From Candidatus Bathyarchaeota archaeon (GTDB taxonomy: Archaea; Thermoproteota; Bathyarchaeia; Bathyarchaeales; Bathycorpusculaceae), in the NCBI GenBank assembly GCA_963767735.1, contig CAVYES010000008.1, forward strand, positions 203,605 through 267,604: 64,000 nt of DNA. The letters run 5' to 3'. How positions within the stretch are numbered: the stretch's first letter is position 1; every line of letters begins with the position of its first letter. Below the pieces are notes generated by a model. That model worked only from the letters and a program-made list of their open reading frames with translations, had not been told where the DNA came from and made no database searches. Positions 1-64,000 of this stretch are shown in pieces. The position numbers were made by a program, and so were the translations under genes.

Positions 1-2347
1 CGGTTTGCAGGTAAATCCCATTGGTAAACGGTAGAAATCCATACGTGCCCCCCTGAAGCATCAAATCGATGGGGCCTGCTGGATATGGGGATGTTAGCGT
101 CGCTTCAGTTACGTTTACTCCAGATACAAGGGTAGGTTGCAGCGTAACCGTGCCTTGAGAGCTGTAGAGATTATTGAGAATCGAATAGGAATTCACCTGC
201 ATTGTGAGCGGTTGCAACGGGGCTGGATTGCCGTAGAGGTCTGTAGCGGTGACAACCACTTTTAAGCCTCCCGCTGTTGTCCATGGGTCTGTTGGAGTTG
301 GACTAGTGAAGGTTGCGAGGTAACCAGCAAAAATTTCGGCGGAACCCGCCCCTGAAATTCCTGCTGATGTGCCGTTGACGTTGACGTATGCAACACCGGA
401 CTGCTGCCCCATCACGAAAGAAGCACTAAAAGCCCCGCTTGCACTGTCGAAATTCATAGGAATGGATAAGGAAGCCCCATTAAGCGTCACAAGGCTGGCT
501 GTAAAGCTTCCAGTAGTTATAGGCGTGAAGAAAGCTCCATTATAGATAGATGCTGTTACCTCAACAGTTTGACCCGAAGTGAATTCAAGTTGAGATCCGC
601 CTGTGGAGTTAGCGACTCCGACTAAAACGATTAGGCTGGACTGTGGATTTTGAGCGTTGTAGAGGGAAGCAATTTCGCCGATATTGGGACTACCCCATCC
701 TGTAGCAAGATTATAACCATAAGATGAAGTCCACGGGATAGTGTTGCCAAATGTGATAGGAGTGAAAGCTTTGGCGTAAGTAGCAGCGCTATTGCCCAGG
801 CTATAAAGGAACGGATTGATGAGACCAAGCGGACCTCCCGCAGACTCAGCTACCAGTGTGAGTAGCCCCGAGAGAAGCTGAACAGATTCCGACGTGCCGC
901 CCACAGCCATAACTGAACCCGAATCCACGATGAAAGTGGCTGGATTAACACCAGCCTGCAAAGAAAGATCTGGTTCCAATCTTCCGTTCGGATAAGAGGG
1001 AGGTGTCTGCTGACTTTGCTGATACCACGGCTTAGGCTCCACAAAACTTACCCCGCCTCCGCCTCCACCAGAATTAACAAAGTTCGGGACGTATCCGCCG
1101 TTCGACCACGCCGTTTGAGCGACCGTTTCGGTCCCGTTTGGTTGAGTGTAGAAGTAAGTTTGAGTTCCTCCCACAGCAGTAACATATGGTGAATTATCTG
1201 GGTTTCCTAAGTTGCCTGCCGGGCCTGAACTGTAGCCACTTCCTCCTCCATCACCTGTGGAGCTTAGGAAAGTGATTCCCTCAAGCGAGCCCAACATGAA
1301 GTACTGGTCGGGGAGAAACATGTTGAAATAAAACAGTGGTCCGCCAATGACAGAGTCCTCCCATTCGGGGGCAATAGAAAAGCTCATTGAAAGTGTAGTG
1401 ACACTATCGTCACCTACTATTTGTGCAATATCATAGGCAAAACTTGGCGCGCCGGTCGTCACGTACATATCAATGGCGGCTTTAGGAGCCATTGCATGCG
1501 ATATCTCAACATCAAGAGATACTTCGGTGCTCCAGCCCTCCGAAACGCCAAGGTTAGGATTGTAGGGCACAATAGGTGTCACAGTCAAGCTCGGATTTGA
1601 GAACCCGAATTGTGCATCGAAAAGCTGCAAATCTTGGGTGATGGTCGGAGAGCCAAAAAATTCAAGCAGACCAATAGTCTGGCCTTGGCCTTGGAAGCCC
1701 TGTGCATAAAGAGAGGTTGCGTTATAAACGCTCTGAAGAGCCTTCGCAGATGACGCTCCTTCCGAGAAGGTCACGTTTGCATTCGTTTGAGACGCTGCAG
1801 AACTTGCTACCTGTGGTTGAACCATAAGGCTTGTCGCGTTCGATGCAACAAAATAAGCTCCTTCAAACAAGGAATTCCCGCTCGTTACATAATAAGAGTC
1901 CGTGCCATTCGAGTAAATGTTCACGCTGGCACCAAAGTACTGATTAACCTGGGCAACAGTAGCCTGAACAATTATCATGGAATCCATAGATTGCCTAACA
2001 ACCTGCAATCCGACCCCCTGAAGATAAGCAAGCATCGAATTATACGCGTCCACAGGCAAGAATTCCTGTTGAATCTGAGTACTGGTCAAAAATTGCCTAA
2101 ACAAAGGCGACGAGGGGTTCGAAACTTGCTCCACCATAGAACTGAGAAGCCCCACATTTCTCAAAGGAATCGCAATGTTAACAAGCACAGAGAGATCACT
2201 CGGCGCTTGACCCTGAAGAACATAGCCTAAAAGGGGCTGAGCAACATTGGAACTGGAATCAGCAACATAGAAACTGGCTCCCAAAACGCTGCTGACCGAC
2301 GAGACGACCAGCAAAATCAAAACTAAACTAACGATTAAGCCCTTCAC
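1..2347 (-). CDS. S53 (sedolisin/kumamolisin) family secreted peptidase with pro-domain and C-terminal extension; runs off the window start
   Basis: Manual minus-strand translation from GTG at 2347: signal peptide MKGLIVSLVLILLVV, pro-domain, EVSLD (Glu/Asp), SSTGDGG oxyanion motif, GGTSES catalytic Ser. Absent from the ORF track because no stop lies inside the window. Confidence 0.9.
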   Translation of the reverse strand, partial: MKGLIVSLVLILLVVSSVSSVLGASFYVADSSSNVAQPLLGYVLQGQAPSDLSVLVNIAIPLRNVGLLSSMVEQVSNPSSPLFRQFLTSTQIQQEFLPVDAYNSMLAYLQGVGLQVVRQSMDSMIIVQATVAQVNQYFGASVNIYSNGTDSYYVTSGNSLFEGAYFVASNATSLMVQPQVASSAASQTNANVTFSEGASSAKALQSVYNATSLYAQGFQGQGQTIGLLEFFGSPTITQDLQLFDAQFGFSNPSLTVTPIVPYNPNLGVSEGWSTEVSLDVEISHAMAPKAAIDMYVTTGAPSFAYDIAQIVGDDSVTTLSMSFSIAPEWEDSVIGGPLFYFNMFLPDQYFMLGSLEGITFLSSTGDGGGSGYSSGPAGNLGNPDNSPYVTAVGGTQTYFYTQPNGTETVAQTAWSNGGYVPNFVNSGGGGGGVSFVEPKPWYQQSQQTPPSYPNGRLEPDLSLQAGVNPATFIVDSGSVMAVGGTSESVQLLSGLLTLVAESAGGPLGLINPFLYSLGNSAATYAKAFTPITFGNTIPWTSSYGYNLATGWGSPNIGEIASLYNAQNPQSSLIVLVGVANSTGGSQLEFTSGQTVEVTASIYNGAFFTPITTGSFTASLVTLNGASLSIPMNFDSASGAFSASFVMGQQSGVAYVNVNGTSAGISGAGSAEIFAGYLATFTSPTPTDPWTTAGGLKVVVTATDLYGNPAPLQPLTMQVNSYSILNNLYSSQGTVTLQPTLVSGVNVTEATLTSPYPAGPIDLMLQGGTYGFLPFTNGIYLQT

Positions 2348-3117
2348 GAAAACACTTCCAGAATAAAAAAATCTTAATTTTCATAAACTCGCATCATCCA
2401 CCTTACTATCATCAGAAATTTAACTTCACGTGGGTCACACGCCCGCGCATTCCGCAACAAAAAGACTAGCTATTCTTGGTTATCTATTTTGAAAGTAATC
2501 TAATATATGCTTTTGTGACTACAAAGCGAAGTCTCAAACTTTTGCGCGCTTATACGGTGAAAGGCAAATATGCAAAAGCAACCATTACCCAATACCTTAA
2601 AGCTGTTCAGACTAGCATCACCACAATTAATTATTTTTTTCTTGATCACTGCGACACACCGACGCCTGCAAACAGGTTCTTGCATACAATTACTAAACCA
2701 CAAAACATAGGGAACCATGCCGATATAGGCAACAACGCCTATAACAGATCTAACCAAGGGCTAGAAGGGGATTATCTTGAAGATTACCCTAGGAATAATC
2801 TACGTTAAGCATTCCCCACCACCTCCTTCGGAGCTGAATGGATAGTAAACCCTTTCTTTAGATTAATCATCATTACTTTCAATTATTTTTTTCTTAATTA
2901 CTCCAATGCCTATTCCCATAATAGGCGGAGACCACTTTTGTTGCCTAGCAGCCATTGCCAAAGTAACAACGCAGTAATCATGATAGCCTTCGGGCTATGT
3001 TTTGTAAAAGTTCCTTAGCGTGGGAGTTGAAGTTGGCGTTGGAGCGGTTGTGGTTGCTGTTATGCAGTCACAGAGTCTTAAAGGCATGATTTTACAAAAA
3101 TAACAACGGTGTTTTAA

Positions 3118-3402
3118 TTGGAAAAAAGCATGATGAAATATCAAGTTTTAATCAAAACGATTTCAGGAAAGGGCGGCGAGTTCTGGGAAGCGTTCAAAAA
3201 AATGCCTACCGAGCCAATGAAAGGAGTAATGGTGGAGTCTTCCTGGAGCTTATATGGATACTGGGATTTCGTTATTTTCTTCAAAGCCGACAGCAATGAA
3301 AACAGCCTTCACTTCATCGGAGAGGTCTTACGAGCAATGCCGGGCATCGCCGATACCAGCACGTCACCGATGACCGTTCTCAAAGAACACAAAAAGCTAT
3401 AG
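3118..3402 (+). CDS. Small ferredoxin-like fold protein (GYD / Lrp-AsnC ligand-binding-like)
   Basis: WSLYGYWDFVIFFKA and IADTSTSP match the GYD/AsnC C-terminal pattern; true start probably ATG 3130 or 3133. Confidence 0.55.
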   Translation: MEKSMMKYQVLIKTISGKGGEFWEAFKKMPTEPMKGVMVESSWSLYGYWDFVIFFKADSNENSLHFIGEVLRAMPGIADTSTSPMTVLKEHKKL

Positions 3403-3579
3403 ACAACTGTATCGTAACTATTTCGTCCCTTCTTTTTCTTTCCAAGCATCTTGAAATGTGGTTGAAGGTCCATCCTCTGGCAAATTGAGTAGGGCATGGA
3501 TTTTGAAGCCTCATTGCTGTAGAGGCACTGCCCATCAATTCCTCTTTACGTGAGGGACTAACTCATTTAAATTCCCGTA

Positions 3580-3740
3580 AACATCTGGAATTGTGTGAAT
3601 TCACTTTTTGAGAGTTTGATTGGCGAGTTAATGGTGAAGGTTGTTCACTTTTCCAACTGGCTTTCGACGGTGATTTTTCCCCAGGGCATCTACTATCCAC
3701 TTACAAATAGCCAAACCCCTTCCTGGGCGTCGATACAAAT
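3580..3740 (-). pseudogene. Relic of a histidine kinase HATPase_c C-terminus
   Basis: Minus strand reads GLAICKWIVDALG/KITVESQLEK*TTFTINSPIK, a decayed G2-box GLAICKRIVDAHGGKITVES..GKGTTFTI. It has an internal stop and no upstream part, which is cut off at the PemK gene. Confidence 0.7.
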
Positions 3741-3772
3741 TACTTGGGGTCTCTTAAAGAAAAGAGAGTGTA

Positions 3773-4105
3773 CTATTGTGTTTTGAGTCCGCTAAGTCTC
3801 TTGTTGAGTTCATCAAAGATCAGTTGCTTTTTCTCTTCGCTTAAGTTGAAGATAACCTTGTTAGCCATTTCATTTGAAATTGTAAAAATATAGTTTAATT
3901 TTATGACGCTGTCTTTTATGGCGCCTTCATTTTTGGTTAGGGGTATTCCCTTCATCTTAAGATTGCTTGTTATGCCCGCTATCACAACATTGCCAAGTTC
4001 TTCGAACAAAACCACGGCGGGTCTAACTTTCACTTCATCGGCATCAGTGAACTGCACTCTGGCAAGGATAACATCGCCAGGCTTAAGCATCTTCCCAAGC
4101 CTCAT
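3773..4105 (-). CDS. PemK/MazF family toxin
   Basis: PGDVILARVQFTD..KVRPAVVL..IAGITS is the PemK signature; overlaps the upstream small gene. Confidence 0.9.
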   Translation of the reverse strand: MRLGKMLKPGDVILARVQFTDADEVKVRPAVVLFEELGNVVIAGITSNLKMKGIPLTKNEGAIKDSVIKLNYIFTISNEMANKVIFNLSEEKKQLIFDELNKRLSGLKTQ

Positions 4106-4325
4106 CTTCCTCGTTATCCCATAATTCTTTCATTTTCGCCTGCTGAATCCTATGGAGAAACTCATCGTATTGCCTTCTCTTGCCCGATTCCTTTGCAGTT
4201 TTTATTAAATTTAAAATGGTTTCGTTGTAGGTTTCTCTTGGGTATTTCCTGATATTTTTGAGTTCCTTAACTACCGATTTCTTAAGCTGTATTGAGGTAA
4301 CATCTTCGTTTGTCATATAAGTCAC
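4083..4325 (-). CDS. Antitoxin of the PemK pair (RHH-like N-terminus, acidic tail)
   Basis: TSIQLKKSVVKELK..YPRETYNETILNL and acidic LWDNEEDEAWED; directly upstream of and overlapping the toxin. Confidence 0.75.
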   Translation of the reverse strand: MTYMTNEDVTSIQLKKSVVKELKNIRKYPRETYNETILNLIKTAKESGKRRQYDEFLHRIQQAKMKELWDNEEDEAWEDA

Positions 4326-4394
4326 TATAACTAACTATAGCTCATTATAATAAATTTATTGCCCCAAGCATTAAAGTTAGTGTTTCGTGCTCGC

Positions 4395-4422
4395 AGGGGT
4401 TCGAATCCCTTCCCCGGCGCCA
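4395..4422 (+). other. 3' fragment of a tRNA (probably Ser), att-like site
   Basis: AGGGG-TTCGAAT-CCCTT T arm, acceptor strand CCCCGGC, G73, CCA. No GCCGGGG 5' half upstream. Confidence 0.8.
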
Positions 4423-4733
4423 TCAACAAAGTAGGGTCCTTATTTTTGAGAACGCTCGCCTTACGGTCGACCAACCAAATTCGTAAATTGTTATTTTAGG
4501 GCAGCGTAAATTTAATATTGCTATAAGGATAAAGAGAAGCTATAAGACCCCCCCTCGGGGTCTGTCTCTGTCTGTCTATGTGACTCACTATGCCGCTGTT
4601 TGAAACAAAAAAGAGCAATATACTGCAAGACCTTTCCGTACTAGATACACAATCGGATCCACCAGACGGCATACTGCTCTGCCGCGAAACGCTCCTGACA
4701 TTCATGGCTTCCAACGTCTCTAACATCTTTTAC
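4396..4733 (+). repeat. ~340-bp element, copy 1 (inverted copy at 43314-43648)
   Basis: Aligned by eye with the reverse complement of 43314-43648: colinear with scattered substitutions. Confidence 0.95.
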
Positions 4734-4782
4734 TCGGTCTGTATCAAAGCTTATAGGGTCAACGAGATGTTTTCTATTGTAA

Positions 4783-5016
4783 GTGTCGGTTATGGTAAAA
4801 ATCAAGGGAAAAAAATTCACAGTAATCTTAAGAGAGGAGCTTGAAAGTGGCTATTCAGCTCAATGCCTGGAACTTCCTGGAGCGTTAAGCGAAGGCGACA
4901 GCCGCAAGGAAGCACTTGCCAACATTAAAGAAGCCATCGAAGGTTACTTGGAAGTTTTCCCAGAAGAAGTTTACCTGCTTAAACGCAAAAGAGAGTTCGT
5001 GGAAATAACTGTCTGA
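4783..5016 (+). CDS. hicB: HicB family antitoxin
   Basis: FTVILREELESGYSAQCLELPGALSEGDSRKEALANIKEAIEGYLE. Confidence 0.9.
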   Translation: MSVMVKIKGKKFTVILREELESGYSAQCLELPGALSEGDSRKEALANIKEAIEGYLEVFPEEVYLLKRKREFVEITV

Positions 5017-5229
5017 AAAGCTGCCGTCTGTCTCTTGGCGGGAAATCATAAAGCTCTCGCTAAAGCCAAATTTACCGTTGCCGGCCAGAAGGGGAGCCAC
5101 ATATTTTTAGCTGATGGAAAACACAAACTCACCGTTCCACGCCATGACTCAGTCAAAAAAGGAACGCTTCTAGCCATAATACAACAAGCCGGGTTAACAA
5201 AGGATGAATTTATTGAATTGCTCAAATGA
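5009..5229 (+). CDS. hicA: HicA family toxin (1-nt frameshift near 5050)
   Basis: LSEKLPSVSWREII in one frame joins KALAKAKF..QKGSHIFL..LTVPRH..KKGTLLAII; GSH motif present. Confidence 0.85.
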
Positions 5230-5237
5230 AAGGCGGT

Positions 5238-5265
5238 TGGAGGCTTCGGCGAGATTTGGACCCGC
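5238..5265 (-). other. Degenerate tRNA 3' remnant (Thr-like, U73)
   Basis: Minus strand GCGGG-TCCAAAT-CTCGC T arm followed by CGAAGCC, T, CCA. Confidence 0.5.
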
Positions 5266-5436
5266 CACCATTACCTAACAAAGGGCATCCCCCCAAATTG
5301 GTCAAAATTGATCAATACCACGGAAAAAGTTATGTTGAAGCAGCCCAATCACAAAAAAAGGAAAAACTGTAGAAATTAGAGAATTCTCCACTGAAAGGGT
5401 TAATATAGAGTTAAGTCACGCTATTTTACAAGAGCT

Positions 5437-6288
5437 GTGGGATTTGTGTTCAAAAGTGTGGGATTAGTCGCCCGCTACGATAAGAAACCAGCTTTGAAAC
5501 TTACAGAAGAGTTGGCGGAGTATCTTTCAAAGAAAGGATTGAAGGTTTACATAGAAGATACACTGGCAGATAAAGTCACCACCACGCAGCAAGAGATGGT
5601 TCCCCTCTCGCAGATGAAAACAGACTTCTTGATTACAATCGGCGGCGACGGAACAATATTGCGAACGTGCATAGGCCTCGCTAAGCCTGAACCGCCAATT
5701 TTAGCTATAAACATGGGACTCCGGGGGTTTTTGACTGAAGCGGAGCCGAAAAACGCTTTTGAAGCGGTAAATAAAATTCTTAGCGGCGATTACAAGATAG
5801 AAAAATGTGCAAAGCTATCTGTGGTTGCGGGCGAAGATAGATTGCCTGATGCCTTAAATGACGTTGTTATTTCTGCGGGTGAACCTTCAAAAATACTTTA
5901 TACTCGGATATGTAAGGATGGCAAGCCGATTCTTAATTGCCAATCAGACGGTTTGATTGTGGCCACCGAAACGGGTTCTACCGGTTACTCTTTTTCTGCA
6001 GGCGGACCAGTTTTAGACCCCGCGCTGGGTGCTTTTGTTTTAACGCCTATTTGCTCGTTAACCGTGTTCCACCCGCTTGTTTTCCCCGCAAACTCCACCA
6101 TCACCTTCAACGTAATTAGGGCGGAGAAAATCCTTGTTCTCATAGATGGAAAATACCATAAGCAAGTAAACTGCAAGGAGCCAACCTTAGAAATCAAAGT
6201 ATCCAAAAACGTAACTTCCTTCATAAGGTTTGAAACCGACTTTTACGACCGACTGAAAAGCCGGCTACTTTTTAAGGGAACAGAATGA
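5437..6288 (+). CDS. nadK: NAD(+) kinase
   Basis: GGDGTIL, ALND, DGLIVATETGSTGYSFSAGGP motifs. Confidence 0.95.
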   Translation: MGFVFKSVGLVARYDKKPALKLTEELAEYLSKKGLKVYIEDTLADKVTTTQQEMVPLSQMKTDFLITIGGDGTILRTCIGLAKPEPPILAINMGLRGFLTEAEPKNAFEAVNKILSGDYKIEKCAKLSVVAGEDRLPDALNDVVISAGEPSKILYTRICKDGKPILNCQSDGLIVATETGSTGYSFSAGGPVLDPALGAFVLTPICSLTVFHPLVFPANSTITFNVIRAEKILVLIDGKYHKQVNCKEPTLEIKVSKNVTSFIRFETDFYDRLKSRLLFKGTE

Positions 6289-6842
6289 AAACTCAGAAAG
6301 AGCGGCCAGGCAGACGAGTCATTGTTCTAGACACTTCTGCTTTCTTGGCGGGCTATGACGCGTTCTCTGTAAGCGAAGAGCAAGTTACGGTTCCCAAAGT
6401 TGAAGAAGAAATAAGAAGAAACTCGATGGTTTTGGTTAGATTTTCAACGGCAATAGAGAGCGGAAAGGTAAAGGTTAAGGCTCCTTCGGAAGAGTTTTTG
6501 ATTAAAATAAAAGCATCTGCAAACAGGGTTGGGGACTCATTTAAGTTATCGGAAACTGACATGCAGCTTTTAGCTTTGGCCTCAGAGTTGAAGGCTGCCG
6601 GCTATCTGTCTCAGATTGTTACCGATGACTATTCAATTCAGAATGTAGCGACGCAGATGGGAATCGATTTTTTGGCGCTGGCGACTTTTGGTATAAAGCG
6701 GCTTTTAGAATGGGTAAGGTATTGCCCGGCGTGTTACCGAGAGTACCCCGCCGACTACGCATCTAAGGAGTGCCAAGTTTGTGGAACACAACTGAAGCGA
6801 AAGCCCCGCAGAACAGTGAAAAAAGTAAAGACAAAAGGTTAG
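6285..6842 (+). CDS. nob1: Nob1 PIN-domain rRNA maturation endonuclease
   Basis: VLDTSAF, LSETD, TDDYSIQNVA and C-terminal Zn ribbon CPAC..CQVCG. Confidence 0.9.
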   Translation: MKTQKERPGRRVIVLDTSAFLAGYDAFSVSEEQVTVPKVEEEIRRNSMVLVRFSTAIESGKVKVKAPSEEFLIKIKASANRVGDSFKLSETDMQLLALASELKAAGYLSQIVTDDYSIQNVATQMGIDFLALATFGIKRLLEWVRYCPACYREYPADYASKECQVCGTQLKRKPRRTVKKVKTKG

Positions 6843-8176
6843 CTTTCTTTCGCAACCTCGTTAATTGTATCTTCAACTATATCCAATGCCGCTGCAAGCA
6901 TGTCAGTTTGTATAGTAAGCGGTGGAGCTATCCTAAGCGTTGACGAACCGCAAGTAACAACTGCTACTCCCCGTTTCCATGAACGCAAAATAACCTGAGA
7001 AGCCTTCTGCGGCGCATGCTTTCTTGTTTCTTTGTCTTCAACAAGTTCAACTCCGATCATCAGACCCTTTCCACGCACATCCCCAACTATGCCGCAAGTC
7101 ACAGAAAAGTCCTCCAATCTTTTCATCGCGTAAGCGCCTTGCTTGTTGGCGTTATCGAGCAACTGCTGATCTTTAATTATGTCTAAGACCGCGTTTGCGG
7201 CAGCGCATGATAGTGGGTTTCCTCCAAACGTACTTGCGTGCGAGCCACTCGTCCAATCCATAATTTTTGCTTTAGCAATTGTAGCGCCGATTGGCAAGCC
7301 GGAAGCTAAACCTTTTGAAGTGCAGATTATGTCTGGTTCGAGACTCCAGTGTTCAACGGCGAACCATTTTCCCGTTCGGCCCATGCCAGATTGTACTTCA
7401 TCGTCAATTAGCAGTATTCCGTTTTTGTCGGCGATTTTCTTTAGTTTTGGGAAGAACTCGGCTGGAGGAACTATGTAGCCGCCTTCGCCCTGGATTGGTT
7501 CAAAGAGGATTGCCGCCACATCTTCAGGAGGCATAAACTTTTGAAGTACTTGCTCTTCAATGAAGTCTGCACACCAATAGTTACAGCTTGGCTGCTCCAA
7601 CTTGAATGGGCATCGGTAGCAATAGGGGTAAGGGACATGAGTTACGCCAGGCATGAAGGGAGAAAAATGGCTTCTTTGCGCCGGTTTACTGCTGGTAAAA
7701 GCTAACGAACCCATAGTTCGCCCATGAAAAGCGTTGATGAATCCAATAAATAATGGTTTGCGCGTGTGCCATCTAGCAAGCTTTACCCCTGCTTCGATTG
7801 CTTCGGTGCCGCTGTTGCCAAAGTAGACCTTTTTCTCAAATTCGCCAGGAACAATTTTCACCAACTTTTCTGCCAGGCTGATTGCTTCTTTGTAGTAAAA
7901 ATCAGTGTTAGAATAACTAAGAAAACGGTCACATTGGCTTTTTATGGCTTCAACCACGCGTGGGTGACTATTGCCAACGTTCATGCAGCATATGCCGGAG
8001 TTTAAGTCGATGTATTCGTTTCCGTCAACGTCCTTAACTGTGCAATCATTTGCTGACTCAACAACCATAGGGTAATACCGCGTGTAAGATGGCGAAACAA
8101 ACTGCTCATCCATCTGAACAAGCTCTCTAGCTTTAGGGCCAGGCGGAGAAACAACAATTTTTGGATAATCGACCAT
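6839..8176 (-). CDS. Class III PLP aminotransferase (acetylornithine / 4-aminobutyrate type)
   Basis: NSGTEA, AFHGRT, EPIQGEGG, DDEVQSGMGRTG, SKGLASG, STFGGNP. Confidence 0.9.
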   Translation of the reverse strand: MVDYPKIVVSPPGPKARELVQMDEQFVSPSYTRYYPMVVESANDCTVKDVDGNEYIDLNSGICCMNVGNSHPRVVEAIKSQCDRFLSYSNTDFYYKEAISLAEKLVKIVPGEFEKKVYFGNSGTEAIEAGVKLARWHTRKPLFIGFINAFHGRTMGSLAFTSSKPAQRSHFSPFMPGVTHVPYPYCYRCPFKLEQPSCNYWCADFIEEQVLQKFMPPEDVAAILFEPIQGEGGYIVPPAEFFPKLKKIADKNGILLIDDEVQSGMGRTGKWFAVEHWSLEPDIICTSKGLASGLPIGATIAKAKIMDWTSGSHASTFGGNPLSCAAANAVLDIIKDQQLLDNANKQGAYAMKRLEDFSVTCGIVGDVRGKGLMIGVELVEDKETRKHAPQKASQVILRSWKRGVAVVTCGSSTLRIAPPLTIQTDMLAAALDIVEDTINEVAKES

Positions 8177-8249
8177 TTGGAAATGACTCCGGTTAAGCGT
8201 CTAGGAAAGATGCAATATTAACCTTTACGCACGGAGAATGTGAGGCTGG

Positions 8250-10070
8250 CTAAAGAAGCAGCAGAAGCAAAATCAAAATTAACCCTTCTAAACCGAAGAT
8301 TGGGAACACCATTTGCTTTGCTCTTCGAAGAGTTTTGTCTACCAGGGTAGACATCGCCTGCAGATGGGTTTCCCCTATAACTCTGACATTGGAAACAACA
8401 AGGTGGACGGCTCCAGCTTTGGATGACTCTAAGGTGGACTCTGCCTTTTTGGCGACATCACAGATGTATCCAATAAGAACTTCTTGATTCATCACTTCAC
8501 CGACGGGATGGTAACCCCGCCGCACACTGCGCCCAGACGATAGCGCGCTTACTGCATGAGTGTCTGTGGTGAAAACTTCGCTCTCATCAAATCCAGCGGA
8601 GGTTAAGGCGGCAAGGATTTTCTCTCTCAAACCCGAAATCATGTTGTTGCCGTCGATTACCACGTAAGCGGTTTTCTGTGTGCCAACCTGAATAACTGTC
8701 GCTGTGATGCCTCCTGCGCCCATGCCTTCTTTTAGGGTGAACTCTTTGGGGTAAACGGTGGCTGCTCCCACCATAAACCGCTCGGTCGGCAACGAAACCG
8801 CTTTCTGTAGGCACTTGGAAGCCGCGGTTTGCAGAGCACCGACGTACTTCTCAACCTCAACCACGTCAGTGATGCTGTTGTGGGTGTTAGTGACTATTGC
8901 TGACTTTAGCCCCATCTTGGATGCCATCTCATTAACCATGCGTCCTAACTCTTGGGGCAAGTCTTCAGTAGTTTTTGGTGCAAGGGAGAAAGAGACAAAG
9001 GCGGTGTCGCCGAAAATTTGGCAGGATGCAGAGGCGACGTCCTCAGTGGCTCTGACGCAGGGTGAAGCTAAGTCTGCTGTTGCTGTAAACTTGGCTGAAG
9101 CAATGACCTGCGAGATTATTTTGTGGTTTTGCGCTTGAGAGGCTAAGTCAAGCTCGTGACCAAGAATACCCAGGGGAACGCAGGCGTTGCAACCATATTC
9201 CTTCTCGAAATCCTGCTTCATCAGCGACGGCAAGAGGCTGCTGCCGATGTTTTTGAATGGGCCAGGATGCACCTGTGGAACGATTATGGCTGCTTTAGGT
9301 TTGGATGCATCGAACTTGAGAAAATTAACTTCGATGTCAGCGTTTTCGCCAGTTTTTTCAAAAAGGTCTTCAAGAGGCTCGTTTAGCGAGGCTACCCAGT
9401 TAAGCATGAAGGCTCTAAACAGCGGCAAAGAATGTATTGAATAGGTTTTGCCCAGACGCTCCAAAGAGGACATAAAAACAAAAACTGCGACACATGCGAC
9501 TACTGGAAAAATGATTATTAGAGGTGAAATCTGAATAAGGTTTATCGTTGGAATGCTACTCCAGAAAACAACAAACGCGACTATGCAGAGGACTGGGTTA
9601 ATCAAAACTGCCGTGAGGTTTTTCCAAGTAGCCGCTGACGAGGTTGCAGTGAACACGACAGTTCTTAGTGTAACGACGGCGGCGTAGCCGACAAGGCAAA
9701 GTTTGACCCAGATTAAAGAGCCAAAGGGAAAGCTAAAGGCGAGTCCTATGAGGATAAAAATGAGCCAGAAGACCCAGCCTACTAGTGAAAGCACCAAAGT
9801 TCGCCGCAGCGAAAAAATCAGGTCCCGCCTGAGAAGCAACTGGGTAATTATCAAATCAGCAGCTATTGTTAAAACGAGAAGTGAAATGCCAAAGGCAAAA
9901 GAGCCAAGTAGCCCATCCCTGGAGGAAACAAAGAACGCTGAGAGACCTGCTATGATGCAGAGGGCGGCGACGGCTACGACGGCTGTTTTGAGTGATGGAA
10001 GAGAAAACATGGAGGTGTAATGTTTTGATGCGCTGTCTATTGAGCTGTTAAGTTGACTTTTGCTCTCCAT
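8250..10070 (-). CDS. DUF2070 family membrane protein
   Basis: N-terminal TM helices, then HPGPF, GHE.D, NTHN, DGNN, TTDTH motifs. Confidence 0.85.
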   Translation of the reverse strand: MESKSQLNSSIDSASKHYTSMFSLPSLKTAVVAVAALCIIAGLSAFFVSSRDGLLGSFAFGISLLVLTIAADLIITQLLLRRDLIFSLRRTLVLSLVGWVFWLIFILIGLAFSFPFGSLIWVKLCLVGYAAVVTLRTVVFTATSSAATWKNLTAVLINPVLCIVAFVVFWSSIPTINLIQISPLIIIFPVVACVAVFVFMSSLERLGKTYSIHSLPLFRAFMLNWVASLNEPLEDLFEKTGENADIEVNFLKFDASKPKAAIIVPQVHPGPFKNIGSSLLPSLMKQDFEKEYGCNACVPLGILGHELDLASQAQNHKIISQVIASAKFTATADLASPCVRATEDVASASCQIFGDTAFVSFSLAPKTTEDLPQELGRMVNEMASKMGLKSAIVTNTHNSITDVVEVEKYVGALQTAASKCLQKAVSLPTERFMVGAATVYPKEFTLKEGMGAGGITATVIQVGTQKTAYVVIDGNNMISGLREKILAALTSAGFDESEVFTTDTHAVSALSSGRSVRRGYHPVGEVMNQEVLIGYICDVAKKAESTLESSKAGAVHLVVSNVRVIGETHLQAMSTLVDKTLRRAKQMVFPIFGLEGLILILLLLLL

Positions 10071-10333
10071 GTTTCCAACTCGGTTAGGCTTCCTTATGGG
10101 ATTAGGGAGGCTTATTAAAATTTAGCCTACACGAAGCTGCATGTCTCAGTTTTAAGGCAGGAAACACAAATTTTTTTGCAAACCAAAAAGTATCGATTAG
10201 CAATTTAGCATAAACAAGTTAAAGCGCCATTGGGCAAAACGCCGCTTTGAGGTTTTTGGCAGGAAGTAAACATGCCTTTTGGAAGGGAACTGTTTTATCT
10301 TTAGAATGACAATTGTATTAGTTTGCGAAGTCT

Positions 10334-10624
10334 ATGGCAGATCAAGATTTGCCCCTCTCGATATTTCATATGTTGGAGAGGAACGTGGGCAAGAAAATCA
10401 GGGTTATTATAGATCCAGCTTACGGTTTTGAAGGCATCTTAGCCGCCGTGACGCATGACCCATCAGGAATTTGGCTTTCAGACGCAGAAGCGATTGTTTT
10501 GAGATCAACTATTGCTCAGCCTATCCCGCAAGTTGCAAGTCGAGAAGAAAGAAGCGAGCTATTTCTTCATTTAAATTCGGTTCAAAGAATAGAAGTATTA
10601 CACGCCACTGCACCGAGGCGGTAA
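10334..10624 (+). CDS. Divergent Sm/LSm-fold protein
   Basis: L...VGKKIRVII..GFEGILAAV..IWLSDAE (Sm1) and ELFLHLNSVQRIE (Sm2) pattern. Confidence 0.55.
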   Translation: MADQDLPLSIFHMLERNVGKKIRVIIDPAYGFEGILAAVTHDPSGIWLSDAEAIVLRSTIAQPIPQVASREERSELFLHLNSVQRIEVLHATAPRR

Positions 10625-10633
10625 AGGCAGCGT

Positions 10634-10811
10634 TTAACTGTCTATAACTATTTTTATTACAACTGAAAGAACTATCAATGAGACCGCAAAGACGACAAGC
10701 AGTTCAGGTCTAATTTTTATTCCTTCAGTCTCTTCCTCAAAGAACCTCAGCAAACCTGCACTTGCTGCTGGCATTGGACCTGTATCTTTCTTCTTTCTTC
10801 CTAGTGCTCAC
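10634..10811 (-). CDS. secG: Preprotein translocase Sec61beta (SecG)
   Basis: Manual translation MSTRKK/KKDTGPMPAASAGLLRFFEEETEGIKIRPELLVVFAVSLIVLSVVIKIV; SAGLLRFFEE plus one TM is diagnostic. One apparent indel near the 5' end; not in the ORF track. Confidence 0.85.
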
Positions 10812-10935
10812 CAAATATCCCTGCCCTTTCAATGTATTATTTGCATTAATTAATGTTACGCAGATTCCAAAATGTTTTAAGGTACTAAATATTTAACTTG
10901 CCCAAAGTTAAGAGTACCCTAAATCTGGTGAGTCT

Positions 10936-11228
10936 ATGCAATATAAAAGAATTTCAAGACATGATGCGGCAGCTATATTTCAAAAGAGACACAGAACGCG
11001 GAATAGACGGAACATACAATTGGCTTGTTGATGAGGTTGCAGAGTTAGGGGAAGAATTGAAAAAAGGAACAGATCAAGAGGCTACTGAGAAAGAATTTGC
11101 GGATGTAATTGCGTGGCTTGCGTCTCTTGGCTAACATAATAGGAATCGACCTTGAAAAAGCAGCCATCAACAAATACAACCATAAATGCCCAAAATGCCA
11201 GCAATCACCCTGCCAATGCACATTTTAA
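10936..11228 (+). CDS. MazG-like nucleotide pyrophosphohydrolase (frameshifted)
   Basis: WLVDEVAELGE..EKEFADVIAWLASL, continued in another frame by ANIIGIDLEKAA..CPKCQQSPCQC. Confidence 0.8.
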
Positions 11229-11498
11229 CAAACTAAGCGTTTCTGCCCTAAACCTGTAGACGACCCAATAAGAGGGTCTACGTCCTTTACGGTGAACTAT
11301 ACCTTCGTTTTCAAGAAGACGCAAATGATGCATGACAACACTGTAAGATAAAGAGGATTCCTTTGCAATTCTTACCGCACTATATGGCTGGTTCTCGAGA
11401 GCTTCCAATATTTTGGTTCTGGCTTTAAGACCGCTATTTACGTTTCTTATATTTTTCAAGTAAGCGTTCGGATGCAAAGTTTCCTTTATGCTATTCAC
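11205..11498 (-). CDS. ArsR-like winged-helix protein
   Basis: RTKILEAL..SAVRIAKESSLSYSVVMHHLRLLENEGIV. Confidence 0.8.
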   Translation of the reverse strand: MNSIKETLHPNAYLKNIRNVNSGLKARTKILEALENQPYSAVRIAKESSLSYSVVMHHLRLLENEGIVHRKGRRPSYWVVYRFRAETLSLLKCALAG

Positions 11499-11536
11499 CG
11501 ATTAATAAACAGCGGTTTACATTGAAAAGCTTTAGG

Positions 11537-14500
11537 TTAATTAAAATCAAAAAGTTTAGCTTGTTTGGGTTTTTTGTTATCGAACATGGAAGCTATCTCT
11601 TCTTTTATAAGATCCATGCGTTGGGTGTAATAGTTGGGTAAGCCATATGTGTCAACAAGTTGCTGAGCTGCCACAAGATACTTCTCTATGCCACCACGAT
11701 AAACGGTAAGAGTCAGCTTTCCACCGCAGAATGGGCATTTCCCTTTGAGAGGCAGTCGACGGAACTTTTTGTTGCATGATTTGCACCTAAACGCTTGCGT
11801 TGAGAAAGCACGTAAATTCCCTGCTATGTCTCTGATGAAATGGGTGGTTAAAACTTTCAAAGCGACGCGTTCGACGTCTACAGCGTCAATTTTTTCGCCT
11901 AGCTCCAGTTGCATGTTGAGTTTTTCAATCATAGATTTGAATTCTTTGTAGGCGCTGTTAGCGTTGCCGAGGTTTATGTTTGTAACGGGAGTGGTGTATT
12001 GGAAGCCTTCAAACTGGGCTTCAGTTCCAAGCCTATGACTGATGACATCCATAATTGAACTCACGGGTCTAGCTTCGGCTTTCTCCAGAGTTTTTTGGTA
12101 AAATTCAAGCGGATAAGAAGCGTCAACGTCAAAATCATGCGCTTGCCTCTGCACTTCCTTGGTGTTAACAAACGGAATTAAAAGTATAGGAGCATCCATA
12201 ATTCCGCCGATCTGAGCAGGCAAATAGACACGAGAAAAGTTCAGAAGCGTATCCAACGCCAGCATAATCGCGTCTTCATCACCGTCACAGTCCCGGCGTT
12301 TGGCTGAGTGCCAAATCGGATGAGCATAAATCAGGTTACGATCCGTGTAACCAACAATGCGACCTAAAATGCAAGCGCACGTGTGGGGGGCTAAACCAAA
12401 AACCAAATGCCCAACGAGGTCTTCTGGCTTCTTAACGTTATAGTAAGGTGGAAGCTTGTAGACTCTTGCGAGCAAATCGTCAATGAAAGCCGCGATCTGA
12501 ATAAAGTATTCCCCTGCCTTGCTAGGGAATCACAATATCCTGAACCTTGAGCTCACAAACCTGATTAGGATCAGTCAAAGATGCGCCGTGTGTGTCGTAG
12601 CTGTATCCTAACTGCCTAATCTTTTCTACGGGCACTCCAACTTCGGCAGGCGTAAAATGCGTTAAAGGAGCGTTGGTGGCGTCAAATCGGATTGTGCCAT
12701 CCTTGTAAACAGATAAGCCATATTTAGCTCGCAAAATTCCTTTTTCGACTATTTCAGGAGTTTTGTCTAGGTTCGTTAAGCCTTTGACGCCTCTTAGAAT
12801 TTTCGGAGCTGGATAACCAAGCGACTTGCACGCGTCATCTACCATTTCTTTAAAGTTAACTGGTTGCCGCTGGTATTGAACTCCTTCTGTTTTACAGGTG
12901 GGGCAACTGTTATCTTTTACAGCCTTGCCGCAACGAGGACAACTTTTTTCAGCAACAGTGTCGCATCCGCAGTTGAAGCATTTTACCCTTAAAGTGTAAG
13001 TTTTACAGTTAGGGCACTTCCTCTTAACCATGTCGACAAACACAGGACCCTGCTTTGCAGCTTCCAAAAGGTCTCTATGTGAACCGCCAGCTAAGCTTAC
13101 TGGAAAAAGAACATGAACAAGAGGCTTCATTTCCCGCCTTTTAGCCTTCTCAGGCCTTCCCATGCGGGCACCTACAAAGGTCGGTGCTTTGTCCTTAACT
13201 TGCACTCCTGAAAGCATGCTGATTGCCTCGAAGACAGAAGTAGTCTGAGTGCCCTCAATCGTATTTGTGGTGCCGCAGCCAAGACAGAACGCTAAAGCGG
13301 CGGCATCCTCGCCTTCCAGCAAAATCCTATTACTAATTAGTTTATGAGGAGCAAAGATCAATCTAAGTAACCTTACAACATTTTCATTGGCTTCGCCGAA
13401 AATTTTGCAAACGCATCCATCTGCCAAGGCGACTTCGCAGGAACCCAGCCATTTTTTCAGCACCTCAACTTCTTGAACATTGGTTAAGCTTGCCCAAAAG
13501 AATGTACGGGCGGGGTGCAAAGGTATGCCCATGCGAAGGCTGAGAAGTATTGCCTCTTTAGTCGTTGGTTTATTTCTAAAGGGGTCATCTAGAAAGCTTT
13601 TGAGCCTTTCCGCAGAAACCTGAGTGGCATTTGCCGCTTTCGCAGAATCTGAGCTAAATTTTTGGGTCAGAGCGCCCTGTAGGTCTTTAACCCACCATTC
13701 CTCCACGTATCCCGAGGGAGGAAGCCCCTTGCTGGTATAGAGAAAGTCGCCAAAACTAATCAGGATGTCCCCTAGAAACAAGATTTTTTGGACCTTGCCT
13801 TTTATCTCCGGAAAATTTTCCATTGTTACTCGAACTACAGAATTATCCTTCAACAAAACAATGGGGGACTCAATAGTATCCACAGGAAGCGTAACGCAGC
13901 CTTTTCCTGGAAGCTCTAAGCGCATTTGGGTGCCTGCCGCAAGAAAATTCTCAACAACAAGCATAGTGGCGGGGTGGATGCCTACAGCTGAAAGGCCTGT
14001 GTTTCGTGATCGGCCATACCTTAATCTGAAGCCGCCTCGTCTTGAGGGGAAAGCGAAAATTGGTCGTCCCGCAATCACATCGTCCATAAAGCCGCCTGAT
14101 TTCTTTTCAGATTTCTTTTTGAAATCTTTTAGCCAATCCCAGCCTTGGAAACCGATCTTATCGATAATCACGAAAACTTTTTGGGCCCGTCCAACGATGC
14201 CGTCGTTTACCACGCGAAGGGCGCCGCCTCTGACGCGGTTAGTTTCTACTCTTGGGAGGTTTCTGTAGGAGGAAACTTCAACTGGGTCTGATTCAGTTCC
14301 TGTGCATTCGACTGGAATGAGGTTAAGCGCCCTCCTTAATTCCTCGTCAGGAATGTGATATTGGAAACGGCCAACTGATCGTTCATATAATCGCAATTCT
14401 TCTATGAAGCGGGAGATTTCCTCCTCCGTCGGCTTGTACTTATCCAAGCCAAGCTGGGTCCGCACGAAGTCTCCCACGACTAAAGTTAACGCTTGGTCTG

Positions 14501-14948
14501 TTCCACCCGCTGACCTTATTGGACCTGCAAAGTAAATAGCCAGGTAACGTGTCCGATCGGCGTTAGTTTTTATTTTTACGTGAGCTATGCCTTGTATTGG
14601 CGCTGCGGTTAAGCCTTCAGTGAAAATTGCCAGGGCAGTTCGTATTGCCTGCTCAGCCGCTTTTTCAGGTTCCATGTGACCAAATTTGCCTAGGACGGTT
14701 TCTTCAGCAACTTTGAATGCGATTTCTTCTCTTTGCATTTTAGTGCTTAATTCTCTGATGCTGAGCGCAACGCCTTTGGGTCCAACTAGCCCTTCCACTA
14801 AGTCAGCAATGTCTTGGGCAATAATGCACTCAGTTTTCAACGCGGGGTCAAAGCCTTCTGATCTAGCGCTGTCGCTTAACGCATACAATCGCTTGAGCTC
14901 ATTTCCCATTGTGTCAACGTAGTTTTGATAACCCTTGCTGATATTCAA
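11537..14948 (-). CDS. polC: DNA polymerase D large subunit DP2 (one apparent indel near 12525)
   Basis: GPIRSAGGT, GFRLRYGRSRNTG, RMGRPEKA, KDGTIRFD, KRRDCDGDED catalytic motif. The two ORFs join as VIP/SKAGEYFIQIAAFIDDLLAR. Confidence 0.95.
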
Positions 14949-15038
14949 AGTGCAGCTTCCAGTGGCAACATATAGAGTAATGGGTTATTTTGGCTTTCTT
15001 AAAATTAAACGGAAATCTAATCCCAAGTCTGCCAAGCA

Positions 15039-15795
15039 TTAAACCTTAATGCTTTTGATTGCCTTAATGATTTCAGAGATCCTTTGTTTAGCATCACTTG
15101 ACTCAGTAACATTGCCGGTGACGATTATGTCTGCTCCTGCAGATACAGCAGCTACGGCTTGCTCTTTAGTTCTTATTCCTCCGCCCACTATGAGTGGAAT
15201 TTCAATCACATGCTTAACTGCGTGGATCATTTCTGGGGGTACGGGATTTGCTGCTCCAGAACCGCCTTCCAGATAAATGAAGCGCATCCCAAGGTATTGG
15301 CCTGCAAGGGCATGAGCGGCTGCAAGTTCAGGCTTAGAGTAGGGCACCGAGATGGCTTTTCCTACAACACCTGCAGTGCCGCCGTCTCCAACAATTATGT
15401 AACCCATGGAAATAGGTTCTAAACCGTACTTTTTGACGAGCGGTGCGCCAAGAATCTGAGCGCCCATAAGAAAATAAGGATCAACCGAATTCAGAAGCGA
15501 CATAAACCATATGGCGTCGGCGTAACTGCTAATTCCAGTTATGTTGTTTGGGAACAGTATTGTAGGAATTTTTACTGCGGACTTTATGTTCTTTACTACG
15601 TCGTCAAGGTGGGCTTGAGAAGCAAATGTTGAGCCTCCAATCATTATGGCGGCGGTTCCGCTATTTGCAGAATTTTCAGCAATGCGTGAAGCTTGTAGGG
15701 CTGACACTTTTTCTGGGTCGATTAGCGTTATGTGGATTGATCCTTCGAGCTTTTATTTTTTCGAGTAAGTACTTTTCGATAGGCCCTAGCAAAGC
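15039..15795 (-). CDS. Geranylgeranylglyceryl phosphate synthase (indels in the 5' part)
   Basis: HITLIDPEK upstream in another frame; IMIGGST, FMSLLNS, YLEGGSGA, VGGGIR. Confidence 0.9.
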
Positions 15796-15808
15796 TATTA
15801 TCCTTCGA

Positions 15809-16078
15809 TTATTCTTTTTTTACGTTGGTTATAGGTGTTCTTTTTGTAGAACCATAAACCCGGTCTGTGAGCATACAGTAAACGTCAACTTCGCCTTGCG
15901 CTGGTTTAACGGGGAATTCTTCTTTAAGACCACAACTACTGCATTGTGCAACGGAATGACCACCGTCTTCTCTGGATATTTCAACTTTTACCGTTTCTTT
16001 TCCGCATTTTGGGCAAGAGAAGAATTTAGGTAAACGTTTCTTAGGAATATGAACTACTTTTTTCCTTCTTCGCCCCAA
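15809..16078 (-). CDS. elf1: Elf1-like transcription elongation factor
   Basis: MGRRRKK..LPKFFSCPKCG..CSSCGL..VDVYCMLTD. Confidence 0.85.
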   Translation of the reverse strand: MGRRRKKVVHIPKKRLPKFFSCPKCGKETVKVEISREDGGHSVAQCSSCGLKEEFPVKPAQGEVDVYCMLTDRVYGSTKRTPITNVKKE

Positions 16079-16123
16079 ATAACAGCCTTCTAAATTGATG
16101 ATAATGTTGAATGATATTTATGC

Positions 16124-17020
16124 TTGTCCTTAAATACTTGCCTAGAAACCAAGAATATGAGGCTGCGTGAAAGCCAAGTGAAATTAACGCCTTCTGTCTT
16201 AGAAATGGATTTCTCAGAAGCTCAAAAAAGAATTTGCCGCTTCATTAAAGAGTACGTGGAAAACGCTGGGGCAAAAGGCATAGTACTGGGTCTTTCAGGG
16301 GGAATCGACAGTGCAACAATTGCAGCACTTTCAAGTCTTGCAATAGGCGGAGACAACGTGTTGGCTCTGATGCTGCCGGAAAAAGAAAACTTTAACCAAA
16401 AAGACATCGACGATGCAAAAGTAGTTGCAGACAAATTTAAATTGCAAACACAAATCTGTGACATGTCAAATGTTTTAGAAGGCTTCTACAACAGCATTCC
16501 AGCGTTTGAGCCAAAAGACAGGCTTTGTAAGGGCAACATTAAAGCAAGAACTAGAATGATTTACCTCTACTATTACGCTAACAAACTTAACAGAATCGTT
16601 TGCGGAAGTTCTGACAAATCAGAGACAATGATGGGCTACTTCACTAAGTGGGGAGACGTCGCCTCCGATATAACGCCAATTATGGATTTATACAAAACAC
16701 AAGTTCGCAAACTCGCAATTCATTTAGGAATCCCAGAGGAGCTTGCATTAAAGCCTTCTACACCGGCGCTTTGGCCCAACCAGACTGCAGAAAACGAGCT
16801 TGGAATCAAATATGAAACCTTAGACCTAATTCTTTATGGGATAGAACGGTTTATGACTACTGAAGAGATTGCAAGTCAACTAAGCATTGAGAAGTCTATC
16901 GTTGACAAGGTTAAGATCAGATGGCTCGCAAATGAACATAAAAGAAGAATGCCATTACCCCCCAAAATTGGATATAGAACTGTGGGAAATGATTTTAGGC
17001 TTCCCAGACATACCTATTGA
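16124..17020 (+). CDS. nadE: NAD+ synthetase (synthetase domain only)
   Basis: GLSGGIDS, GNIKARTRM, GYFTKWGD, DLYKTQV. Confidence 0.95.
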   Translation: MSLNTCLETKNMRLRESQVKLTPSVLEMDFSEAQKRICRFIKEYVENAGAKGIVLGLSGGIDSATIAALSSLAIGGDNVLALMLPEKENFNQKDIDDAKVVADKFKLQTQICDMSNVLEGFYNSIPAFEPKDRLCKGNIKARTRMIYLYYYANKLNRIVCGSSDKSETMMGYFTKWGDVASDITPIMDLYKTQVRKLAIHLGIPEELALKPSTPALWPNQTAENELGIKYETLDLILYGIERFMTTEEIASQLSIEKSIVDKVKIRWLANEHKRRMPLPPKIGYRTVGNDFRLPRHTY

Positions 17021-17868
17021 AAAGTGGAAACAACATGAAAGACAAGATAAAACTTGCCCTTGCCCAAATAAGCAGTAAACGAGAAAACAAAGAGGCAAAT
17101 CTACAGAAAATAGAAACATTAACCTGCAAAGCCAAAGAGCAAGGGGCAGATTTAGCCATTTTCCCTGAGATGTCATTAACTGGCTACGTGGTTAGAGATC
17201 AATTCTACGAGTTAGCTGAAACAATCCCCGGACCCACAGTTGAGAAAGTGGAGGCGTTGGCAAAGAAGACAGGGATGCATGTTATTTTTGGGATGCCGGA
17301 GTTAAGCGAAAAAACAAAAGCCACAATCTTTAACACCGCCGTCTTTGTTGGTCCAAAAGGTTTAATCGGTAAATACCGAAAAATGTATCTGCCAACTCAC
17401 AGCGTGTTTGAAGAGAAAAGGTACTTTCGCCCAGGTTATGAGACAGCCGCGTTTCAAACCGATTTGGGCAACATTGGCTTATGCATTTGCTATGACATTT
17501 TCTTCCCTGAAGTGCTTAGGCTTACCCGTTTGAAGGGAGCACAATTAATCGTCTGCATATCCGCATCTCCAGCTGTACGAAGAAGCTACTTTGAAACTTT
17601 AACTTGCGCCAGAGCAATAGAAAACACGGCTTACCTCGCTTACGTGAACCTTGCTGGCGTTCAAGATGGCTTGCAATTCTGGGGAGGAAGCCGACTTGTT
17701 AGTCCAACTGGAGATGTTCTTGCGAAGGCAAAGTATGATGAGGAGGATTTTGTCACCTGTGAGGTAGATTACAGTGACCTGAGAACGGCAGAAACATTCA
17801 TCCCCACCCTAAAGGACCTTAGACCTGAACTTTTTGATAAACTAAAAGAGTACTCAGAAGGTCTATAA
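17017..17868 (+). CDS. Carbon-nitrogen hydrolase (nitrilase family)
   Basis: Catalytic triad FPE / YRK / ICYD; adjoins nadE. Confidence 0.9.
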   Translation: MKSGNNMKDKIKLALAQISSKRENKEANLQKIETLTCKAKEQGADLAIFPEMSLTGYVVRDQFYELAETIPGPTVEKVEALAKKTGMHVIFGMPELSEKTKATIFNTAVFVGPKGLIGKYRKMYLPTHSVFEEKRYFRPGYETAAFQTDLGNIGLCICYDIFFPEVLRLTRLKGAQLIVCISASPAVRRSYFETLTCARAIENTAYLAYVNLAGVQDGLQFWGGSRLVSPTGDVLAKAKYDEEDFVTCEVDYSDLRTAETFIPTLKDLRPELFDKLKEYSEGL

Positions 17869-17902
17869 TTCGAAAAGGCGATTGCAAAGCTAAGCAAGGG
17901 AA

Positions 17903-17995
17903 ATCACAAAGACATCACAAGCCTATCACAATGCTGTGATATCAAGTGACTTGATGGTAAATCACCGTGATTTTAATGTGACAACATGACGTCAC
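17903..17995. repeat. Array of 9 RTCAC/GTGAY motifs
   Basis: Motifs start at 17903, 17914, 17925, 17936, 17946, 17961, 17967, 17978, 17991; includes TGATATCA and TGACGTCA palindromes. Confidence 0.8.
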
Positions 17996-18376
17996 GCTAC
18001 CAATTTGAGTTTATTATTAGCCTTTTGGCATAAAAAAGTGAATTGATGAATGTTTCAACAGAAGCTGGCAATGATAATAAGTGAGTTTTAAAATAGCTTG
18101 TTAAAGCATGAATATCGGTTAGGAGCGACTTTGAAAAACTGCATTTTTGTTTAAAATTCACGGTAAAGCCAGCACCAGATATCGAATAATTTTGCCATTT
18201 ATCTGTTAATCGCACTTATTAATTGGCTAATTGAATAAAAACACTCACATTCACCGTATTTTGATGATTAACTCGTTTTTCGCGGCATTTATGACCGTCT
18301 GATAAAGTGGTTTTGCTTGGGCAAGACTTAAAAACTCGACTCAGTATACAAAAGCGTATCCATTTAGGCTACGGAG

Positions 18377-18868
18377 ATGACAGCGAGTTTGAAGCTAAAA
18401 GACGGCGTTCAAGCATGGCTAAACGGGGCATTAAACGACCCCATTGTAAAAATATTGGCTAAAAACAGCCAATTAACCAAAACACAACTTGAAACACTGC
18501 TAATAGACATTTTAGCCGAGAACATCTCGGGCAAACAGTTAAAGTACGATGAAAAAGCCGATTTAAGACTAACTAAGGCTAAAATAAGCCGCGGCTCCTT
18601 TAACAGGACGTTAAAACAGTCTAAAGAAAACGTGATAAAATCAATCTACACGGTACTACTTTTAGGATATTTAGGAGTGTTTGACAGCACAACTCTTGAC
18701 CCATATCTCGAAATAGCCAATAAACTGCACCAATATGTGGAGGCACACCAAGAGGCACCCGACAAGGAGGAGGAGCTAAAAGACCATCTAAAAGTCATAG
18801 AAATCATTCGGGAAGAGCTTGAAACAAGCCTAAAACGGCTTTCTAGTCCATCAGAAGAGCACTTGTGA
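18377..18868 (+). CDS. Uncharacterised protein with predicted helix-turn-helix
   Basis: SQLTKTQLETL..LKYDEKADLR..KISRGSFNRTLKQSKEN resembles a Tfx/sigma-region-4 type HTH followed by a helical C-terminus. Confidence 0.6.
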   Translation: MTASLKLKDGVQAWLNGALNDPIVKILAKNSQLTKTQLETLLIDILAENISGKQLKYDEKADLRLTKAKISRGSFNRTLKQSKENVIKSIYTVLLLGYLGVFDSTTLDPYLEIANKLHQYVEAHQEAPDKEEELKDHLKVIEIIREELETSLKRLSSPSEEHL

Positions 18869-19197
18869 CGTCACAAATCACAGATAAAACCGAGTATTTT
18901 TAAATATCAAAGGAAGTACGGAAAGTCAAAATATAAAGGTCATTTACAAGTCTTAATTTTAAAAATAACCTCAAATCACAGCTATACTATTGAGAGATGA
19001 ATGCGAAGATAGTAGAGGAAAATAGTTGTGACATGTGATATCATGACAAGCATGGCGATAACGTCACCGTAAACCTTAAAAAGTCCATGGATTACTGTGA
19101 TGTGTGATGCAACTGATTAAATCACGTGCAAGTCACAGGGATGAAAAATCACGGTTGATTTTGTAACGATAATTTTGGGCGTTTTGCTTACCGTGAC
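18863..19197. repeat. Array of 13 RTCAC/GTGAY motifs including the perfect palindrome TTGTGACGTCACAA
   Basis: Motifs at 18865, 18870, 18877, 18975, 19028, 19035, 19063, 19097, 19104, 19121, 19132, 19148, 19193. Confidence 0.8.
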
Positions 19198-19876
19198 CGT
19201 CGCAGCAACAGTCGAATATTATAGGCAAATACGTAAGGCACAAAAAGAGTATGAGAAAGCCAAAGGTGTTGTTGAAGACATAGTTCTTAGTTTTAACCGA
19301 GATCTCAAGCGTGGAGCCGACAAACTAGATTTAATCGCGTTCAAAATAGAAGGAAACTTGGCCAAAGCGGACACCAGCCTAAAAAAAGTAGACACTTTAG
19401 AAAAAAGGCTATTGCCTATCGAAAATCAAATGGGCACTATTTCACAGACGGTTTCACAGAGTACCAATAAAATTCTCTCAGGATTAACAGATTTGGAATC
19501 TAAAATTAGAGATATTGAAGGGGCACAAGAGACGTTAAAATTGAAGATAACAGGCTTTGAAGAGCAAATTCAAAAGTTCAACGTTACTCCAGAAATCAGC
19601 GAAACCGTCATCCCAATTAAACGTGACAAAGCAATGGCCTCATTAACAGACACAGAAATCACAGTGCTGGAAATGTTATCTTCAGAGGGACCCAAAACAG
19701 CGCCAGAAATCAAAGACAGAGTTAAACTTAGCAGAGAACACACAGCAAGACTAATGAAAAAACTCTATGAAGAAGGATACTTAGAACGCGAAGTAGGCAA
19801 AATACCCTTCAGATACAGCATCAAAAAAGAGATGGAAAAGATACTGAAAAAGTCCGAGAGCAGCCCCTCGGCATAA
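19141..19876 (+). CDS. Membrane-anchored coiled-coil protein with C-terminal winged helix
   Basis: Likely start ATG 19141 with one extra A, giving MKITVDFVTIILGVLLTVTVAATVEYY (TM). A heptad-rich middle follows, then LTDTEITVLEML..TAPEIKDRVKLSREHTARLMKKLYEEGYLER (wHTH). Confidence 0.75.
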
Positions 19877-19899
19877 ACCGCAAAGAAAGCGTCTCGTGA

Positions 19900-19977
19900 C
19901 TGCCCAACCGACAAGAGTTATCCTGTCTCTACCATAGCGGTAAGTGTATGTTCCTTTTCAGGCATCCACGCCAACAG
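19900..19977 (-). ncRNA. Candidate structured RNA (multi-hairpin junction)
   Basis: Three adjacent hairpins on the minus strand (one CCT-GAAA-AGG), closed by a G-U-rich stem; lies between convergent genes. No family recognised. Confidence 0.3.
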
Positions 19978-20067
19978 TTCTACTCAAATTGTACTTACCT
20001 AAATTCGCGCTAAATACTTCTTAACCCAACAAAATTTATTTCAGTTTACTTCTCTTAGCAACTCAAG

Positions 20068-20496
20068 TCACTTTATTCTTTGTTTTATAGTTGCCTGAGA
20101 AATATTCGCTGTTTTGTACTTTAAGCTATTTGGCCCACCGGTCCTTAACAGCATACCTTTACTTGTCATCCTGGAAAGATAAGTGGAAACGGTACTAAGA
20201 CTGACGGGTTCCTTAAGTTCCTGTTCATAAACAGACTGGATGTCCTTTGAAGAAAACCAAATCAAGGGAAAACTTTTCTGAATCACTGACTGAACTTTTT
20301 CGAAGCGTGAAAGTACACGATTTTGCAAGGACGCTCCTGTGCCCGTGGTTGGACCCTCGCCTGGTGCGCCGCCTAGCAATTCAACAAGATCTAAGAGTCG
20401 TAGAGCTTTGTCGCGGGTAACTTGACCCTCGAAAGCAATAGTATATCGATTTCCATCGCTATCGAACAGCTCAACACGCATTTTACGAGCTGGCAT
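20068..20496 (-). CDS. Two-domain protein with C-terminal winged helix, divergent from cdc6
   Basis: Small N-terminal beta-beta-alpha domain, Gly/Thr linker, WFSSKDIQSVYEQE..VSLSTVSTYLSRMTSKGMLLR wHTH. Confidence 0.7.
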   Translation of the reverse strand: MPARKMRVELFDSDGNRYTIAFEGQVTRDKALRLLDLVELLGGAPGEGPTTGTGASLQNRVLSRFEKVQSVIQKSFPLIWFSSKDIQSVYEQELKEPVSLSTVSTYLSRMTSKGMLLRTGGPNSLKYKTANISQATIKQRIK

Positions 20497-20693
20497 TTAG
20501 TGTACACCACGAGGGTTGCTTCACAACTTTATACTTCACAGCTTATAGCTGTTATGGTGAATGATGAAATATAGAAAAAGCAGAATACAGCTTATTATAA
20601 TTAAATAGCCACAATTTTCATTCTTTTCAGCATAACGGACTTCACAGTAAATTAGATTAGCTGGATAATTAAGGTTCTTGCCTGGTTCCGCTT

Positions 20694-21303
20694 TTCCAGT
20701 AGAAGCGTAGGGGTGGCTTGTTAACAGTAAAGAGACAAGAAAAAAGTAATTTGAGGCAAAAGCAAACTGATTAAGCAGCAAATTTAATGATATTTCACAT
20801 GTATTCACAATTTTGTGAACCAAAAATGGGTGTGAGCTAAAGAAATTTATGGAAAGTTCATCCTAACTTGGAATTTAGAGAGATTATTGTCAATAAAACT
20901 TTGTTTCCGTTTCAATAAAGACAAATTACCATGGTAAAAATCATCTAACAGGCACCCCTGTGTTTCCTGTCGAAGTCTTCAAGCAAAAAAGAAGTAAAGA
21001 AATCTTAGGAAAAATATTTGCAGTAATCTTATCTAAAAATTTGGATAACAACTATTAATATATCAAAATATTATTAATACCTTAGAGTATATTACCTAAT
21101 TATAGTAAATAGTTGTTCTTTACGTTAATTCACAAATTTTTTCCAGTAGAAACTTTGGGGTGTGCCTTGTTCTTAATTTGCTCAATTGTTATCAGATGTT
21201 TTCATTGTTTTTTAGGATAGTTGTGCTTTAGAACCATTTTTTTGTACTGATTCCTTTATCTGTTCCAGACGAAATAAGGGTTGAGCCTCTGAAAACTAGG
21301 GGA
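20694..21303. promoter_or_regulatory. Replication origin (oriC) with ORB boxes and AT-rich DUE
   Basis: ORB-like TTCCAGTAGAAGCGTAGGGGT (20694,+), TTCGACAGGAAACACAGGGGT (20954-20974,-), TTCCAGTAGAAACTTTGGGGT (21141,+), TTCCAGACGAAATAAGGG (21263,+). An inverted pair flanks AT-rich 20975-21140, directly upstream of cdc6. Confidence 0.9.
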
Positions 21304-21311
21304 TTGGAGAA

Positions 21312-22553
21312 ATGGGAAATTCAAACGTATTAGATGATGTGTTCGAGAGTTTCGTTAATGGGGTTCGGCTGTTTAAGGACAGAGAGGTTCTCAGACACGA
21401 TTATCTTCCCGAAAAATTACCGCACAGAGAAGACCAAATAAAATTATTAGGACAAACAGTCGCGCCAGTTCTAAAGGATGCAAGATGTTCAAACATTTTT
21501 ATTTATGGAAAAACTGGGACCGGAAAAACAGCGGTTACAAAATACGTCTTAAGCCATCTAGAATCGAAAGCAAAGGAATATGGTGCGCCCGTAAAGTTTT
21601 GTTACATAAACTGCCGAATGACTGGTTCAGAATACCGAGTTTTCGCAAGCCTAAGCCAAAACCTTGGTATGTCAATCCCTTTTACAGGCTTATCTGTTGG
21701 TGAAGTGTTTGATAGGTTCAGAGCAGGTTTAGATTCTTCGAAAATAATTTTCATAATAATTCTCGATGAAATTGATGCCTTGATCAAGGACCGCGGAGAC
21801 GCTTTCATGTATGAGTTAACAAGGATAAATGAAACTCTAAGTAAAAGCAAAGTTTCAATAATCGGCATATCAAATGACCTGCGCTTGAAGGAGTTTTTGG
21901 ATCCTAGAGTTTTTAGTTCTCTTAGCGAAGAAGAACTAGTTTTCAGGCCATATGACGCAGCTGAACTTCGAAACATTCTTCTTGAACGCTCAAAATTATC
22001 TTTCCAAGAAGGCGTTTTGTCTGATTCCGCATTAAGTATTTGCTCAGCTTTGGCTGCTGCAGAACATGGCGATGCAAGGCGAGCTTTGGATTTGTTGCGT
22101 GTTGCTGGAGAAGTTGCTGAGCGGCAAGGTGCCAAGTTGATTACAGAAGAGCATGTGCGTCAGGCAGAGAAGCATATTGAGCATAACCGAGTGGTTGAAG
22201 CGCTCAAAAATTTAACATTGCATTCAAAACTGGTGCTTCTTAGCGTTTATCACTTAAACAAACCAAGTGCTACCACAGGCGAAATATACGACGTTTACAA
22301 TGAACTGTGCGGCGAAATGGGTGCTGGTCTTCTGACACAACGCCGATTAGGCACGCTAATTAACGAGCTTGATTCCATGGGGCTTGTGAACGCGAAGGTT
22401 GTAAGCATGGGGCGGTATGGCAGAACCAAAAAAATCAGGCTTGAAATTTCAAGAAGCCTCATAAAGGATGTATTTGGCAACGATAACAGATTTAGTAGCC
22501 TGCTCAATTATTCCCTGCAATCCTCGCATAAAGGCTCAAATGGTACTAGCTAA
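21312..22553 (+). CDS. cdc6: Orc1/Cdc6 replication initiator
   Basis: LPHREDQI, Walker A GKTGTGKT, Walker B ILDEID, HGDARRALDLLR, GRYGRTK. Confidence 0.97.
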   Translation: MGNSNVLDDVFESFVNGVRLFKDREVLRHDYLPEKLPHREDQIKLLGQTVAPVLKDARCSNIFIYGKTGTGKTAVTKYVLSHLESKAKEYGAPVKFCYINCRMTGSEYRVFASLSQNLGMSIPFTGLSVGEVFDRFRAGLDSSKIIFIIILDEIDALIKDRGDAFMYELTRINETLSKSKVSIIGISNDLRLKEFLDPRVFSSLSEEELVFRPYDAAELRNILLERSKLSFQEGVLSDSALSICSALAAAEHGDARRALDLLRVAGEVAERQGAKLITEEHVRQAEKHIEHNRVVEALKNLTLHSKLVLLSVYHLNKPSATTGEIYDVYNELCGEMGAGLLTQRRLGTLINELDSMGLVNAKVVSMGRYGRTKKIRLEISRSLIKDVFGNDNRFSSLLNYSLQSSHKGSNGTS

Positions 22554-22567
22554 ACCCTCTGAGAAAA

Positions 22568-24127
22568 TTAGTTAAATGAGAGAACAGTAGTCTCCAGCGT
22601 TTGCAAGTTTACCACTGGAACTTTTCCCGGCGTAGGAACCAACCCTAATTTCTCCATGTAATCGGTCTGTTCTTGCCAGCCGCCTGAATTCACAACCAAC
22701 ACTCCGCGGTAATTGCAGTAACCTAAAACGTGAATATGCCCCGCATGAAAGATGTCTGGAACTCTATCGATGACCAGGTAATCACGGTTTTCTGGAGACA
22801 ACATGGTTTTTCCACCATAAACTGGCGCTAAGTGGCGACTTTGCATAAGTAGCCTCATTGCTTTTTCTGGGTGATCATGATCCATTCCAGGCAGAACAGC
22901 GATAATATCGTCTAAACTGCGGCCATGATACATTAAAACTTCTACTCCGTGTAGACTTAACAGGCATGGGCTTCCAACAGAGTGAATGTTCTTTTTACCT
23001 TGCATTCCCGTCAAATAGCCTTCTGGTATGGCAGGTTGGGGTAAAGCTTTGCGTGACGCATCATGGTTGCCTGGGGAAATAATTATTTCAATGTATTCAG
23101 GGATTTTTTCCAGATATTTCGCGGCAAAATTGTATTGTTTATGGACGTCTCGTATGGATAGTTCTTTTGCTTGGTTGGGGTAAACTCCAACTCCGTCAAC
23201 AATGTCGCCTGCGATTAGTACGTATTTTACTCTGCCTGCTATTTCCTTCATTTGCTCGTTTCCATATTTCCCCTTAAGCCAAAGTATGAACCGTTTGAAT
23301 GCTTCTTTTTGGAATTTGGTGCTGCCAATGTGAAGGTCTGATGTTAAGACAGCGTAAACTGGTTCTTGTGCTCTTTGTTGGGTTTTTCTGCCTATTTCAG
23401 GGAAAATTATGTCCTCAGCTAAGAAAAGGTTAGTTCTTGTTTTTATCACTGCCAAACAAACTACTTGATCAGGCAAAAGAAGAAGCGCTTTTTTCCTGAC
23501 TTCTTCTGGTGCTTTTTGCGGCACTAAGACAGTTGTGCTTCCCAGCAAGTCTTCAACTGATAGTATCATTTGGTTTTTTGATTCTCTTTTTTCTGTTATC
23601 ATGCAGATTATTTTGAGTTTTGTTTTAGCAGGTGATTTGAGTGCTTCAAGTATTGGTGTTGCAGCTTTAACGTCCATTCTTTGTCTAAGCAAGCGTTCAA
23701 TTCGTTTAAACCTGTCTTGGAAATATTCCAGATATTCTTCAAGGGTGCCGTTGGAGCTAAGTTTGCCTGTTGAATCTTCCAGAATGTTAATGTTTGCTTT
23801 TATGTCCTTGGCGTAGGGATAAAAAGTGCTTTCAACTGTACTTATTTGCTGCGGTGTTGGTGGCTCTACGGCGTTTTGTTGTTGCTGAGGCTGTGTTTCT
23901 ATGAGGGGTGCTGTTAGCTGTTGCACTAAGGTTTCTAAGAATACTTTGTCTATGAAGAACGGTTTTTCTTGCAAGTCTGCTAGCTTTTGAAGTGCCAAGT
24001 TTATAATGCCAACTGGGTCGGTTGTGTCTGAGTTTTGGCTTAAGAATTCAAAGGCTTCGCTGTTTAGTTGGTATCCCGCTGCGATTGTTGCTTCGATTGC
24101 TTTTTGCAGTTTTTCTTTTTCGCTCAT
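22568..24127 (-). CDS. polB: DNA polymerase D small subunit DP1
   Basis: SDLHIGS, AGDIVDG, PGNHD, YHGRS, RHLAP, GHIH phosphoesterase motifs plus OB fold. Confidence 0.95.
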   Translation of the reverse strand: MSEKEKLQKAIEATIAAGYQLNSEAFEFLSQNSDTTDPVGIINLALQKLADLQEKPFFIDKVFLETLVQQLTAPLIETQPQQQQNAVEPPTPQQISTVESTFYPYAKDIKANINILEDSTGKLSSNGTLEEYLEYFQDRFKRIERLLRQRMDVKAATPILEALKSPAKTKLKIICMITEKRESKNQMILSVEDLLGSTTVLVPQKAPEEVRKKALLLLPDQVVCLAVIKTRTNLFLAEDIIFPEIGRKTQQRAQEPVYAVLTSDLHIGSTKFQKEAFKRFILWLKGKYGNEQMKEIAGRVKYVLIAGDIVDGVGVYPNQAKELSIRDVHKQYNFAAKYLEKIPEYIEIIISPGNHDASRKALPQPAIPEGYLTGMQGKKNIHSVGSPCLLSLHGVEVLMYHGRSLDDIIAVLPGMDHDHPEKAMRLLMQSRHLAPVYGGKTMLSPENRDYLVIDRVPDIFHAGHIHVLGYCNYRGVLVVNSGGWQEQTDYMEKLGLVPTPGKVPVVNLQTLETTVLSFN

Positions 24128-24381
24128 TTTGATCGTGTTCTTGTTAGCAAGTGAGTAAGTGCAAGCTTAATGTTTAGGCTCTTATGCTTTTGCGTTATTT
24201 ACTGTTTTTTGTTTGCAGGATAAATTTTTGAACGTTTAAGGCTTCTGTTGATTTACTGGTTAAATATCATAGCGTTTACTGTAGCGTTGATTACGTATTA
24301 ATTGTTAATTATTCAAAATCAACTTAGTTTATATAAATGATCTATAGTTTAGATATGTTATATCTTGATTGGGGTACCGTT

Positions 24382-25359
24382 ATGGGTGAATTACGGAAAG
24401 TTCAACAAACACCAACTGGCACTTTTTTTGTTTGTTTGCCTAGAGACTTGGGCTACAACAGAATGGTTTAAAAAAGGGCGCTTTAGTAAGTTTGGATGTA
24501 ACTAGTGATGGCAAGCTCATTGTTGATGCTGCAATATAATGTTGAGCCACCGCCTAAAGTTACTTCTTTAAACGTTGGTCCTTATCTTGGTCGGGAGATT
24601 ATCGGTCGTTATCTTCTTGGCTATGACTGCATCGATATTGTTGCAAAGGATCGAATTGACTCTGATGTTAGAAAGATAGTGAAGTCAACTGCTAGTTCAC
24701 TGGCTGGTTTAGAGATAGTTGAGGAAACAAGCTTCAAAAATTTCCTTGCAAACTCTAATGCAGCAGCCATCTGGGTTTATTCCTGAAAAAATTTTGCAAC
24801 GCAACTATGCTATTGTGGCTGGGATGATTCGTGATGCCGCTAACTCTTTTATTATGGAGACGTAGAGTTGGCTAAGAACGTTATTGAGAGAGATGCTGAG
24901 AGTAACAAACTGTATTTTTTGTTGGTTAGAATTTTACGAACAATAATTCAAAATCCACGTTTAAGTGAGAAGCTTGGAATTACTCCGATAGAATGTTTAG
25001 ATTATCGTTTGGCTGCAAGTTTAATTGAAGGCATAGGTGACGCATGCGTTCAGGTGGCTGCAAAAACCATAGCGCTTAATGGAGTGAAGTTTTCTGGAGA
25101 ACTGCAGAAATTACTGGTTGATTTGCAAGCTATCTGTTATGAAGCTCATGAGCAAGCGTTGAAATCGTTTGTAACTAAAGACATTGCTTTGGCTGAGAAT
25201 GTGCGTAACCTCCGAGGAAAAATCGATGCAACTTACACAAACATTGAACGAGTTGCAAAAGAGTCTTCTGTGGATTTGATGCCTCAAATTTTGGCAGCGG
25301 TTTCTTTCCTTAGGCAGATTTATGAACGCAGCGTAGACCTAGCGGACTTGGTCGTTTAA
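24382..25359 (+). CDS. AbrB-PhoU phosphate uptake regulator (frameshifted)
   Basis: N-terminal RKVQQT..FFVCLP AbrB motif; PhoU repeats RDAESNKLYF and LRQIYERSVDLAD over several frames. Confidence 0.8.
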
Positions 25360-25424
25360 ATTACTTTTTTGTGTTGGTAAAGGGTTAAATTTCCTAGTTT
25401 ACATTCACATCAGGGATAACTCAT

Positions 25425-26062
25425 ATGCCAAGTATTACCGATAAAGTGGCTAACGCTCTTTACATTTCTGGATGCTTAAAGTTTGGAAGCTTCAAAATTA
25501 AGTCTGGAGCAATCAGCCCATACTACATTGACCTTGCCCGTTTGCTTTCTTCACCAAAACAGCTATGCTCTATAGCCGATTTGGCCGCTGAACAGGTCAA
25601 GCAGATAATGGTATCTGATAGAATAGATAAATTGGCATCCATTGAACTCAAAGGCGCGCTGATAGTGCCAAGCATCGCCTGCAAAGTAAACTTGCCTTGT
25701 ATAGTTGTGCGAAAAGAAGAGAAAGCCTACGGCGTTACAGGCAGAATTGCCGGTGCAGACGTAGCAAAAGGCGACAACATTCTGTTTTTTGATGACGTCA
25801 TAAGCGAAGGTTTATCCAAAGTTGAAGGAATCAAGCCTCTGCAAGAGCTAGGCGGCAACGTTAAGCATTTACTAGTTGTTGTTAACCGGGAGCAAGGCGG
25901 CAAAGAGAACTTGGAGAAGCTTGGCTTCAAAGTGCATGCTTTAGCAAAAATCTCCGAACATCGTTAATTCACTGTATCAAAATAAGCAAATTTCAAAAGA
26001 GCAGACTGCTGAAGTTTTAGAGTTACGTAAAAAATTTTCAAGCGGCTAAGAATACCACTTAA
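25425..26062 (+). CDS. pyrE: Orotate phosphoribosyltransferase (3' indels)
   Basis: KFGSFKIKSG..SPYYIDL, VRKEEKAYG, FDDVISEG. Confidence 0.9.
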
Positions 26063-26239
26063 CTATTTCCTTCGCATTGTCACTAGAATATCCACTCTTA
26101 AGAGGCCTTCTTAATTCCTTTAGCGTATAATCTCCATCTCTTTCCCACATTATATCTCAATAAGTGACCGCTTAAAATAGATATACCCTCATTTATTGAG
26201 TGCCTCACAAAGGAATACACTTCAAGGAAGAACCTGACA

Positions 26240-27245
26240 ATGCAAGCCCAAAAACAAGTAGTCGAAGCCTCCTTACTCCAAGAGCTTACCCAGAAGATTC
26301 AGGCAAAATCGAACTCATCCAAACACACATTTCATTTGTCTTCTTAACTAAAAATTTCGTTTACAAAGTTAAGAAAGCGGTAAACTTTGGGTTTTTAGAT
26401 TTTTCCACACTTGAAAAACGGCGGTTTTTCTGTGAAAAAGAGTTAGAGCTCAACAGGCGACTTTGCCCAGAATCTACCTTGAAGTTGTACCAATCAACAA
26501 ATCAGACATTATCAAGATAAAAGGTACTGGCGAAACGGTTGAGTATGCCTTAAAGATGAAGCGTTTACCTCAAGAAAAAATCATGACAGTACTGCTTAAA
26601 GAAAACAAAGTGGACAATAAAACAATTGATGAACTAGCAAAAATAATCGCGCAATTTCATTCCAAGCGCACAAACAAGCAATGAAATAAACCAGTATGGC
26701 TCACTTAAAATCATAAAGACTAACTGGGACGAAAATTTCTCTCAAACCCAAAAATACATCAACCAAACAATCCCGAGGCAGAGTACCAATTTATTCAAAA
26801 CAAAGTAAACAGATTTCATGGAGAAGAAAAGCGCTTTTTGAAAGCAGAATAAAAAATGGCAAAATTAGAGATTGCCATGGCGATTTGCATTCAGGAAACA
26901 TCTTCATAACCGATAAAATCTGCATTTTTGACGCTATAGAATTCAATGACCGCTTCAGATACTCTGATGTAGCTTCAGATGTTGCCTTTTTAGCCATGGA
27001 CCTAGACTTTCAACAGAGACCTGACTTATCAGGCTACTTCATCGAAAGGTACATAGCGTATTCCAAAGACCCACAATTAACGCAAGTGCTTGCTTTCTAT
27101 AAATGTTATAGAGCTTATGTGCGTGGCAAAGTAATCAGCTTCAAACTAGATGACTCCCAACGTTAGCAGCGGAGAAAAAGCCGCGGCAACTAAAGAAGCA
27201 CAAGCATACTTCAAACTGGCTGCCGATTACGCGAAAAAAATGTAG
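26240..27245 (+). CDS. Aminoglycoside-phosphotransferase-like kinase domain protein (frameshifted)
   Basis: [57 protein letters not shown] across frames. Confidence 0.8.
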
Positions 27246-27250
27246 ACAAA

Positions 27251-28118
27251 CTATTCGAATTGGTTGCCTACCCAATCGGGAACTTGAACCGTGCCCATAA
27301 TGATTGGTTTTTGATGGCAATCGCTTCCACCAGTCATAATTAACCCATGTTCCTTTGCGAACGCTACATAGTGGTTTGTTGTTTCAGCGGTGTTTCTTGA
27401 GTGCCAGCATTCAACGCCGTCAATGTACGGTAACATTTTTTCTTGGATAATTTCTGTTTGCTCAACTAACGATTTAGTTAATGCAACCAGCGAGGTTCCA
27501 TGCGGATCGTTAGGGTGAGCCAAAACCAATTTTCCGCCAGCACCCCTGACTAGATTTGATGCTTCTTCTAGGTAAAGCGGGTACTTAGGCACATCACACT
27601 TTACTAGGTATTTATCGAAGGCTTCTTGCCTCGTTTTAACGATGTTCTTCTTCACTAAATAATCTGCAATGTGAGGTCTGCCAAGCACTCCGTCAACCGA
27701 CTCTTCAATCTGTCTCAAATCATCCTTAGTTAATGCGGCAATGTGTTCTTTCTTAAATTCCGCGTTTAGGTTGTCAAGAATTTTTGCTGCTCTTTCCTCT
27801 CGATATTTTGCCATTGTTTCAAGCTTTCTTCCAAACGCTTTATTGTTGACGTCAAATTGGTAGCCCAAAAAATCTAGTGAAACGGCTTTGCCTTCATGAT
27901 ACTTTGGATGTGCAAAGGTTACGTTTAACTCGACTCCAGTGACATAACGTATGTTTTCTTTTTTTGCTATTGCGATCGCTTGGGTTTGGCAGCCGATAGA
28001 ATCATGATCCGTAATTGCCATGAAGTTGATGTTTCGGTTTTTTGCTTCATTAAAAATTTCTTTGAACAGTTAGTTTCCCGTCTGAAGCTTTAGAGTGAAT
28101 ATGCAAGTCGGTTATCAT
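27251..28118 (-). CDS. PHP-domain phosphoesterase (TrpH/YciV-like), 5' indel
   Basis: DLHIHSKASDG (other frame), AITDHD, GRPHIA, LAHP, TGGSDCH. Confidence 0.88.
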
Positions 28119-28133
28119 TAATGGACGTGTCCG

Positions 28134-28799
28134 TTACTTTTTCTCCATCCCTATAATGTACCAGTCCTTAGCGTTATCGTGGCAAGTATCAACTGTTAAA
28201 TGCAGAATCTTAAGTGTTGGATAATTTTTCTTTATGTCCTCGATGTCTACTGGTTCAAACTTTTTCTTGTTAGCGAGATAAGCATCTACCGTTAAAGCGT
28301 TTGACTCATACTTCTCTTTAGTGCGCCTCTCAATCCTCGCAATCGACACTTCTTCAGGACAGCTTGTTTGCAAAATAACAAATGTCATATTATGCTTCGC
28401 TGCAATTTCGCCTGCTCGCCGCCTCAAATCTTGAGTAACAAAGGTTGCATCCAAAATAATGCCGGGAACATTTTTTTGAGCTAAATCGTCTGCCCTTCGG
28501 AAAACTTCATCATAGACAGACAGGCGTTTATTCATGTTTCCTGCGACTTTCGCGTCAAAAACATCCTCATTCTTTAAAACTTCTAAGCGGATTAAATCGC
28601 TTCGGAGAATTGGGTACCCTTTGATTTTTGACACTTCCTCTGAGGTTTCTGTTTTCCAAGTTCCAGGTAATCCACAAGTAATCAGCAATGTTTTGGTTCC
28701 TAAATTGTCTTTGATAAATTTGGCAAAAGGTTCCTTCAATCTACAGACCTTCTTACTGTTAGCTTTTGACGAGTTGTAATTAAACTTTTTCCAGCCCAA
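28134..28799 (-). CDS. AAA_33 family P-loop kinase
   Basis: CGLPGTWKT, LRSDLIR, IILDATF. Confidence 0.8.
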   Translation of the reverse strand: MGWKKFNYNSSKANSKKVCRLKEPFAKFIKDNLGTKTLLITCGLPGTWKTETSEEVSKIKGYPILRSDLIRLEVLKNEDVFDAKVAGNMNKRLSVYDEVFRRADDLAQKNVPGIILDATFVTQDLRRRAGEIAAKHNMTFVILQTSCPEEVSIARIERRTKEKYESNALTVDAYLANKKKFEPVDIEDIKKNYPTLKILHLTVDTCHDNAKDWYIIGMEKK

Positions 28800-28898
28800 T
28801 AACTGATTGTGTGCAATTCCCAGATTTTAACTGTCCTTACCTTAAAGCAAATTCTAAATAGGTTGAAGACACATTCTTTCTAAAAAGAAGGAATATTC

Positions 28899-30156
28899 AT
28901 GGAAGAATTCCAAGTTAAAGATAAAAGTTTAGCACCGCAAGGTCATTTACAAATTGAATGGGCATCACGCCATATGCCCGTACTAAACCTGATAAAAAAC
29001 AGGTTTGAAAAAGAAAAACCGTTAAAAGGCTTAACTTTGGGCGCTTGCCTCCACGTCACAAAAGAAACAGCTGTTCTAGTGCAAGCATTAACTGCCGGAG
29101 GCGCCAAAATTGCGTTATGCGGTTCTAACCCGCTTTCCACCCAAGATGATGTAGCGGCAGCTTTAGCTGATGATGGTATTCACGTTTTTGCTTGGAGAGG
29201 ACAAAACACTGAAGAATACTACAAGTGCATAGATAACGTGTTAGATTATAAGCCATCCATAACTCTTGATGACGGAGCAGATTTAGTCGGCACCCTCCAC
29301 AGCAAACGCCAAGCTGCAACTGAAGAACGTTAAAGGCGGAACGGAAGAAACCACAACCGGCGTAATTCGTCTAAGAGCAATGGAAAAAGACGGCAGCCTC
29401 AAGTACCCAATCGTAGCCGTAAACGATGCCTACACAAAATACCTTTTCGATAACCGATATGGAACAGGACAAAGCACAATGGACGGCATCATAAGGGCGA
29501 CAAACACATTGATAGCGGGCAAAAACTTTGTAGTCGGAGGTTACGGTTGGTGCTCAAGAGGCATAGCCATGCGAGCTCAAGGCTTAGGCGCCAACGTTAT
29601 AGTAACAGAAGTCCAACCTACTCGTGCGTTGGAAGCAGTAATGAATGGTTTGCGTGTCATGCCAATGGCTGAAGCGGCAGCCATAGGCGACATATTTGTA
29701 ACCGCCACAGGGGACATAAGTGTAATACGGAAAGAGCATATGCAAAAAATGAAGGATGGCGCCATAATGGCTAACAGCGGACACTTCAACGTGGAAGTGA
29801 ACATAAAAGATTTAGAATCACTGTCAACCTCTAAAAGAACAATGCGTCCCAACCTAGAAGAGTACACGCTAAAAGACGGCAGAAAACTCTACCTCTTAGC
29901 CGAAGGCAGACTAGTAAACTTGGCAGCGGCAGAAGGGCATCCGTCTGAAGTCATGGACATGTCATTTGCTAACCAAGCGTTATGCTCAGAATACATTGCT
30001 AAAACAGCGAAGTTAGCGCCTAAAGTGTTCACTGTTCCAAAAGAAATCGACGAAAAAGTTGCCGAACTAAAACTGAAATCGATGGGCGTAAACATCGACG
30101 AGCTTACGGCTGAACAGAAAAAGTACCTTTCAACCTGGGAAATGGGAACAACCTAA
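28899..30156 (+). CDS. ahcY: Adenosylhomocysteinase (one indel near 29325)
   Basis: [50 protein letters not shown]. Confidence 0.95.
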
Positions 30157-30230
30157 ACAAGGGCATGCTTAAAATCATGACAAACTTTAAATTGCTTGAC
30201 ATAATACATGGCTATAAAGTGGTGACTTAA

Positions 30231-30570
30231 ATGGTTAGCAAAGATCAAGGAATAGGTGGAGCAATACTTGCCGTATGCGTTATAGTCGCTATAGTCTATC
30301 TCGTTTTAGTGATTGATCCTAGCTTAATTCGCTAAAACTGGAAACGACGTCAGGTTATATGCAGTACTGGTTCTTGTTTCCGTAGCATTTATCGCTATTC
30401 TGGCGATCGGCGCATGGATAGGCTGGACAATGGCAACAACACCGCCTCCAAAACCAATTGAAGAAATAACAACCGAAATTGAAGAGAAAAAAGAAGAACC
30501 AAAAGCAGAAGCGCCAGCCAAAACAGATGAAGCAGCTGCCACCGACACAACAACCAAGAAAAAGAAATAA
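30231..30570 (+). CDS. Conserved small two-TM membrane protein (WIGWTMATTPPPKPIEEI), one indel
   Basis: Manual translation MVSKDQGIGGAILAVCV..TM..AWIGWTMATTPPPKPIEEI with a charged tail; the minus-strand ORF in the track is its shadow. Confidence 0.7.
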
Positions 30571-30654
30571 ACTACATTACTTTTTCCTATCTTCATTTTT
30601 TCATTTTTTTTATTCTAAAAATCTATCTTTCGAAAAAAAGAAAAATTTTTTTAG

Positions 30655-30989
30655 TTAAGTTCTCATTTTTCTAAGCATGCATTCAACAATATCTTGGCAA
30701 ACGATGCATTCGTCAGGGATTTCTGATTTTTTTCTCGTTCACTTAAGTAGCCAAGGTGTTGTTGGCAGGCAGATGGTTTTTCTTGGTTTTTATTTGTCTT
30801 CTCTTTAGAGAGAATTGTTTCAGTTTGTTTTTTTTCCGGTTTATTGCTATCTTCTGCTTGCGGTTCAATTATTTTCGTTAAACAGAACGGGCAGGCGGCA
30901 AATGTCTGTGTTGAATCCTGCCTTAAGTTTAAGGTTTTAAGTGGCTTACTGAAAGCTTTGCCACAAGCAGGATTCGAGCAGGTAACCAT
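30655..30989 (-). CDS. Small Zn-finger protein (3' indel)
   Basis: CSNPACGK..CPFC, then CQQHLGYL..PDECIVC..VECM in the shifted frame. Confidence 0.65.
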
Positions 30990-31083
30990 TTTTTTTCCTC
31001 GTTTCTCTTTAACCGACGATAAACTGGTTTATTATAAATGATGCTTACTGGCTTATAGTGTTAATGAATCTTAAATAAAGATG

Positions 31084-33231
31084 TTAACTATCTATACTGC
31101 GCACATGGGATGCGGGCTTCTTTGTGTCGGCGGTGCTTTGTGCATGGTTTAGACTTGTTTTTGGCTGATAGACGCACCATGGATCTTCAGTGAGATAATC
31201 GCTTTTTAACTCAGCAGGTTCATGGAGGTCCCCGCAGAAATCGATAAAGTCATTTGAGAGACCATAGGCGCGTGCTCGGCAGCCACCGCATAAGGCGCGG
31301 TATTCGCAGACTCCGCATTTGCCTTTCAGCGAATTAGGATTCCTTAGATCGGTGAAGATTTTTGAGTTGAACCATATTTCCTTAAAGCTTTTTTCTCGTA
31401 TATTTCCCAGTTTAATGGGCAAGTACGGGCAGGGTGTCACATCGCCATTTGGGTAAATGCGACAATAGTATAATCCTGCGATGCACCCTCGAATCCACTG
31501 TCTCATATCTAAGCCCATGTCTTTGGCGATTCGCATAAACTGCGGTGCACATGAGGGTCTCACGTTTAGTTTGTGATTTGCAGTTTTTGCGAAGGTTTTT
31601 GTAATCATTTCCTCATATTTTTCGGGGGAAATATCGTTTATTTTTGTTCCTCGACCAGTTGGAACAAGGAAAAACAAGTGAAAGTTTTCGACACCTATGC
31701 TCTCAGCTAATGACATTATGTCATCTATCTGATAATAGTTCTGCTGGGTTAATGTTGTGTTAACTTGAACAAGCACATTGTTTTTTCTCAAAGCATTACA
31801 TGCTTCGACTGCTTTCTCCCACGCGCCCGCAACTCCTCTGAACTCGTCATGCTGAGATGGAATATTGGAATCCAAGCTTATTGAAACGGTGGCTGTACCG
31901 GCATCCTTGAGTTTTTTCGCTACGGTTTCGTCAATGAGGCTTCCGTTGCTTCCAAGTCCCATCTTCAAGCCTTTCCTTGAGCCGTAGTTTATGAGTTCAA
32001 AAATGTCTTCGCGTAGAAGAGGTTCGCCGCCGCTCAGTATTAACAGTGGTGCGCTAACTTGGTAGATTTGATCCATGAGATTTTTGGCTTCTTGAGTGGT
32101 TAATTCATTGTCAAGTTTTTTCTCTGTAGCGTTAATGTAACAATGAGAACATTTCATGTTGCATTCGCGCGTGATGTTCCATGACATAACCAGCGGAATA
32201 AACCGTTCAGACGCCTTAGCCGCGGGCGAGTGTGAAAGTTTTAGGTAAAACTCGCAGTTTCCATGGGTCGCTATCCGTTTAGGTTGCCAAAGCGTAAACG
32301 GGAAAGGAAGCACCGTGTCCAACATTGCTTTGGCATGCGCAAAACAGAAATGGGTACAGAAAAGAGCAGCGGCCTGAGGCGGTATACCGTATTTTTCTTC
32401 GGCGTATTTGTGGCTTCCAAAAATTGGGCAATTCAAAAACTCCATGTGCCCGTCCAACGTTTCAGTGCTCATGGTGTAATTTATGTAGTGGTCGCTTAAC
32501 ATGATTGATTGCAGTTTTTCTCTTCTCATGCCAACTTTAAGCGTCACGTCAAGAGCTATGTCAACGGTTTCCCTACCAAACTTGTCCTGCACCCTTCCCA
32601 TAGTGCTCTCAAGCGCTGGCACGCCGATACTTTTCGACAGCTCAGCTGTTACTAGTAAACCCTTTATTGTTTCGTACTCTTGGATTAAACGCATCCGTAT
32701 AATCTGCTCTGCCCATAAACGGAACAATTTTTTTAGTGCAACAGATGCTTTTATATTCTTGTTGTCTAGCAGGCTTTCGACTGCTTTCTTTTCATTGGTT
32801 AGATTTATGAAAAGGCTGATTTTTTCGGCTGTTCCAAGATGTGGGGTTGAGGCTACCTCATGAAAGCTTAAAGTAAACGGCGTAACTTCCATTGTCAGCT
32901 CTTTCACGTCAGATTCAAAATCGCTGTAAATCTTGTCAAGGTTTATGGATATGTCCGGTACGCTTACATGCAACTCCTCAATAAGCGCGCGTGTTTCCGA
33001 CTCCATCTTCGTAACCATCGCCATATGATACAAAAGTGAGCCAGCCATGCCTGGATCGGCATGTTTGCCGCCGTTTTCTCCGTTAAAAATTTGAGAAAAC
33101 AGCAACTTTGCCAAATCAAAGTCTTTTTCTGTTATTGCAGTTAAGGCTTGGTTGAGTTTCTGTTGTCTTGCAAGTAAAAGTTGAGCCCATTTATGGCATT
33201 GTCCGGCGTCGAATTTTGTTAACGAATCCAC
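31084..33231 (-). CDS. Radical SAM/SPASM enzyme (AhbC/AhbD/NirJ-like) with ~340-aa N-terminal extension
   Basis: WNITRECNMKCSHCY, SGGEPL, SPASM CIAG..PCPY..GKCGVCEYRALCGGCRARA..DPWC. Confidence 0.85.
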   Translation of the reverse strand: MDSLTKFDAGQCHKWAQLLLARQQKLNQALTAITEKDFDLAKLLFSQIFNGENGGKHADPGMAGSLLYHMAMVTKMESETRALIEELHVSVPDISINLDKIYSDFESDVKELTMEVTPFTLSFHEVASTPHLGTAEKISLFINLTNEKKAVESLLDNKNIKASVALKKLFRLWAEQIIRMRLIQEYETIKGLLVTAELSKSIGVPALESTMGRVQDKFGRETVDIALDVTLKVGMRREKLQSIMLSDHYINYTMSTETLDGHMEFLNCPIFGSHKYAEEKYGIPPQAAALFCTHFCFAHAKAMLDTVLPFPFTLWQPKRIATHGNCEFYLKLSHSPAAKASERFIPLVMSWNITRECNMKCSHCYINATEKKLDNELTTQEAKNLMDQIYQVSAPLLILSGGEPLLREDIFELINYGSRKGLKMGLGSNGSLIDETVAKKLKDAGTATVSISLDSNIPSQHDEFRGVAGAWEKAVEACNALRKNNVLVQVNTTLTQQNYYQIDDIMSLAESIGVENFHLFFLVPTGRGTKINDISPEKYEEMITKTFAKTANHKLNVRPSCAPQFMRIAKDMGLDMRQWIRGCIAGLYYCRIYPNGDVTPCPYLPIKLGNIREKSFKEIWFNSKIFTDLRNPNSLKGKCGVCEYRALCGGCRARAYGLSNDFIDFCGDLHEPAELKSDYLTEDPWCVYQPKTSLNHAQSTADTKKPASHVRSIDS

Positions 33232-33375
33232 ATCCTCAAGGTAGTTAAGATTCTCATGTGAGGGTAAAAAAACCTAGCGGTAAAATATTCTTTGATTAAC
33301 GATAATGCGTCTCATCTGATGTTTTAATTTCGATAAGCTAATTAAGCTCTAAATTAACCATAAGCCACATCAAGG

Positions 33376-33672
33376 GTGAAAAGTTTGAGTTACGATTGGA
33401 TCTTTGCGTTAATAGGCTTCCTGATTATGTTTGGCTTCTTAGGGGGCATCGGCATAAACAAGCCCCGAGGAATGAGCGTTAAAATGTGGTGCGCTGGTTA
33501 CCTAGGCGTTGCATTAGTTTTCGATGCGCTTGTAGTTTTAGGGCTGATCGGGCAAATTGCCTTAGTCACCGATTTGCTTTTGGGGCTTTCTGCAGGCGCC
33601 GCCACAGGGTTAGCCCTGCATGTCATGCATCATATCAATGAAGAAGGCGAACACCCAACAATTATGGGTTAA
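33376..33672 (+). CDS. Small three-TM membrane protein
   Basis: Three hydrophobic stretches; fills the intergenic gap. Confidence 0.55.
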   Translation: MKSLSYDWIFALIGFLIMFGFLGGIGINKPRGMSVKMWCAGYLGVALVFDALVVLGLIGQIALVTDLLLGLSAGAATGLALHVMHHINEEGEHPTIMG

Positions 33673-33714
33673 ATCGAATAATTTTCTTAAAATTTTATAT
33701 ATTTTTTTGTAGAT

Positions 33715-35583
33715 TTAGCCCCTTAGCCTGCTTAAGCTTTTATCAACATATTCTATTTGCAGCTTGCTTAACGTCTCGGATGTAGGTACGCCGTCTTGGT
33801 CCCATCCTGCTTGGAGATAGTATTGCTGCACTTTTTGTTTCACACTTGCTTTGTCAGCGGCTTGCCCCTTGCATGGTCCCGAAGGCAGAGGCTCATAGAA
33901 TCTTTCTGGGTTGTCATCATCAACTTTTGGATTCCACTGTAAATCTGGTCCACCCAAAAGCAGAAGTGCACGTTGTATCTGCAGCGTTTTCATTCCTCCA
34001 CCATTTAGCCATCCCTTGCGGCTTAAGCTTTGACCTGTGACTGCATTGTAGAATTCATATCTAAAGTTTGGCGATATGCTGAATGAAGTGAAGATGCACA
34101 TTACCGCTGAATCGTTGAATATTTGCCAAATCTCACTGCCCCAACCGTCAATGGGCAAGTCAGTCATGGATGAGTGGTCGCCTCCCTGCACGCTGCAGGC
34201 GTAGCCTATTTCCCGTGAAAAATCTCTTCCGCTTCGGATGCCATGCGCGCCGATGCTGATGCCCTTGCTTGTCACAGCGTATGGCAAAAGGTTTTTGGCT
34301 TTCATTTTTCCAAGCTTAAGCGCAGCGCGATAAGTGCCTTCAGCAAGCAAGTTTCCTATACCTTCTCGATACGCGATTTTCTTTGCTAAAACTGCAAACG
34401 CGTCAGCGTCACCCCATTTCAACTCTAAACCATCCAGGTCAACTTTCGTTAAGATGCCGCGTTGGAACAGCTCAGCCGCAAACCCCATGACGCTGCCTGC
34501 TTGGATGCCGCACATGCCTAAATCTTCAATAAGCGATGACAAATACACGTTCTCTTCAGGCGTGAACAACCCCAAATTTGGACCCAGAAAAGCCTGCAGC
34601 TCATAATCCGGATTATCCGTTATCGCACCTTTGTATTTGCCGGTGCGGATACAGCTGATTTTCAAGCAGTTTGTGGGGCAACCGAAATCGCTCCATGCAG
34701 GTTTAACCCAAACCTTGCTCTCAAACTGATCTACGCCGTAACTTCTCTGGTCATGCCACTCCTCCTGCCAATTCCGAACGGGCTCAGAACTGGTTTCTGC
34801 TCCGAAATTGTAGCCTCCTCCGCCGGTTCCCCATCTGCGCCACAAAACGTTAGCGTAAGAGCCCTTGCAGACGTCATCGATCATCTGCTTGATTTTCTTC
34901 AAATCAGCGACTTCAGGCAGCGGTCCCGTGCCTTTAACCGCCACGGCTTTAAGGTTTTTTGAACCCATAACTGCCCCATAGCCACCATAGCCAGCCGCAT
35001 GAGTCCACTTAGCAACAACCACCGATGTACGAACTTTCCGTTCACCCGCAGGCCCAATGTAGAGTTTAGCTGGCTCCTTCCAAACACCGACATGTGGATA
35101 ACGCTCAGTTAGCAAGCGTCGGCATTCACGATTCAACAAAGTGTCTGTTTGTTTGCCGTCTTTGCCCCAGATGTCGCTAGCATCCCTGAGCTCCACATCA
35201 GAATCCTTAATGAATAGGTAAACAGGTTTCTCAGCTTTACCTGATACGATTACGCCGTCGTACCCTGCGCATCGGAGCTCAACCCCGAATTCGCCGCCAA
35301 CCGTGGAGCCTACCATACCGTTGCTTTGGGGCGATTTGCCTGTTACACATGTTCTGCCACCTGGGAAATACCCCGTGAAAGGTCCGGGCATAAAAAACAG
35401 AATGTTTTCTGGTCCAAGAGGGTCAATGTTCTCCCATTTCGAGATGAGTCTTTCGCTTAATATTTTTGCGGCGAGCGCTCTGCCTCCAACATAGTCTTTG
35501 AGCCACTCTTCTGGAAGCGTTGTGTTTTTGAAGCTCGATTTTGAAAGGTCCACTTCCAAGAATTTTCCGGCGTAACCAAGCAT
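33715..35583 (-). CDS. Tungsten-dependent aldehyde ferredoxin oxidoreductase family protein
   Basis: GYAGKFLEVDLS, KSPQS, GAVMGSKNLKAVAV, PDYE, YYLQAGWD..GVP. Confidence 0.92.
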   Translation of the reverse strand: MLGYAGKFLEVDLSKSSFKNTTLPEEWLKDYVGGRALAAKILSERLISKWENIDPLGPENILFFMPGPFTGYFPGGRTCVTGKSPQSNGMVGSTVGGEFGVELRCAGYDGVIVSGKAEKPVYLFIKDSDVELRDASDIWGKDGKQTDTLLNRECRRLLTERYPHVGVWKEPAKLYIGPAGERKVRTSVVVAKWTHAAGYGGYGAVMGSKNLKAVAVKGTGPLPEVADLKKIKQMIDDVCKGSYANVLWRRWGTGGGGYNFGAETSSEPVRNWQEEWHDQRSYGVDQFESKVWVKPAWSDFGCPTNCLKISCIRTGKYKGAITDNPDYELQAFLGPNLGLFTPEENVYLSSLIEDLGMCGIQAGSVMGFAAELFQRGILTKVDLDGLELKWGDADAFAVLAKKIAYREGIGNLLAEGTYRAALKLGKMKAKNLLPYAVTSKGISIGAHGIRSGRDFSREIGYACSVQGGDHSSMTDLPIDGWGSEIWQIFNDSAVMCIFTSFSISPNFRYEFYNAVTGQSLSRKGWLNGGGMKTLQIQRALLLLGGPDLQWNPKVDDDNPERFYEPLPSGPCKGQAADKASVKQKVQQYYLQAGWDQDGVPTSETLSKLQIEYVDKSLSRLRG

Positions 35584-36122
35584 TAAAATAACTCCTCGGC
35601 TTTCTCGCCATATAACTTAGTGGCAAGGTTTCTAGCAGTCACCTCTGGAGTGCGCGCGTAAAGTTTGAACTCGTGATCTCCCCGGTCAACAGCTTTTAAG
35701 CAGTTCCAACCGCCTTCCTGGCAGACTTTGGTGCACTGCGGGTCGCCGCCGCACAGGTCGCAGATCAAAATTTTCTTACTCTTAGGGTGAATATGCGGAA
35801 CTTTACCCGGGCACGCATCTATGCATATGCCGCAGCCAGTGCATTTGTTCACGTTAACGATGACGGCGCTGGTGATCTTATTTATGCTGAGTGCTTTGAA
35901 TGGACAAACCTCAACACAGGGATAATCCTCACATTGCGTGCATAAATGGGGAAATTCTGCCCCTGGAACAAGCATAAACACGCGAACTCTAGAAGCTTCA
36001 GGCCAAATTTTGTTCTCGTGACTCAGAGAGCAGGCGATTTCGCATTTGCGGCAACCGCTGCATTTTGTGAATTCTCGGCTTATCCAGATTGGGTTAGTGT
36101 TTTTTATTGTATTTTCTGCCAT
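35583..36122 (-). CDS. 4Fe-4S dicluster subunit partnered with the AOR
   Basis: Four Cys clusters: CSGCRKCEIAC, CTQCEDYPCVEVCP, CTGCGICIDACP, CDLCGGDPQC. Confidence 0.9.
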   Translation of the reverse strand: MAENTIKNTNPIWISREFTKCSGCRKCEIACSLSHENKIWPEASRVRVFMLVPGAEFPHLCTQCEDYPCVEVCPFKALSINKITSAVIVNVNKCTGCGICIDACPGKVPHIHPKSKKILICDLCGGDPQCTKVCQEGGWNCLKAVDRGDHEFKLYARTPEVTARNLATKLYGEKAEELF

Positions 36123-36551
36123 TCTTTATCACATATAATGCAATTACAAGCCTTACCAAGGTTCTGCTTTTAAGTAGAAAAGTGTTTTGGAAATCTGCGA
36201 CTCATCCTCGAGTTTTAATTCTGAGATAATAATTGCCAATAGAAAGGATTCAATCTCACTTTCCTAGTTTCTTCAAGACCTGTCAAACTTGCCCCACAAA
36301 AGTTCGGGTTCACAACACAATATTCTGAAATCTGCCATTTTTTAGAAAATAGTGATTATTTTAATTATCGTTTCCAATAGAGCGGGGTGCTGTTTGTCTT
36401 TTTTTCTCATTTTTTTAACGTTATATTTTGCATTAAGATTGAAAAATTAACTAATTTTATTTAAGTAAATATGCGAATCTATTCGTTATATAAATTGACA
36501 ACATTTATATGCAGATAAGAAACACAAATCTTTCCAAAGGATGAGGCATTT

Positions 36552-38488
36552 ATGGGAAAGTCCCTTACACGAAAAATAATAGAAAAACATCTGGTAGCAG
36601 GCGAATACGTACCAGGCAACGAGATAGGCATAAAGATTGATCAAACCCTGACTCAGGACGCCACAGGAACAATGGCATACCTGCAGTTCGAGGCAATGGG
36701 TCTGAAACAGGTGAAGACCGAGCTTTCCGTCAGCTACGTAGACCACAACACCATCCAGGTGGGTTTCGAGAACGCCGACGACCACAAGTACCTTCAAACA
36801 GTGGCCGCCAAATATGGCATTGTTTACTCAAAGGCGGGAAACGGAATATGCCATCAAGTCCATTTGGAAAGGTTCGGCAAGCCCGGAAAGACCCTTCTCG
36901 GTTCCGACAGCCACACAACGACCGGAGGCGGAATCGGCATGATAGCCATTGGAGCCGGCGGACTGGATGTTGCTGTAGCCATGGGCGGAGGCGAGTTCTA
37001 CTTAACATGCCCAAAAGTTTACAAGATAAACCTCACGGGCAGTCTCCAGCCTTGGGTTAGCGCCAAAGACGTGGTTTTGAAAATGCTGGAGATGTTCACA
37101 GTGAAGGGCAATGTCGGCGTATCATTGAATATGCTGGGCCAGGCGTAAAGAACCTCTCTGTTCCAGAGAGAGCAACAATCACCAACATGGGAGCGGAGAT
37201 GGGTGTCACAACTTCCATATTTCCCTCGGACGAGGAGACCAAAAAGTTCCTCAAGGCACAGGGCAGGGAAGCCGATTGGGTCGAGCTAAAAGCTGACGAT
37301 GATGCGGAGTATGACAAAATTGTAGACCTTGACCTCAGCGAGTTGGAGCCTCTTGCGGCGGCGCCGCATAGCCCAGGCAACATAGTCCGAGTAAGTGACA
37401 TGAAGGATATGAAGGTTGATCAAGTGATGCTTGGCTCCTGCACCAATTCTTCCTACAAAGAAATAGCCACTGTAGCCAAAATTATGAAGGGCAAAAAGGT
37501 TCATCCAGACGTATCATTCGGAGTTGCGCCAGGCTCAAGACAAGTTCTGCAGATGGCGGCAAGAGATGGTTACATCGGTGACCTGCTAGATTCTGGCGCT
37601 AGATTGCTGGAGGCGACATGTGGATTCTGCATCGGCAACAGCCAAAGCCCCAAATCGACCGGCGTTTCTCTAAGGACAAGCAACCGAAACTTCGAGGGAA
37701 GAAGCGGCACGGCGGATGCACAGGTCTACCTTGTAAGCCCAGAAGTTGCGGCTGTGGCAGCAATCACAGGAAAATTGACAGATCCCACGAAAAGCAGGCA
37801 TAGAGTACCCGAAAGTTAGCATGCCAACAAAATTCCTCATAGACGACTCCATGTTTATTTTCCCCAAAGACGCCGACAAAAACGTTGAGATAGTCAAGGG
37901 GACCAAACATTGGCGCGCCACCAGTCAATGATCCAAATGCCTGAACAAATAGATGGGCGTTATCGGCATAAAAGTCGGCGACAAAATCACAACAGACCAC
38001 ATAATGCCTGCTGGAGCCAGACTCAAATACCGCTCTAATGTGCCAGAATATTCAAAATATGTTTTTGAACCGATTGACAAAGCATTTCCAACCAGAGCAA
38101 TGGAAGCAAAAAAGAAAGGGCTTGCACACAGTCATCGTTGCAGGCGAATCCTATGGTCAAGGAAGTTCCAGAGAGCACGCTGCACTATGCCCGATGTACC
38201 TTGGCGTCAAGGCAATCATAGCCAAGTCGGTGGAGCGAATCCACGCGGCTAACCTTGTAAACTTCGGCATAATCTCACTGTCTTTCAAGAACATGGCTGA
38301 CTATGACAAGATAGAGCAGGGCGACGAAATTGAAATACCAGACATCAAAAAGAAACTGCAGAACAACGAGCCAGTCATCTTGGTGGACAAGACCAAGAAC
38401 CTGCAAATCGAGCTTGGATACAACCTTTCCCAGAGACAGAAAGACATTCTTTACGCGGGCGGTCTGCTTCCCGTACACAGTCAAGTAA
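36552..38488 (+). CDS. acn: Aconitate hydratase, single-chain (several indels)
   Basis: [63 protein letters not shown]. Confidence 0.9.
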
Positions 38489-38508
38489 GAAGAAAAGAGG
38501 AATCTGCA

Positions 38509-39729
38509 ATGAACAAAATAAAGGTAAAGACACCAATCGTCGAGATAGACGGAGACGAAATGACCCGAGTAATGTGGCAAATGGTCAAAGACCAGCTTCT
38601 TTTGCCCTATCTTGGACATGAACCTTGCATACTACGACCTCCAGCTAAAGAAGAGGGACGAGACTGACGACAAAATAACCCTCGAAGCAGCAGAAGCCAT
38701 AAAGAAATACGGTGTCGGCGTAAAATGCGCCACCATCACGCCGAACAAGGACCGGGTTAAGGAATACAACCTAAAGCAGGAATGGAAGAGCCCCAACGGA
38801 ACAATCAGAGCCGCGCTCGATGGCACAGTTTTCAGGGCACCCATCTTGGTGAAGAATATTCTGCCCGCAGTCAGGTCCTGGAAGAAACCAATCCACATCG
38901 GAAGACACGCCTACGGTGACGTGTACAAGAACTGCGAGTACAGGGTTCCAGAAGCTGGAAAAGCCGAGATTGCTGTTCACAAACACCGCAGGCAAGGAAC
39001 TTTGGCGTGGAACCATTCAGGACTTCAAAGGTCCAGGCATCATTCAAGGCATTCACAACACCGACAAATCCATAGCCAGCTTCGCCAAAGCCTGCTTCAC
39101 TTACGCCTATGACCAGAAACTTCATGTGTGGTTTGGTGCCAAGGACACGATTTCCAAAACTTATGACGCGCAATTCCGCAAGATATTCGAAGAGGAATAC
39201 CAGAATAACTGGAAAGCAAAATATGAGGAAGCGGGACTTGAATATTTCTTCACCCTCATCGACGATGCTGTTGCTAGGATAATGAAGACCGAGGGCGGTA
39301 TGCTCTGGGCATGCAAGAACTATGATGGCGACGTTATGAGCGACATGCTGGGCTCAGCCTATGGCAGCTTAGCAATGATGACCTCCGTTCTTGTTAGCCC
39401 TCAGGGATACTACGAGTTTGAAGCTTCTCACGGCACAGTCCAGAAGCACTATTACAAATACCTGAAGGGTGAAAAGACCTCAAGCAACTCCATGGCTCTA
39501 ATATTTGCTTGGACTGGTTGCCTCAGAAAGAGGGGCGAACTGGATCAAGACACCAGAAGTCGTGGAATTCGCGAAGAAGCTGGAAGAGGCGGCTCTTGAA
39601 ACTGTTGAAAGCGGCATCATGACTGGTGATTTGATGGTTGTTGCCACACCAGACCCAAAGAACAGGAAGGTTTACACCGAGGAGTTTATTGCCGAAGTGG
39701 CAAAAAGGCTCAAGAAAAAGCTTGAATAG
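38509..39729 (+). CDS. icd: NADP-dependent isocitrate dehydrogenase, type II (indels)
   Basis: [47 protein letters not shown]. Confidence 0.93.
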
Positions 39730-39742
39730 AGGAGAAGATAGA

Positions 39743-41059
39743 ATGGCGCACAAAGCGATCAGAGAAGCTGACGGCAAACGCATGCTCGCCCGTCTATTTA
39801 AAGACTACTCCGAAGGAAAATACGACATCTCAGACAAGATTGTCACTGTCGGACCAGATACCGACATGGCGAAACTGCCGAATCAATACAAGTGGCTAAC
39901 AACCGAAAAATTGGTTGTCAAACCTGACCAGCTGATAAAGCGCAGAGGAAAAAACAAACTCATCCTTGTCGACGCAAACTACGACCAAGCTAAGAAGTGG
40001 ATAGAAGAGAAATCCAAGGGACCGATAACAATCTACGGCAAGTTTGATGCCAACGGAAAACCAGTGGACAAAGGAACAGTTGGGCAACTTACGCACTTCA
40101 TCATTGAGCCAATGGTACCCCACAAAGAATCGGACGAATGCTACCTTGCAATAATGTCAACCAAAGACGGCGACACAATCATGTTCTACCACGAAGGCGG
40201 AGTAAACGTTGGAGATGTGGACGCAAAGGCGGCACGCTTAGAAGTACCCATCGGCACATTCCCGACAGCTGGCAGAAATCGAGAAGAAACTTCTGGCAAA
40301 AGTCACGGCTGAACGCAAAAAGCGCCTTTCAGGCTTCATAGAAGCTTTGTTCAAATTCTATGCAGACCTGAACTTCACCTATTTAGAAATAAACCCCATT
40401 GTAGTGACAGAGGATTCGGTTATCCCACTGGACCTTGCAGCTAAACTGGACAGCACTGCCGAGTTTGAAAGCGGTAGCAAATGGGGCAACATAGAGTTTC
40501 CTGCACCCTTCGGTCGAACTCCATACTAAAGAAGAAGCTTTCATTGAAGACTTGGATGCTCAAGACTGGGGCTTCGCTTAAACTAACTGTTCTCAACCCT
40601 GAAGGAAGAGTTTGGACAATGGTTGCAGGCGGCGGCGCATCAGTCATATACGCAGACACAATTACCGACCTTGGCTGCATGAATGAGTTGGCCAATTACG
40701 GCGAATATTCAGGAGACCCAAGCGAGGAATTCACCTATCTCTACGCCAAAACAATACTTGACCTCATGACTCGAAATCCAAACCCAAAAGGCAAGTTCCT
40801 GCTCATAGGCGGTGGCATAGCAAATTTCACCGACGTAGCCAGCACATTCAAGGGCATAATCAAAGCCCTCAAAGAGTACCAAAGAGAACTTCAGGAGAAC
40901 AAGGTCAAGATCTACGTTCGCAGAGGCGGACCCAACTATCAGGAAGGCTTGTGCCAGATGAGAGCGCTCGGCGAGAAGCTAGGCGTGCCGATTGAAGTCT
41001 ATGGACCAGAAACTCACATGACCAAAATTGTTTCCATGGCTTTGAAGGGAGGAAAGTAA
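39743..41059 (+). CDS. aclB: ATP-citrate lyase, ATP-grasp/citrate-binding subunit (indels)
   Basis: [59 protein letters not shown]. Confidence 0.92.
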
Positions 41060-41060
41060 G

Positions 41061-42917
41061 ATGGCAAAGGCAAAATCAGCCAAGAAGACCAATCCATATG
41101 AATTGTTCGATCGAAATACCCAAGCATTCATCTACAATAACCAGGTCAATGCAACGCAGAGGATGCTGGATTTTGACTATGCATCATGCCGCGAGACACC
41201 TTCAGTCGCAGCAATAATCAACCCCACTGGCTCAGACAGTTTCTCAAAGTTCTTCTTCGGCACACGAGAAATCCTAATACCAGTTTACAAGACCATCGAG
41301 AAAGCCGCAAAGATGCATCCTAACGTTGATGTCATGATAAACTTTGCATCCTTTCAGGTCAGCGGCAGCCTCAACTGAAGAAGCAATGGCCATACCGCAG
41401 ATACGGACCATTGTAATAATCGCTGAAGGCGTGCCTGAGAGGCGAACAAAACTTCTCACCGCCAAGGCCAAAGCCCTCGGAAAAGTCATCATCGGTCCCG
41501 CGACTGTTGGAGGAATAAAAGCCGGCTGCTTCAAAATCGGCAACGCTGGCGGCACAATCGAAAACATCATTGAATCCAAACTTCACAGACCCGGTTCCGT
41601 GGGTTTCGTATCTAAATCCGGCGGTTTGAGCAACGAAGCATACAACATCATCGCTCGAAACACAGACGGTTTGTACGAGGGCATAGCCATCGGCGGGGAC
41701 ACATACCCAGGCTCCACACTGCTAGAACATCTTTTAAGGTTCGAGAACATTCCCGAGATCAAAATGCTGGTGTGCTTGGGTGAAGTAGGTGGAAACGCCG
41801 AGTACGAGATTGCTGAGGCAATCAAGAACAAGAAGATAACAAAGCCGCTGGTGATTTGGGTTACTGGGACATGCTCCAAAGCATTCAAGACGGAAGTTCA
41901 GTTCGGCCATGCTGGCGCAAAAGCAGGCTGTGAAGTGGAAACCGCCGACGCAAAAAACGCCGCTCTCAAAGCCGCTGGCGCCATAGTTCCCAATTCATAT
42001 GACGACTATGACCAAGCGATAAAAGCCACATACGAGAGCTTAGTCAAAGCAGGGCATCATCAAGCCAAAGCCAGAACCCCCAGTGCCGAAGATCCCAATG
42101 GACTACGCCAAGGCAATGAAAGAAGGGCTCATCAGAAAACCTTCCAACTTTATCTGCACAATATCCGACGACCGAGGAGAAGAACTGCTTTACGGCAAGA
42201 TGCCTATTTCCGAGGTCTTCAAAAAAGACATAGGAATCGGCGGAGTACTCAGTATCCTCTGGTTCAAACGCCTATTCCCAGCATATGCGACCAAATTCAT
42301 AGAAATGACCATTATGGTTACAGCAGACCATGGACCCGCAGTTTCTGGCGCCCATAACACCATAGTTGCGGCTAGAGCAGGCAAAGACTTGATGTCTTCA
42401 GTTGCAAGCGGCATGTTAACTATTGGTCCCAGGTTCGGAGGTGCCATCGACGGTGCAGCAGAAATGTTCTCCAACGCCTATGACATGAGGATTAACCCCG
42501 ATCCAGTTTGTCGAGGAAATGAAAGCGAAAGGTGAGAACATCCAAGGCATCGGACACTTAGTAAAGAGCATACACAACCCTGACAAGAGAGTCACGATCC
42601 TGAAAGAATACGCAAAGAAACACTTCAAAAGCACCCCGCTCTTGGACTACGCCCTTGAGGTAGAGAAGATCACAACAGCAAAGAAAGACAACCTTATCCT
42701 AAACGTTGACGGCTGCATCGGAATTTGCTTCGTCGACATGCTGAGAAGCGAGATGCCAAAGAATGAAGCCGACGAATACATACGGATGGGCGGACTAAAC
42801 GGTTTATTCGTGGTAGGCAGAACCATTGGCATGACAGCGCATTTCCTAGATCAGAAACGGCTTAAACAGGGTCTCTACAGACACCCATGGGACGACATTG
42901 CTTACATGACAGAATAG
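41061..42917 (+). CDS. aclA: ATP-citrate lyase, CoA-binding/citryl-CoA lyase subunit (indels)
   Basis: [24 protein letters not shown] (phospho-His), [28 protein letters not shown]. Confidence 0.92.
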
Positions 42918-42996
42918 ACTTCTCTCTAAGAATCTGAAAGCGGTTTTTTCTTGACCGCCATTTTTTCAATTAAGCATTAAGACTTTTTTGCGCGTT

Positions 42997-43274
42997 TTAT
43001 TCTTCGCTCTCGACCAAACGTCTGAGCCATTCTAAATAATCATTTCCTGAAAGCCACTCAACGTGAGGTTTTTCTGAACTCTTGAAAGGCATGATCCGCA
43101 CAAAATGACGACCATCCGCAGTCTTAAACAAAACAGCCTTGAAATCACCAAAGTCACTAACGCCTTCAGCAATCTTTTCCATCTTGCTAAATCAGCCCAT
43201 AACAAGTACTCCGAGTCTGCATATAAAATTAACCTACGTTCAGGTTCCCTGCATTTTTCCACTAAAGAGACCAA
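42997..43274 (-). CDS. Hypothetical protein (two overlapping ORFs, probably one frameshifted gene)
   Basis: ORFs 43032-43274 and 42997-43182 join plausibly at ..LWADLA/MEKIAEGV.. Confidence 0.4.
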
Positions 43275-43313
43275 GGGCTACCCCATATGAACATGTTTCT
43301 GGCACGACCTATT

Positions 43314-43648
43314 GTAAAGATGTTAGAGACGTTGGAAGCCATGAATGTCAGGAGCGTTTCGCGGCAGAGCGGTATGCCGTCTGATGGATCCGATTGTGTG
43401 TCTAGTACAGAGTTGTCGTGCAGTATAATGCTCTTTTTTGTTTCAAACAGCGGCATGTTATGTCACGTAGACAGACAGAGACAGACCCGGAGGGGGTCTT
43501 ATAGCTTCTCTTTATCTTTATAGCAATATTAAATTTATGATGCCTTAAAATAACAATTTACGAATTTGGTTGGTCGACCGTAAGGCGAGCGTTCTCAAGA
43601 ACAAGGACTCTACTTTGTTGATGGCGCCGGGGAAGGGATTCGAGCCCC
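43314..43648 (-). repeat. ~340-bp element, copy 2, beginning with a tRNA-Ser-like 3' fragment (43622-43648)
   Basis: Reverse complement GGGGCTCGAATCCCTTCCCCGGCGCCA-TCAACAAAGTAG.. matches 4396-4733. Confidence 0.95.
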
Positions 43649-44273
43649 AGTTTACTAGTAAACCGCTAAATTTTGCTTGCTTTCTTTTGGTGGCGGTAGA
43701 CCGTAGGAACTAACAAACATGGAGAAAAACCAAGGTTTGAACTCTTCTCGGTTTGAGATCCAGCGGCCCCACCAATGCTCACGTTAAAAAGTACCATTTT
43801 TTCCCCTCTTTTTATTCGCCTAATTTTAAATCAACCAGACTAACCGTTCATCAATCAGCTTCGTCAGAAATTTTCTACTGTATGGATTGCTTTTTTTGGT
43901 GTGGTCGTTGCGCGGAACCCAACTCGACGCGTAAGAACTCAATTGGTCAAATAGCTTCAAGCAGCGCTTGCTCTAAGTTCCAGCCCAAAGGAGGCAGCCC
44001 CAAATGAGCTTTGTCGCTGATTCGTTTAAGCCTCCTTGTCTTCTCGGATACTATCCCTGCATAAGTAATCCGTCATCAAAAGACTGCGCTAGTAATGGAC
44101 ACTTGCTCTAAGGATTTGTTTTTCTGCAAGTTTGCAAAGCTTGCATATCCTGACGGGACCGATATCTCCTGCAAGACCTACAGTTTTAGTGATCGGAATT
44201 GTACGCATGGCGGCGGATCCTGTTCTAGGCGAGCATGCCTTGAGCATCGACGTTTTGGGGGGCACTGATTATT

Positions 44274-45326
44274 TTGGTTGCTGTATCTGATAACTCAACA
44301 GACAATAGTAGTAACTTAAGTGTAAACAGTTTAGTGCCTTCTTTGCAGGATAGGCGTAATAAGATTAGCAGCCGCGCCTTTTCAGTTGAATCCCGTGTTT
44401 TCCATATTATCGATGCTTCTGAAGTGGAGCTGCGTCCTGCCGAGATTGCTCGAATACTCCATAGCGATAAGAAACCCAAGGAAATAACGCCCGGCCAATA
44501 CTCCACTGTCCGGGTTGTCTGCAAGAAACTGCTTGATAAAGGTAAAGTTGTGCAGCCGTACCAGGGGGCTTACTGCAACAAAATCACCCACACCGTGCGG
44601 TTCGTTCCACTTTGCGTGCATAATGTGACTTTGCTTGCGAAAGTCTGTCAAAATCTGAAGCATTGGGAAAATGACGAATTTATCGGGGGTGTCAAAATTC
44701 ATGTCTGTTTTGGGGCGGAGAGAAAGCAGGTCACTGGGTATATCGCTTGCGACGTCGGCGGGATGAGTCATGACGCTTGTCTTTTAGCGCTTAACAGGTG
44801 GTTTGAGATCGTTGAGGGGCGGCTGGGTTATTGTCTGCAGGATTTGGTTTTGCAGACGGTTGAGTTTAACAAGGATTATCATGGCAGGCGCATTGACGGC
44901 TTTCAATGTGTGACTAAGAAGGATCTGTATGGGATTATTGATCGGACCTATCAGAAGGAAGAGGATGTAATCCGCCGAGAACGTAAGGTTACCCAGCCGA
45001 TGAGCATTAACAAGTTTGAAGCGGAGATCCATAAGGGCATTGAGGAGATCGGACTTAGCCAGGAACGCTATGAGCTGCAGCAGGAGGTTCGGCGGAATAG
45101 TGAGGCGATTAAGTTTACTAATAGCCGTATTTTGGAGGTTGAGAAGTTGACGGGGGCGATTTATCAGCATATGGTCAAGCTGCCGGTGCTGGATAGCGGC
45201 GTAGCTGAAAAGTTGGCCGTAGGTATTGAGCGGCTTAATGAGGCTTTGACTCGACTGAGCGATGCCGACGCGGATCCTAAGCGGTTGGATGAGAAGCAAA
45301 GTAAACTCGGGGAGTATGTAAGATGA
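44274..45326 (+). CDS. Provirus protein with N-terminal wHTH and C-terminal coiled coil, possible replication initiator
   Basis: LRPAEIARIL..YSTVRVVCKKLLDKGKV wHTH; function not recognised with certainty. Confidence 0.45.
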   Translation: MVAVSDNSTDNSSNLSVNSLVPSLQDRRNKISSRAFSVESRVFHIIDASEVELRPAEIARILHSDKKPKEITPGQYSTVRVVCKKLLDKGKVVQPYQGAYCNKITHTVRFVPLCVHNVTLLAKVCQNLKHWENDEFIGGVKIHVCFGAERKQVTGYIACDVGGMSHDACLLALNRWFEIVEGRLGYCLQDLVLQTVEFNKDYHGRRIDGFQCVTKKDLYGIIDRTYQKEEDVIRRERKVTQPMSINKFEAEIHKGIEEIGLSQERYELQQEVRRNSEAIKFTNSRILEVEKLTGAIYQHMVKLPVLDSGVAEKLAVGIERLNEALTRLSDADADPKRLDEKQSKLGEYVR

Positions 45327-45652
45327 GTTTGCAGATGACGGTTGATTGTCCTTGTCGCCATTGCCCCTGGAAGATGCGGAGCGAATGTGATCATTACAGA
45401 AATGTTTGTTTGGAGATCCGTAGTTGCGCCCGCTGCGAGCAGGGACTTGAGCGATGCATCAAGGAGGGTTCTTGTTGAATCGCAATTTTTGCGCCTTTTT
45501 GGATGTAAACCCTTGTTTGAAGTTTGCGAGGCGTGTCTTTAGGAGCTTTTTTGCATGGTCTTTTTCCATGCTTTCGTCTTTGCCATTTCTTAGTGTGTCT
45601 GATCAGGCTAAGACACCATTATTTTCCATGATGTTTCAAGGAGTGACTATCC

Positions 45653-46208
45653 ATGATTGAACAAGACGAGCAAATATCTGGCGAAAACTCTGTTCAAATA
45701 GAGGAAAATAGCGTTGGAAAAGTCCGTAAAAAGGATCCGCGGAGCATTGAAAACAAGCTGGGGCGCCAGAAGTGGCATGAAATTAAGACTGATAAGATTT
45801 ATGCTCAGAATAAGCAGATTCTTGATGAGCTGCGTTGGATCCGTCACCGCTTGAAGGCGCTGGGTGAGAGTGATATCGATATGCCGATGCTTGAGCGGTA
45901 CGCTTTCCGCGATCAGGTTGATAGCGAGATTTTTCAGCGAATAATGACTGCTGGGGATTCAGGTGTTTTCCCGAAAGATGTAGCTGTCGACGCAGCCTTG
46001 GCGAAGTATCATTTGAGGTATTATGACTGTAAGCCGCCGCGTTGTGAGGATGAATAAGCGTCTGCATTTTGAGGTTGGCGAGGTTTTGTTTGAGAAGCGG
46101 GGTCATAGGTGGGCAGTTACTAAGTTTGGTTTTGAGGTTTGGGGTAAGAGTAAAAAAGAATTTGACGAGGAAGTAAAAGAGGAAGGACCAAAATATGGGG
46201 AATCATGA
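45653..46208 (+). CDS. Provirus HTH-like protein (frameshifted)
   Basis: DSEIFQRI..GVFPKDVA, then VSRRVVRMNKRL..LFEKRGHRWAVT wing in the next frame. Confidence 0.45.
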
Positions 46209-46270
46209 GAAGAAACGTGCTAAGAAGCGTCAGCAAAAGCAACGTGAGTTATTGAAGAATTTAGGGTTAT

Positions 46271-46861
46271 TTGGTGACAAAAATGAGTGAAAAAAAGACA
46301 AGTTTGAAAGTTCCTCTTCTTGATGATTTGAAGCTTGAGGATCTTCGGCTTTTGAAGCATCATGAAGGGAATCCTAATCGGATGACTGTTAAGCAAAAAG
46401 AGCAGTTGTGGCATAGTTTGCAGCGTTATGGTTGGCTGGTTCCAATTATTACTGATGCCGACGGTATTGTTGCGGATGGTGAGCAGCGCGTTGACGTTTG
46501 CATTGCCCATGGCGAGTTTTTTGGTCCTGTTTTGCGTAGGCCTCTTACTGAAGCTGAAAGATTAATTGTTGGCCAAGAACTAAACAAGCTGCGAGGTAAG
46601 CATAATCGCGAGGCAGACCGCGCAGAGTACATAAAAATAGATGGTTTGGGTGAGCGATCTGATTTGGAATCGTTGCTTTCTGCTGTGGGCGAAGACCTTT
46701 CTAAAATATTGAGTAGTAGCGTAGAGCGTGGCGGCAGTAATATGATTCCTGAGACCTGCGAAATAATTATTCGCGGTTTCAAGGGTAAAAAGTTCGATGA
46801 GCAGGCTCAAAAGGCTGCTTGGGAAAAGTTACGGCTGAGGGTTATGACGCGGGGTTGCTGA
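46271..46861 (+). CDS. ParB/Srx N-terminal domain protein
   Basis: LKHHEGNPNRM..LWHSLQRYGWLVPII..IVADGEQRV..LNKLRG. Confidence 0.8.
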   Translation: MVTKMSEKKTSLKVPLLDDLKLEDLRLLKHHEGNPNRMTVKQKEQLWHSLQRYGWLVPIITDADGIVADGEQRVDVCIAHGEFFGPVLRRPLTEAERLIVGQELNKLRGKHNREADRAEYIKIDGLGERSDLESLLSAVGEDLSKILSSSVERGGSNMIPETCEIIIRGFKGKKFDEQAQKAAWEKLRLRVMTRGC

Positions 46862-46869
46862 ATCTATAG

Positions 46870-47993
46870 ATGCCGTCTTTTGATTTGGTTTTCAGCTGGC
46901 ATGCTGGCAATACTTACCGAGAGCAAGCAATTACCAGTACATATGATCTTAAAGACGTGAAGCTTGAGAAGCACCTTAAAGGGAACATTCCGATTGAAGG
47001 CCTAAACTGGCAGATAGGCTGTATTGTTGGGTCATCTGGGAGCGGAAAAACAAGTATAGCTCGGCACTGTTGGCCAGAGGCTTATTATGCTGATCTTAAA
47101 GAAAGATACAAAGAGCCTTGTTTTCTAAATGATTTCCCAGCTGAACTTACTATAAGTGAGCTTGGCGCCGCATTATCAAGCAGCTGGCTTTAGTGAGCCT
47201 CCTGCATGGCTGAAAAGCTATAGTGTGTTGAGTCAGGGGCAAAAGATGCGTGTTGATATTGCTCATGCGCTTTGTTTGCCTCAGCAGCTTGTTGTTTTTG
47301 ATGAGTTTACTTCAGTGATTGATCGGAATGTTGCTCAAATTGGCTCTTATGCGATAAGCAGGGCAATTCGTCATCATCCAGGTAAGCAGTTCATAGCTGT
47401 TACATGCCATTTTGATGTTTTGGATTGGCTTGAACCTGACTGGATCTATAATGTTGATACCGGCAGAATTCTTTGATTATACGAATGTAAAAAAAAACGA
47501 TGTCACCCCCAAATTATTCTCTCAGTTCATAAATGCGATTTATCCATGTGGCAGGTCTTTAGGGAGCATCATTATTTGAATACTGAACGCCTTGGCGCCG
47601 GTGTTCGCTGCTACGTTGCCAAGCTGGGAGAGAAGCCCATTGCGTTTATTGCTGTTGCGCACGTGCATATGCTTGTTAATTATTTTAGGGTTAGCTCGAC
47701 TTGTGGTTTTGCCTGATTACCAGGGCATCGGTGTAGGGAAGCGTTTACTGAATTTTATAGCGGAACTCTACACTAGCCAGCTTGACTTGCCCTTCTACAT
47801 TTTAACGACTAACCCGCAGCTTATCCATGGCAGTCTTTCTAATTGGAAGGTTAAGCGTGTAGGTCACATTAGCGGCGGAAGAACTGACAGCCGAATAAAT
47901 CGGGAAATTCGATCCTCAATCAGCAAGAACCGACTAACCGTTACACTACAGTACATTCCCAAAAGTAAATCTGGAGGCGCCACCGATGGCTAG
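46870..47993 (+). CDS. ABC-type ATPase fused to a GNAT acetyltransferase (indels)
   Basis: Walker A GSSGSGKT, signature LSQGQKMR, Walker B VFDEFTS, TCH; then WQVFREHHYL and RLVVLPDYQGIGVG (GNAT motif A). Confidence 0.82.
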
Positions 47994-48105
47994 ATGCAAG
48001 GGTTGTGGCAACAAGCTTTCCCATTCAAACAAGAGTGGGTACTGCCGAAAATGCTGGGGAAAACTCGTGCATACATTCAAGCAACAAACTAAAAAAGTCC
48101 CTTAA
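47986..48105 (+). CDS. 39-aa Zn-finger peptide
   Basis: MARCKGCGNKLSHSNKSGYCRKCW; GGAGG upstream; overlaps the previous stop. Confidence 0.55.
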   Translation: MARCKGCGNKLSHSNKSGYCRKCWGKLVHTFKQQTKKVP

Positions 48106-48339
48106 CGATGCCTTTGAGCTTGCCTACAATAAGCAACAGTAAGACGTAAACATGCCCAAAGCGCCAATGTTGCACGACCCAAACGTCAATTATTGTATAA
48201 GAGAATTATGCTTTTAAACCAAAAATAAAAGTTTGATGAATTGAAATTGCTGCTTAACTTGGGCATTATCTTCTTAATCAAGGCATCAATTTTGAGTTAG
48301 CTCTTTTCTTCAACTTATTTTGCCTATTTCTTTTGTTTA

Positions 48340-49313
48340 TTATTTACTCAAGTTAGCGGTTTTTCGATGCCTTCTATAAATTAACAGAACAATACTTAAG
48401 GCAACAACTACCGCTATAAGTGCAATTATTAGAATTTGTTCGTTAACGGTTATCATGGTCGGAGCTGGTGTGGGGCTTGGTAAAGGTGTCGGTAAAGGAC
48501 TTTGTGACGGCAAAGGCAAAAATGGAGCAGTTTTTATCAAGTAAATATAACCCCATAATCCTTGGAAAGCTCAACTCAGAGTTTGCAATGCCCAGACCTG
48601 CAAGTGCTCCATCTGACGTTTCAATGAGGGAAAATATTTTGAAAGGAAAATTGATGGTGCCATTATAAAAGTTGCAGGACCTGAATATGTAAGATTCTCA
48701 ATCCATTGTGTATCGTTATTTGAATCGGTTTTCACAAGGGTAGGTGGCACAGTGTACGAACAGGATAATCAGCTGCATTTCCTGCTTCAAAGTAAACGAA
48801 CCCGCCATCACTGGTTTGAATATTTGATGAGAAGACGTAATGCGCTAAGTTTACAAACCGTACTTGTATTTTCATACCATTGAATATCTCCTTGTGAATT
48901 CAGTTTTATGAGTGTCGGAGTAGACTGAAAAGTTGTGCCGTATGTGTTCCATTCTCCCGCTATTTCATATCCGCCATCACTGGTTTGAATAAGGGTTGAC
49001 GCTGTGAAACAAATTGATAGTTTTATTCCATTGCATGTTACCTGAAGAATCAAGCTTGTAGAGAGTTGAAGGAACATAAACTCAATTGGTAGGTGTAGCC
49101 GCAATCTAAAAAGGCGTATCCACCATCACTTGTTTGAATCAAGTTAGAAACTGCAGCAGTATTTCCCGACCCATATGATTTTTGCCATTGGGTGGCAGGA
49201 GGTGAAGTGTTGCTTGAGGTTTGGGCTGAAACTAAAGTAGGTTGAAGAATGATTAAGGACATTATGAAAACAACGACAAGAAATGAAGCGAAACTCTTAC
49301 CTAAACTACGCAT
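48340..49313 (-). CDS. Secreted repeat protein (QTSDGGY repeats) with Pro/Thr linker and C-terminal TM anchor; multiple frameshifts
   Basis: Signal peptide, repeated LIQTSDGGY, PSPTPAPT linker, TM plus RRHRK across three ORFs. Confidence 0.65.
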
Positions 49314-49628
49314 AATTCACTAAAGAAACATGGGCGATAAAAGGCTTTCGTAAAAGTTCCTTGACTAAGGTTTGGTCAAACGTTTCTTGACCAGGCAACT
49401 TGAGCGCTGTATCGACCTTTAAGCTAATCCGCGCGGGAAGGTCGATTTATCATTTAATACAGTAGCTATCTAAAATCATAAATCCCAAAAATGGGTAGTT
49501 ACTCTTAAGAAGACAGCCAAGCAAGCGTTAGAGCTTAAATAGTCTTATCGTGAGAGATGTTTTGTACGCTGACTCGTTAGATTAATGGTTGCAGTTCCCT
49601 TATCCAGCTTCACAGGGCCAAAAGGAAA

Positions 49629-49931
49629 GTGGAGTGTACAGCTGCAACTAACAATGAAGGGTGTGTTTCTTGGATGGGTAAACGCAGTAGTCCTGAGTCT
49701 AAACTTCGCAAGCAGGAGCGCCGGCAGGTTAGAAACATTCTGTTAACGTACAGTTTCAAGGATCGGCTGTCATCGGAGACTGTTTACACGCCTGAACATG
49801 AAAAGATTGTTATGGCTCAATTGAAGGATAGGTTTGGTTTTACTCAGCATCTTGCCGAGCACGGCGAGGTTTTAACTTCTCCTCTAGGTGAATCGCCTAC
49901 CACATACGAGCTGTTTGTTGGTGATGCCTAA
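49629..49931 (+). CDS. Hypothetical provirus protein
   Basis: Coupled to the next ORF by a TAATG overlap; likely start ATG ~49673. Confidence 0.5.
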   Translation: MECTAATNNEGCVSWMGKRSSPESKLRKQERRQVRNILLTYSFKDRLSSETVYTPEHEKIVMAQLKDRFGFTQHLAEHGEVLTSPLGESPTTYELFVGDA

Positions 49932-50278
49932 TGGCTTACGACAAAGACCTGTGCAGTGATGCCTGCAAGAATCCTCATTGCCCCTACATAACGCAGATTA
50001 ACCTTAACACTCAGGCGAATGCTGAAACCCGCCAAGTAATTGCTCAAATTAACAAGGCGTTAGAATCGCTGCTTGGCGAGGATCTAACAGGCTTGAATGG
50101 CGGTGTTATCCGGACGCTTTTTGATAAGATTAGTGAGCTCGCGAAATGTCAACAGCGGGAGCGTACTAGTGCAGCTATCCAAAAGAGTTGGGTTAGCAAC
50201 CTTAAAGCCTTCGGCGCTTTAGTCGTTAGTGTTGCATTAACCGCGGTTTTAGAGTATTGGCTTCTGAAGGGGTTCTAA
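49931..50278 (+). CDS. Hypothetical protein with C-terminal TM helix
   Basis: Helical N-terminus and a hydrophobic FGALVVSVALTAVLEYWLL end. Confidence 0.55.
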   Translation: MAYDKDLCSDACKNPHCPYITQINLNTQANAETRQVIAQINKALESLLGEDLTGLNGGVIRTLFDKISELAKCQQRERTSAAIQKSWVSNLKAFGALVVSVALTAVLEYWLLKGF

Positions 50279-50282
50279 AATC

Positions 50283-50912
50283 TTGGCTTCTATTGAGGGC
50301 GAACGCATAGCCAAGCTGGAAGAGGCACTTGGCGCCGCACCAAAAAAAACCGACCAGCCAGTCGGATCTGGGGATAAGGAGCCTGAGGTTCATATGACCC
50401 TTTCGCTTTTTCACCGCAGAAAGACGATGCTTGTAACCGATTGTATGGGGCGGCTTACTCCTGCGGCTATGGTGCATTTGGCTGATCAGTTTAATACTTC
50501 TGTGGATACTTTGCAGCGAGATTGGGAGCGTAAGTCTGTTTGGGAGCCTTTTATCTGGGCGAACTTCGAGGCTAATGATCAGGGCAAGTCGTTGCTTAAG
50601 CAGTTGCAGCTTGCTCGTGAGGTAGCGCTTGAGTTGATGAATAGTCCTCGGCTTGGCGGGAATGCTCGGGTTGGGGCGATCGCGAGGTTTATTGAGGCTA
50701 TTAAGACGGAGATTGAGCTTGAGCAGAGTTTAGGTTTGCTCTCTAAAGTGCAGCCTGGGCCGCTTGTTCAGAATAATTTTAATCAAATTACGGCTAAGTC
50801 CGAGACCAAAATAATGATTGACTTATCCAAGATGTCAGCTGATGATAGAAATGCCCTCTTACGAGCCGAGGAAGCTCTCACCCGAGCAGAGACAGCAGCT
50901 GGCCCGCAGTAG
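50283..50912 (+). CDS. Putative terminase small subunit
   Basis: HTH-like LADQFNTSVDTLQRDW, helical body, DLSKMSADD tail; overlaps the TerL start. Confidence 0.6.
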   Translation: MASIEGERIAKLEEALGAAPKKTDQPVGSGDKEPEVHMTLSLFHRRKTMLVTDCMGRLTPAAMVHLADQFNTSVDTLQRDWERKSVWEPFIWANFEANDQGKSLLKQLQLAREVALELMNSPRLGGNARVGAIARFIEAIKTEIELEQSLGLLSKVQPGPLVQNNFNQITAKSETKIMIDLSKMSADDRNALLRAEEALTRAETAAGPQ

Positions 50913-52376
50913 CCTCCAATATTATGCACGATATCTTGGTTATGCTGATACGGCTTGGTTTCAAGACGAATGGTATAATCTCCTGCAGCCAGCAAATGAC
51001 CCAGCGCATTTTAGCCCTCTGCCCTGGCATACGCGAGCATTAAAGCAGCTGCATATTGAGGCGCCGCGCAAGCACGCGAAAAGTGAATGCATCTCCATAA
51101 ATTATCCTTCCTGGCTTATCGGGAATTATCCTGAAATCAGAATCGGGATCGTCAGCAAAACCGCTCCGCTAGCCGAACAAACAGTTGCAGCCATAAAGAA
51201 CCGGATTGAAAATGATCCAAGATACTTCAGCATTTTCGGAGATCTAAAGCCTAAGAACCCTCAGAAATGGACCGATAGCGAATTTTACGTTAACCGCAAG
51301 ACAATCAGCAAATTTGCCACTTTATATGCATGCGGTCTCGGCGGCTCATTAACGGGTCGCGGCTTTGACGTAATAATCGCCGACGACATTATTGACGAGG
51401 AAAACGTCAACACTCCAAATCAGCTTGAGAAGGCCAGCCGATGGTTCTTCAAGGTCCTGCTAACAACTCTGTTTAGCAATGGCGCAACTTTGGTGATTGG
51501 GACACGGTGGCATTATGCGGATCTTTATAATGATTTGATTCAGCCTCCGGAGAAAGGCGGCAAAGGCTGGCCCTGCAAAATTTACCGTGCCATCCAGAAC
51601 TATGAAGATGTTGAGAAGGGCGCGGCGCCTCGGGTTCTTTGGCCTGAAGTTTGGCCTTATGAGCGGCTGATGAAGAAAAAAGATGAGATCGGCTCAGTTT
51701 ATTTTTTAAGTCTCAATATCAGAATGACCCGACAAGTCATGGCGGGTGATTTGCTTAAGGCTGAGTGGCTGCATCCCTGGAATGAAGCACCGAATAACAA
51801 CTTTGTGCCTTCCTCTAATCTGCCAAAATACGCGGGTGTTGATCCAGCGCTCGGTGAAGGCGACTTATTTGCAGTCGCCACCGCGAGCTTATGATCGGGT
51901 TCTAAACCGAGCGTATCTCTATGATGTTTACGCTAAGCTGTTGCCGTATCCGGCTGCTATGCAGTTGATGCTGCAGCTTCACGGAATCCACAATTACAGC
52001 TAAGATTTACGTGGAGTCAAACGCTTTCCAAAAAGTAATCATGTACATGCCTCAGCTGCAGGGCTTGCCGATTGTGCCGGTAGTGACGTCGAAAGGCAAA
52101 GAGGAACGGTTGATCCCGCTAAGCAGCCATTTTGAATCTAAACGTATAACCCTAAACCCAGCTTGGGTATATACCCAAAGTGAGTTCTTCCAGGAGTGGG
52201 TGCAGTTCCCAAGGAGTGCGCATGATGACGCTTTGGACTCCGTAGAGATTCTGGTTCGCAATCTGCTCGGGGTCACTTCGATGCCTGAAGGAAAAGGCGT
52301 ATCGGTAATCAAGAAAAAACCAGAAACGTTGAGGATGATTAAAATGGAAAAAACTTTCAAAGGCGTTTTCCAATAG
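50818..52376 (+). CDS. terL: Terminase large subunit (indels)
   Basis: Walker A APRKHAKS, Walker B DVIIADD, GTRWH, nuclease GVDPA / ESNAFQ / HDDALDS. Confidence 0.92.
51697..52350 (+). repeat. Direct repeat A of the terL 3' end (~650 bp)
   Basis: Colinear with 53076-53730, with many synonymous differences. Confidence 0.92.
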
Positions 52377-52389
52377 AAGTTCTCACGAA

Positions 52390-52944
52390 TCAAGGATTTG
52401 TAATTGTTATGTTTAGTGGTACTGTTTGCAAACGGCTGGTGGCGATTAAGTTGTTATCAGTTTCATAAAAACCTACAAGTTGGTACACGCCAGTTGACGC
52501 TTGGGGTGTACTGAGGTAAGAGCCTGTATTCCAATTAAAAGTGTCATTAACGCTTTTTTGTGGGTGAAGCGTTACAGCCCCATTGTGGTTTCCTGTGCCA
52601 TCTTCCGTCCAGACCGAATCGTTTTCACTATTCCGAACATCAAAACCGAGATATGCGTTATATAAGTATGAGTTATTGAAAGCGTTATGAGAAAAAACGG
52701 TCAATACCTTATGACAAGTATTGGTTAACGTCACTGTCACGTAGATTTCTGCTCCTTGCTTATACGTTGTTGTTTTTGAATTCAGAGTTAGGGAAACTTG
52801 TAAGCCATCCATGACGCCACTTTGGGCGGTACTGCCAGCGGAACTAAAATAAATATTCTGGACAAAATAAAGTGTCACCAACAAGATTGCAAGTATCACT
52901 GCGAAGGCTACAATGACTGATTTTTTCTTGTACATTGCATCCAC
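52390..52944 (-). CDS. Membrane-anchored Ig-like (BsuPI-like) extracellular protein, cargo gene
   Basis: N-terminal TM; LQVSLTL..YKQGAEIYVTVTLTN..GVYQL beta-sandwich pattern; many N-x-S/T sites. Confidence 0.65.
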   Translation of the reverse strand: MDAMYKKKSVIVAFAVILAILLVTLYFVQNIYFSSAGSTAQSGVMDGLQVSLTLNSKTTTYKQGAEIYVTVTLTNTCHKVLTVFSHNAFNNSYLYNAYLGFDVRNSENDSVWTEDGTGNHNGAVTLHPQKSVNDTFNWNTGSYLSTPQASTGVYQLVGFYETDNNLIATSRLQTVPLNITITNP

Positions 52945-53066
52945 TGACTGAGGTATAACTTCCGCTCTATTAAAATTAATTATCGATAGTTATTGGTTTA
53001 CTTCAAGACTGTAAGCGAAAGGTTTAACGAAAACAAGAAAAAACAGCGAATCGAGGATTATTAAAA

Positions 53067-53718
53067 ATGGTCGATGTTTATTTTCAGTCTCAATATCAGA
53101 ATGACCCGACGTCAATGGCTGGGGATTTGCTTAAGGCTGAGTGGCTGCACCCATGGAATGAAACGGCAAATATCAATTTTGTGCCTTCCTCTAATCTGCC
53201 CAAATACGCGGGTGTGGATCCAGCGCTCGGTGAAGGCGACCTATTTGCTGTTGCCACTGCGACTTATGATCGGGTTCTAAATCGAGCATATCTTTATGAT
53301 GTTTACGCTAAGCTGCTTGCCGTATCCCGCTGCTATGCAGTTGATTCTGCAACTTCACGGAATCCATAACTACAGCAAAATTTACGTTGAGTCAAACGCT
53401 TTCCAGAAAGTTATCATGTACATGCCTCAGCTGCAGGGGTTGCCGATTGTTCCGGTTGTGACGTCGAAAGGCAAAGAGGAACGGTTGATCCCGCTTAGCA
53501 GCCATTTTGAATCTAAACGTATAACCCTAAACCCAGCTTGGGTATATACCCAAAGTGAGTTTTTCCAGGAGTGGGTGCAGTTCCCAAGGAGTGCGCATGA
53601 TGATGCTTTGGATTCTGTTGAGATTCTGGTTCGAAATCTGCTTGGGGTAACATCGATGCCTGAGGGTAAAGGCGTATCGGTAATCAAGAAAAAACCACAA
53701 GAAAATGAGGATGATTAA
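53067..53718 (+). pseudogene. Second, 5'-truncated copy of the TerL nuclease domain (direct repeat B)
   Basis: FQSQYQNDP..GVDPA..ESNAFQ..HDDALDS without the ATPase domain. Confidence 0.85.
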
Positions 53719-53914
53719 TTTGGAAGAAATTTTGGTTTCTGCAAGTGCTAAAGACGAGATTGTTAAAGTTCTCGGCGGCTTGCAGCATGCGTCGACCATG
53801 GGTAATTTACACATTAAAATTAACGGGGTAGAACAATTCAAGAACGTCATTATTGATGAATTAGAAGTTTCTATCACGCTTGTGGACCCTAAGCCTGAAC
53901 CTGAAAAGAAGTAA
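53705..53914 (+). CDS. Small hypothetical protein between terL and portal
   Basis: ORF in operon position. Confidence 0.5.
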   Translation: MRMINLEEILVSASAKDEIVKVLGGLQHASTMGNLHIKINGVEQFKNVIIDELEVSITLVDPKPEPEKK

Positions 53915-53925
53915 TAGGTGTATAG

Positions 53926-55379
53926 ATGGTGCTGCTGAGAAAAGATCTTTCATTAACGATGCCTAACCCGCTACGCAATGTGCCAAATGCGGTTGCGGTT
54001 TCGCAGCGGGAGACGGAGGTTCCTGTTGCTTGGCGTGGCGACTGGAGCTTAATGCAGTACGTCAACAATTACTGTTTAAAAGCCTCCGGGATCGGCTTTG
54101 TCAGCAGCCCCTACACGTCGCTTTGGGATCGTATTTGGGGAGTGACGCCGGTTGAGGACCTGCCCAAGTTCAAAGCTCTTTACTCTTTTGTCCCGCGTAT
54201 CCAGGCTGCAGTTGACGTCAAAGTTAATTTGGAGATTTCAAACGGCTTCACTCTGGAAGGCGGCACAGCGACTTTTCGTGATTTTTTGGAAGAGTGGGTT
54301 GAGTCGCATGATCTGCTTGATACGATGCGCTCAGAAGAGAAGGATGCGCAGGTTTTCGGGTCATCTTACACCGAGCCATGTATGGATGAAGACTCCAGCC
54401 GAGTAGAATGGCTAAAAACTCTTGATCCCGAATATATGCGGGTTCGCCAAGACTGCTACAAGAACATTTTCGGTTATGCTCAGCTGCAGAGTTACCCGCC
54501 CGTAGTTTTTGACCCAGAGGAAATTTATCGATCAATCAATAACCCTTCTAGCTGGCTGTTTGAGAATGCCTACGGGACCTCTTCTTTGCGTTCAATTCTT
54601 GCATATTCAAGCTTTGATCGATGATTTTCAGGTTGACATGGCTAAAATCATGAAAGTTTACACGAAGCCGATGTTGATCGCTAAATGCGGCGGTGATGGT
54701 TCTCCTGGGAAGGCTCAGCCTTGGAGTGACGCCCAATTAGACGTTATGTCAAATACGCTGCAAGTGCGCGATCAAGGAACAGATCTAACCGTTAGGGGCG
54801 ACGTGGAAGTGCAGCCAATGTCTTCTTTAACTAAGGACCTGAAGGCTGAATGGTGGATTGAGTACCTAGAGCGTCAACGTGACAGCCAGCTGGGCGTGCC
54901 AAAGATTTTTCTCGGAGAACCGGAAGGCGCAAACAGGTCCACTAGCGACATTGTTATGCAGGAATTCGTAACTCGGCTGCGTATGCGTCAGAAACACCGC
55001 AGCAGCATTTATGAAATGCAGCTTTTCCCACTAATCCTGCGCGGCGATTTCCCTGAAAGCTTGATCATACCCGACAAGATCCCGAAGATTAAGTGGAAGC
55101 CGATTTGGGAACCGCCGACAGACGTCAAGATGAGCCGTGTTATCGACCTCTACAATGCTATGTTGATGGGTGATATAGAAGCGCGTGCGCGAGTTGGGTT
55201 TGCCTGAAAAGATCGATGGTGTCTTGAAGCAGCAGTCGGCTCCGGCGCCGATAGGGATGCCTGAAGGTCGTGAGTTTGAGACTCCTGGGCAACCGCGGAA
55301 GGCTTTAGGTAAGGGTGTGCCTGCGCAGGTTGTTAAGGATGGGGCGGGGGCTTCGTATCTTGTGCGAGCTCTGCCTTGA
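53926..55379 (+). CDS. Portal protein (indels)
   Basis: Position after terL; DAQVFGSSYTE, LKTLDPEYMRV, AYGTSSL, LGVPKIFLG..ANRSTS, EARARVG motifs. Confidence 0.85.
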
Positions 55380-55645
55380 AGCCGTTAACGCGGTTCGTGC
55401 TGTAAGGGCTTTGGAAGCTGCAGTTGTTAACCCAAACGTGAAGTTCTCTACTTGGCGCTTCTACAACTCCAAGAACCCTAACACCTGCGAAAAATGCGAA
55501 GATTACGACGGCGACGAGTACGAGCTTGGAAGACCCTGATGATCTACGGGATATTTTTCCCTATGGTGAATTTGTAGCTGATGATACCTTCGCCTGCAAC
55601 GTTCACCCGAACTGCGGTTGCTTCTGCGTGAAGAAATCAGATTAA
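55360..55645 (+). CDS. Minimal head-morphogenesis (gpF/gp7-like) protein, one indel
   Basis: W....NTCEKCEDYDG, then NVHPNCGC in the shifted frame, matching the gpF C-terminal CxxC..HPNCxC motif. Confidence 0.65.
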
Positions 55646-55681
55646 TAACAACTCAAACATTAAACGGAGAATATCTCGCTT

Positions 55682-56785
55682 ATGGAATTAAATTATGATG
55701 TTGAAGTACAAGCCAGCCTAGATGATCTAAGGAAAACAGGCATTATCGAAGGCCAAGCAATTGACTCTTCAGTTAACAAAAACCGTTGGCAGGTTCCGGA
55801 GCAAGATCTAGATTATTTTTGTTCAACTCTCCAAAATGCTCAGCTCAGGATTAATCACGGGGACCGCGTGGAAGACGTCAAAGGCGTAGTCTTCAAAACT
55901 AAGCATATAGGGAACACAGTAAATTTTGAGGCTGATGTTTCTGGCGATCCCGTATTACTGACCCAGATTGAAAAGAAATATCTCCATATGGTCAGCCCAA
56001 AAGTAATCTCAGATGATATTGTCTGCAGCTTATGCCAGGGCAAAACCCGAGATGCCAACATGCAGATGATTCATCTCTGCGCGGGCGCCTGGGAAATCGT
56101 GCATCAACCCCGCTGCCTGGAACTCAGTATAGTTGCTGAGGGGGCTTACGAGAATAACAATTTTCATTTGAAAGGTTTTGCGGCTGCCATGGATGAATCG
56201 CAGCGGCTAGGGCTTATTGCGTCTGTCTGTGAATGCGCGGATAAGTCGCGTTGCCCTTGTGGCCTAAAGGAATTGAAAGCAAAGTTACAGCCTGACTTAC
56301 ACGGGCTTAACAATCAAATTAGAGGAGAAAAAAATAAAATGAGTTCAGGTGAAAATCAGCCACCGATAGCTCCGCAAGTACCAGCCACTAGCCAAAAACC
56401 AGCAGCTGGCACCGAATTGACCTATCAGCAACTAGAAGACCAATTAACAAAGAATACGTCGCAGATCATGGATGCCTGCAAAGCCGCCATCGCGGAATCT
56501 GAAAAGAAAATGGAATCCAAAGTGGAAGCTACTGTAAAAGCAGCAATCGAAGCCGCAGTCCCTAAGCCTCGACCAAACGGGAAAGGCCAAGCGGGAAACG
56601 GCTTGGGTGCAGCAGGCGCAGGTCAGGGACTCCCAGGAATCGATGATGCTCAACGCCTTAACAACATGTTTGCGCCGAAGGCCAATTTGAGGAAAGCAGG
56701 GCTTGAATTAGCTGCTGCCGCTAAGCGTATGGGCAGTTTAACAGCCGATGTAACACATGAAGAGAAAGATGAGGAGGGAGCATAA
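55682..56785 (+). CDS. Prohead protease fused to a scaffold-like region
   Basis: IEGQAID..VNKNRW, LRINH, VSP, ELSIVAEGAY; low-complexity coiled-coil C-terminus. Confidence 0.75.
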   Translation: MELNYDVEVQASLDDLRKTGIIEGQAIDSSVNKNRWQVPEQDLDYFCSTLQNAQLRINHGDRVEDVKGVVFKTKHIGNTVNFEADVSGDPVLLTQIEKKYLHMVSPKVISDDIVCSLCQGKTRDANMQMIHLCAGAWEIVHQPRCLELSIVAEGAYENNNFHLKGFAAAMDESQRLGLIASVCECADKSRCPCGLKELKAKLQPDLHGLNNQIRGEKNKMSSGENQPPIAPQVPATSQKPAAGTELTYQQLEDQLTKNTSQIMDACKAAIAESEKKMESKVEATVKAAIEAAVPKPRPNGKGQAGNGLGAAGAGQGLPGIDDAQRLNNMFAPKANLRKAGLELAAAAKRMGSLTADVTHEEKDEEGA

Positions 56786-57257
56786 TGTCGCAGGGACAAG
56801 CATTTGATGGTGTAGGGCCTAAAGCTTATTCCAGATCTTGAGCAGACATTTCCGAGCAGATACAGGATACACATCGCCAGCAGTAGGTGACCCAGTTTAC
56901 ATTTCCAGTGACAACGGCTACACTCCGGCAGTCAGCTTATGCGTAGGCGAAAACCCAGCGTTCGTTGGCTTCGTGCAATCTGTAATACCCACTGACACCT
57001 TTGGCAATAAGCTGCTTAACGTCTACGTCTTCGGGCATAGAGTACGATGCAAGAACACTTCAGGCGGAACATTAACTGCAGGCCAAGTTATCACTTCAGG
57101 CAACGGCGGAATCACAGCTCTATCGCCTATAACTGCTCTTGACACAAGCTTCCCATTGACCTTAACAATCGCTGCAATCAACGCCCAGATGGGCCGACGC
57201 GGAATCGTAGCTGTTGGTGGCGCAAATAACGCGCTTGTTCAAATAATCTTCGGGTAA
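56785..57257 (+). CDS. Putative capsid decoration/cement protein (5' indel)
   Basis: Beta-rich, Gly/Thr-rich protein immediately upstream of the MCP. Confidence 0.5.
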
Positions 57258-57332
57258 CCGAGGATTCCCTTTCAGTTTTTTTGAAAGCAGAAAAAAGAAA
57301 ATTAATTAAAATTTTAAAGGAGAAAAAGAAAA

Positions 57333-58229
57333 ATGAGTTTTGTTGAAGATGCTTTAAGCTTTGTTGATAGTGCTGGGATTCAGTATCCAGAGCTCAACCA
57401 AGTTATCATAGAGATGACTATGCCTAACCTGATTTTGAAGCGGCTTCTCACTGACGATGTTCTCAAGCACGGACGAACTAAGACTTACACGATTGAAAAC
57501 GGATCGCACAGTGTCGGCATAAGTGAAGTAGCTCCAGGCACCGCTGCACCAGTCGATTACACCCCGATGAAGTTTGCAACTCTTAGCCCGTACAAACGTA
57601 TGGAAGCTGTCGAAATTCCTAAAGAAGTCGTTGAAGACGTTGATCTGCCAGTGGTTAATCAACAGTTGAAACGTATGGCCAGACGCTTAGCATACCAGAT
57701 TGAGCTTGACTGCTGGTTAGTAATGAACGCTGCCGTTCCGGTTGCAAATAGCTTTGCTGGCACCGGTAAAACAGTTACTATAACAGGTACCGAATACACT
57801 AAGGCGAACACTGCAGGTATGGAAGACTTTAACGCTGCTGAAGCTTTGATCAACGCCGGCGACTTCATCATGGACACCATTGTCTGCAACCCCGTTCAGA
57901 AACGAGACATCAAGAACCTGCCCAACTACAGCCTATACCGCGACGAAATCAGCCCAATTACTCAGAAGCCAATCCAGATGCTAGGTGAATGGGAGCTTTG
58001 CTGGAGCAACGTCGTGCCCGCAGGGACCATTCTTTGCATATCAACTGGCAAAAACCTTTCAGCTGCCTATGCGCCCCTTGGGATGTTTCTTGTTAAGCGC
58101 CCTTTGACCACAGATGTTGAGCTTCTTAAGAGTAAAGAAGTTGTAAAGCCGATTCTGTCAACCAGGTATGCTCCGATCATTCTTAACGGCCAATGCATTG
58201 CAGCAATCACAGGACTAGCAACAAGCTAA
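57333..58229 (+). CDS. Major capsid protein (HK97 fold)
   Basis: About 300 aa; EVAPG..P, EIPKEVVED, MARRLAYQIE, DTIVCNP, SNVVPAGT, STRYAP; strong RBS. Confidence 0.85.
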   Translation: MSFVEDALSFVDSAGIQYPELNQVIIEMTMPNLILKRLLTDDVLKHGRTKTYTIENGSHSVGISEVAPGTAAPVDYTPMKFATLSPYKRMEAVEIPKEVVEDVDLPVVNQQLKRMARRLAYQIELDCWLVMNAAVPVANSFAGTGKTVTITGTEYTKANTAGMEDFNAAEALINAGDFIMDTIVCNPVQKRDIKNLPNYSLYRDEISPITQKPIQMLGEWELCWSNVVPAGTILCISTGKNLSAAYAPLGMFLVKRPLTTDVELLKSKEVVKPILSTRYAPIILNGQCIAAITGLATS

Positions 58230-58327
58230 GCATAAAGTTAAGTTTGATTTTCTTTTGCCCATATCTTTTAAGTTATGGACCGTAAAGCCGGCTTCAAAGT
58301 AACCACTCACTCATCTAACTTCTTTAG

Positions 58328-59163
58328 TTATGGAATTGGATATCCTGCTAATCCGACCAAATCTATTGTATAATTGCCGACATTGTGGTTTGTTGTAGCC
58401 ATGTCAATCTCAACCACATACGTATCTCCGCTGCCCAACCCGATTTGAGGTACACCTAAGGGTGCTGATCCTGGGCTAGTTACGTCCTCTGATTGGATTG
58501 GCGTATTCTTAACGTATAATTTTGCTGTCAAGCCAAAATATGCTGTGCCCGAGCTGTTGCCTGGGAAGTTATCCATTGGAGGCGGTTGCTGTGCAGTGTA
58601 ATCATTTCTTACAGTGGCTTCAATGATGAAGCATTCTTGACCATCATATTTTCCATAATAAGAATACGATGAAATTAGAAAAATCTTTGAGCTACCTAAA
58701 TAGCCAGCATCACTCAATTTTGCAGCTTGGTCCATTCTGAAGCTGTTGTACTTGATTAAACTCAACTAAAGCAATTGCTGTGCTTGCAATTAAGAGAAAG
58801 ACTAACAGTACAGAAAGAACTTGGAAAGACTTTTTTGAACTAAAAAGACGAGAGTGAGATTTAACGGAATCTTTTCTTGCCAGAGAAGCATTCTCAACCG
58901 TTTGGACGGTTAATAGTGCATCCTTTCCTTGATTTGACAGACAATATTTCCCATGTTCGTCGGTCTTGATTAAGTCTCCTAATTTGTTAAGATGATGTTG
59001 GAGCTGCCCGCTGCTTTCAATGGAGGTTTTTTTCTTTAAATCGGCAAATCCAAGAGGCTTCTTCACTTAAAGCCTTTAGAATAACGATCCTTGTGGGATG
59101 GCCAAGGGCGTCAAATATTTCTGCTCTTTGCCTGTCTCTTTCGATGTCTTGTCCTTCTTCCAT
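58328..59163 (-). CDS. ArsR-type wHTH + TM + extracellular domain, cargo gene (indels)
   Basis: RQRAEIFDALGHPTRIVILKAL..GFADLKKK..SSGQLQHHLNKL, TM, then a beta-rich domain. Confidence 0.75.
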
Positions 59164-59277
59164 TATCGTGCGCCTCAAGGCACTCACTACACTTAGCTAT
59201 TTAATTCCTCGTTTGAAGACTCCCGAATAAAACCAAGTCCTGTTTTCAGGACATTAATATTATGACAGAGGACCTAT

Positions 59278-59739
59278 ATGTCGTCATACCCAAGTTTCAC
59301 TTCGCTTTCTGAAGTGGTCACACATCTAAATGCTACCGGACCTGATAGCAACAGCAATTATCTAGTTTACGGGCTCACTGTTTCAAGCAATAGCGTTCAG
59401 GACTACGTTGACCACGCGAACACTTACATAGGCAGCCTTGTGCCCAGCGTAACGTCGACGGATCCGCGTTACCCATTTGCGCAGTTAGCCGCCTTAGATC
59501 TTGCGTGCATGAGCGTTTTAGTTGCTGCGAGCGGAGGCATGCTTTTGGGCGCGGCAGATTACAAGCTTGGCGACTTATTCGTAACTAAAGGCGCCATTGG
59601 AAAATTCTCATTTCAAAGCGCAGTGCAAAGCTTCCAAGACAGTTTTACCCGAAATATAGTGAATCTTTCAACTGTAGCCATAGGCGCTCAAGCACGGCTG
59701 GGACATGAAGTTCCTCATTGTAGAGGACTGGGGCGTTAG
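59278..59739 (+). CDS. Putative head-tail adaptor
   Basis: FTSLSEV..L..VQDYVDHANTYI..AALDLAC..YKLGDL pattern of gp6/gp15-like adaptors; position after the MCP. Confidence 0.6.
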   Translation: MSSYPSFTSLSEVVTHLNATGPDSNSNYLVYGLTVSSNSVQDYVDHANTYIGSLVPSVTSTDPRYPFAQLAALDLACMSVLVAASGGMLLGAADYKLGDLFVTKGAIGKFSFQSAVQSFQDSFTRNIVNLSTVAIGAQARLGHEVPHCRGLGR

Positions 59740-59741
59740 GA

Positions 59742-59846
59742 ATGGCAAAGCGAAAACTTAGGCTTCTGCTTATTCCAGTTGCTATAGTGCTTTTCGTGAT
59801 TGGTTGGCTTCTTTATTATTTCGGCAGAAAACGGAGGAAAACTTAG
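59742..59846 (+). CDS. 34-aa single-TM peptide
   Basis: MAKRKLRLLLIPVAIVLFVIGWLLYYFGRKRRKT. Confidence 0.5.
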   Translation: MAKRKLRLLLIPVAIVLFVIGWLLYYFGRKRRKT

Positions 59847-59879
59847 ACGTCAACTAATCAAGCCTTAGCGGTTTCGGAG

Positions 59880-60284
59880 TTGCTGCAGGAGAATTGGTCG
59901 CTATCAAATCCGGTGGCTGCCGCAAATATTTTGTGGCCTACTACTCGCATGGATGCGATTGGGATTACTCAGGGAAAAGGATCCTTGCAAATAGCCGTCT
60001 ACAACGCGAGCCCCAGCAAGCAGGTGGATGCGCTTAGTCGCGAATGTTACCTGGTTACTGAAAAACTTGTCGTCGACATAATTGTTGTTAACGCTAGCCA
60101 AAGCACAGCTGATTTAGCCTCTGCAGAATCAACTTTGGAAGCATTGCAGGCTGAAGTTACCCGCATCATCCACTTGCAAGACCCAAACTATGCAGTAACC
60201 GGAGAGCCGATTCACAGTAACGCAACTGAAGTAACCCGCGTCATGATCAACGTTGACGCCGTTTACTTCAGCATTTCAAGTTAA
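59880..60284 (+). CDS. Putative tail terminator/completion protein
   Basis: LLQENW start, alpha/beta pattern and position in the neck module. Confidence 0.45.
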   Translation: MLQENWSLSNPVAAANILWPTTRMDAIGITQGKGSLQIAVYNASPSKQVDALSRECYLVTEKLVVDIIVVNASQSTADLASAESTLEALQAEVTRIIHLQDPNYAVTGEPIHSNATEVTRVMINVDAVYFSISS

Positions 60285-60556
60285 TAGGCAGGTGAAGTAA
60301 ATGGCAGAACAAAAAAGGGCGGCAAACCAGAAATTTAAAACCAAATTTAGCTCTTGGATTGTGACTTACAAAAACGGTTCCCAGGTTCTGGTAGAGCACA
60401 GAGTAACAAAAATAGCTTAGCGCTGCGGAAATTCGCTTAACGCTGTTAGTCCAGAAAACTGGACTTACGTTAATTGTCCTATTCAATGTGTCTACAAACG
60501 AGGCATTAAATAGTTTAATGATATGACATGGATAAGACAGCTTGAGGTGAGAAAAA

Positions 60557-61381
60557 ATGGAAGACGAAGGGCAAGTGGAGAATGATAGGCAACGCGCAGA
60601 AGTCTTTGACGCACTAGGTCACCCTACACGCATTGTAATCTTGAAAGCCCTAAGTGAAGGTGCTCTTGGATTTGCCGAACTTAAAAAGAAAACAGCCATT
60701 GAGAGCAGTGGGCATCTTCAACACCACTTAAACAAGCTCAACGGACTGATAAAGACTGATGAATATGGCAAGTATTGCCTAACAGAGCAAGGAAAAGACG
60801 CCTTACTGACAGTTCAAACGGTCGAGAATTCATCGCCAAGAACTGCAACAAAAGAGAAAGGGCATAGACACTTAAAGGTAGGCCTAAAACCTGTTGCTGT
60901 TCTTCTGGTGGCTCTCCTGATTGCAAGTTCAGCAGTCGCAGTGTATGAGTACAATCAAGCAGCTGATTTTCAGCGGGAATTTACCCGTTCTAATTCAGTT
61001 AATTTACAAGCTATGGAATACTATAGCGAATTTGGGATAATACCAAATACAAATGTTAACTCTTCATACACTCCACCAATTTCAATGTATCGTGCCTTAC
61101 AACTTGGGCTTGAATCAGATGGCTGGAACAAAACATCACTTTATGGATTAACCGTTGGGGTTTTCCTAGATTTGCAAACTACAACTAATCAAACTTTTAG
61201 CATTGGTCCATTAACAAGTATACCTTCAGACTACTCTGATGTATACGGCAACGGCATAACTTATAGGTACGTTTGGCAAATAACCGTTACTAACTCAAGC
61301 GTTATTGAGCTTCCACCTCCTGGTTACAGCTTAATTGATGCTTCAACAGGACAAATACTCCCAAATCCACCACTTTATTAG
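60557..61381 (+). CDS. ArsR-type wHTH + TM + extracellular domain, cargo gene
   Basis: RQRAEVFDALGHPTRIVILKAL..SSGHLQHHLNKL, TM, C-terminus ending in a PepSY-like YVWQI..LIDASTGQIL. Confidence 0.8.
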   Translation: MEDEGQVENDRQRAEVFDALGHPTRIVILKALSEGALGFAELKKKTAIESSGHLQHHLNKLNGLIKTDEYGKYCLTEQGKDALLTVQTVENSSPRTATKEKGHRHLKVGLKPVAVLLVALLIASSAVAVYEYNQAADFQREFTRSNSVNLQAMEYYSEFGIIPNTNVNSSYTPPISMYRALQLGLESDGWNKTSLYGLTVGVFLDLQTTTNQTFSIGPLTSIPSDYSDVYGNGITYRYVWQITVTNSSVIELPPPGYSLIDASTGQILPNPPLY

Positions 61382-61496
61382 TGCCCTAATCCCCGTTTTT
61401 CAGAATCAAAACAAAAGAACACCCATTTGTAATGTTCATAAACCGTCAAAGGAAATCCAGGTCTTTTAATTAACAGGTAGGCTTAAGGTGGTTTAG

Positions 61497-61859
61497 TTGA
61501 GCGTTCAAATTTCAATTAACAAATCAAACTTTGATGTGCTGAGCAGCTGCTTTGATTGTCTTTGTAAGCAGTACCCTGAGGCTGTAAATCAAGCTCTGAT
61601 GAACGTTGCTCAGGATATTTTGGTGACTGCGAACACGTTAGTTCCAGTCAGAACGGGCTATTTGAAAAGTACCATAGCAATTGAGCAGCCCAGCAAATTT
61701 CAAATTAAAGTCAAAGCCACGGCTCCCTATGCTTATTACGTGGAGTTTGGAACAAGGAAAATGTCGCCGAGGCTTTTCCTTACTAACGCGGTTAATCAGC
61801 ATTTGCCTGAATTGGCGCCGGAGATTGAGCAGCAAATCCAAGATTTGTTACGAGGTTGA
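61497..61859 (+). CDS. HK97 gp10-family tail completion protein
   Basis: VPVRTGYLKSTI, APYAYYVEFGTRKM.PR.FL. Confidence 0.9.
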   Translation: MSVQISINKSNFDVLSSCFDCLCKQYPEAVNQALMNVAQDILVTANTLVPVRTGYLKSTIAIEQPSKFQIKVKATAPYAYYVEFGTRKMSPRLFLTNAVNQHLPELAPEIEQQIQDLLRG

Positions 61860-61975
61860 AAAAGTATAATGGTGAAATCTAAGAAGGGTTCAATTTTGTT
61901 TCCTTGCTTCTTTGCAGTTTTATTATGAAATAAGCATTTACTAATAAAAAGAGGATAAAGACATAGAGTGGGAAG

Positions 61976-62161
61976 TTAGGTACTTTGAAGAGCAAGTGCA
62001 AGTGGTGGATTCTCAAAAGAGCGCCCGCCACTGATTGAGAAAATATTAAATCCGTTTAGTGTCGTACCGTTGAGTTCAGAAAGCACTAATTGGCTGGAAA
62101 GATAAAGAAGCAAACCCAATATTATATTGGCAATAATGACAGTTGTTAATCTTGTTGTCAC
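61976..62161 (-). CDS. Small membrane protein, cargo gene (possibly frameshifted)
   Basis: N-terminal TM; a second hydrophobic stretch downstream in another frame. Confidence 0.4.
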   Translation of the reverse strand: MTTRLTTVIIANIILGLLLYLSSQLVLSELNGTTLNGFNIFSISGGRSFENPPLALALQST

Positions 62162-62273
62162 AATGACACCTCAAGCGCATTTGCTTTTGCCAATCTTGTA
62201 TTTGTTTTGACCTTGCTTAAAAGATAATCGTTAAAGACGTTAAAGTAACCAAATTTAATCGAGGTGAAAAAGT

Positions 62274-62697
62274 ATGAGTTTAGCAACTACGCCAGTTCTA
62301 AGTCGAAATGCAGTTGTCCAGGTAGGCGGAGCAGCAATCGGTTTTCTCACTGACTTCACTATGGATGTCAAAGCGGAAATGATTAAGGAGTACGTTTGCG
62401 CGTCAGGCGGGTCTCCATCGCCAGCTTTCACGGCAAGCGGCAACCAATCCTACACGTTCAAAGCTTCAGCCCTTTATGTCCCAGCAAACTATGCAGCACT
62501 ATTAACAGATGTTCTTAACGGCTCACTTGGTTACGGTTATTTGGGGTCCACAAGGCACAACCACAGGGTCGGGAACACCAAAAATCACATTAAGCAACGT
62601 TGTCTTAACAGCTTACAGCGTCAAAAACGGGCAGAAAGGCACAATCGCGAACGATATTAGCGGTGAAGCGCAAAGTGTGGCCACAAGCACTTTCTAG
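62274..62697 (+). CDS. Putative tail tube protein (one indel)
   Basis: IGFLTDFTMD..GNQSYTFKASALY, then ITLSNVVLTAYSV..ISGEA; tail-tube beta-strand pattern. Confidence 0.65.
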
Positions 62698-63892
62698 TGT
62701 TTTCTTTCTTTTCGTCTATTTTGAATCGAGATAGTTCGGTCATTTTTTGCAGCCCATGCTGCCACGCACAAGGACACAGCCACCACAGCTATCATCACTA
62801 AAATGAGACTGCCAACACTGAACTCCGGTGCAGTTGGAACAGGTGAGGGAGATGCAGTTGGAGTTGTAGACGCAGTTGGGCTTGAAGATGGAGACGAGAG
62901 GGAAGCATCATTTATCACTGAAACAGAGCCAGAGTTAGAGTTAGCTACGAAGATTTCGCTTTTGCCAGAATCATAAGATACGCCTTGGGGGGTGTTTCCC
63001 ACGGGTATCGTTGCAACCACTGCATTGCTGCTATCCGATATAACTGAGACCGTGTAGGATGCAATATCATACACGTTGGATTTACTATTGGTTACGAAGA
63101 TTTCGCCCTTACCAGAATCATAAGCCACACTATCTGGCGTAAGCCCCACGGGAATAGTTGCATTTACGACATTACTACTATCGGATATGACTGAAACTGT
63201 GTTGTCGCCTGAATTAGCTACGAATATTTCGCCCTTTGAAGAATCATAAGCCACACCTTCAGGCAAGGTTCCTACGGGTATGGTTGCAACAACGGCATTG
63301 CTACTGTCCGATATAACTGAGACTGAGTGGGATGCATCCGACGCTCCATAATTAGTTACGAATATTTCGCCCTTGCCAGAATCGTAAGCTACGCCTTCAG
63401 GTTGGGTTCCAACGCCTATCGTTGCAACCACGGAATTACTGCTGTCTGAAATGACCGACACGTTGAAGGCGGCACTATTGGCTACGAAGATTTCTCCCTT
63501 TCCAGAATCATAAGCCACGCCAAACGGAGCCGGGCCAACGGGCACCGTTGCAACCACTGCATTATTACTATCTGATATAACATAAACAGATTTGAAGCCG
63601 CAGACCACGAATACCTCGTTCTTACCTGAATCATAAGCGACGGTCTCGGGCCACCCATAGAAACTGCGGCAACCACTGCATTAGTGCTATCTGATATAAC
63701 AGAAACCGAACTGGAGTCAGCATTTGCAACGAATATCTCTCCCAACCCAGAATCATAAGCCACGCCCCTCGGGATGTCTCCCACAGGTATTGTGGCAATT
63801 ACTCCAGCCCCCTGAACCGCGTTGACTGCTAACAAAGCAAGAATCACTGTGAGAAGAATTGATGCAGAGAAGATTTTCTTTAGATTCTCCAT
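62694..63892 (-). CDS. YVTN/YncE beta-propeller surface protein with PEF-type C-terminal sorting signal, cargo gene (indel)
   Basis: Repeats of VATIPVG..P.GVAYDSGKGEIFVAN..VSVISD, Ser/Pro/Thr linker, APEF plus TM plus basic tail. Confidence 0.88.
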
Positions 63893-64000
63893 AAAGATTC
63901 TTTGATTTCGGCTATCTTATACAGCTTTCGCTATTGTTAGCGTGAGATCGTGTTTCTTTAAATCTTGTCTGCATTGTCTGACAACGGCGTAGGTAACCCC

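Follow-up and report, generated by a model that had tools for sequence, protein, structure and literature searches.

Three conserved DNA-binding-type genes and TCAC-core arrays as a candidate self-regulating nucleoprotein locus beside a Bathyarchaeia origin

In a Bathyarchaeia genome, a trio of conserved genes, here termed g1, g2 and g3, is located between a nitrilase gene and an ORB-type origin with its cdc6 gene, within the 64-kb stretch of DNA that was analysed (the window). Read from its sequence, the locus is a candidate self-regulating nucleoprotein assembly that may also mark or tether origin-proximal DNA, an interpretation to which we give a little less than an even chance. As part of this interpretation, and with the same reserve, the module would be ancient and vertically inherited, consisting of three putative site-specific DNA-binding proteins and their own cis-sites beside a chromosomal origin. 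The first-pass annotation had placed three DNA-binding-type genes next to oriC and cdc6, and this observation was confirmed by Pfam matches of g2 to MarR/TrmB, a sub-threshold match of g3 to Penicillinase_R and an HTH in the structure model of g1. Its interpretation, an ATPase-free module anchoring the origin to the membrane, is partly supported.

The origin region and the three genes

The oriC region (20497-21311) contains three ORB-like elements, at 20696-20714 (plus strand), 20954-20972 (minus strand) and 21143-21161 (plus strand), together with an AT-rich stretch and seven TTCACA/TGTGAA hexamers, among which the palindrome TTCACAATTTTGTGAA (20804-20819) lies between ORB1 and ORB2. The cdc6/orc1 initiator gene follows on the plus strand (21312-22553; Pfam Cdc6_lid 3e-25, Cdc6_C 6e-25).

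The g1 gene (18377-18868, plus strand) encodes an all-helical protein of 163 aa, with an HTH at residues 22-97 and a helical hairpin at residues 103-156 (AF2 model, pLDDT 91.2, pTM 0.83). No Pfam or PDB match was found for its sequence, no Pfam match across 86 members of its family, and no Foldseek hit for the model at E ≤ 0.001. Residues 21-104 gave VIA Z-scores of 6.2-7.4 to EsrB, DesR, EnfR and sigma-4 domains, values that, being below 8, may reflect a common arrangement; the closest solved HTH was that of EnfR (VIA Z 6.9, rmsd 1.4 Å over 52 residues, 29% identity). From the model, the g1 HTH is tentatively assigned as Tfx/sigma-70 region 4/LuxR-like. EnfR of Thermococcus onnurineus (TON_1525) is described as a dimeric Tfx family repressor of a promoter pseudo-palindrome (PMC10570040), but it has no sequence-level match to g1 and the target sites differ. 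The g1 family spans 317 representative clusters and occurs in 154 of 301 Thermoproteota genomes.

The g2 gene (19148-19876, plus strand) encodes a hydrophobic N-terminus, a conserved juxtamembrane helix, a coiled coil of ~100 aa and a C-terminal MarR/TrmB winged helix. Residues 157-216 score above the Pfam gathering cut-offs for MarR (30.8 bits; cut-off 24.6), TrmB (28.1; 25.6) and HTH_27 (27.3; 22.2), and the combination of anchor and coiled coil differs from typical MarR/TrmB members. An ATG at 19141 had been proposed as the start of g2, which proved wrong, as this codon is out of frame (19141-19876 spans 736 bases and holds 17 stops). In the correct frame, the ORF runs from 19145, with a TTG at 19175 as its first canonical start codon (233 aa), and the conserved reading frame begins at an ATC codon (19148) within the last TCAC repeat. 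In this genus no canonical start precedes the hydrophobic segment, and the membrane anchor rests on a non-canonical start. The predicted membrane segment itself held up across relatives, with a hydrophobic 19-residue window (H 1.87-2.75) followed by basic residues in 21 of 21 orthologues. The g2 proteins of Nitrosopumilaceae have the same build, and the g2-like genes of family f23 appear, as judged by eye, to be without the hydrophobic N-terminus. A RacA equivalog was considered and rejected, as the NCBIfam model NF009647 scored 13.9 bits against a cut-off of 165, matching the coiled-coil region alone.

The g3 gene (20068-20496, minus strand), transcribed divergently from the origin and cdc6, encodes 142 aa comprising a conserved N-terminal domain of 45 aa, a Gly/Pro-rich linker and a BlaI/MecI/CopY-like winged helix. 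Its score against Pfam Penicillinase_R falls below the cut-off (20.4 bits against 22.6; E 7e-4), a PDB profile search returned 2k4b weakly (E 0.07), and PF03965 is present in 18-43% of the members of neighbouring Atlas clusters. A Pfam match to ParB_N or RHH was found for none of the three proteins.

TCAC-core arrays around g1 and g2

The spacers between these genes had been described as packed with TCAC repeats. This is true of the nitrilase-g1 and g1-g2 spacers, with 14 (27.6/kb) and 11 cores (35.9/kb), respectively, but not of the g2-g3 spacer, which has one core (5.2/kb) and no array; the g3-cdc6 spacer has nine (11.0/kb), mostly as TTCACA. Across the 64 kb, 392 TCAC/GTGA cores were counted (6.1/kb), and the 200-bp bins 17801-18000 and 19001-19200 hold nine each, every other bin having at most four. 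The 8-mer ANRTCACR occurs 37 times in the window compared with 25.2 ± 5.2 in shuffles, and 15 of the 37 fall within 17901-19153, which is 2% of the window. When the 3.04-Mb genome was scanned in 150-bp intervals, the arrays ranked densest (10 cores) and joint third-densest (8 cores); the remaining dense intervals were unrelated purine-rich repeats or coding sequence, and no array was found elsewhere. The TCAC arrays are real and conserved, and no other locus of the genome has them. All sites fall within about 3.3 kb, and the arrays are 1.4-2.8 kb from ORB1.

Array A (17901-17996) holds nine RTCACR half-sites in 96 bp, including the palindromes AAATCAC-C-GTGATTT and TGACGTCA. It starts 33 bp past the nitrilase stop, about 380 bp upstream of g1, and is conserved in nine aligned loci of the same genus; in other families its place is upstream of g0, a small gene that was not found in this genome. 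In the g1 core promoter (18328-18361, plus strand), a TATA-like TTAAAAA precedes the palindrome GTATACAAAAGCGTATCC (18344-18361), which is separated from the g1 ATG by 15 bp; no further copy of this palindrome was found in the genome. Site B (18865-18882; GTGACGTCAC-aaa-TCACA) overlaps the g1 stop codon (TGA, 18866-18868), and a perfect GTGAYRTCAC is present there as a single copy (18865-18874). Array C (19027-19153) extends over the g2 promoter and leader, comprising GTGACATGTGAT at 19028-19039, TCACC at 19064, a TATA-like CCTTAAAAAG at 19074-19083 and GTGATGTGTGATG at 19097-19109, that is, at the expected start site, 14-26 bp downstream of the TATA-like box. It ends in three aaaTCACg repeats, 11-16 bp apart, which reach the g2 start. 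These last repeats are probably in the g2 leader, and an RNA-library contig (98% identity) beginning at 19134 fits their transcription, although contigs cannot show starts.

The site consensus, derived from 274 sites, is A-n-R-TCAC-R. In 21 spacers, neighbouring sites are most often 7 bp (53) or 10-12 bp (47) apart as direct repeats, or 6 bp apart as inverted repeats (35). Of 131 neighbour pairs in the same orientation, 53 have the 7-bp distance, more than any other direct spacing, and the runs are only 2-3 repeats long.

Conservation and synteny

The genes, the arrays and the g1-promoter palindrome are found again in each of the 20 same-order loci and, among ammonia-oxidising archaea, in Nitrosopumilaceae; related genomes are among the counted loci and are not independent, so that all such conservation counts overstate the support. 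TCAC density in the g1-g2 spacer is 25.9-53.8/kb in 21 of 21 loci, compared with 4.8-9.5/kb locus-wide. The array architecture is likewise kept in 21 of 21 same-order loci, and Nitrosopumilaceae have GTGAY clusters at the same place. Conservation of GTGAYRTCAC, which had been anticipated, was found at the 3' end of g1 in 23 of 38 loci, among them every one of the 21 same-order loci; the other two are L153 and L155. Upstream of g1, a strict regular expression recovered wTAyA-N4-5-yGTAw in 29 of 38 loci, several of the misses showing one-mismatch variants; this palindrome is also present in loci of Nitrosopumilaceae, f26, f31 and f36, and f40 has a GACA/TGTC variant.

The linkage to cdc6 suggested by the first-pass annotation was recovered in 17 of 20 same-order loci, the other three being cut by contig ends. 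Of 20 loci from other families, 13 have cdc6 no more than 9 kb from g1, and they represent 9 of 13 families, Nitrosopumilaceae included. An absence of synteny with cdc6, which the annotation had named as a refuting result, was not observed. Every same-order locus that could be evaluated has the order g1-g2-g3-ORB-cdc6-PolD DP1, against a background of rearranged flanking genes. The neighbourhood is nevertheless syntenic as a whole (PolD DP2, GGGPS, NadE, nitrilase, PolD DP1, PhoU), and the closeness to oriC may therefore reflect inheritance and not selection. In four families (f26, f31, f40 and f42), g1 occurs with g2 or g3 and no cdc6 or ORB within 9 kb, and the arrays, where seen, accompany g1 rather than the origin. 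The presence of the module, or part of it, away from cdc6/ORB in these families argues that cis-linkage to the origin is not required for its function. The module had also been called ATPase-free, a label that fits this window, where no ParA-like gene was found (the genome's best match to an f40 ParA query has 27% identity and is on another contig, C2), but not 7 of the 18 same-order loci holding both g2 and g3, which carry a variable HerA-like ATPase cassette between the two genes.

Relation to known systems

In the RacA-ram system of Bacillus subtilis, a protein with an HTH and a long coiled coil binds repeated sites near oriC, and the origin is fixed at the membrane/pole; RacA is not known to have a transmembrane segment, and the ram sites occur across hundreds of kb. 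By contrast, the sites described here lie within about 3.3 kb, and g2 matches the RacA model weakly. Among archaeal systems, the Bathyarchaeia locus is set apart from SegAB (Sulfolobus) and AspA-ParBA (pNOB8) in having no SegA/ParA and in that g1 is an HTH protein, SegB being of the RHH type and AspA having a PadR-like winged helix. In f40, g1 comes after a ParA gene, the arrangement seen for SegB and SegA. According to PMC5120986, SegB and AspA have sites just upstream of their own genes, interpreted as centromere analogues that may double as operators. Of the features of a ParABS system, the locus has a cis repeat array near its own genes and the origin, and it has neither ParA nor a ParB_N/RHH-type binder.

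The parS of the Streptococcus pyogenes plasmid pSM19035 consists of short non-palindromic WATCACW repeats, in direct and inverted orientation at a 7-bp register, that overlap promoters of its own system, serving as operator and centromere at once according to PMC9499535. The arrays resemble this omega/delta parS in their TCAC core, in their 7-bp direct and 6-bp inverted spacing, and in overlapping a promoter, here that of g2. However, omega has the RHH fold, which is not predicted for g1, g2 or g3; ParA activation by omega/parS takes at least four contiguous heptads, whereas the 7-bp runs found here have 2-3 repeats and are mixed with a spacing of about 11 bp; and the locus in this genome is without ParA and lies on a chromosome, not a plasmid. 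The common ATCAC core is most likely a coincidence.

RicO of Staphylococcus aureus is reported to bridge origin-proximal motifs and the membrane without ParA (bioRxiv 10.64898/2026.03.06.710092). Like RicO, which joins a sequence-specific DNA-binding domain to a membrane-binding element, g2 joins a winged helix to a hydrophobic N-terminal segment that may act as an anchor, and its gene is 1.4 kb from oriC. The order of parts is reversed, RicO having an N-terminal DNA-binding domain and a C-terminal amphipathic helix, and in g2 a coiled coil lies between. For the palindrome over the g1 promoter (ATACA-N4-yGTAT), the CopY box, given as TACANNTGTA in PMC7253601, offers a comparison in which the spacer differs.

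Proposed function and alternative explanations

According to the favoured reading, the BlaI/CopY-like g3 would bind the TACA/TGTA palindrome and repress g1. The g1 protein, dimerising through its hairpin, would bind RTCACR half-sites cooperatively, alone or with g2, and would thereby occupy the g2 start site as well as both flanks (3' and 5') of the g1 gene, making the module self-regulating. About 20 occupied half-sites over 1.25 kb could then build a large nucleoprotein complex. The g2 protein, dimerising via its coiled coil and fixed in the membrane by its N-terminal segment, may attach this complex to the cell membrane, and with it the origin, which is 1-3 kb distant. The locus might thereby be operator and centromere-like mark at once, for which pSM19035 omega/parS provides a precedent; the module would work without a dedicated ParA in Bathyarchaeia and with a ParA in the operon of g1 in the HR02-like family.

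A point against the tethering part of this reading is that the arrays overlap or adjoin the promoters of g1 and g2, in the positions of autoregulatory operators. Such positions would suit an ordinary autoregulated transcription-factor circuit, in which g1, g2 and g3 regulate one another, and perhaps other genes, through the arrays and the palindrome, the g2 anchor serves signal sensing or sequestration in the manner of membrane-bound one-component regulators, and the closeness to oriC is inherited synteny. This explanation, to which we assign a minority but substantial chance, is consistent with the palindrome lying between the TATA-like box and the g1 ATG, with GTGATGTGTGATG just past the g2 TATA-like box, with the regulator-family domains (MarR/TrmB, BlaI/CopY-like and Tfx-like, EnfR being described as a repressor in PMC10570040), with the four families in which the arrays stay with g1 away from cdc6/ORB, and with the synteny of the whole block. 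However, some 20 half-sites over 1.25 kb, one array being 380 bp from any start codon, are in excess of what autoregulation needs, and the finding of no further sites elsewhere in the genome leaves no visible regulon. Moreover, g1 shares an operon with ParA in f40, TCAC-core sites also occur inside oriC, and g2 has essentially no extracellular part able to sense a signal.

Another explanation is a replication-control accessory: g3, and perhaps the TCAC-binding protein as well, would act at oriC itself via TTCACA sites and the divergent g3/cdc6 promoters, setting cdc6 expression or origin firing, with g1 and g2 as its regulators. TTCACA is enriched in the origin spacers of 18 of 18 same-order loci (2.6-11.1/kb vs 0.5-1.5/kb locus-wide), and the ORB1-ORB2 palindrome is invariant in 10 of 10 same-genus loci and found in 0 of 8 other loci. 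The TTCACA enrichment also counts in favour of the main reading. The most faithful follower of ORB elements is g3, not the arrays: present in 200 of the 301 Thermoproteota genomes, against 154 for g1, in 8 of 13 further loci it is the neighbour of ORB-like elements or of cdc6, and it stands beside them also in families without g1 or with g1 elsewhere (f22, f24, f25, f42, f45 and f46). Such a role is nonetheless unlikely, given that in f26, f31 and part of f40 a long distance separates g3 from any ORB, that the strongest arrays flank g1 and g2 and not the ORBs, and that the Pfam search revealed no similarity to WhiP/Cdt1 or other initiator accessories.

It is very improbable that the module is the relic of an integrated plasmid or virus replicon, with iterons and small regulators captured beside the origin. 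The iteron-like repeats, the small HTH genes, the slightly lower G+C of the module region (0.37-0.40 vs roughly 0.44 for the whole window) and the variable HerA-like cassette could be taken in this sense, but the module is single-copy, syntenic and vertically conserved across two classes, its identity falls with taxonomic distance as for neighbouring core genes, and no integrase, rep gene or tRNA target was found among the ORFs of 13000-25000. Almost no weight is given to the repeats being part of a non-coding RNA, as the probable place of the last ones in the g2 leader and the RNA-library contig might suggest, or a chance or compositional effect, since no Rfam match was found at E ≤ 1 in 15000-23000, the sites occur in both orientations with DNA-type spacing, and genome-wide rank and cross-class conservation exclude chance as the source of the arrays.

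A ParA link in HR02-like Nitrososphaerota

A broader form of the favoured reading would make the module an undescribed origin-handling system common to Bathyarchaeia and Nitrososphaeria, which we regard as rather doubtful. In such a system, g1 would represent a new archaeal centromere-binding class on RTCACR arrays, g2 would be a membrane tether acting without ParA, g3 would provide a link to origin/cdc6 control, and HR02-like relatives would couple g1 to a ParA motor. If true, archaea would thereby have their first known origin-membrane anchor.

The ParA link is found in f40, the HR02-like family of thermophilic Nitrososphaerota, where an RHH-like-ParA-g1 operon, with g1 as its last gene and a convergent g3, is present in 9 of 13 loci (8 genomes, 2 of 3 genera); it occurs in 0 of 118 other loci. 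This arrangement lends support to the interpretation of the first-pass annotation, from whose view it was hidden. A search for g2 in five f40 genomes did not find the gene and returned only weak coiled-coil matches. The ParA of this operon matches AAA_31 (E 5e-50), four of the nine ParA-g1 loci have a ParB_N gene no more than a few kb away, and GTGAC repeats are present at the promoter of the operon.

Gene organization of the locus beside oriC

Three small DNA-binding-type genes, g1, g2 and g3, lie between a nitrilase gene and an ORB-type origin in the window, where the gene sequence is NadE, nitrilase, g1, g2, g3, origin, cdc6 and PolD DP1. The nitrilase gene (17017-17868), the downstream neighbour of the NadE gene, is followed by g1 (18377-18868, plus strand), g2 (plus strand, ending at 19876), g3 (20068-20496, minus strand), three ORB-like elements (20696, 20972 on the minus strand, and 21143) and cdc6 (21312-22553). 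The first-pass annotation had started g2 at 19141, a placement that has to be corrected, since the ATG at 19141 is in another frame and opens only a 5-codon out-of-frame ORF; the g2 frame is open from 19145, with its first canonical start, a TTG, at 19175. Two more Cdc6/Orc1 paralogues, with ~29% identity to the window's Cdc6, are encoded elsewhere in the same genome (C3:79713-80822 and C6:598439-599200).

We tentatively favour the reading that this is a dual operator/centromere-like locus. Proteins of the module would bind repeat arrays within it, regulate g1 and g2, and build a complex that g2 would hold at the membrane beside oriC.

Conservation across relatives

All three genes were found in 35-37 of the 41 genomes of the window's order. 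The synteny with cdc6 proposed in the first-pass annotation is borne out, as the order g1-g2-(0 or ~2.6 kb)-g3-ORB-cdc6-DP1 recurs in 20/20 same-order loci from 9 families; 17 of these 20 include cdc6, and the remaining 3 end at contig ends. Flanking genes rearrange while the g1-to-DP1 order stays. Linkage by itself proves little, because the entire neighbourhood is syntenic. In Nitrosopumilaceae (f19), the order is PolD DP2-GGGPS-g1-g2-g3-ORB-cdc6-DP1, g1 carries the same promoter palindrome as in the window, GTGAY clusters occupy the g1 3' end and the g1-g2 spacer, and g2 has a clear hydrophobic segment. Of 20 loci from 13 other families, 13 (9 families) have cdc6 no more than 9 kb from g1.

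In four families (f26, f31, f40 and f42), g1 occurs alone or alongside g2 or g3, and neither cdc6 nor an ORB lies within 9 kb. TCAC sites remain in f26, even within the coding sequences of g1 and g2; the sites therefore go with g1 and g2, not with the origin as such.

Repeat arrays and candidate operators

TCAC/GTGA cores cluster in array A (17901-17996) and array C (19027-19153), and a composite site, site B (18865-18882; GTGACGTCAC-aaa-TCACA), overlaps the g1 stop codon. Each array contains 9 cores per 200 bp, compared with a maximum of 4 in the rest of the window, and 15 of the 37 ANRTCACR matches in the window fall within 1.25 kb spanning the arrays. When every 150-bp window of the 3.04-Mb genome is ranked by density, the arrays take first and joint third place. 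The intergenic spacers had been described as packed with TCAC repeats, which holds for arrays A and C and fails for the g2-g3 spacer, which has no array. The g1-g2 spacer is TCAC-dense in 21/21 loci. The 274 sites of 21 orthologous spacers yield a half-site consensus, A-n-R-TCAC-R, with neighbouring sites spaced 7 bp (direct, n=53), 10-12 bp (direct, n=47) or 6 bp (inverted, n=35) apart. The origin spacer has repeats of a different flavour, with seven copies of TTCACA, among them a palindrome between ORB1 and ORB2. Elsewhere in the genome, GTGAYRTCAC, paired heptads and the g1 palindrome occur at chance-level copy numbers only. Other TCAC-dense genome windows were set aside on inspection as unrelated repeats; these are intergenic purine-rich tandem repeats (GTGAGGAAAAGTGAAGGAA) at C7:18143, C7:381262 and C4:135680. 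An Rfam search of 15000-23000 returned no match at E <= 1.

Alignment of orthologous spacers revealed a TATA-like element for g2, CCTTAAAAAG (19074-19083), and GTGATGTGTGATG sits 14-26 bp downstream of it, at the expected transcription start; aaaTCACg repeats occupy the g2 leader as far as the start codon. Three RNA contigs, lying on g1, the g2 5' end and the cdc6 start, came from a single peat metatranscriptome run in which 6% of sampled words were present, uncovered parts being uninformative. One contig, 98% identical, begins at 19134; such a contig boundary is weak evidence, as it does not establish where transcription begins. In the region upstream of g1, a palindrome, GTATACAAAAGCGTATCC (18344-18361), comes after a TTAAAAA box, and the strict pattern wTAyA-N4-5-yGTAw is present upstream of g1 in 29/38 loci, several of the misses being one-mismatch variants. 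This element shares its half-sites with the CopY/BlaI operator, TACANNTGTA (PMC7253601), but has a longer spacer, and by this match g3 is a candidate binder of the g1 palindrome.

Sites at both promoters, and the persistence of TCAC sites away from an origin, would also suit the main rival, a plain autoregulated circuit. The ParA operon described below points beyond such a circuit, and we regard this rival as possible rather than probable.

Array A and g1 are separated by 380 bp of low conservation, within which two blocks are conserved in the genus, one at 18120-18170 (tttgcaaaagtgcattttttgtgtaaagtt in relatives, ctttgaaaaactgcatttttgtttaaaattc here) and one at 18200-18225 (atagccgtttatatgttaa-like). 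These may represent a promoter, an additional binding site or a small transcript.

Predicted proteins

No match to g1 was found in Pfam, NCBIfam or PDB sequences, a Pfam scan of 86 relatives revealed no family in common, and matches of the g1 profile to PDB sequences were coiled-coil noise only. The family comprises 317 representative clusters and is present in 154/301 Thermoproteota genomes, including 45/45 in f19. An AlphaFold2 model built from an 86-row alignment (pLDDT 91.2; a prior 21-row alignment was unusable, pLDDT 47.6) places an N-terminal helix, an HTH domain (residues 22-97) and a C-terminal helical hairpin in that order. The domain aligns to LuxR/sigma-70 region 4/Tfx domains and best to EnfR (29% identity, rmsd 1.4 A); its assignment as an HTH is only probable, because the Z scores of 6.2-7.4 lie in a range called non-decisive for helical proteins. 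A Foldseek search of the model against the PDB returned nothing at E <= 0.001.

The g2 protein combines a long coiled coil, with profile matches to tropomyosin-like chains, and a C-terminal MarR/TrmB winged helix exceeding Pfam thresholds; in 21/21 orthologues, the N-terminus contains a hydrophobic segment with basic residues after it. In the window's genus, this segment lies ahead of or across the first canonical start codon, and in the L054 orthologue the first 53 codons include no ATG, GTG or TTG. The conserved peptide I-T-V-D opens at ATC 19148, within the last TCAC repeat and 3-4 nt past a GGAG-like stretch. Given the position of the segment and of this peptide, translation of g2 from a non-canonical start is possible in this genus. 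Complex prediction for g1 with g2 (residues 16-233) scored 0.00 with the output 'no answer', which is evidence neither way.

In g3, a strongly conserved 45-residue N-terminal domain is joined by a Gly/Pro-rich linker to a winged helix resembling BlaI/MecI/CopY, slightly under the Pfam cut-off, and an ESM Atlas search matched clusters of its own kind only. It is present in 200/301 Thermoproteota genomes and abuts ORB-like elements or cdc6 in 8/13 further loci, including families without g1 or with g1 elsewhere, making it the most origin-faithful member of the module. A g3-centred role in origin or cdc6 control would accord with this fidelity but is rated unlikely.

A ParA operon and precedents for the proposed dual role

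In f40, a Nitrososphaerota family that includes Archaeon HR02, an operon ends with g1, preceded by an RHH-like 115-aa ORF (no Pfam match) and ParA (AAA_31, E 5e-50), with g3 convergent. GTGAC repeats lie at the operon promoter and the RHH/ParA junction, and a ParB_N gene (E 3e-21) occurs within a few kb in 4/9 loci. The ParA-g1 operon was identified in 9/13 f40 loci (8 genomes, 2/3 genera) and in 0/118 other loci examined; of the other f40 loci, one is truncated 37 bp upstream of g1, and the third genus contributes three that are without the operon. Among the contextual clues, this one points most strongly to an ability of the g1 family to serve as a centromere-binding partner. The g2 gene was not found in 5 f40 genomes; this small sample of related genomes suggests that ParA and the membrane protein g2 may alternate.

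Chromosome placement and segregation in archaea outside the Sulfolobales are an open question. Centromere character and chromosome orientation are among the outstanding questions in a 2016 review (PMC5120986), and a 2024 review names SegAB as the sole system for TACK archaea (PMC7617429). Precedents for the dual operator/centromere-like reading include pSM19035 omega/parS, with 7-bp WATCACW repeats that overlap promoters (PMC9499535), SegB and AspA (PMC5120986), and RicO (bioRxiv 10.64898/2026.03.06.710092). Both kinds of system are known already, site arrays acting as operator and possibly as centromere, and DNA-membrane bridges; the proteins, the site grammar and the lineage are new. No description of the g1-g2-g3 trio was found in the literature at the level of listings, abstracts and review passages. 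The locus presents three uncharacterised proteins as a defined set, together with their sites, at the single origin. Conservation of the trio extends from uncultured Bathyarchaeia to Nitrosopumilaceae that can be cultivated, so the hypothesis is open to experimental test. Even if the locus is a regulatory circuit only, g1 is a new protein family (317 representative clusters, no Pfam model), and two conserved operators and the rules by which a Tfx-like HTH is likely to bind are defined.

Accessory genes at related loci

A cassette separates g2 from g3 in 7/18 same-order loci with both genes (L048:7979-10514, L037, L038, L039, L041, L042 and L043), one carrier being a genome of the window's own genus. 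It encodes a 339-aa protein without a Pfam match and a 515-aa HerA-like ATPase (DUF87, E 5e-8), and the HerA/mad8-type matches returned by PADLOC (best E 3.5e-11) suggest that it may be a defence cassette, not part of the module. The window lacks the cassette and has a g2-g3 spacer of 191 bp; the best match in the window's genome (E 1.7e-6) lies elsewhere.

In L038, L039, L041, L042, L043 and L047, a small gene, g0 (~106 aa, no Pfam family), directly follows array A; it was not found in the window's genome. The nitrilase-g1 interval of these families also holds a convergent aminotransferase-like gene, whose coding sequence contains a conserved cluster of 4-5 GTGA/TCAC cores (e.g. TCACacGTGAct...GTGAttaGTGAcgTCACag), which may be binding sites embedded in the gene or a coincidence of codons. 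In the Nitrosopumilaceae loci L137, L139 and L140, a ~50-codon ORF (MPNEQLIKITTAGTISIPK...) between g2 and g3 resembles, by eye, a SpoVT/AbrB-type swapped-hairpin DNA-binding protein, and the origins carry repeated GTTAACA motifs in place of the TTCACA of Bathyarchaeia. The g2-like protein of f23 apparently lacks the hydrophobic N-terminus, and in L145 (f23) and L150 (f36) a gene between g1 and g2 appears by eye to encode an XRE-type HTH fused to CBS domains.

Follow-up and report, generated by a model that had tools for sequence, protein, structure and literature searches.

The window analysed here, a 64,000-nucleotide stretch of a Bathyarchaeia genome, probably contains a moron-laden tailed provirus (HK97-type, Caudoviricetes-like) that sits in the chromosome and carries cassettes at permissive junctions of its late operon. 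The left and middle part of this provirus, with packaging, head, neck and tube genes, extends from ~43–45.5 kb to the contig end. An earlier note on this DNA had offered such a provirus as one of two readings, and the comparisons favor it: the inserts add DNA at junctions where relatives have the flanking genes side by side, five of the six have a reduced GC content, and most encode envelope proteins. Interruption by surface genes is known from phage "morons"; the density seen here is unusual.

Host flank and virion genes

An archaeal host flank with PolD, Cdc6, GGGP synthase and rTCA genes lies to the left of the provirus, and in three congeners homology to the window stops at 42.9–43.2 kb. 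As had been noted earlier, no integrase is visible; none of the 16 PF00589 matches of the genome falls on this contig. Because the 64-kb window was found to hold no integrase, att site or tRNA, integration is read from the left host flank only. The right edge of the window is the exact contig end, which is why tail genes and an integrase are not seen. No other contig end of the genome continues the tail module, and the element may really be truncated. None of the 63 host CRISPR spacers matches these elements.

PHROGs and Pfam matches identify TerL, portal, capsid, a gp10-like protein and tube; with the connectors, which are assigned by position, they form a head-tail module in canonical order, all on the + strand, as previously claimed (Table 1). 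Copies within the genome are named below by contig (C numbers), and the 37 related loci outside it are L013–L049. The ParB-like gene is kept upstream of the terminase in L037, L039, L024 and others, and homologues of the ATPase-GNAT gene precede TerS in L017, L024 and L039; against L039, the ATPase-GNAT gene has five +1 and one −1 indels. The two small ORFs that follow cassette 1 are conserved in L039 (85–89% aa), L035 and L037. The putative TerS, directly 5′ of TerL and overlapping it, is 46–58% conserved in L013, L017, L024 and L028. TerL matches phrog_38 in its N-terminal part (E 2.9e-60) and its C-terminal part (8e-16), and differs from its L039 counterpart by indels. The portal is 80–85% identical to an intact 488-aa homologue of the C4 copy, where the homologue of the morphogenesis-like gene has a weak phrog_4728 match. 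The putative protease or scaffold is present in all head modules (37–93%), and the gene preceding the small head-module gene is always 2–58 bp away. The MCP also matches Phage_capsid_4 (5e-4, under the Pfam cut-off), and its C4 homologue scores 9e-9. The connector/neck genes recur in viral loci as well as in the copies on C4, C5 and C6, and the tube is 97–99% identical to its unbroken 140-aa counterparts on C4 and C5. Neither PHROGs nor Pfam gave a family match for the two small ORFs, the putative TerS, the putative protease or scaffold, or the connector/neck genes.

Core genes exhibit omega values of 0.05–0.14 across lineages (MCP 0.05–0.07). The dN/dS check proposed in the earlier note thus indicates that the structural genes are under strong purifying selection across lineages.

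Table 1 Viral genes and inserts at the right end of the window.
Feature	Position	Strand	Basis
ParB-like nuclease domain gene, left arm	46265..46858	+	phrog_498 E 4e-13, phrog_620 E 7e-10
ABC-ATPase + GNAT acetyltransferase gene	46870..47993	+	phrog_11143; four frames via single-base insertions
Cassette 1, secreted anchored protein gene 48340-49313, frameshifted	48082..49500	-	
Two small conserved viral ORFs, 49629-49931 and 49931-50278	49581..50278	+	
Putative small terminase (TerS)	50283..50912	+	by position only
Large terminase TerL, full length, three frames	50818..52376	+	phrog_38
Cassette 2, signal-anchored 184-aa protein gene 52390-52944	52377..53075	-	BsuPI-like by homologues
Partial second copy, TerL C-terminal (nuclease) region	53081..53718	+	phrog_38 E 6e-11 and 2e-17
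Portal, three frames	53926..55379	+	phrog_9232
Small head-morphogenesis-like gene	55315..55642	+	homologue of C4:161113-161424
Putative prohead protease or scaffold	55682..56785	+	by position only
Conserved small head-module gene	56838..57257	+	89% identical to C4 copy
Major capsid protein MCP (HK97-like)	57333..58229	+	phrog_1650 E 7e-6
Cassette 3, DUF7347 winged-helix/transmembrane/ectodomain gene 58328-59163	58306..59324	-	DUF7347 matches
Two connector/neck-region genes, 59278-59739 and 59880-60284	59278..60284	+	function by position
Cassette 4, intact DUF7347 gene 60557-61381, membrane-tethered ArsR-like regulator	60421..61523	+	
HK97 gp10-like tail-completion protein	61497..61859	+	PF04883 31.8 bits (cut-off 21.4); phrog_5 8e-16
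384-bp insert, gp10-tube junction	61858..62241	.	61-aa antisense ORF 61976-62161 inside, unsupported
Tail tube protein, one +1 insertion at 62525	62274..62697	+	weak Phage_tube_2 match
Cassette 6, NHL/YVTN beta-propeller surface protein, one frameshift	62694..63892	-	NHL 7e-16

Cassettes and the junctions that accept them

Five extra genes are well supported, all at gene boundaries and four of the five antisense. Their products are envelope proteins, namely two membrane-tethered ArsR-like winged-helix proteins (DUF7347), two beta-propellers and one signal-anchored beta-sandwich. The earlier note had listed six non-viral inserts at gene boundaries, five of them antisense and all encoding membrane or secreted proteins. 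The strands are borne out, every boundary lies between core genes, and most inserts do encode such proteins; five inserts are supported as genes, but the sixth, the 61-aa ORF, is not. For cassettes 1, 3 and 4 and the 384-bp insert, the limits in Table 1 were set against empty alleles, and they are precise and intergenic.

Relative to L039, whose junction lacks it, cassette 1 (GC 0.384) is a clean 1419-bp insertion. Its single gene is broken into four or more frame pieces and encodes a product with both a signal peptide and a hydrophobic C-terminal segment; a 34% homologue (C6:106179-107477) is a PQQ-type beta-propeller (PQQ_2). The protein of cassette 2 (GC 0.388) aligns at 46% with C6:124691-125197 and at 34% with L013:4770-5483, both of which match BsuPI; read depth over this cassette is ~0 in four soil-metagenome runs, which represent related populations and not the source reads (best share of words 0.20). 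In cassette 3 (GC 0.407), two +1 indels (58727 and 59056) break a single DUF7347 gene, whose counterpart at this junction of L013 is unbroken (277 aa; 82–88% identical). The gene of cassette 4 scores 46.5 bits against PF24038 (DUF7347; cut-off 27.6, E 4.4e-12), and its AlphaFold model (pLDDT 80) has an ArsR/SmtB-like N-domain (TMt 0.69–0.77). Cassette 4 occupies the same slot in C5, L013 and L018, and related soil-population contigs of three runs skip 60420–61524. Both DUF7347 genes of the window have a conserved CAAACGAGG-ATTAAATAG element ~45 nt 5′ of the start, which is AT-rich and may have arisen by chance. Omega in DUF7347 genes is 0.06–0.10 for the N-terminal half and 0.28–0.41 for the ectodomain. 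The cassette 6 protein has a signal peptide, a Pro/Thr-rich linker and a C-terminal anchor, and its family is found antisense in the same tube-chaperone slot of C7, L026 and L049 (46–50% aa identity). The 384-bp insert (GC 0.352) is real: L026 has ~10 bp instead, and contigs of two related soil runs skip 61813–62261, carrying 72 nt in its place. Searches of the genome and of L013–L049 (37 loci) returned no homologue of the insert DNA or of its 61-aa ORF, and the ORF is not supported as a gene.

Core gene order is common to ~40 related loci, which comprise three proviruses and remnants in the same genome, 13 IMG/VR contigs and 24 genome-contig loci (22 of them in Bathyarchaeota or Bathyarchaeia MAGs). 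Across these loci the same scaffold carries different cargo at the same slots, a pattern that the earlier note had proposed looking for. Junctions are either empty (10–350 bp) or occupied (defined as a gap of at least 600 bp; 0.6–5 kb, and 9.7 kb in one case). Nine of 13 junctions accept cargo: TerL-portal (2/22), portal-morph (4/24), morph-protease (8/24), MCP-conn1 (12/34), conn2-gp10 (8/19), gp10-tube (3/19), tube-chaperone (10/16), chaperone-TMP (3/11) and TMP-dit (1/13). Four never do: protease-deco (0/26), deco-MCP (0/28), conn1-conn2 (0/20) and dit-fibre (0/12).

The closest viral contigs, L013, L014 and L015 from three metagenomes, carry the window's cargo families in four slots, which other relatives leave empty or fill differently. 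Since these contigs share the cargo, it behaves on short time scales like a stable viral part and not like an exchangeable one, and the "non-viral" label given to it is debatable. Cargo fixed in free viral genomes, which the earlier note had regarded as evidence against its proposal, is therefore found in part, in viral contigs that may be either free viruses or proviruses.

Among slot ORFs of at least 80 aa, 53 of 77 have a hydrophobic segment, versus 25 of 119 host ORFs (contig C3) and 5 of 18 core proteins (Fisher p 4e-11); cargo is thus enriched for membrane or secreted proteins. Antisense orientation is seen in 39 of the 77. Pfam searches with 49 slot ORFs of L013–L049 returned seven DUF7347, five beta-propeller and two beta-helix proteins, with 27 lacking a match. 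Cargo folds include beta-propeller, beta-helix and beta-sandwich proteins together with membrane-tethered ArsR-like regulators. Cassette GC is 0.407 versus 0.474 for the core, and is lower in five of six inserts.

Frameshifts, decay and assembly

Frameshifts occur throughout 36.5–64 kb, housekeeping genes included. Consensus quality shifts sharply near 36.3 kb, where the contig may be wrongly joined or its tail weakly supported. The viral genes have 16 +1 and four −1 events in 5974 aligned bp, and aconitase-IDH-ACL has 18 and two in 6618 bp. The adjacent aconitase, IDH and ATP-citrate lyase genes have an equal density (2.7 per kb), which makes consensus error in the assembly, and not decay, the most likely source of the frameshifts. 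At 47537, 53315, 55190, 59167 and 62526/62530 the contigs from related populations do not have the additional base, ACL frames are open over 615–622 aa in nine congeners, and portal and tube are intact in sister copies.

In the contig as assembled, the C-terminal third of TerL is repeated on either side of cassette 2 (51704–52376 versus 53081–53718; ~91% identical, 89–97%). The direct-repeat alignment has single-base indels and 92% column identity, and the conserved stretch SQYQNDP is in frame only in the partial second copy. Were these indels genuine, TerL would be dead. None of 22 related TerL-portal junctions has this duplication, which related-population contigs do not cover. The duplication, the frameshifts across 36.5–64 kb and the coincidence of window end and contig end had escaped the earlier note.

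These features could point to a defective, decaying provirus remnant in which the virus is dead and the host keeps only the cargo genes, as in the C2, C7 and C6 remnants, where an NHL gene survives among virion-gene fragments (C2:154.8–158.4 kb, C7:307.7–309.5 kb, C6:123 kb and C6:551–553 kb). NHL paralogue loci lie at most 2 kb from a virion gene or fragment in 5 of 18 cases versus 3.8% of random windows, and the partial TerL duplication, the many frameshifts (TerL, portal, tube) and the lack of tail genes before the contig end would fit. However, we consider decay unlikely: frameshift density matches that of adjacent essential rTCA genes, nearly all indels are single-base insertions absent from related populations, the TerS-to-tube core is complete, full length and ordered whereas remnants are fragments only, and the absence of tail genes coincides with the contig end.

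It is very improbable that the interruptions are assembly artefacts of a contig made chimeric from related proviruses and host loci. Such an origin would be favored by conn2-to-tube stretches that are 90–99% identical among three or more copies in the genome, by a contig end inside a repeat-rich region, by a TerL duplication found in no relative and uncovered by related contigs, and by poor consensus quality. Nevertheless, assemblies made independently (L013, L014, L015, L018, L049 and L026) show four of the cassettes again, with slot and orientation unchanged, and the limits between empty and occupied alleles fall at exact positions between genes; independent support is missing only for the TerL duplication and the 384-bp insert.

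Gene transfer agents of the RcGTA type are head-tail clusters in cellular genomes with no integrase nearby. The window resembles them in this; it also lacks replication genes, and its head-tail genes are under purifying selection and interleaved with host-like genes, but the earlier note's second reading, a domesticated GTA-like particle locus serving the host as a landing pad for surface genes, is hardly credible because the distribution is patchy (the MCP profile matches 7 of 36 other genomes of the genus, at 0–4 copies per genome, and none of 24 from other families of the order), and also against it are several diverged copies among the 13 genome loci with virion genes or fragments, sister copies with integrase (C5 copy, C7 remnant), tape measure and complete tail modules, 13 close relatives in a viral contig collection, and ParB-like, ATPase-GNAT and TerS-like genes beside the terminase here and in relatives.

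Known systems and a possible role for the cassettes

Lambda lom and bor are described as morons of lambdoid phages in PMC3594210. Like lambdoid morons, the cassettes of the probable provirus are extra DNA between late genes adjacent in relatives, deviate in GC from their neighbors and often encode membrane proteins, and the chaperone-TMP junction is among the occupied slots. Unlike them, they belong to an archaeal host, fill up to five or six junctions per structural module, encode mainly large anchored beta-propeller or beta-helix and membrane-tethered winged-helix proteins, and are antisense in about half of the cargo ORFs. Metagenomic tailed (pro)viruses with HK97-type head-tail modules integrated in Bathyarchaeia genomes, and auxiliary and defence genes in such proviruses, are reported in the accessible parts of PMC10848311 and PMC11705971; neither morons nor a structural operon with surface-protein cargo come up in those parts, the word "moron" occurring 0 times in that of PMC10848311.

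Over its first 100 residues, the DUF7347 cargo protein superposes on ArsR/SmtB winged-helix repressors (CzrA, SqrR, BigR, HlyU; Foldseek TMt 0.69–0.77, 22–26% identity), with HTH_20 and HTH_5 Pfam scores under cut-off. Unlike the soluble members, this cargo adds a transmembrane helix and an extracytoplasmic alpha/beta domain of ~125 residues.

We infer that related viruses sharing a cell would acquire and exchange cassettes through recombination. Conserved flanking core genes could serve as homology arms, and the genome holds three large copies plus remnants; an occasional unequal exchange would leave a partial repeat, like that of the C-terminal region of TerL. As self-contained genes that are mostly antisense and of lower GC, the cassettes may use their own promoters and be expressed during lysogeny. 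The cargo would then remodel the cell envelope or envelope signalling, and the most likely effects would be exclusion of superinfecting relatives or benefits to the lysogen.

Virion genes and the host flank

PHROGs and Pfam scans of the 33 ORFs at 47.5–64 kb identified five virion genes, in canonical order and all on the + strand. For two of these, homologues in a sister provirus on contig C4 of the same genome were also scored: the intact C4 portal matches phrog_9232 at E 2.9e-14, and the C4 capsid protein, at 33.1 bits, is over the Phage_capsid_4 cut-off. The window's terminase additionally matches Terminase_6N at 20.3 bits, under the cut-off of 22. A TerS-like gene, a protease or scaffold gene, a small head gene and two connector-region genes are conserved but match no family, and were named by position. 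The ParB-like and ATPase-GNAT genes, further left, are part of the virus too; relatives carry both upstream of the terminase. Overlapping the 3' end of the connector 2 gene, in another frame, is a conserved basic ORF of about 55 aa, interrupted by a stop codon in the window.

Features of the window and of related loci in the same genome (C2–C10, its contigs) and elsewhere (L numbers)
Feature	Position	Strand	Match or remark
DP2, large subunit of DNA polymerase D	11540–14984	-	two ORFs (820, 330 aa), few-base overlap
Repeat of ~330 bp	43316–43648		
Further copies of the repeat	4396–4730 (reversed), C5:227360–227529, C6:365811–366000		
ORF of 360 aa	44244–45323		
ParB-like gene	46265–46858		
ATPase-GNAT gene	46870–47993		phrog_11143
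Cassette 1	48340–49313		insert borders 48082–49500
Large terminase (TerL)	50818–52376	+	phrog_38, E 2.9e-60 and 8e-16
Cassette 2	52390–52944		
Portal	53926–55379	+	phrog_9232, E 2.6e-7
Capsid protein (MCP)	57333–58229	+	weak: phrog_1650, 7e-6; Phage_capsid_4, 20.8 bits vs cut-off 27
Insert	58328–59163		insert borders 58306–59324
Basic ORF of ~55 aa	about 60256–60420		
Its copies	C5:116053–116220, C6:539131–539301, L013:12908–13075, L018:1893–2060		
Insert	60557–61381		insert borders 60421–61523
HK97 gp10-like protein	61497–61859	+	PHROGs/Pfam
Insert, 61-aa ORF	61976–62161		insert borders 61858–62241
Tube protein	62274–62697	+	PHROGs/Pfam
NHL cassette	62694–63892		
Alcohol dehydrogenase, zinc-dependent	C6:541920–542930 (L008:11920–12927)		
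Chaperone–tube fusion, 72 aa	C6:122973–123191 (L012:6973–7191)		
Integrase-like ORF, 481 aa	C5:3748–4248, C6:3746–4246		
CRISPR array	C10:75–5040		28-nt repeat, at least 63 spacers (k-mer scan)

The window is the final 64 kb of the 267,604-bp contig C8, in a genome of 3.04 Mb and 10 contigs, and the provirus thus runs into the contig end. Chaperone, TMP and distal tail genes are seen only in the sister copies on C4 and C5 and in viral loci. The C4 provirus is nearly complete from TerL to tail fibre, its portal (488 aa) and tube protein (140 aa) both being intact; C5 carries an integrase followed by connector to tail genes, C6 a partial copy, and several remnants lie elsewhere, giving 13 loci in this genome with virion genes or fragments. 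A tblastn search with the C4 tail proteins for a continuation of the element found tape measure and tail genes in C4 and C5 only, and none at a contig end. None of the genome's 16 PF00589 (integrase) matches lies on C8, the right end being beyond the contig end. Scanning the window for tRNAs and for Rfam families gave no match in either case.

On the left, the host chromosome is present. Archaeal housekeeping genes occupy 5–43 kb and reach 42.9 kb (DNA polymerase D subunits, Cdc6, GGGP synthase (PcrB), aldehyde:ferredoxin oxidoreductase, aconitase, isocitrate dehydrogenase (IDH) and ATP-citrate lyase (ACL)), and homology to three congeners stops at 42911–43192. The ORFs at 43–45.5 kb, including the one of 360 aa, have no Pfam or PHROG match and no relative in the related loci, so the left border is bracketed to 43.2–45.5 kb. 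An empty site or attB was undefinable, the downstream neighbours of ACL differing in each of three congeners (G036, G022, G034). Within the bracketing interval, just past the last host gene, falls a repeat of ~330 bp that is 89–93% identical at four places in the genome, matches no tRNA or Rfam model, and may be a small mobile element. Contigs C5 and C6 open with the same integrase-like ORF at equal offset, which suggests contig breaks at a repeated mobile element. The two-ORF DP2 reflects either a genuine split or another frameshift. A CRISPR array stands at the start of C10, and none of 63 spacers matches the genome's proviruses or loci L013–L049 (related loci from IMG/VR and public genome contigs).

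Cargo between the late genes

The earlier note had proposed at least six non-viral genes between the virion genes and listed six. This is well supported for five, three of which are single genes broken by frameshifts. It is not supported for the 61-aa ORF, which has no homologue wherever searched; the 384-bp insert containing it is a real insertion relative to relatives. Where borders could be set against relatives lacking the insert, at four sites, all are intergenic, and the empty alleles are spacers of 0–64 bp. No clear direct repeats indicative of target-site duplication were found at the junctions of four cassettes, with loose microhomology at one. GC content is 0.35–0.41 in five of the six cassettes, against a core mean of 0.474 and 0.43 for the genome; the exception is the NHL cassette, which at 0.464 is like the core. 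Candidate promoters are TATA-like AT-rich boxes 25–45 nt upstream, and both DUF7347 cassettes share one such element. Sequence features mark the products as envelope proteins, namely two DUF7347 proteins, an NHL/YVTN beta-propeller with signal peptide and C-terminal anchor, a secreted protein with a PQQ-type propeller homologue, and a signal-anchored protein whose homologues have a BsuPI-like domain.

The capsid protein retrieved 13 IMG/VR loci at 80–94% identity, and a capsid alignment or profile retrieved 24 genome loci, 22 of them in MAGs titled Candidatus Bathyarchaeota or Bathyarchaeia, which agrees with the host clade guessed in the earlier note. Onto all loci, 18 reference core proteins were mapped, leaving out L014 and L015 as near-identical to L013, and a gap of at least 600 bp was scored as an occupied junction. 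Every junction is bimodal, either empty or occupied. The window's own TerL–portal junction was counted as empty because its cargo sits between two TerL copies.

Occupancy of junctions in the late operon (occupied/covered loci)
Junction	Occupied
TerL–portal	2/22
Portal–morphogenesis	4/24
Morphogenesis–protease	8/24
Protease–deco	0/26
Deco–MCP	0/28
MCP–connector 1	12/34
Connector 1–connector 2	0/20
Connector 2–gp10	8/19
gp10–tube	3/19
Tube–chaperone	10/16
Chaperone–TMP	3/11
TMP–dit	1/13
Dit–fibre	0/12

Alternative alleles were also seen in contigs from four soil-metagenome runs, which represent related populations and not the source (best share of sampled words 0.20). The sense DUF7347 cassette is absent in three runs and the gp10–tube insert in two, and two carry 908 additional bases ahead of the protease gene. 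In two runs the tube gene is joined, 3' end to 3' end, with a relative of the cassette 1 gene, showing that this cargo family occurs in the tube–chaperone slot too. Loci L042–L047 are mosaics relative to the window in their head and neck-tail modules: the capsid is 40–43% identical to the query alignment, and connector 2, gp10, tube and chaperone are 79–99% identical to the C4 reference, which implies recent module exchange.

Slot ORFs of at least 80 aa are rich in membrane-associated products. A hydrophobic segment (Kyte-Doolittle window) is present in 53/77, compared with 25/119 host ORFs on contig C3 and 5/18 core proteins (Fisher p 4e-11); leaving out nine that belong to a single 9.7-kb block on C6, a possible rearrangement, gives 52/68. 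Antisense orientation accounts for 39 of the 77. Among 49 slot ORFs of L013–L049, Pfam assigned seven to DUF7347, five to NHL, Kelch or lactonase-type propellers, two to beta-helix, two to LamG/CBM, and one each to BsuPI, flavodoxin, DinB and zinc ribbon; two matches were weak (SprB, BNR_4) and 27 ORFs had none. The gp10–tube slot of the partial copy on C6 is taken by a zinc-dependent alcohol dehydrogenase, a metabolic gene where surface proteins are found elsewhere.

Cargo is both stable and exchangeable, on different scales. Loci L013, L014 and L015, from three metagenomes, carry an antisense BsuPI-like gene after TerL, the antisense DUF7347 gene after MCP (82–88% aa identity) and the sense DUF7347 gene before gp10 (73%). 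L039 has the closest left arm, yet lacks cassette 1, and L017, L022 and L024 are compact at all junctions covered. In the tube–chaperone slot, antisense NHL genes of 46–50% aa identity occur in the window, on C7 and in L026 and L049.

A second copy of the last 670 bp of TerL, about 91% identical, lies 1375 bp downstream, on the far side of cassette 2. The rest of TerL runs straight into the first copy, and after the second come the usual "empty" spacer and the portal gene. This duplication is absent at all 22 related TerL–portal junctions, and it is neither confirmed nor refuted by the related-population contigs, whose depth is ~0 over 52010–53211. L016 offers a parallel: a full connector gene precedes two cargo genes, after which stands a second, decayed copy of the connector. 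Both duplicates can be read, for the window tentatively, as traces left when two related genomes recombined unequally, an event that would have brought the cassette in. On C6, a 72-aa ORF fuses chaperone aa 1–44 to tube aa 111–140, the reverse of genomic order; its neighbours are NHL and BsuPI-like genes, and it may mark a site of recombination.

The DUF7347 assignment (PF24038) scores 46.5 bits against a curated cut-off of 27.6. The model of the intact protein has a mean pLDDT of 80.4, with residues 31–100 above 90, and contains an ArsR/SmtB-like winged helix (Foldseek TMt 0.69–0.77); the remainder is predicted as one long transmembrane helix followed by an alpha/beta ectodomain. Foldseek matched the winged-helix part alone, and for the ectodomain an ESM Atlas feature search gave 0.76–0.82, under the 0.9 level, with a weak PepSY lead. 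The family comprises 527 proteins at E <=1e-5, those with names being called Bathyarchaeia winged-helix protein or HxlR/ArsR regulator, and a literature search found no mention of DUF7347. The cytoplasmic half is conserved (omega 0.06–0.10), and ectodomains go down to 29–45% identity. Five of the genome's 12 DUF7347 matches lie inside three proviral structural modules.

Frameshifts, selection and distribution

Many genes of the module are broken, and decay would be one explanation. Against their closest intact relatives, the viral genes show 16 single-base insertions and 4 single-base deletions over 5974 aligned bases; aconitase-IDH-ACL, against a congener's orthologous block, shows 18 insertions and 2 deletions over 6618 bases. 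The rate is 2.7 per kb in viral genes and in the host block alike. ACL, in fragments in the window, has open frames of 615–622 aa in nine congeners, and at several frameshift sites the extra base is absent from related-population contigs. From these observations the frameshifts are most likely consensus errors and not decay, with the caveat that 1–36 kb is nearly frameshift-free, so that consensus quality appears to shift near 36.3 kb. S-adenosylhomocysteine hydrolase, aconitase, isocitrate dehydrogenase and ATP-citrate lyase (28884–30153, 36519–42914) are each split into 2–7 frames by single-base insertions, and 1–28 kb contains long intact ORFs. In a post hoc comparison, AGCT lies within 6 nt of 6/16 viral insertion sites (46870–62530) vs 1/18 host sites, against a background of 5.3%; being post hoc, this pattern was left out of the argument. 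The case shows that disrupted virion genes are not in themselves a sign of decay in assemblies of this kind: here the central-metabolism neighbours are broken equally often.

The core genes are under purifying selection by pairwise omega, at 0.05–0.07 for MCP and 0.08–0.14 for three other core genes, with dS high and partly saturated. A domesticated GTA-like locus, the other possibility raised in the earlier note, would be a single locus inherited vertically across the host clade. The distribution is instead patchy and multi-copy: counting this one, 8 of 61 genomes match the capsid profile (7/36 others of the genus and 0/24 of other families of the order), with 0–4 copies per genome, and this genome alone has its 13 loci. 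This is the pattern of a temperate virus and not of a vertically inherited GTA, and the GTA proposal was dropped in favor of a probable moron-laden tailed provirus in a Bathyarchaeia chromosome.

Comparison with phage morons

The closest concept is the phage moron, an extra gene between late phage genes. As described in PMC3594210, morons share with these cassettes the presence of extra DNA between genes that are adjacent in relatives, here seen as empty and occupied alleles, and a deviant GC content, here in five of six cassettes. Morons as defined there also have a promoter and a terminator of their own and are expressed from the repressed prophage; a search of sequencing runs for the window's sequence returned DNA runs alone. 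The original moron, HK97 gene 15, encodes a membrane protein at the chaperone–TMP junction that blocks superinfection; this slot is also occupied in some of the present loci. The cassettes are set apart from known phage morons by how densely the junctions are filled, by anchored surface proteins encoded antisense and by the repeated occurrence of membrane-tethered regulators. Among the papers listed by a literature search on morons and superinfection exclusion in archaeal proviruses, none deals with this pattern, and the available portions of two papers on Bathyarchaeia (pro)viruses, PMC10848311 and PMC11705971, make no mention of such cargo.

Related cargo is also found near virion-gene remnants. 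Of the 18 NHL paralogue loci in the genome, five have a virion gene or fragment within 2 kb, compared with 3.8% of random windows. At C2, C7 and two C6 loci, an intact NHL gene stands amid portal, protease, tube or chaperone fragments, which suggests that cargo may outlive the virus. A broader reading, which we regard as speculative and rather unlikely, is that the tailed viruses of soil and peat Bathyarchaeia form a system through which cell-envelope cassettes are exchanged in archaea. A few permissive junctions of a highly conserved late operon would accept cassettes encoding anchored surface proteins and membrane-tethered regulators of the ArsR type. Such cassettes would be swapped among co-resident proviruses and outlive the virus when it decays, and in this way would give rise to host surface-protein families and diversify them. 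On this reading the DUF7347 proteins could be transmembrane sensors carried by the virus that link transcription, perhaps including the choice between lysis and lysogeny, to a signal from outside.

Bathyarchaeia are an abundant, almost uncultured group, and little is known about their envelope or about their interplay with viruses. The slot map shows which junctions accept cargo and which never do. Provided that lysogens express the cargo, these proviruses would be a main route for the entry and spread of surface proteins and envelope-linked regulators in these genomes, and a natural place to seek archaeal superinfection-exclusion functions.
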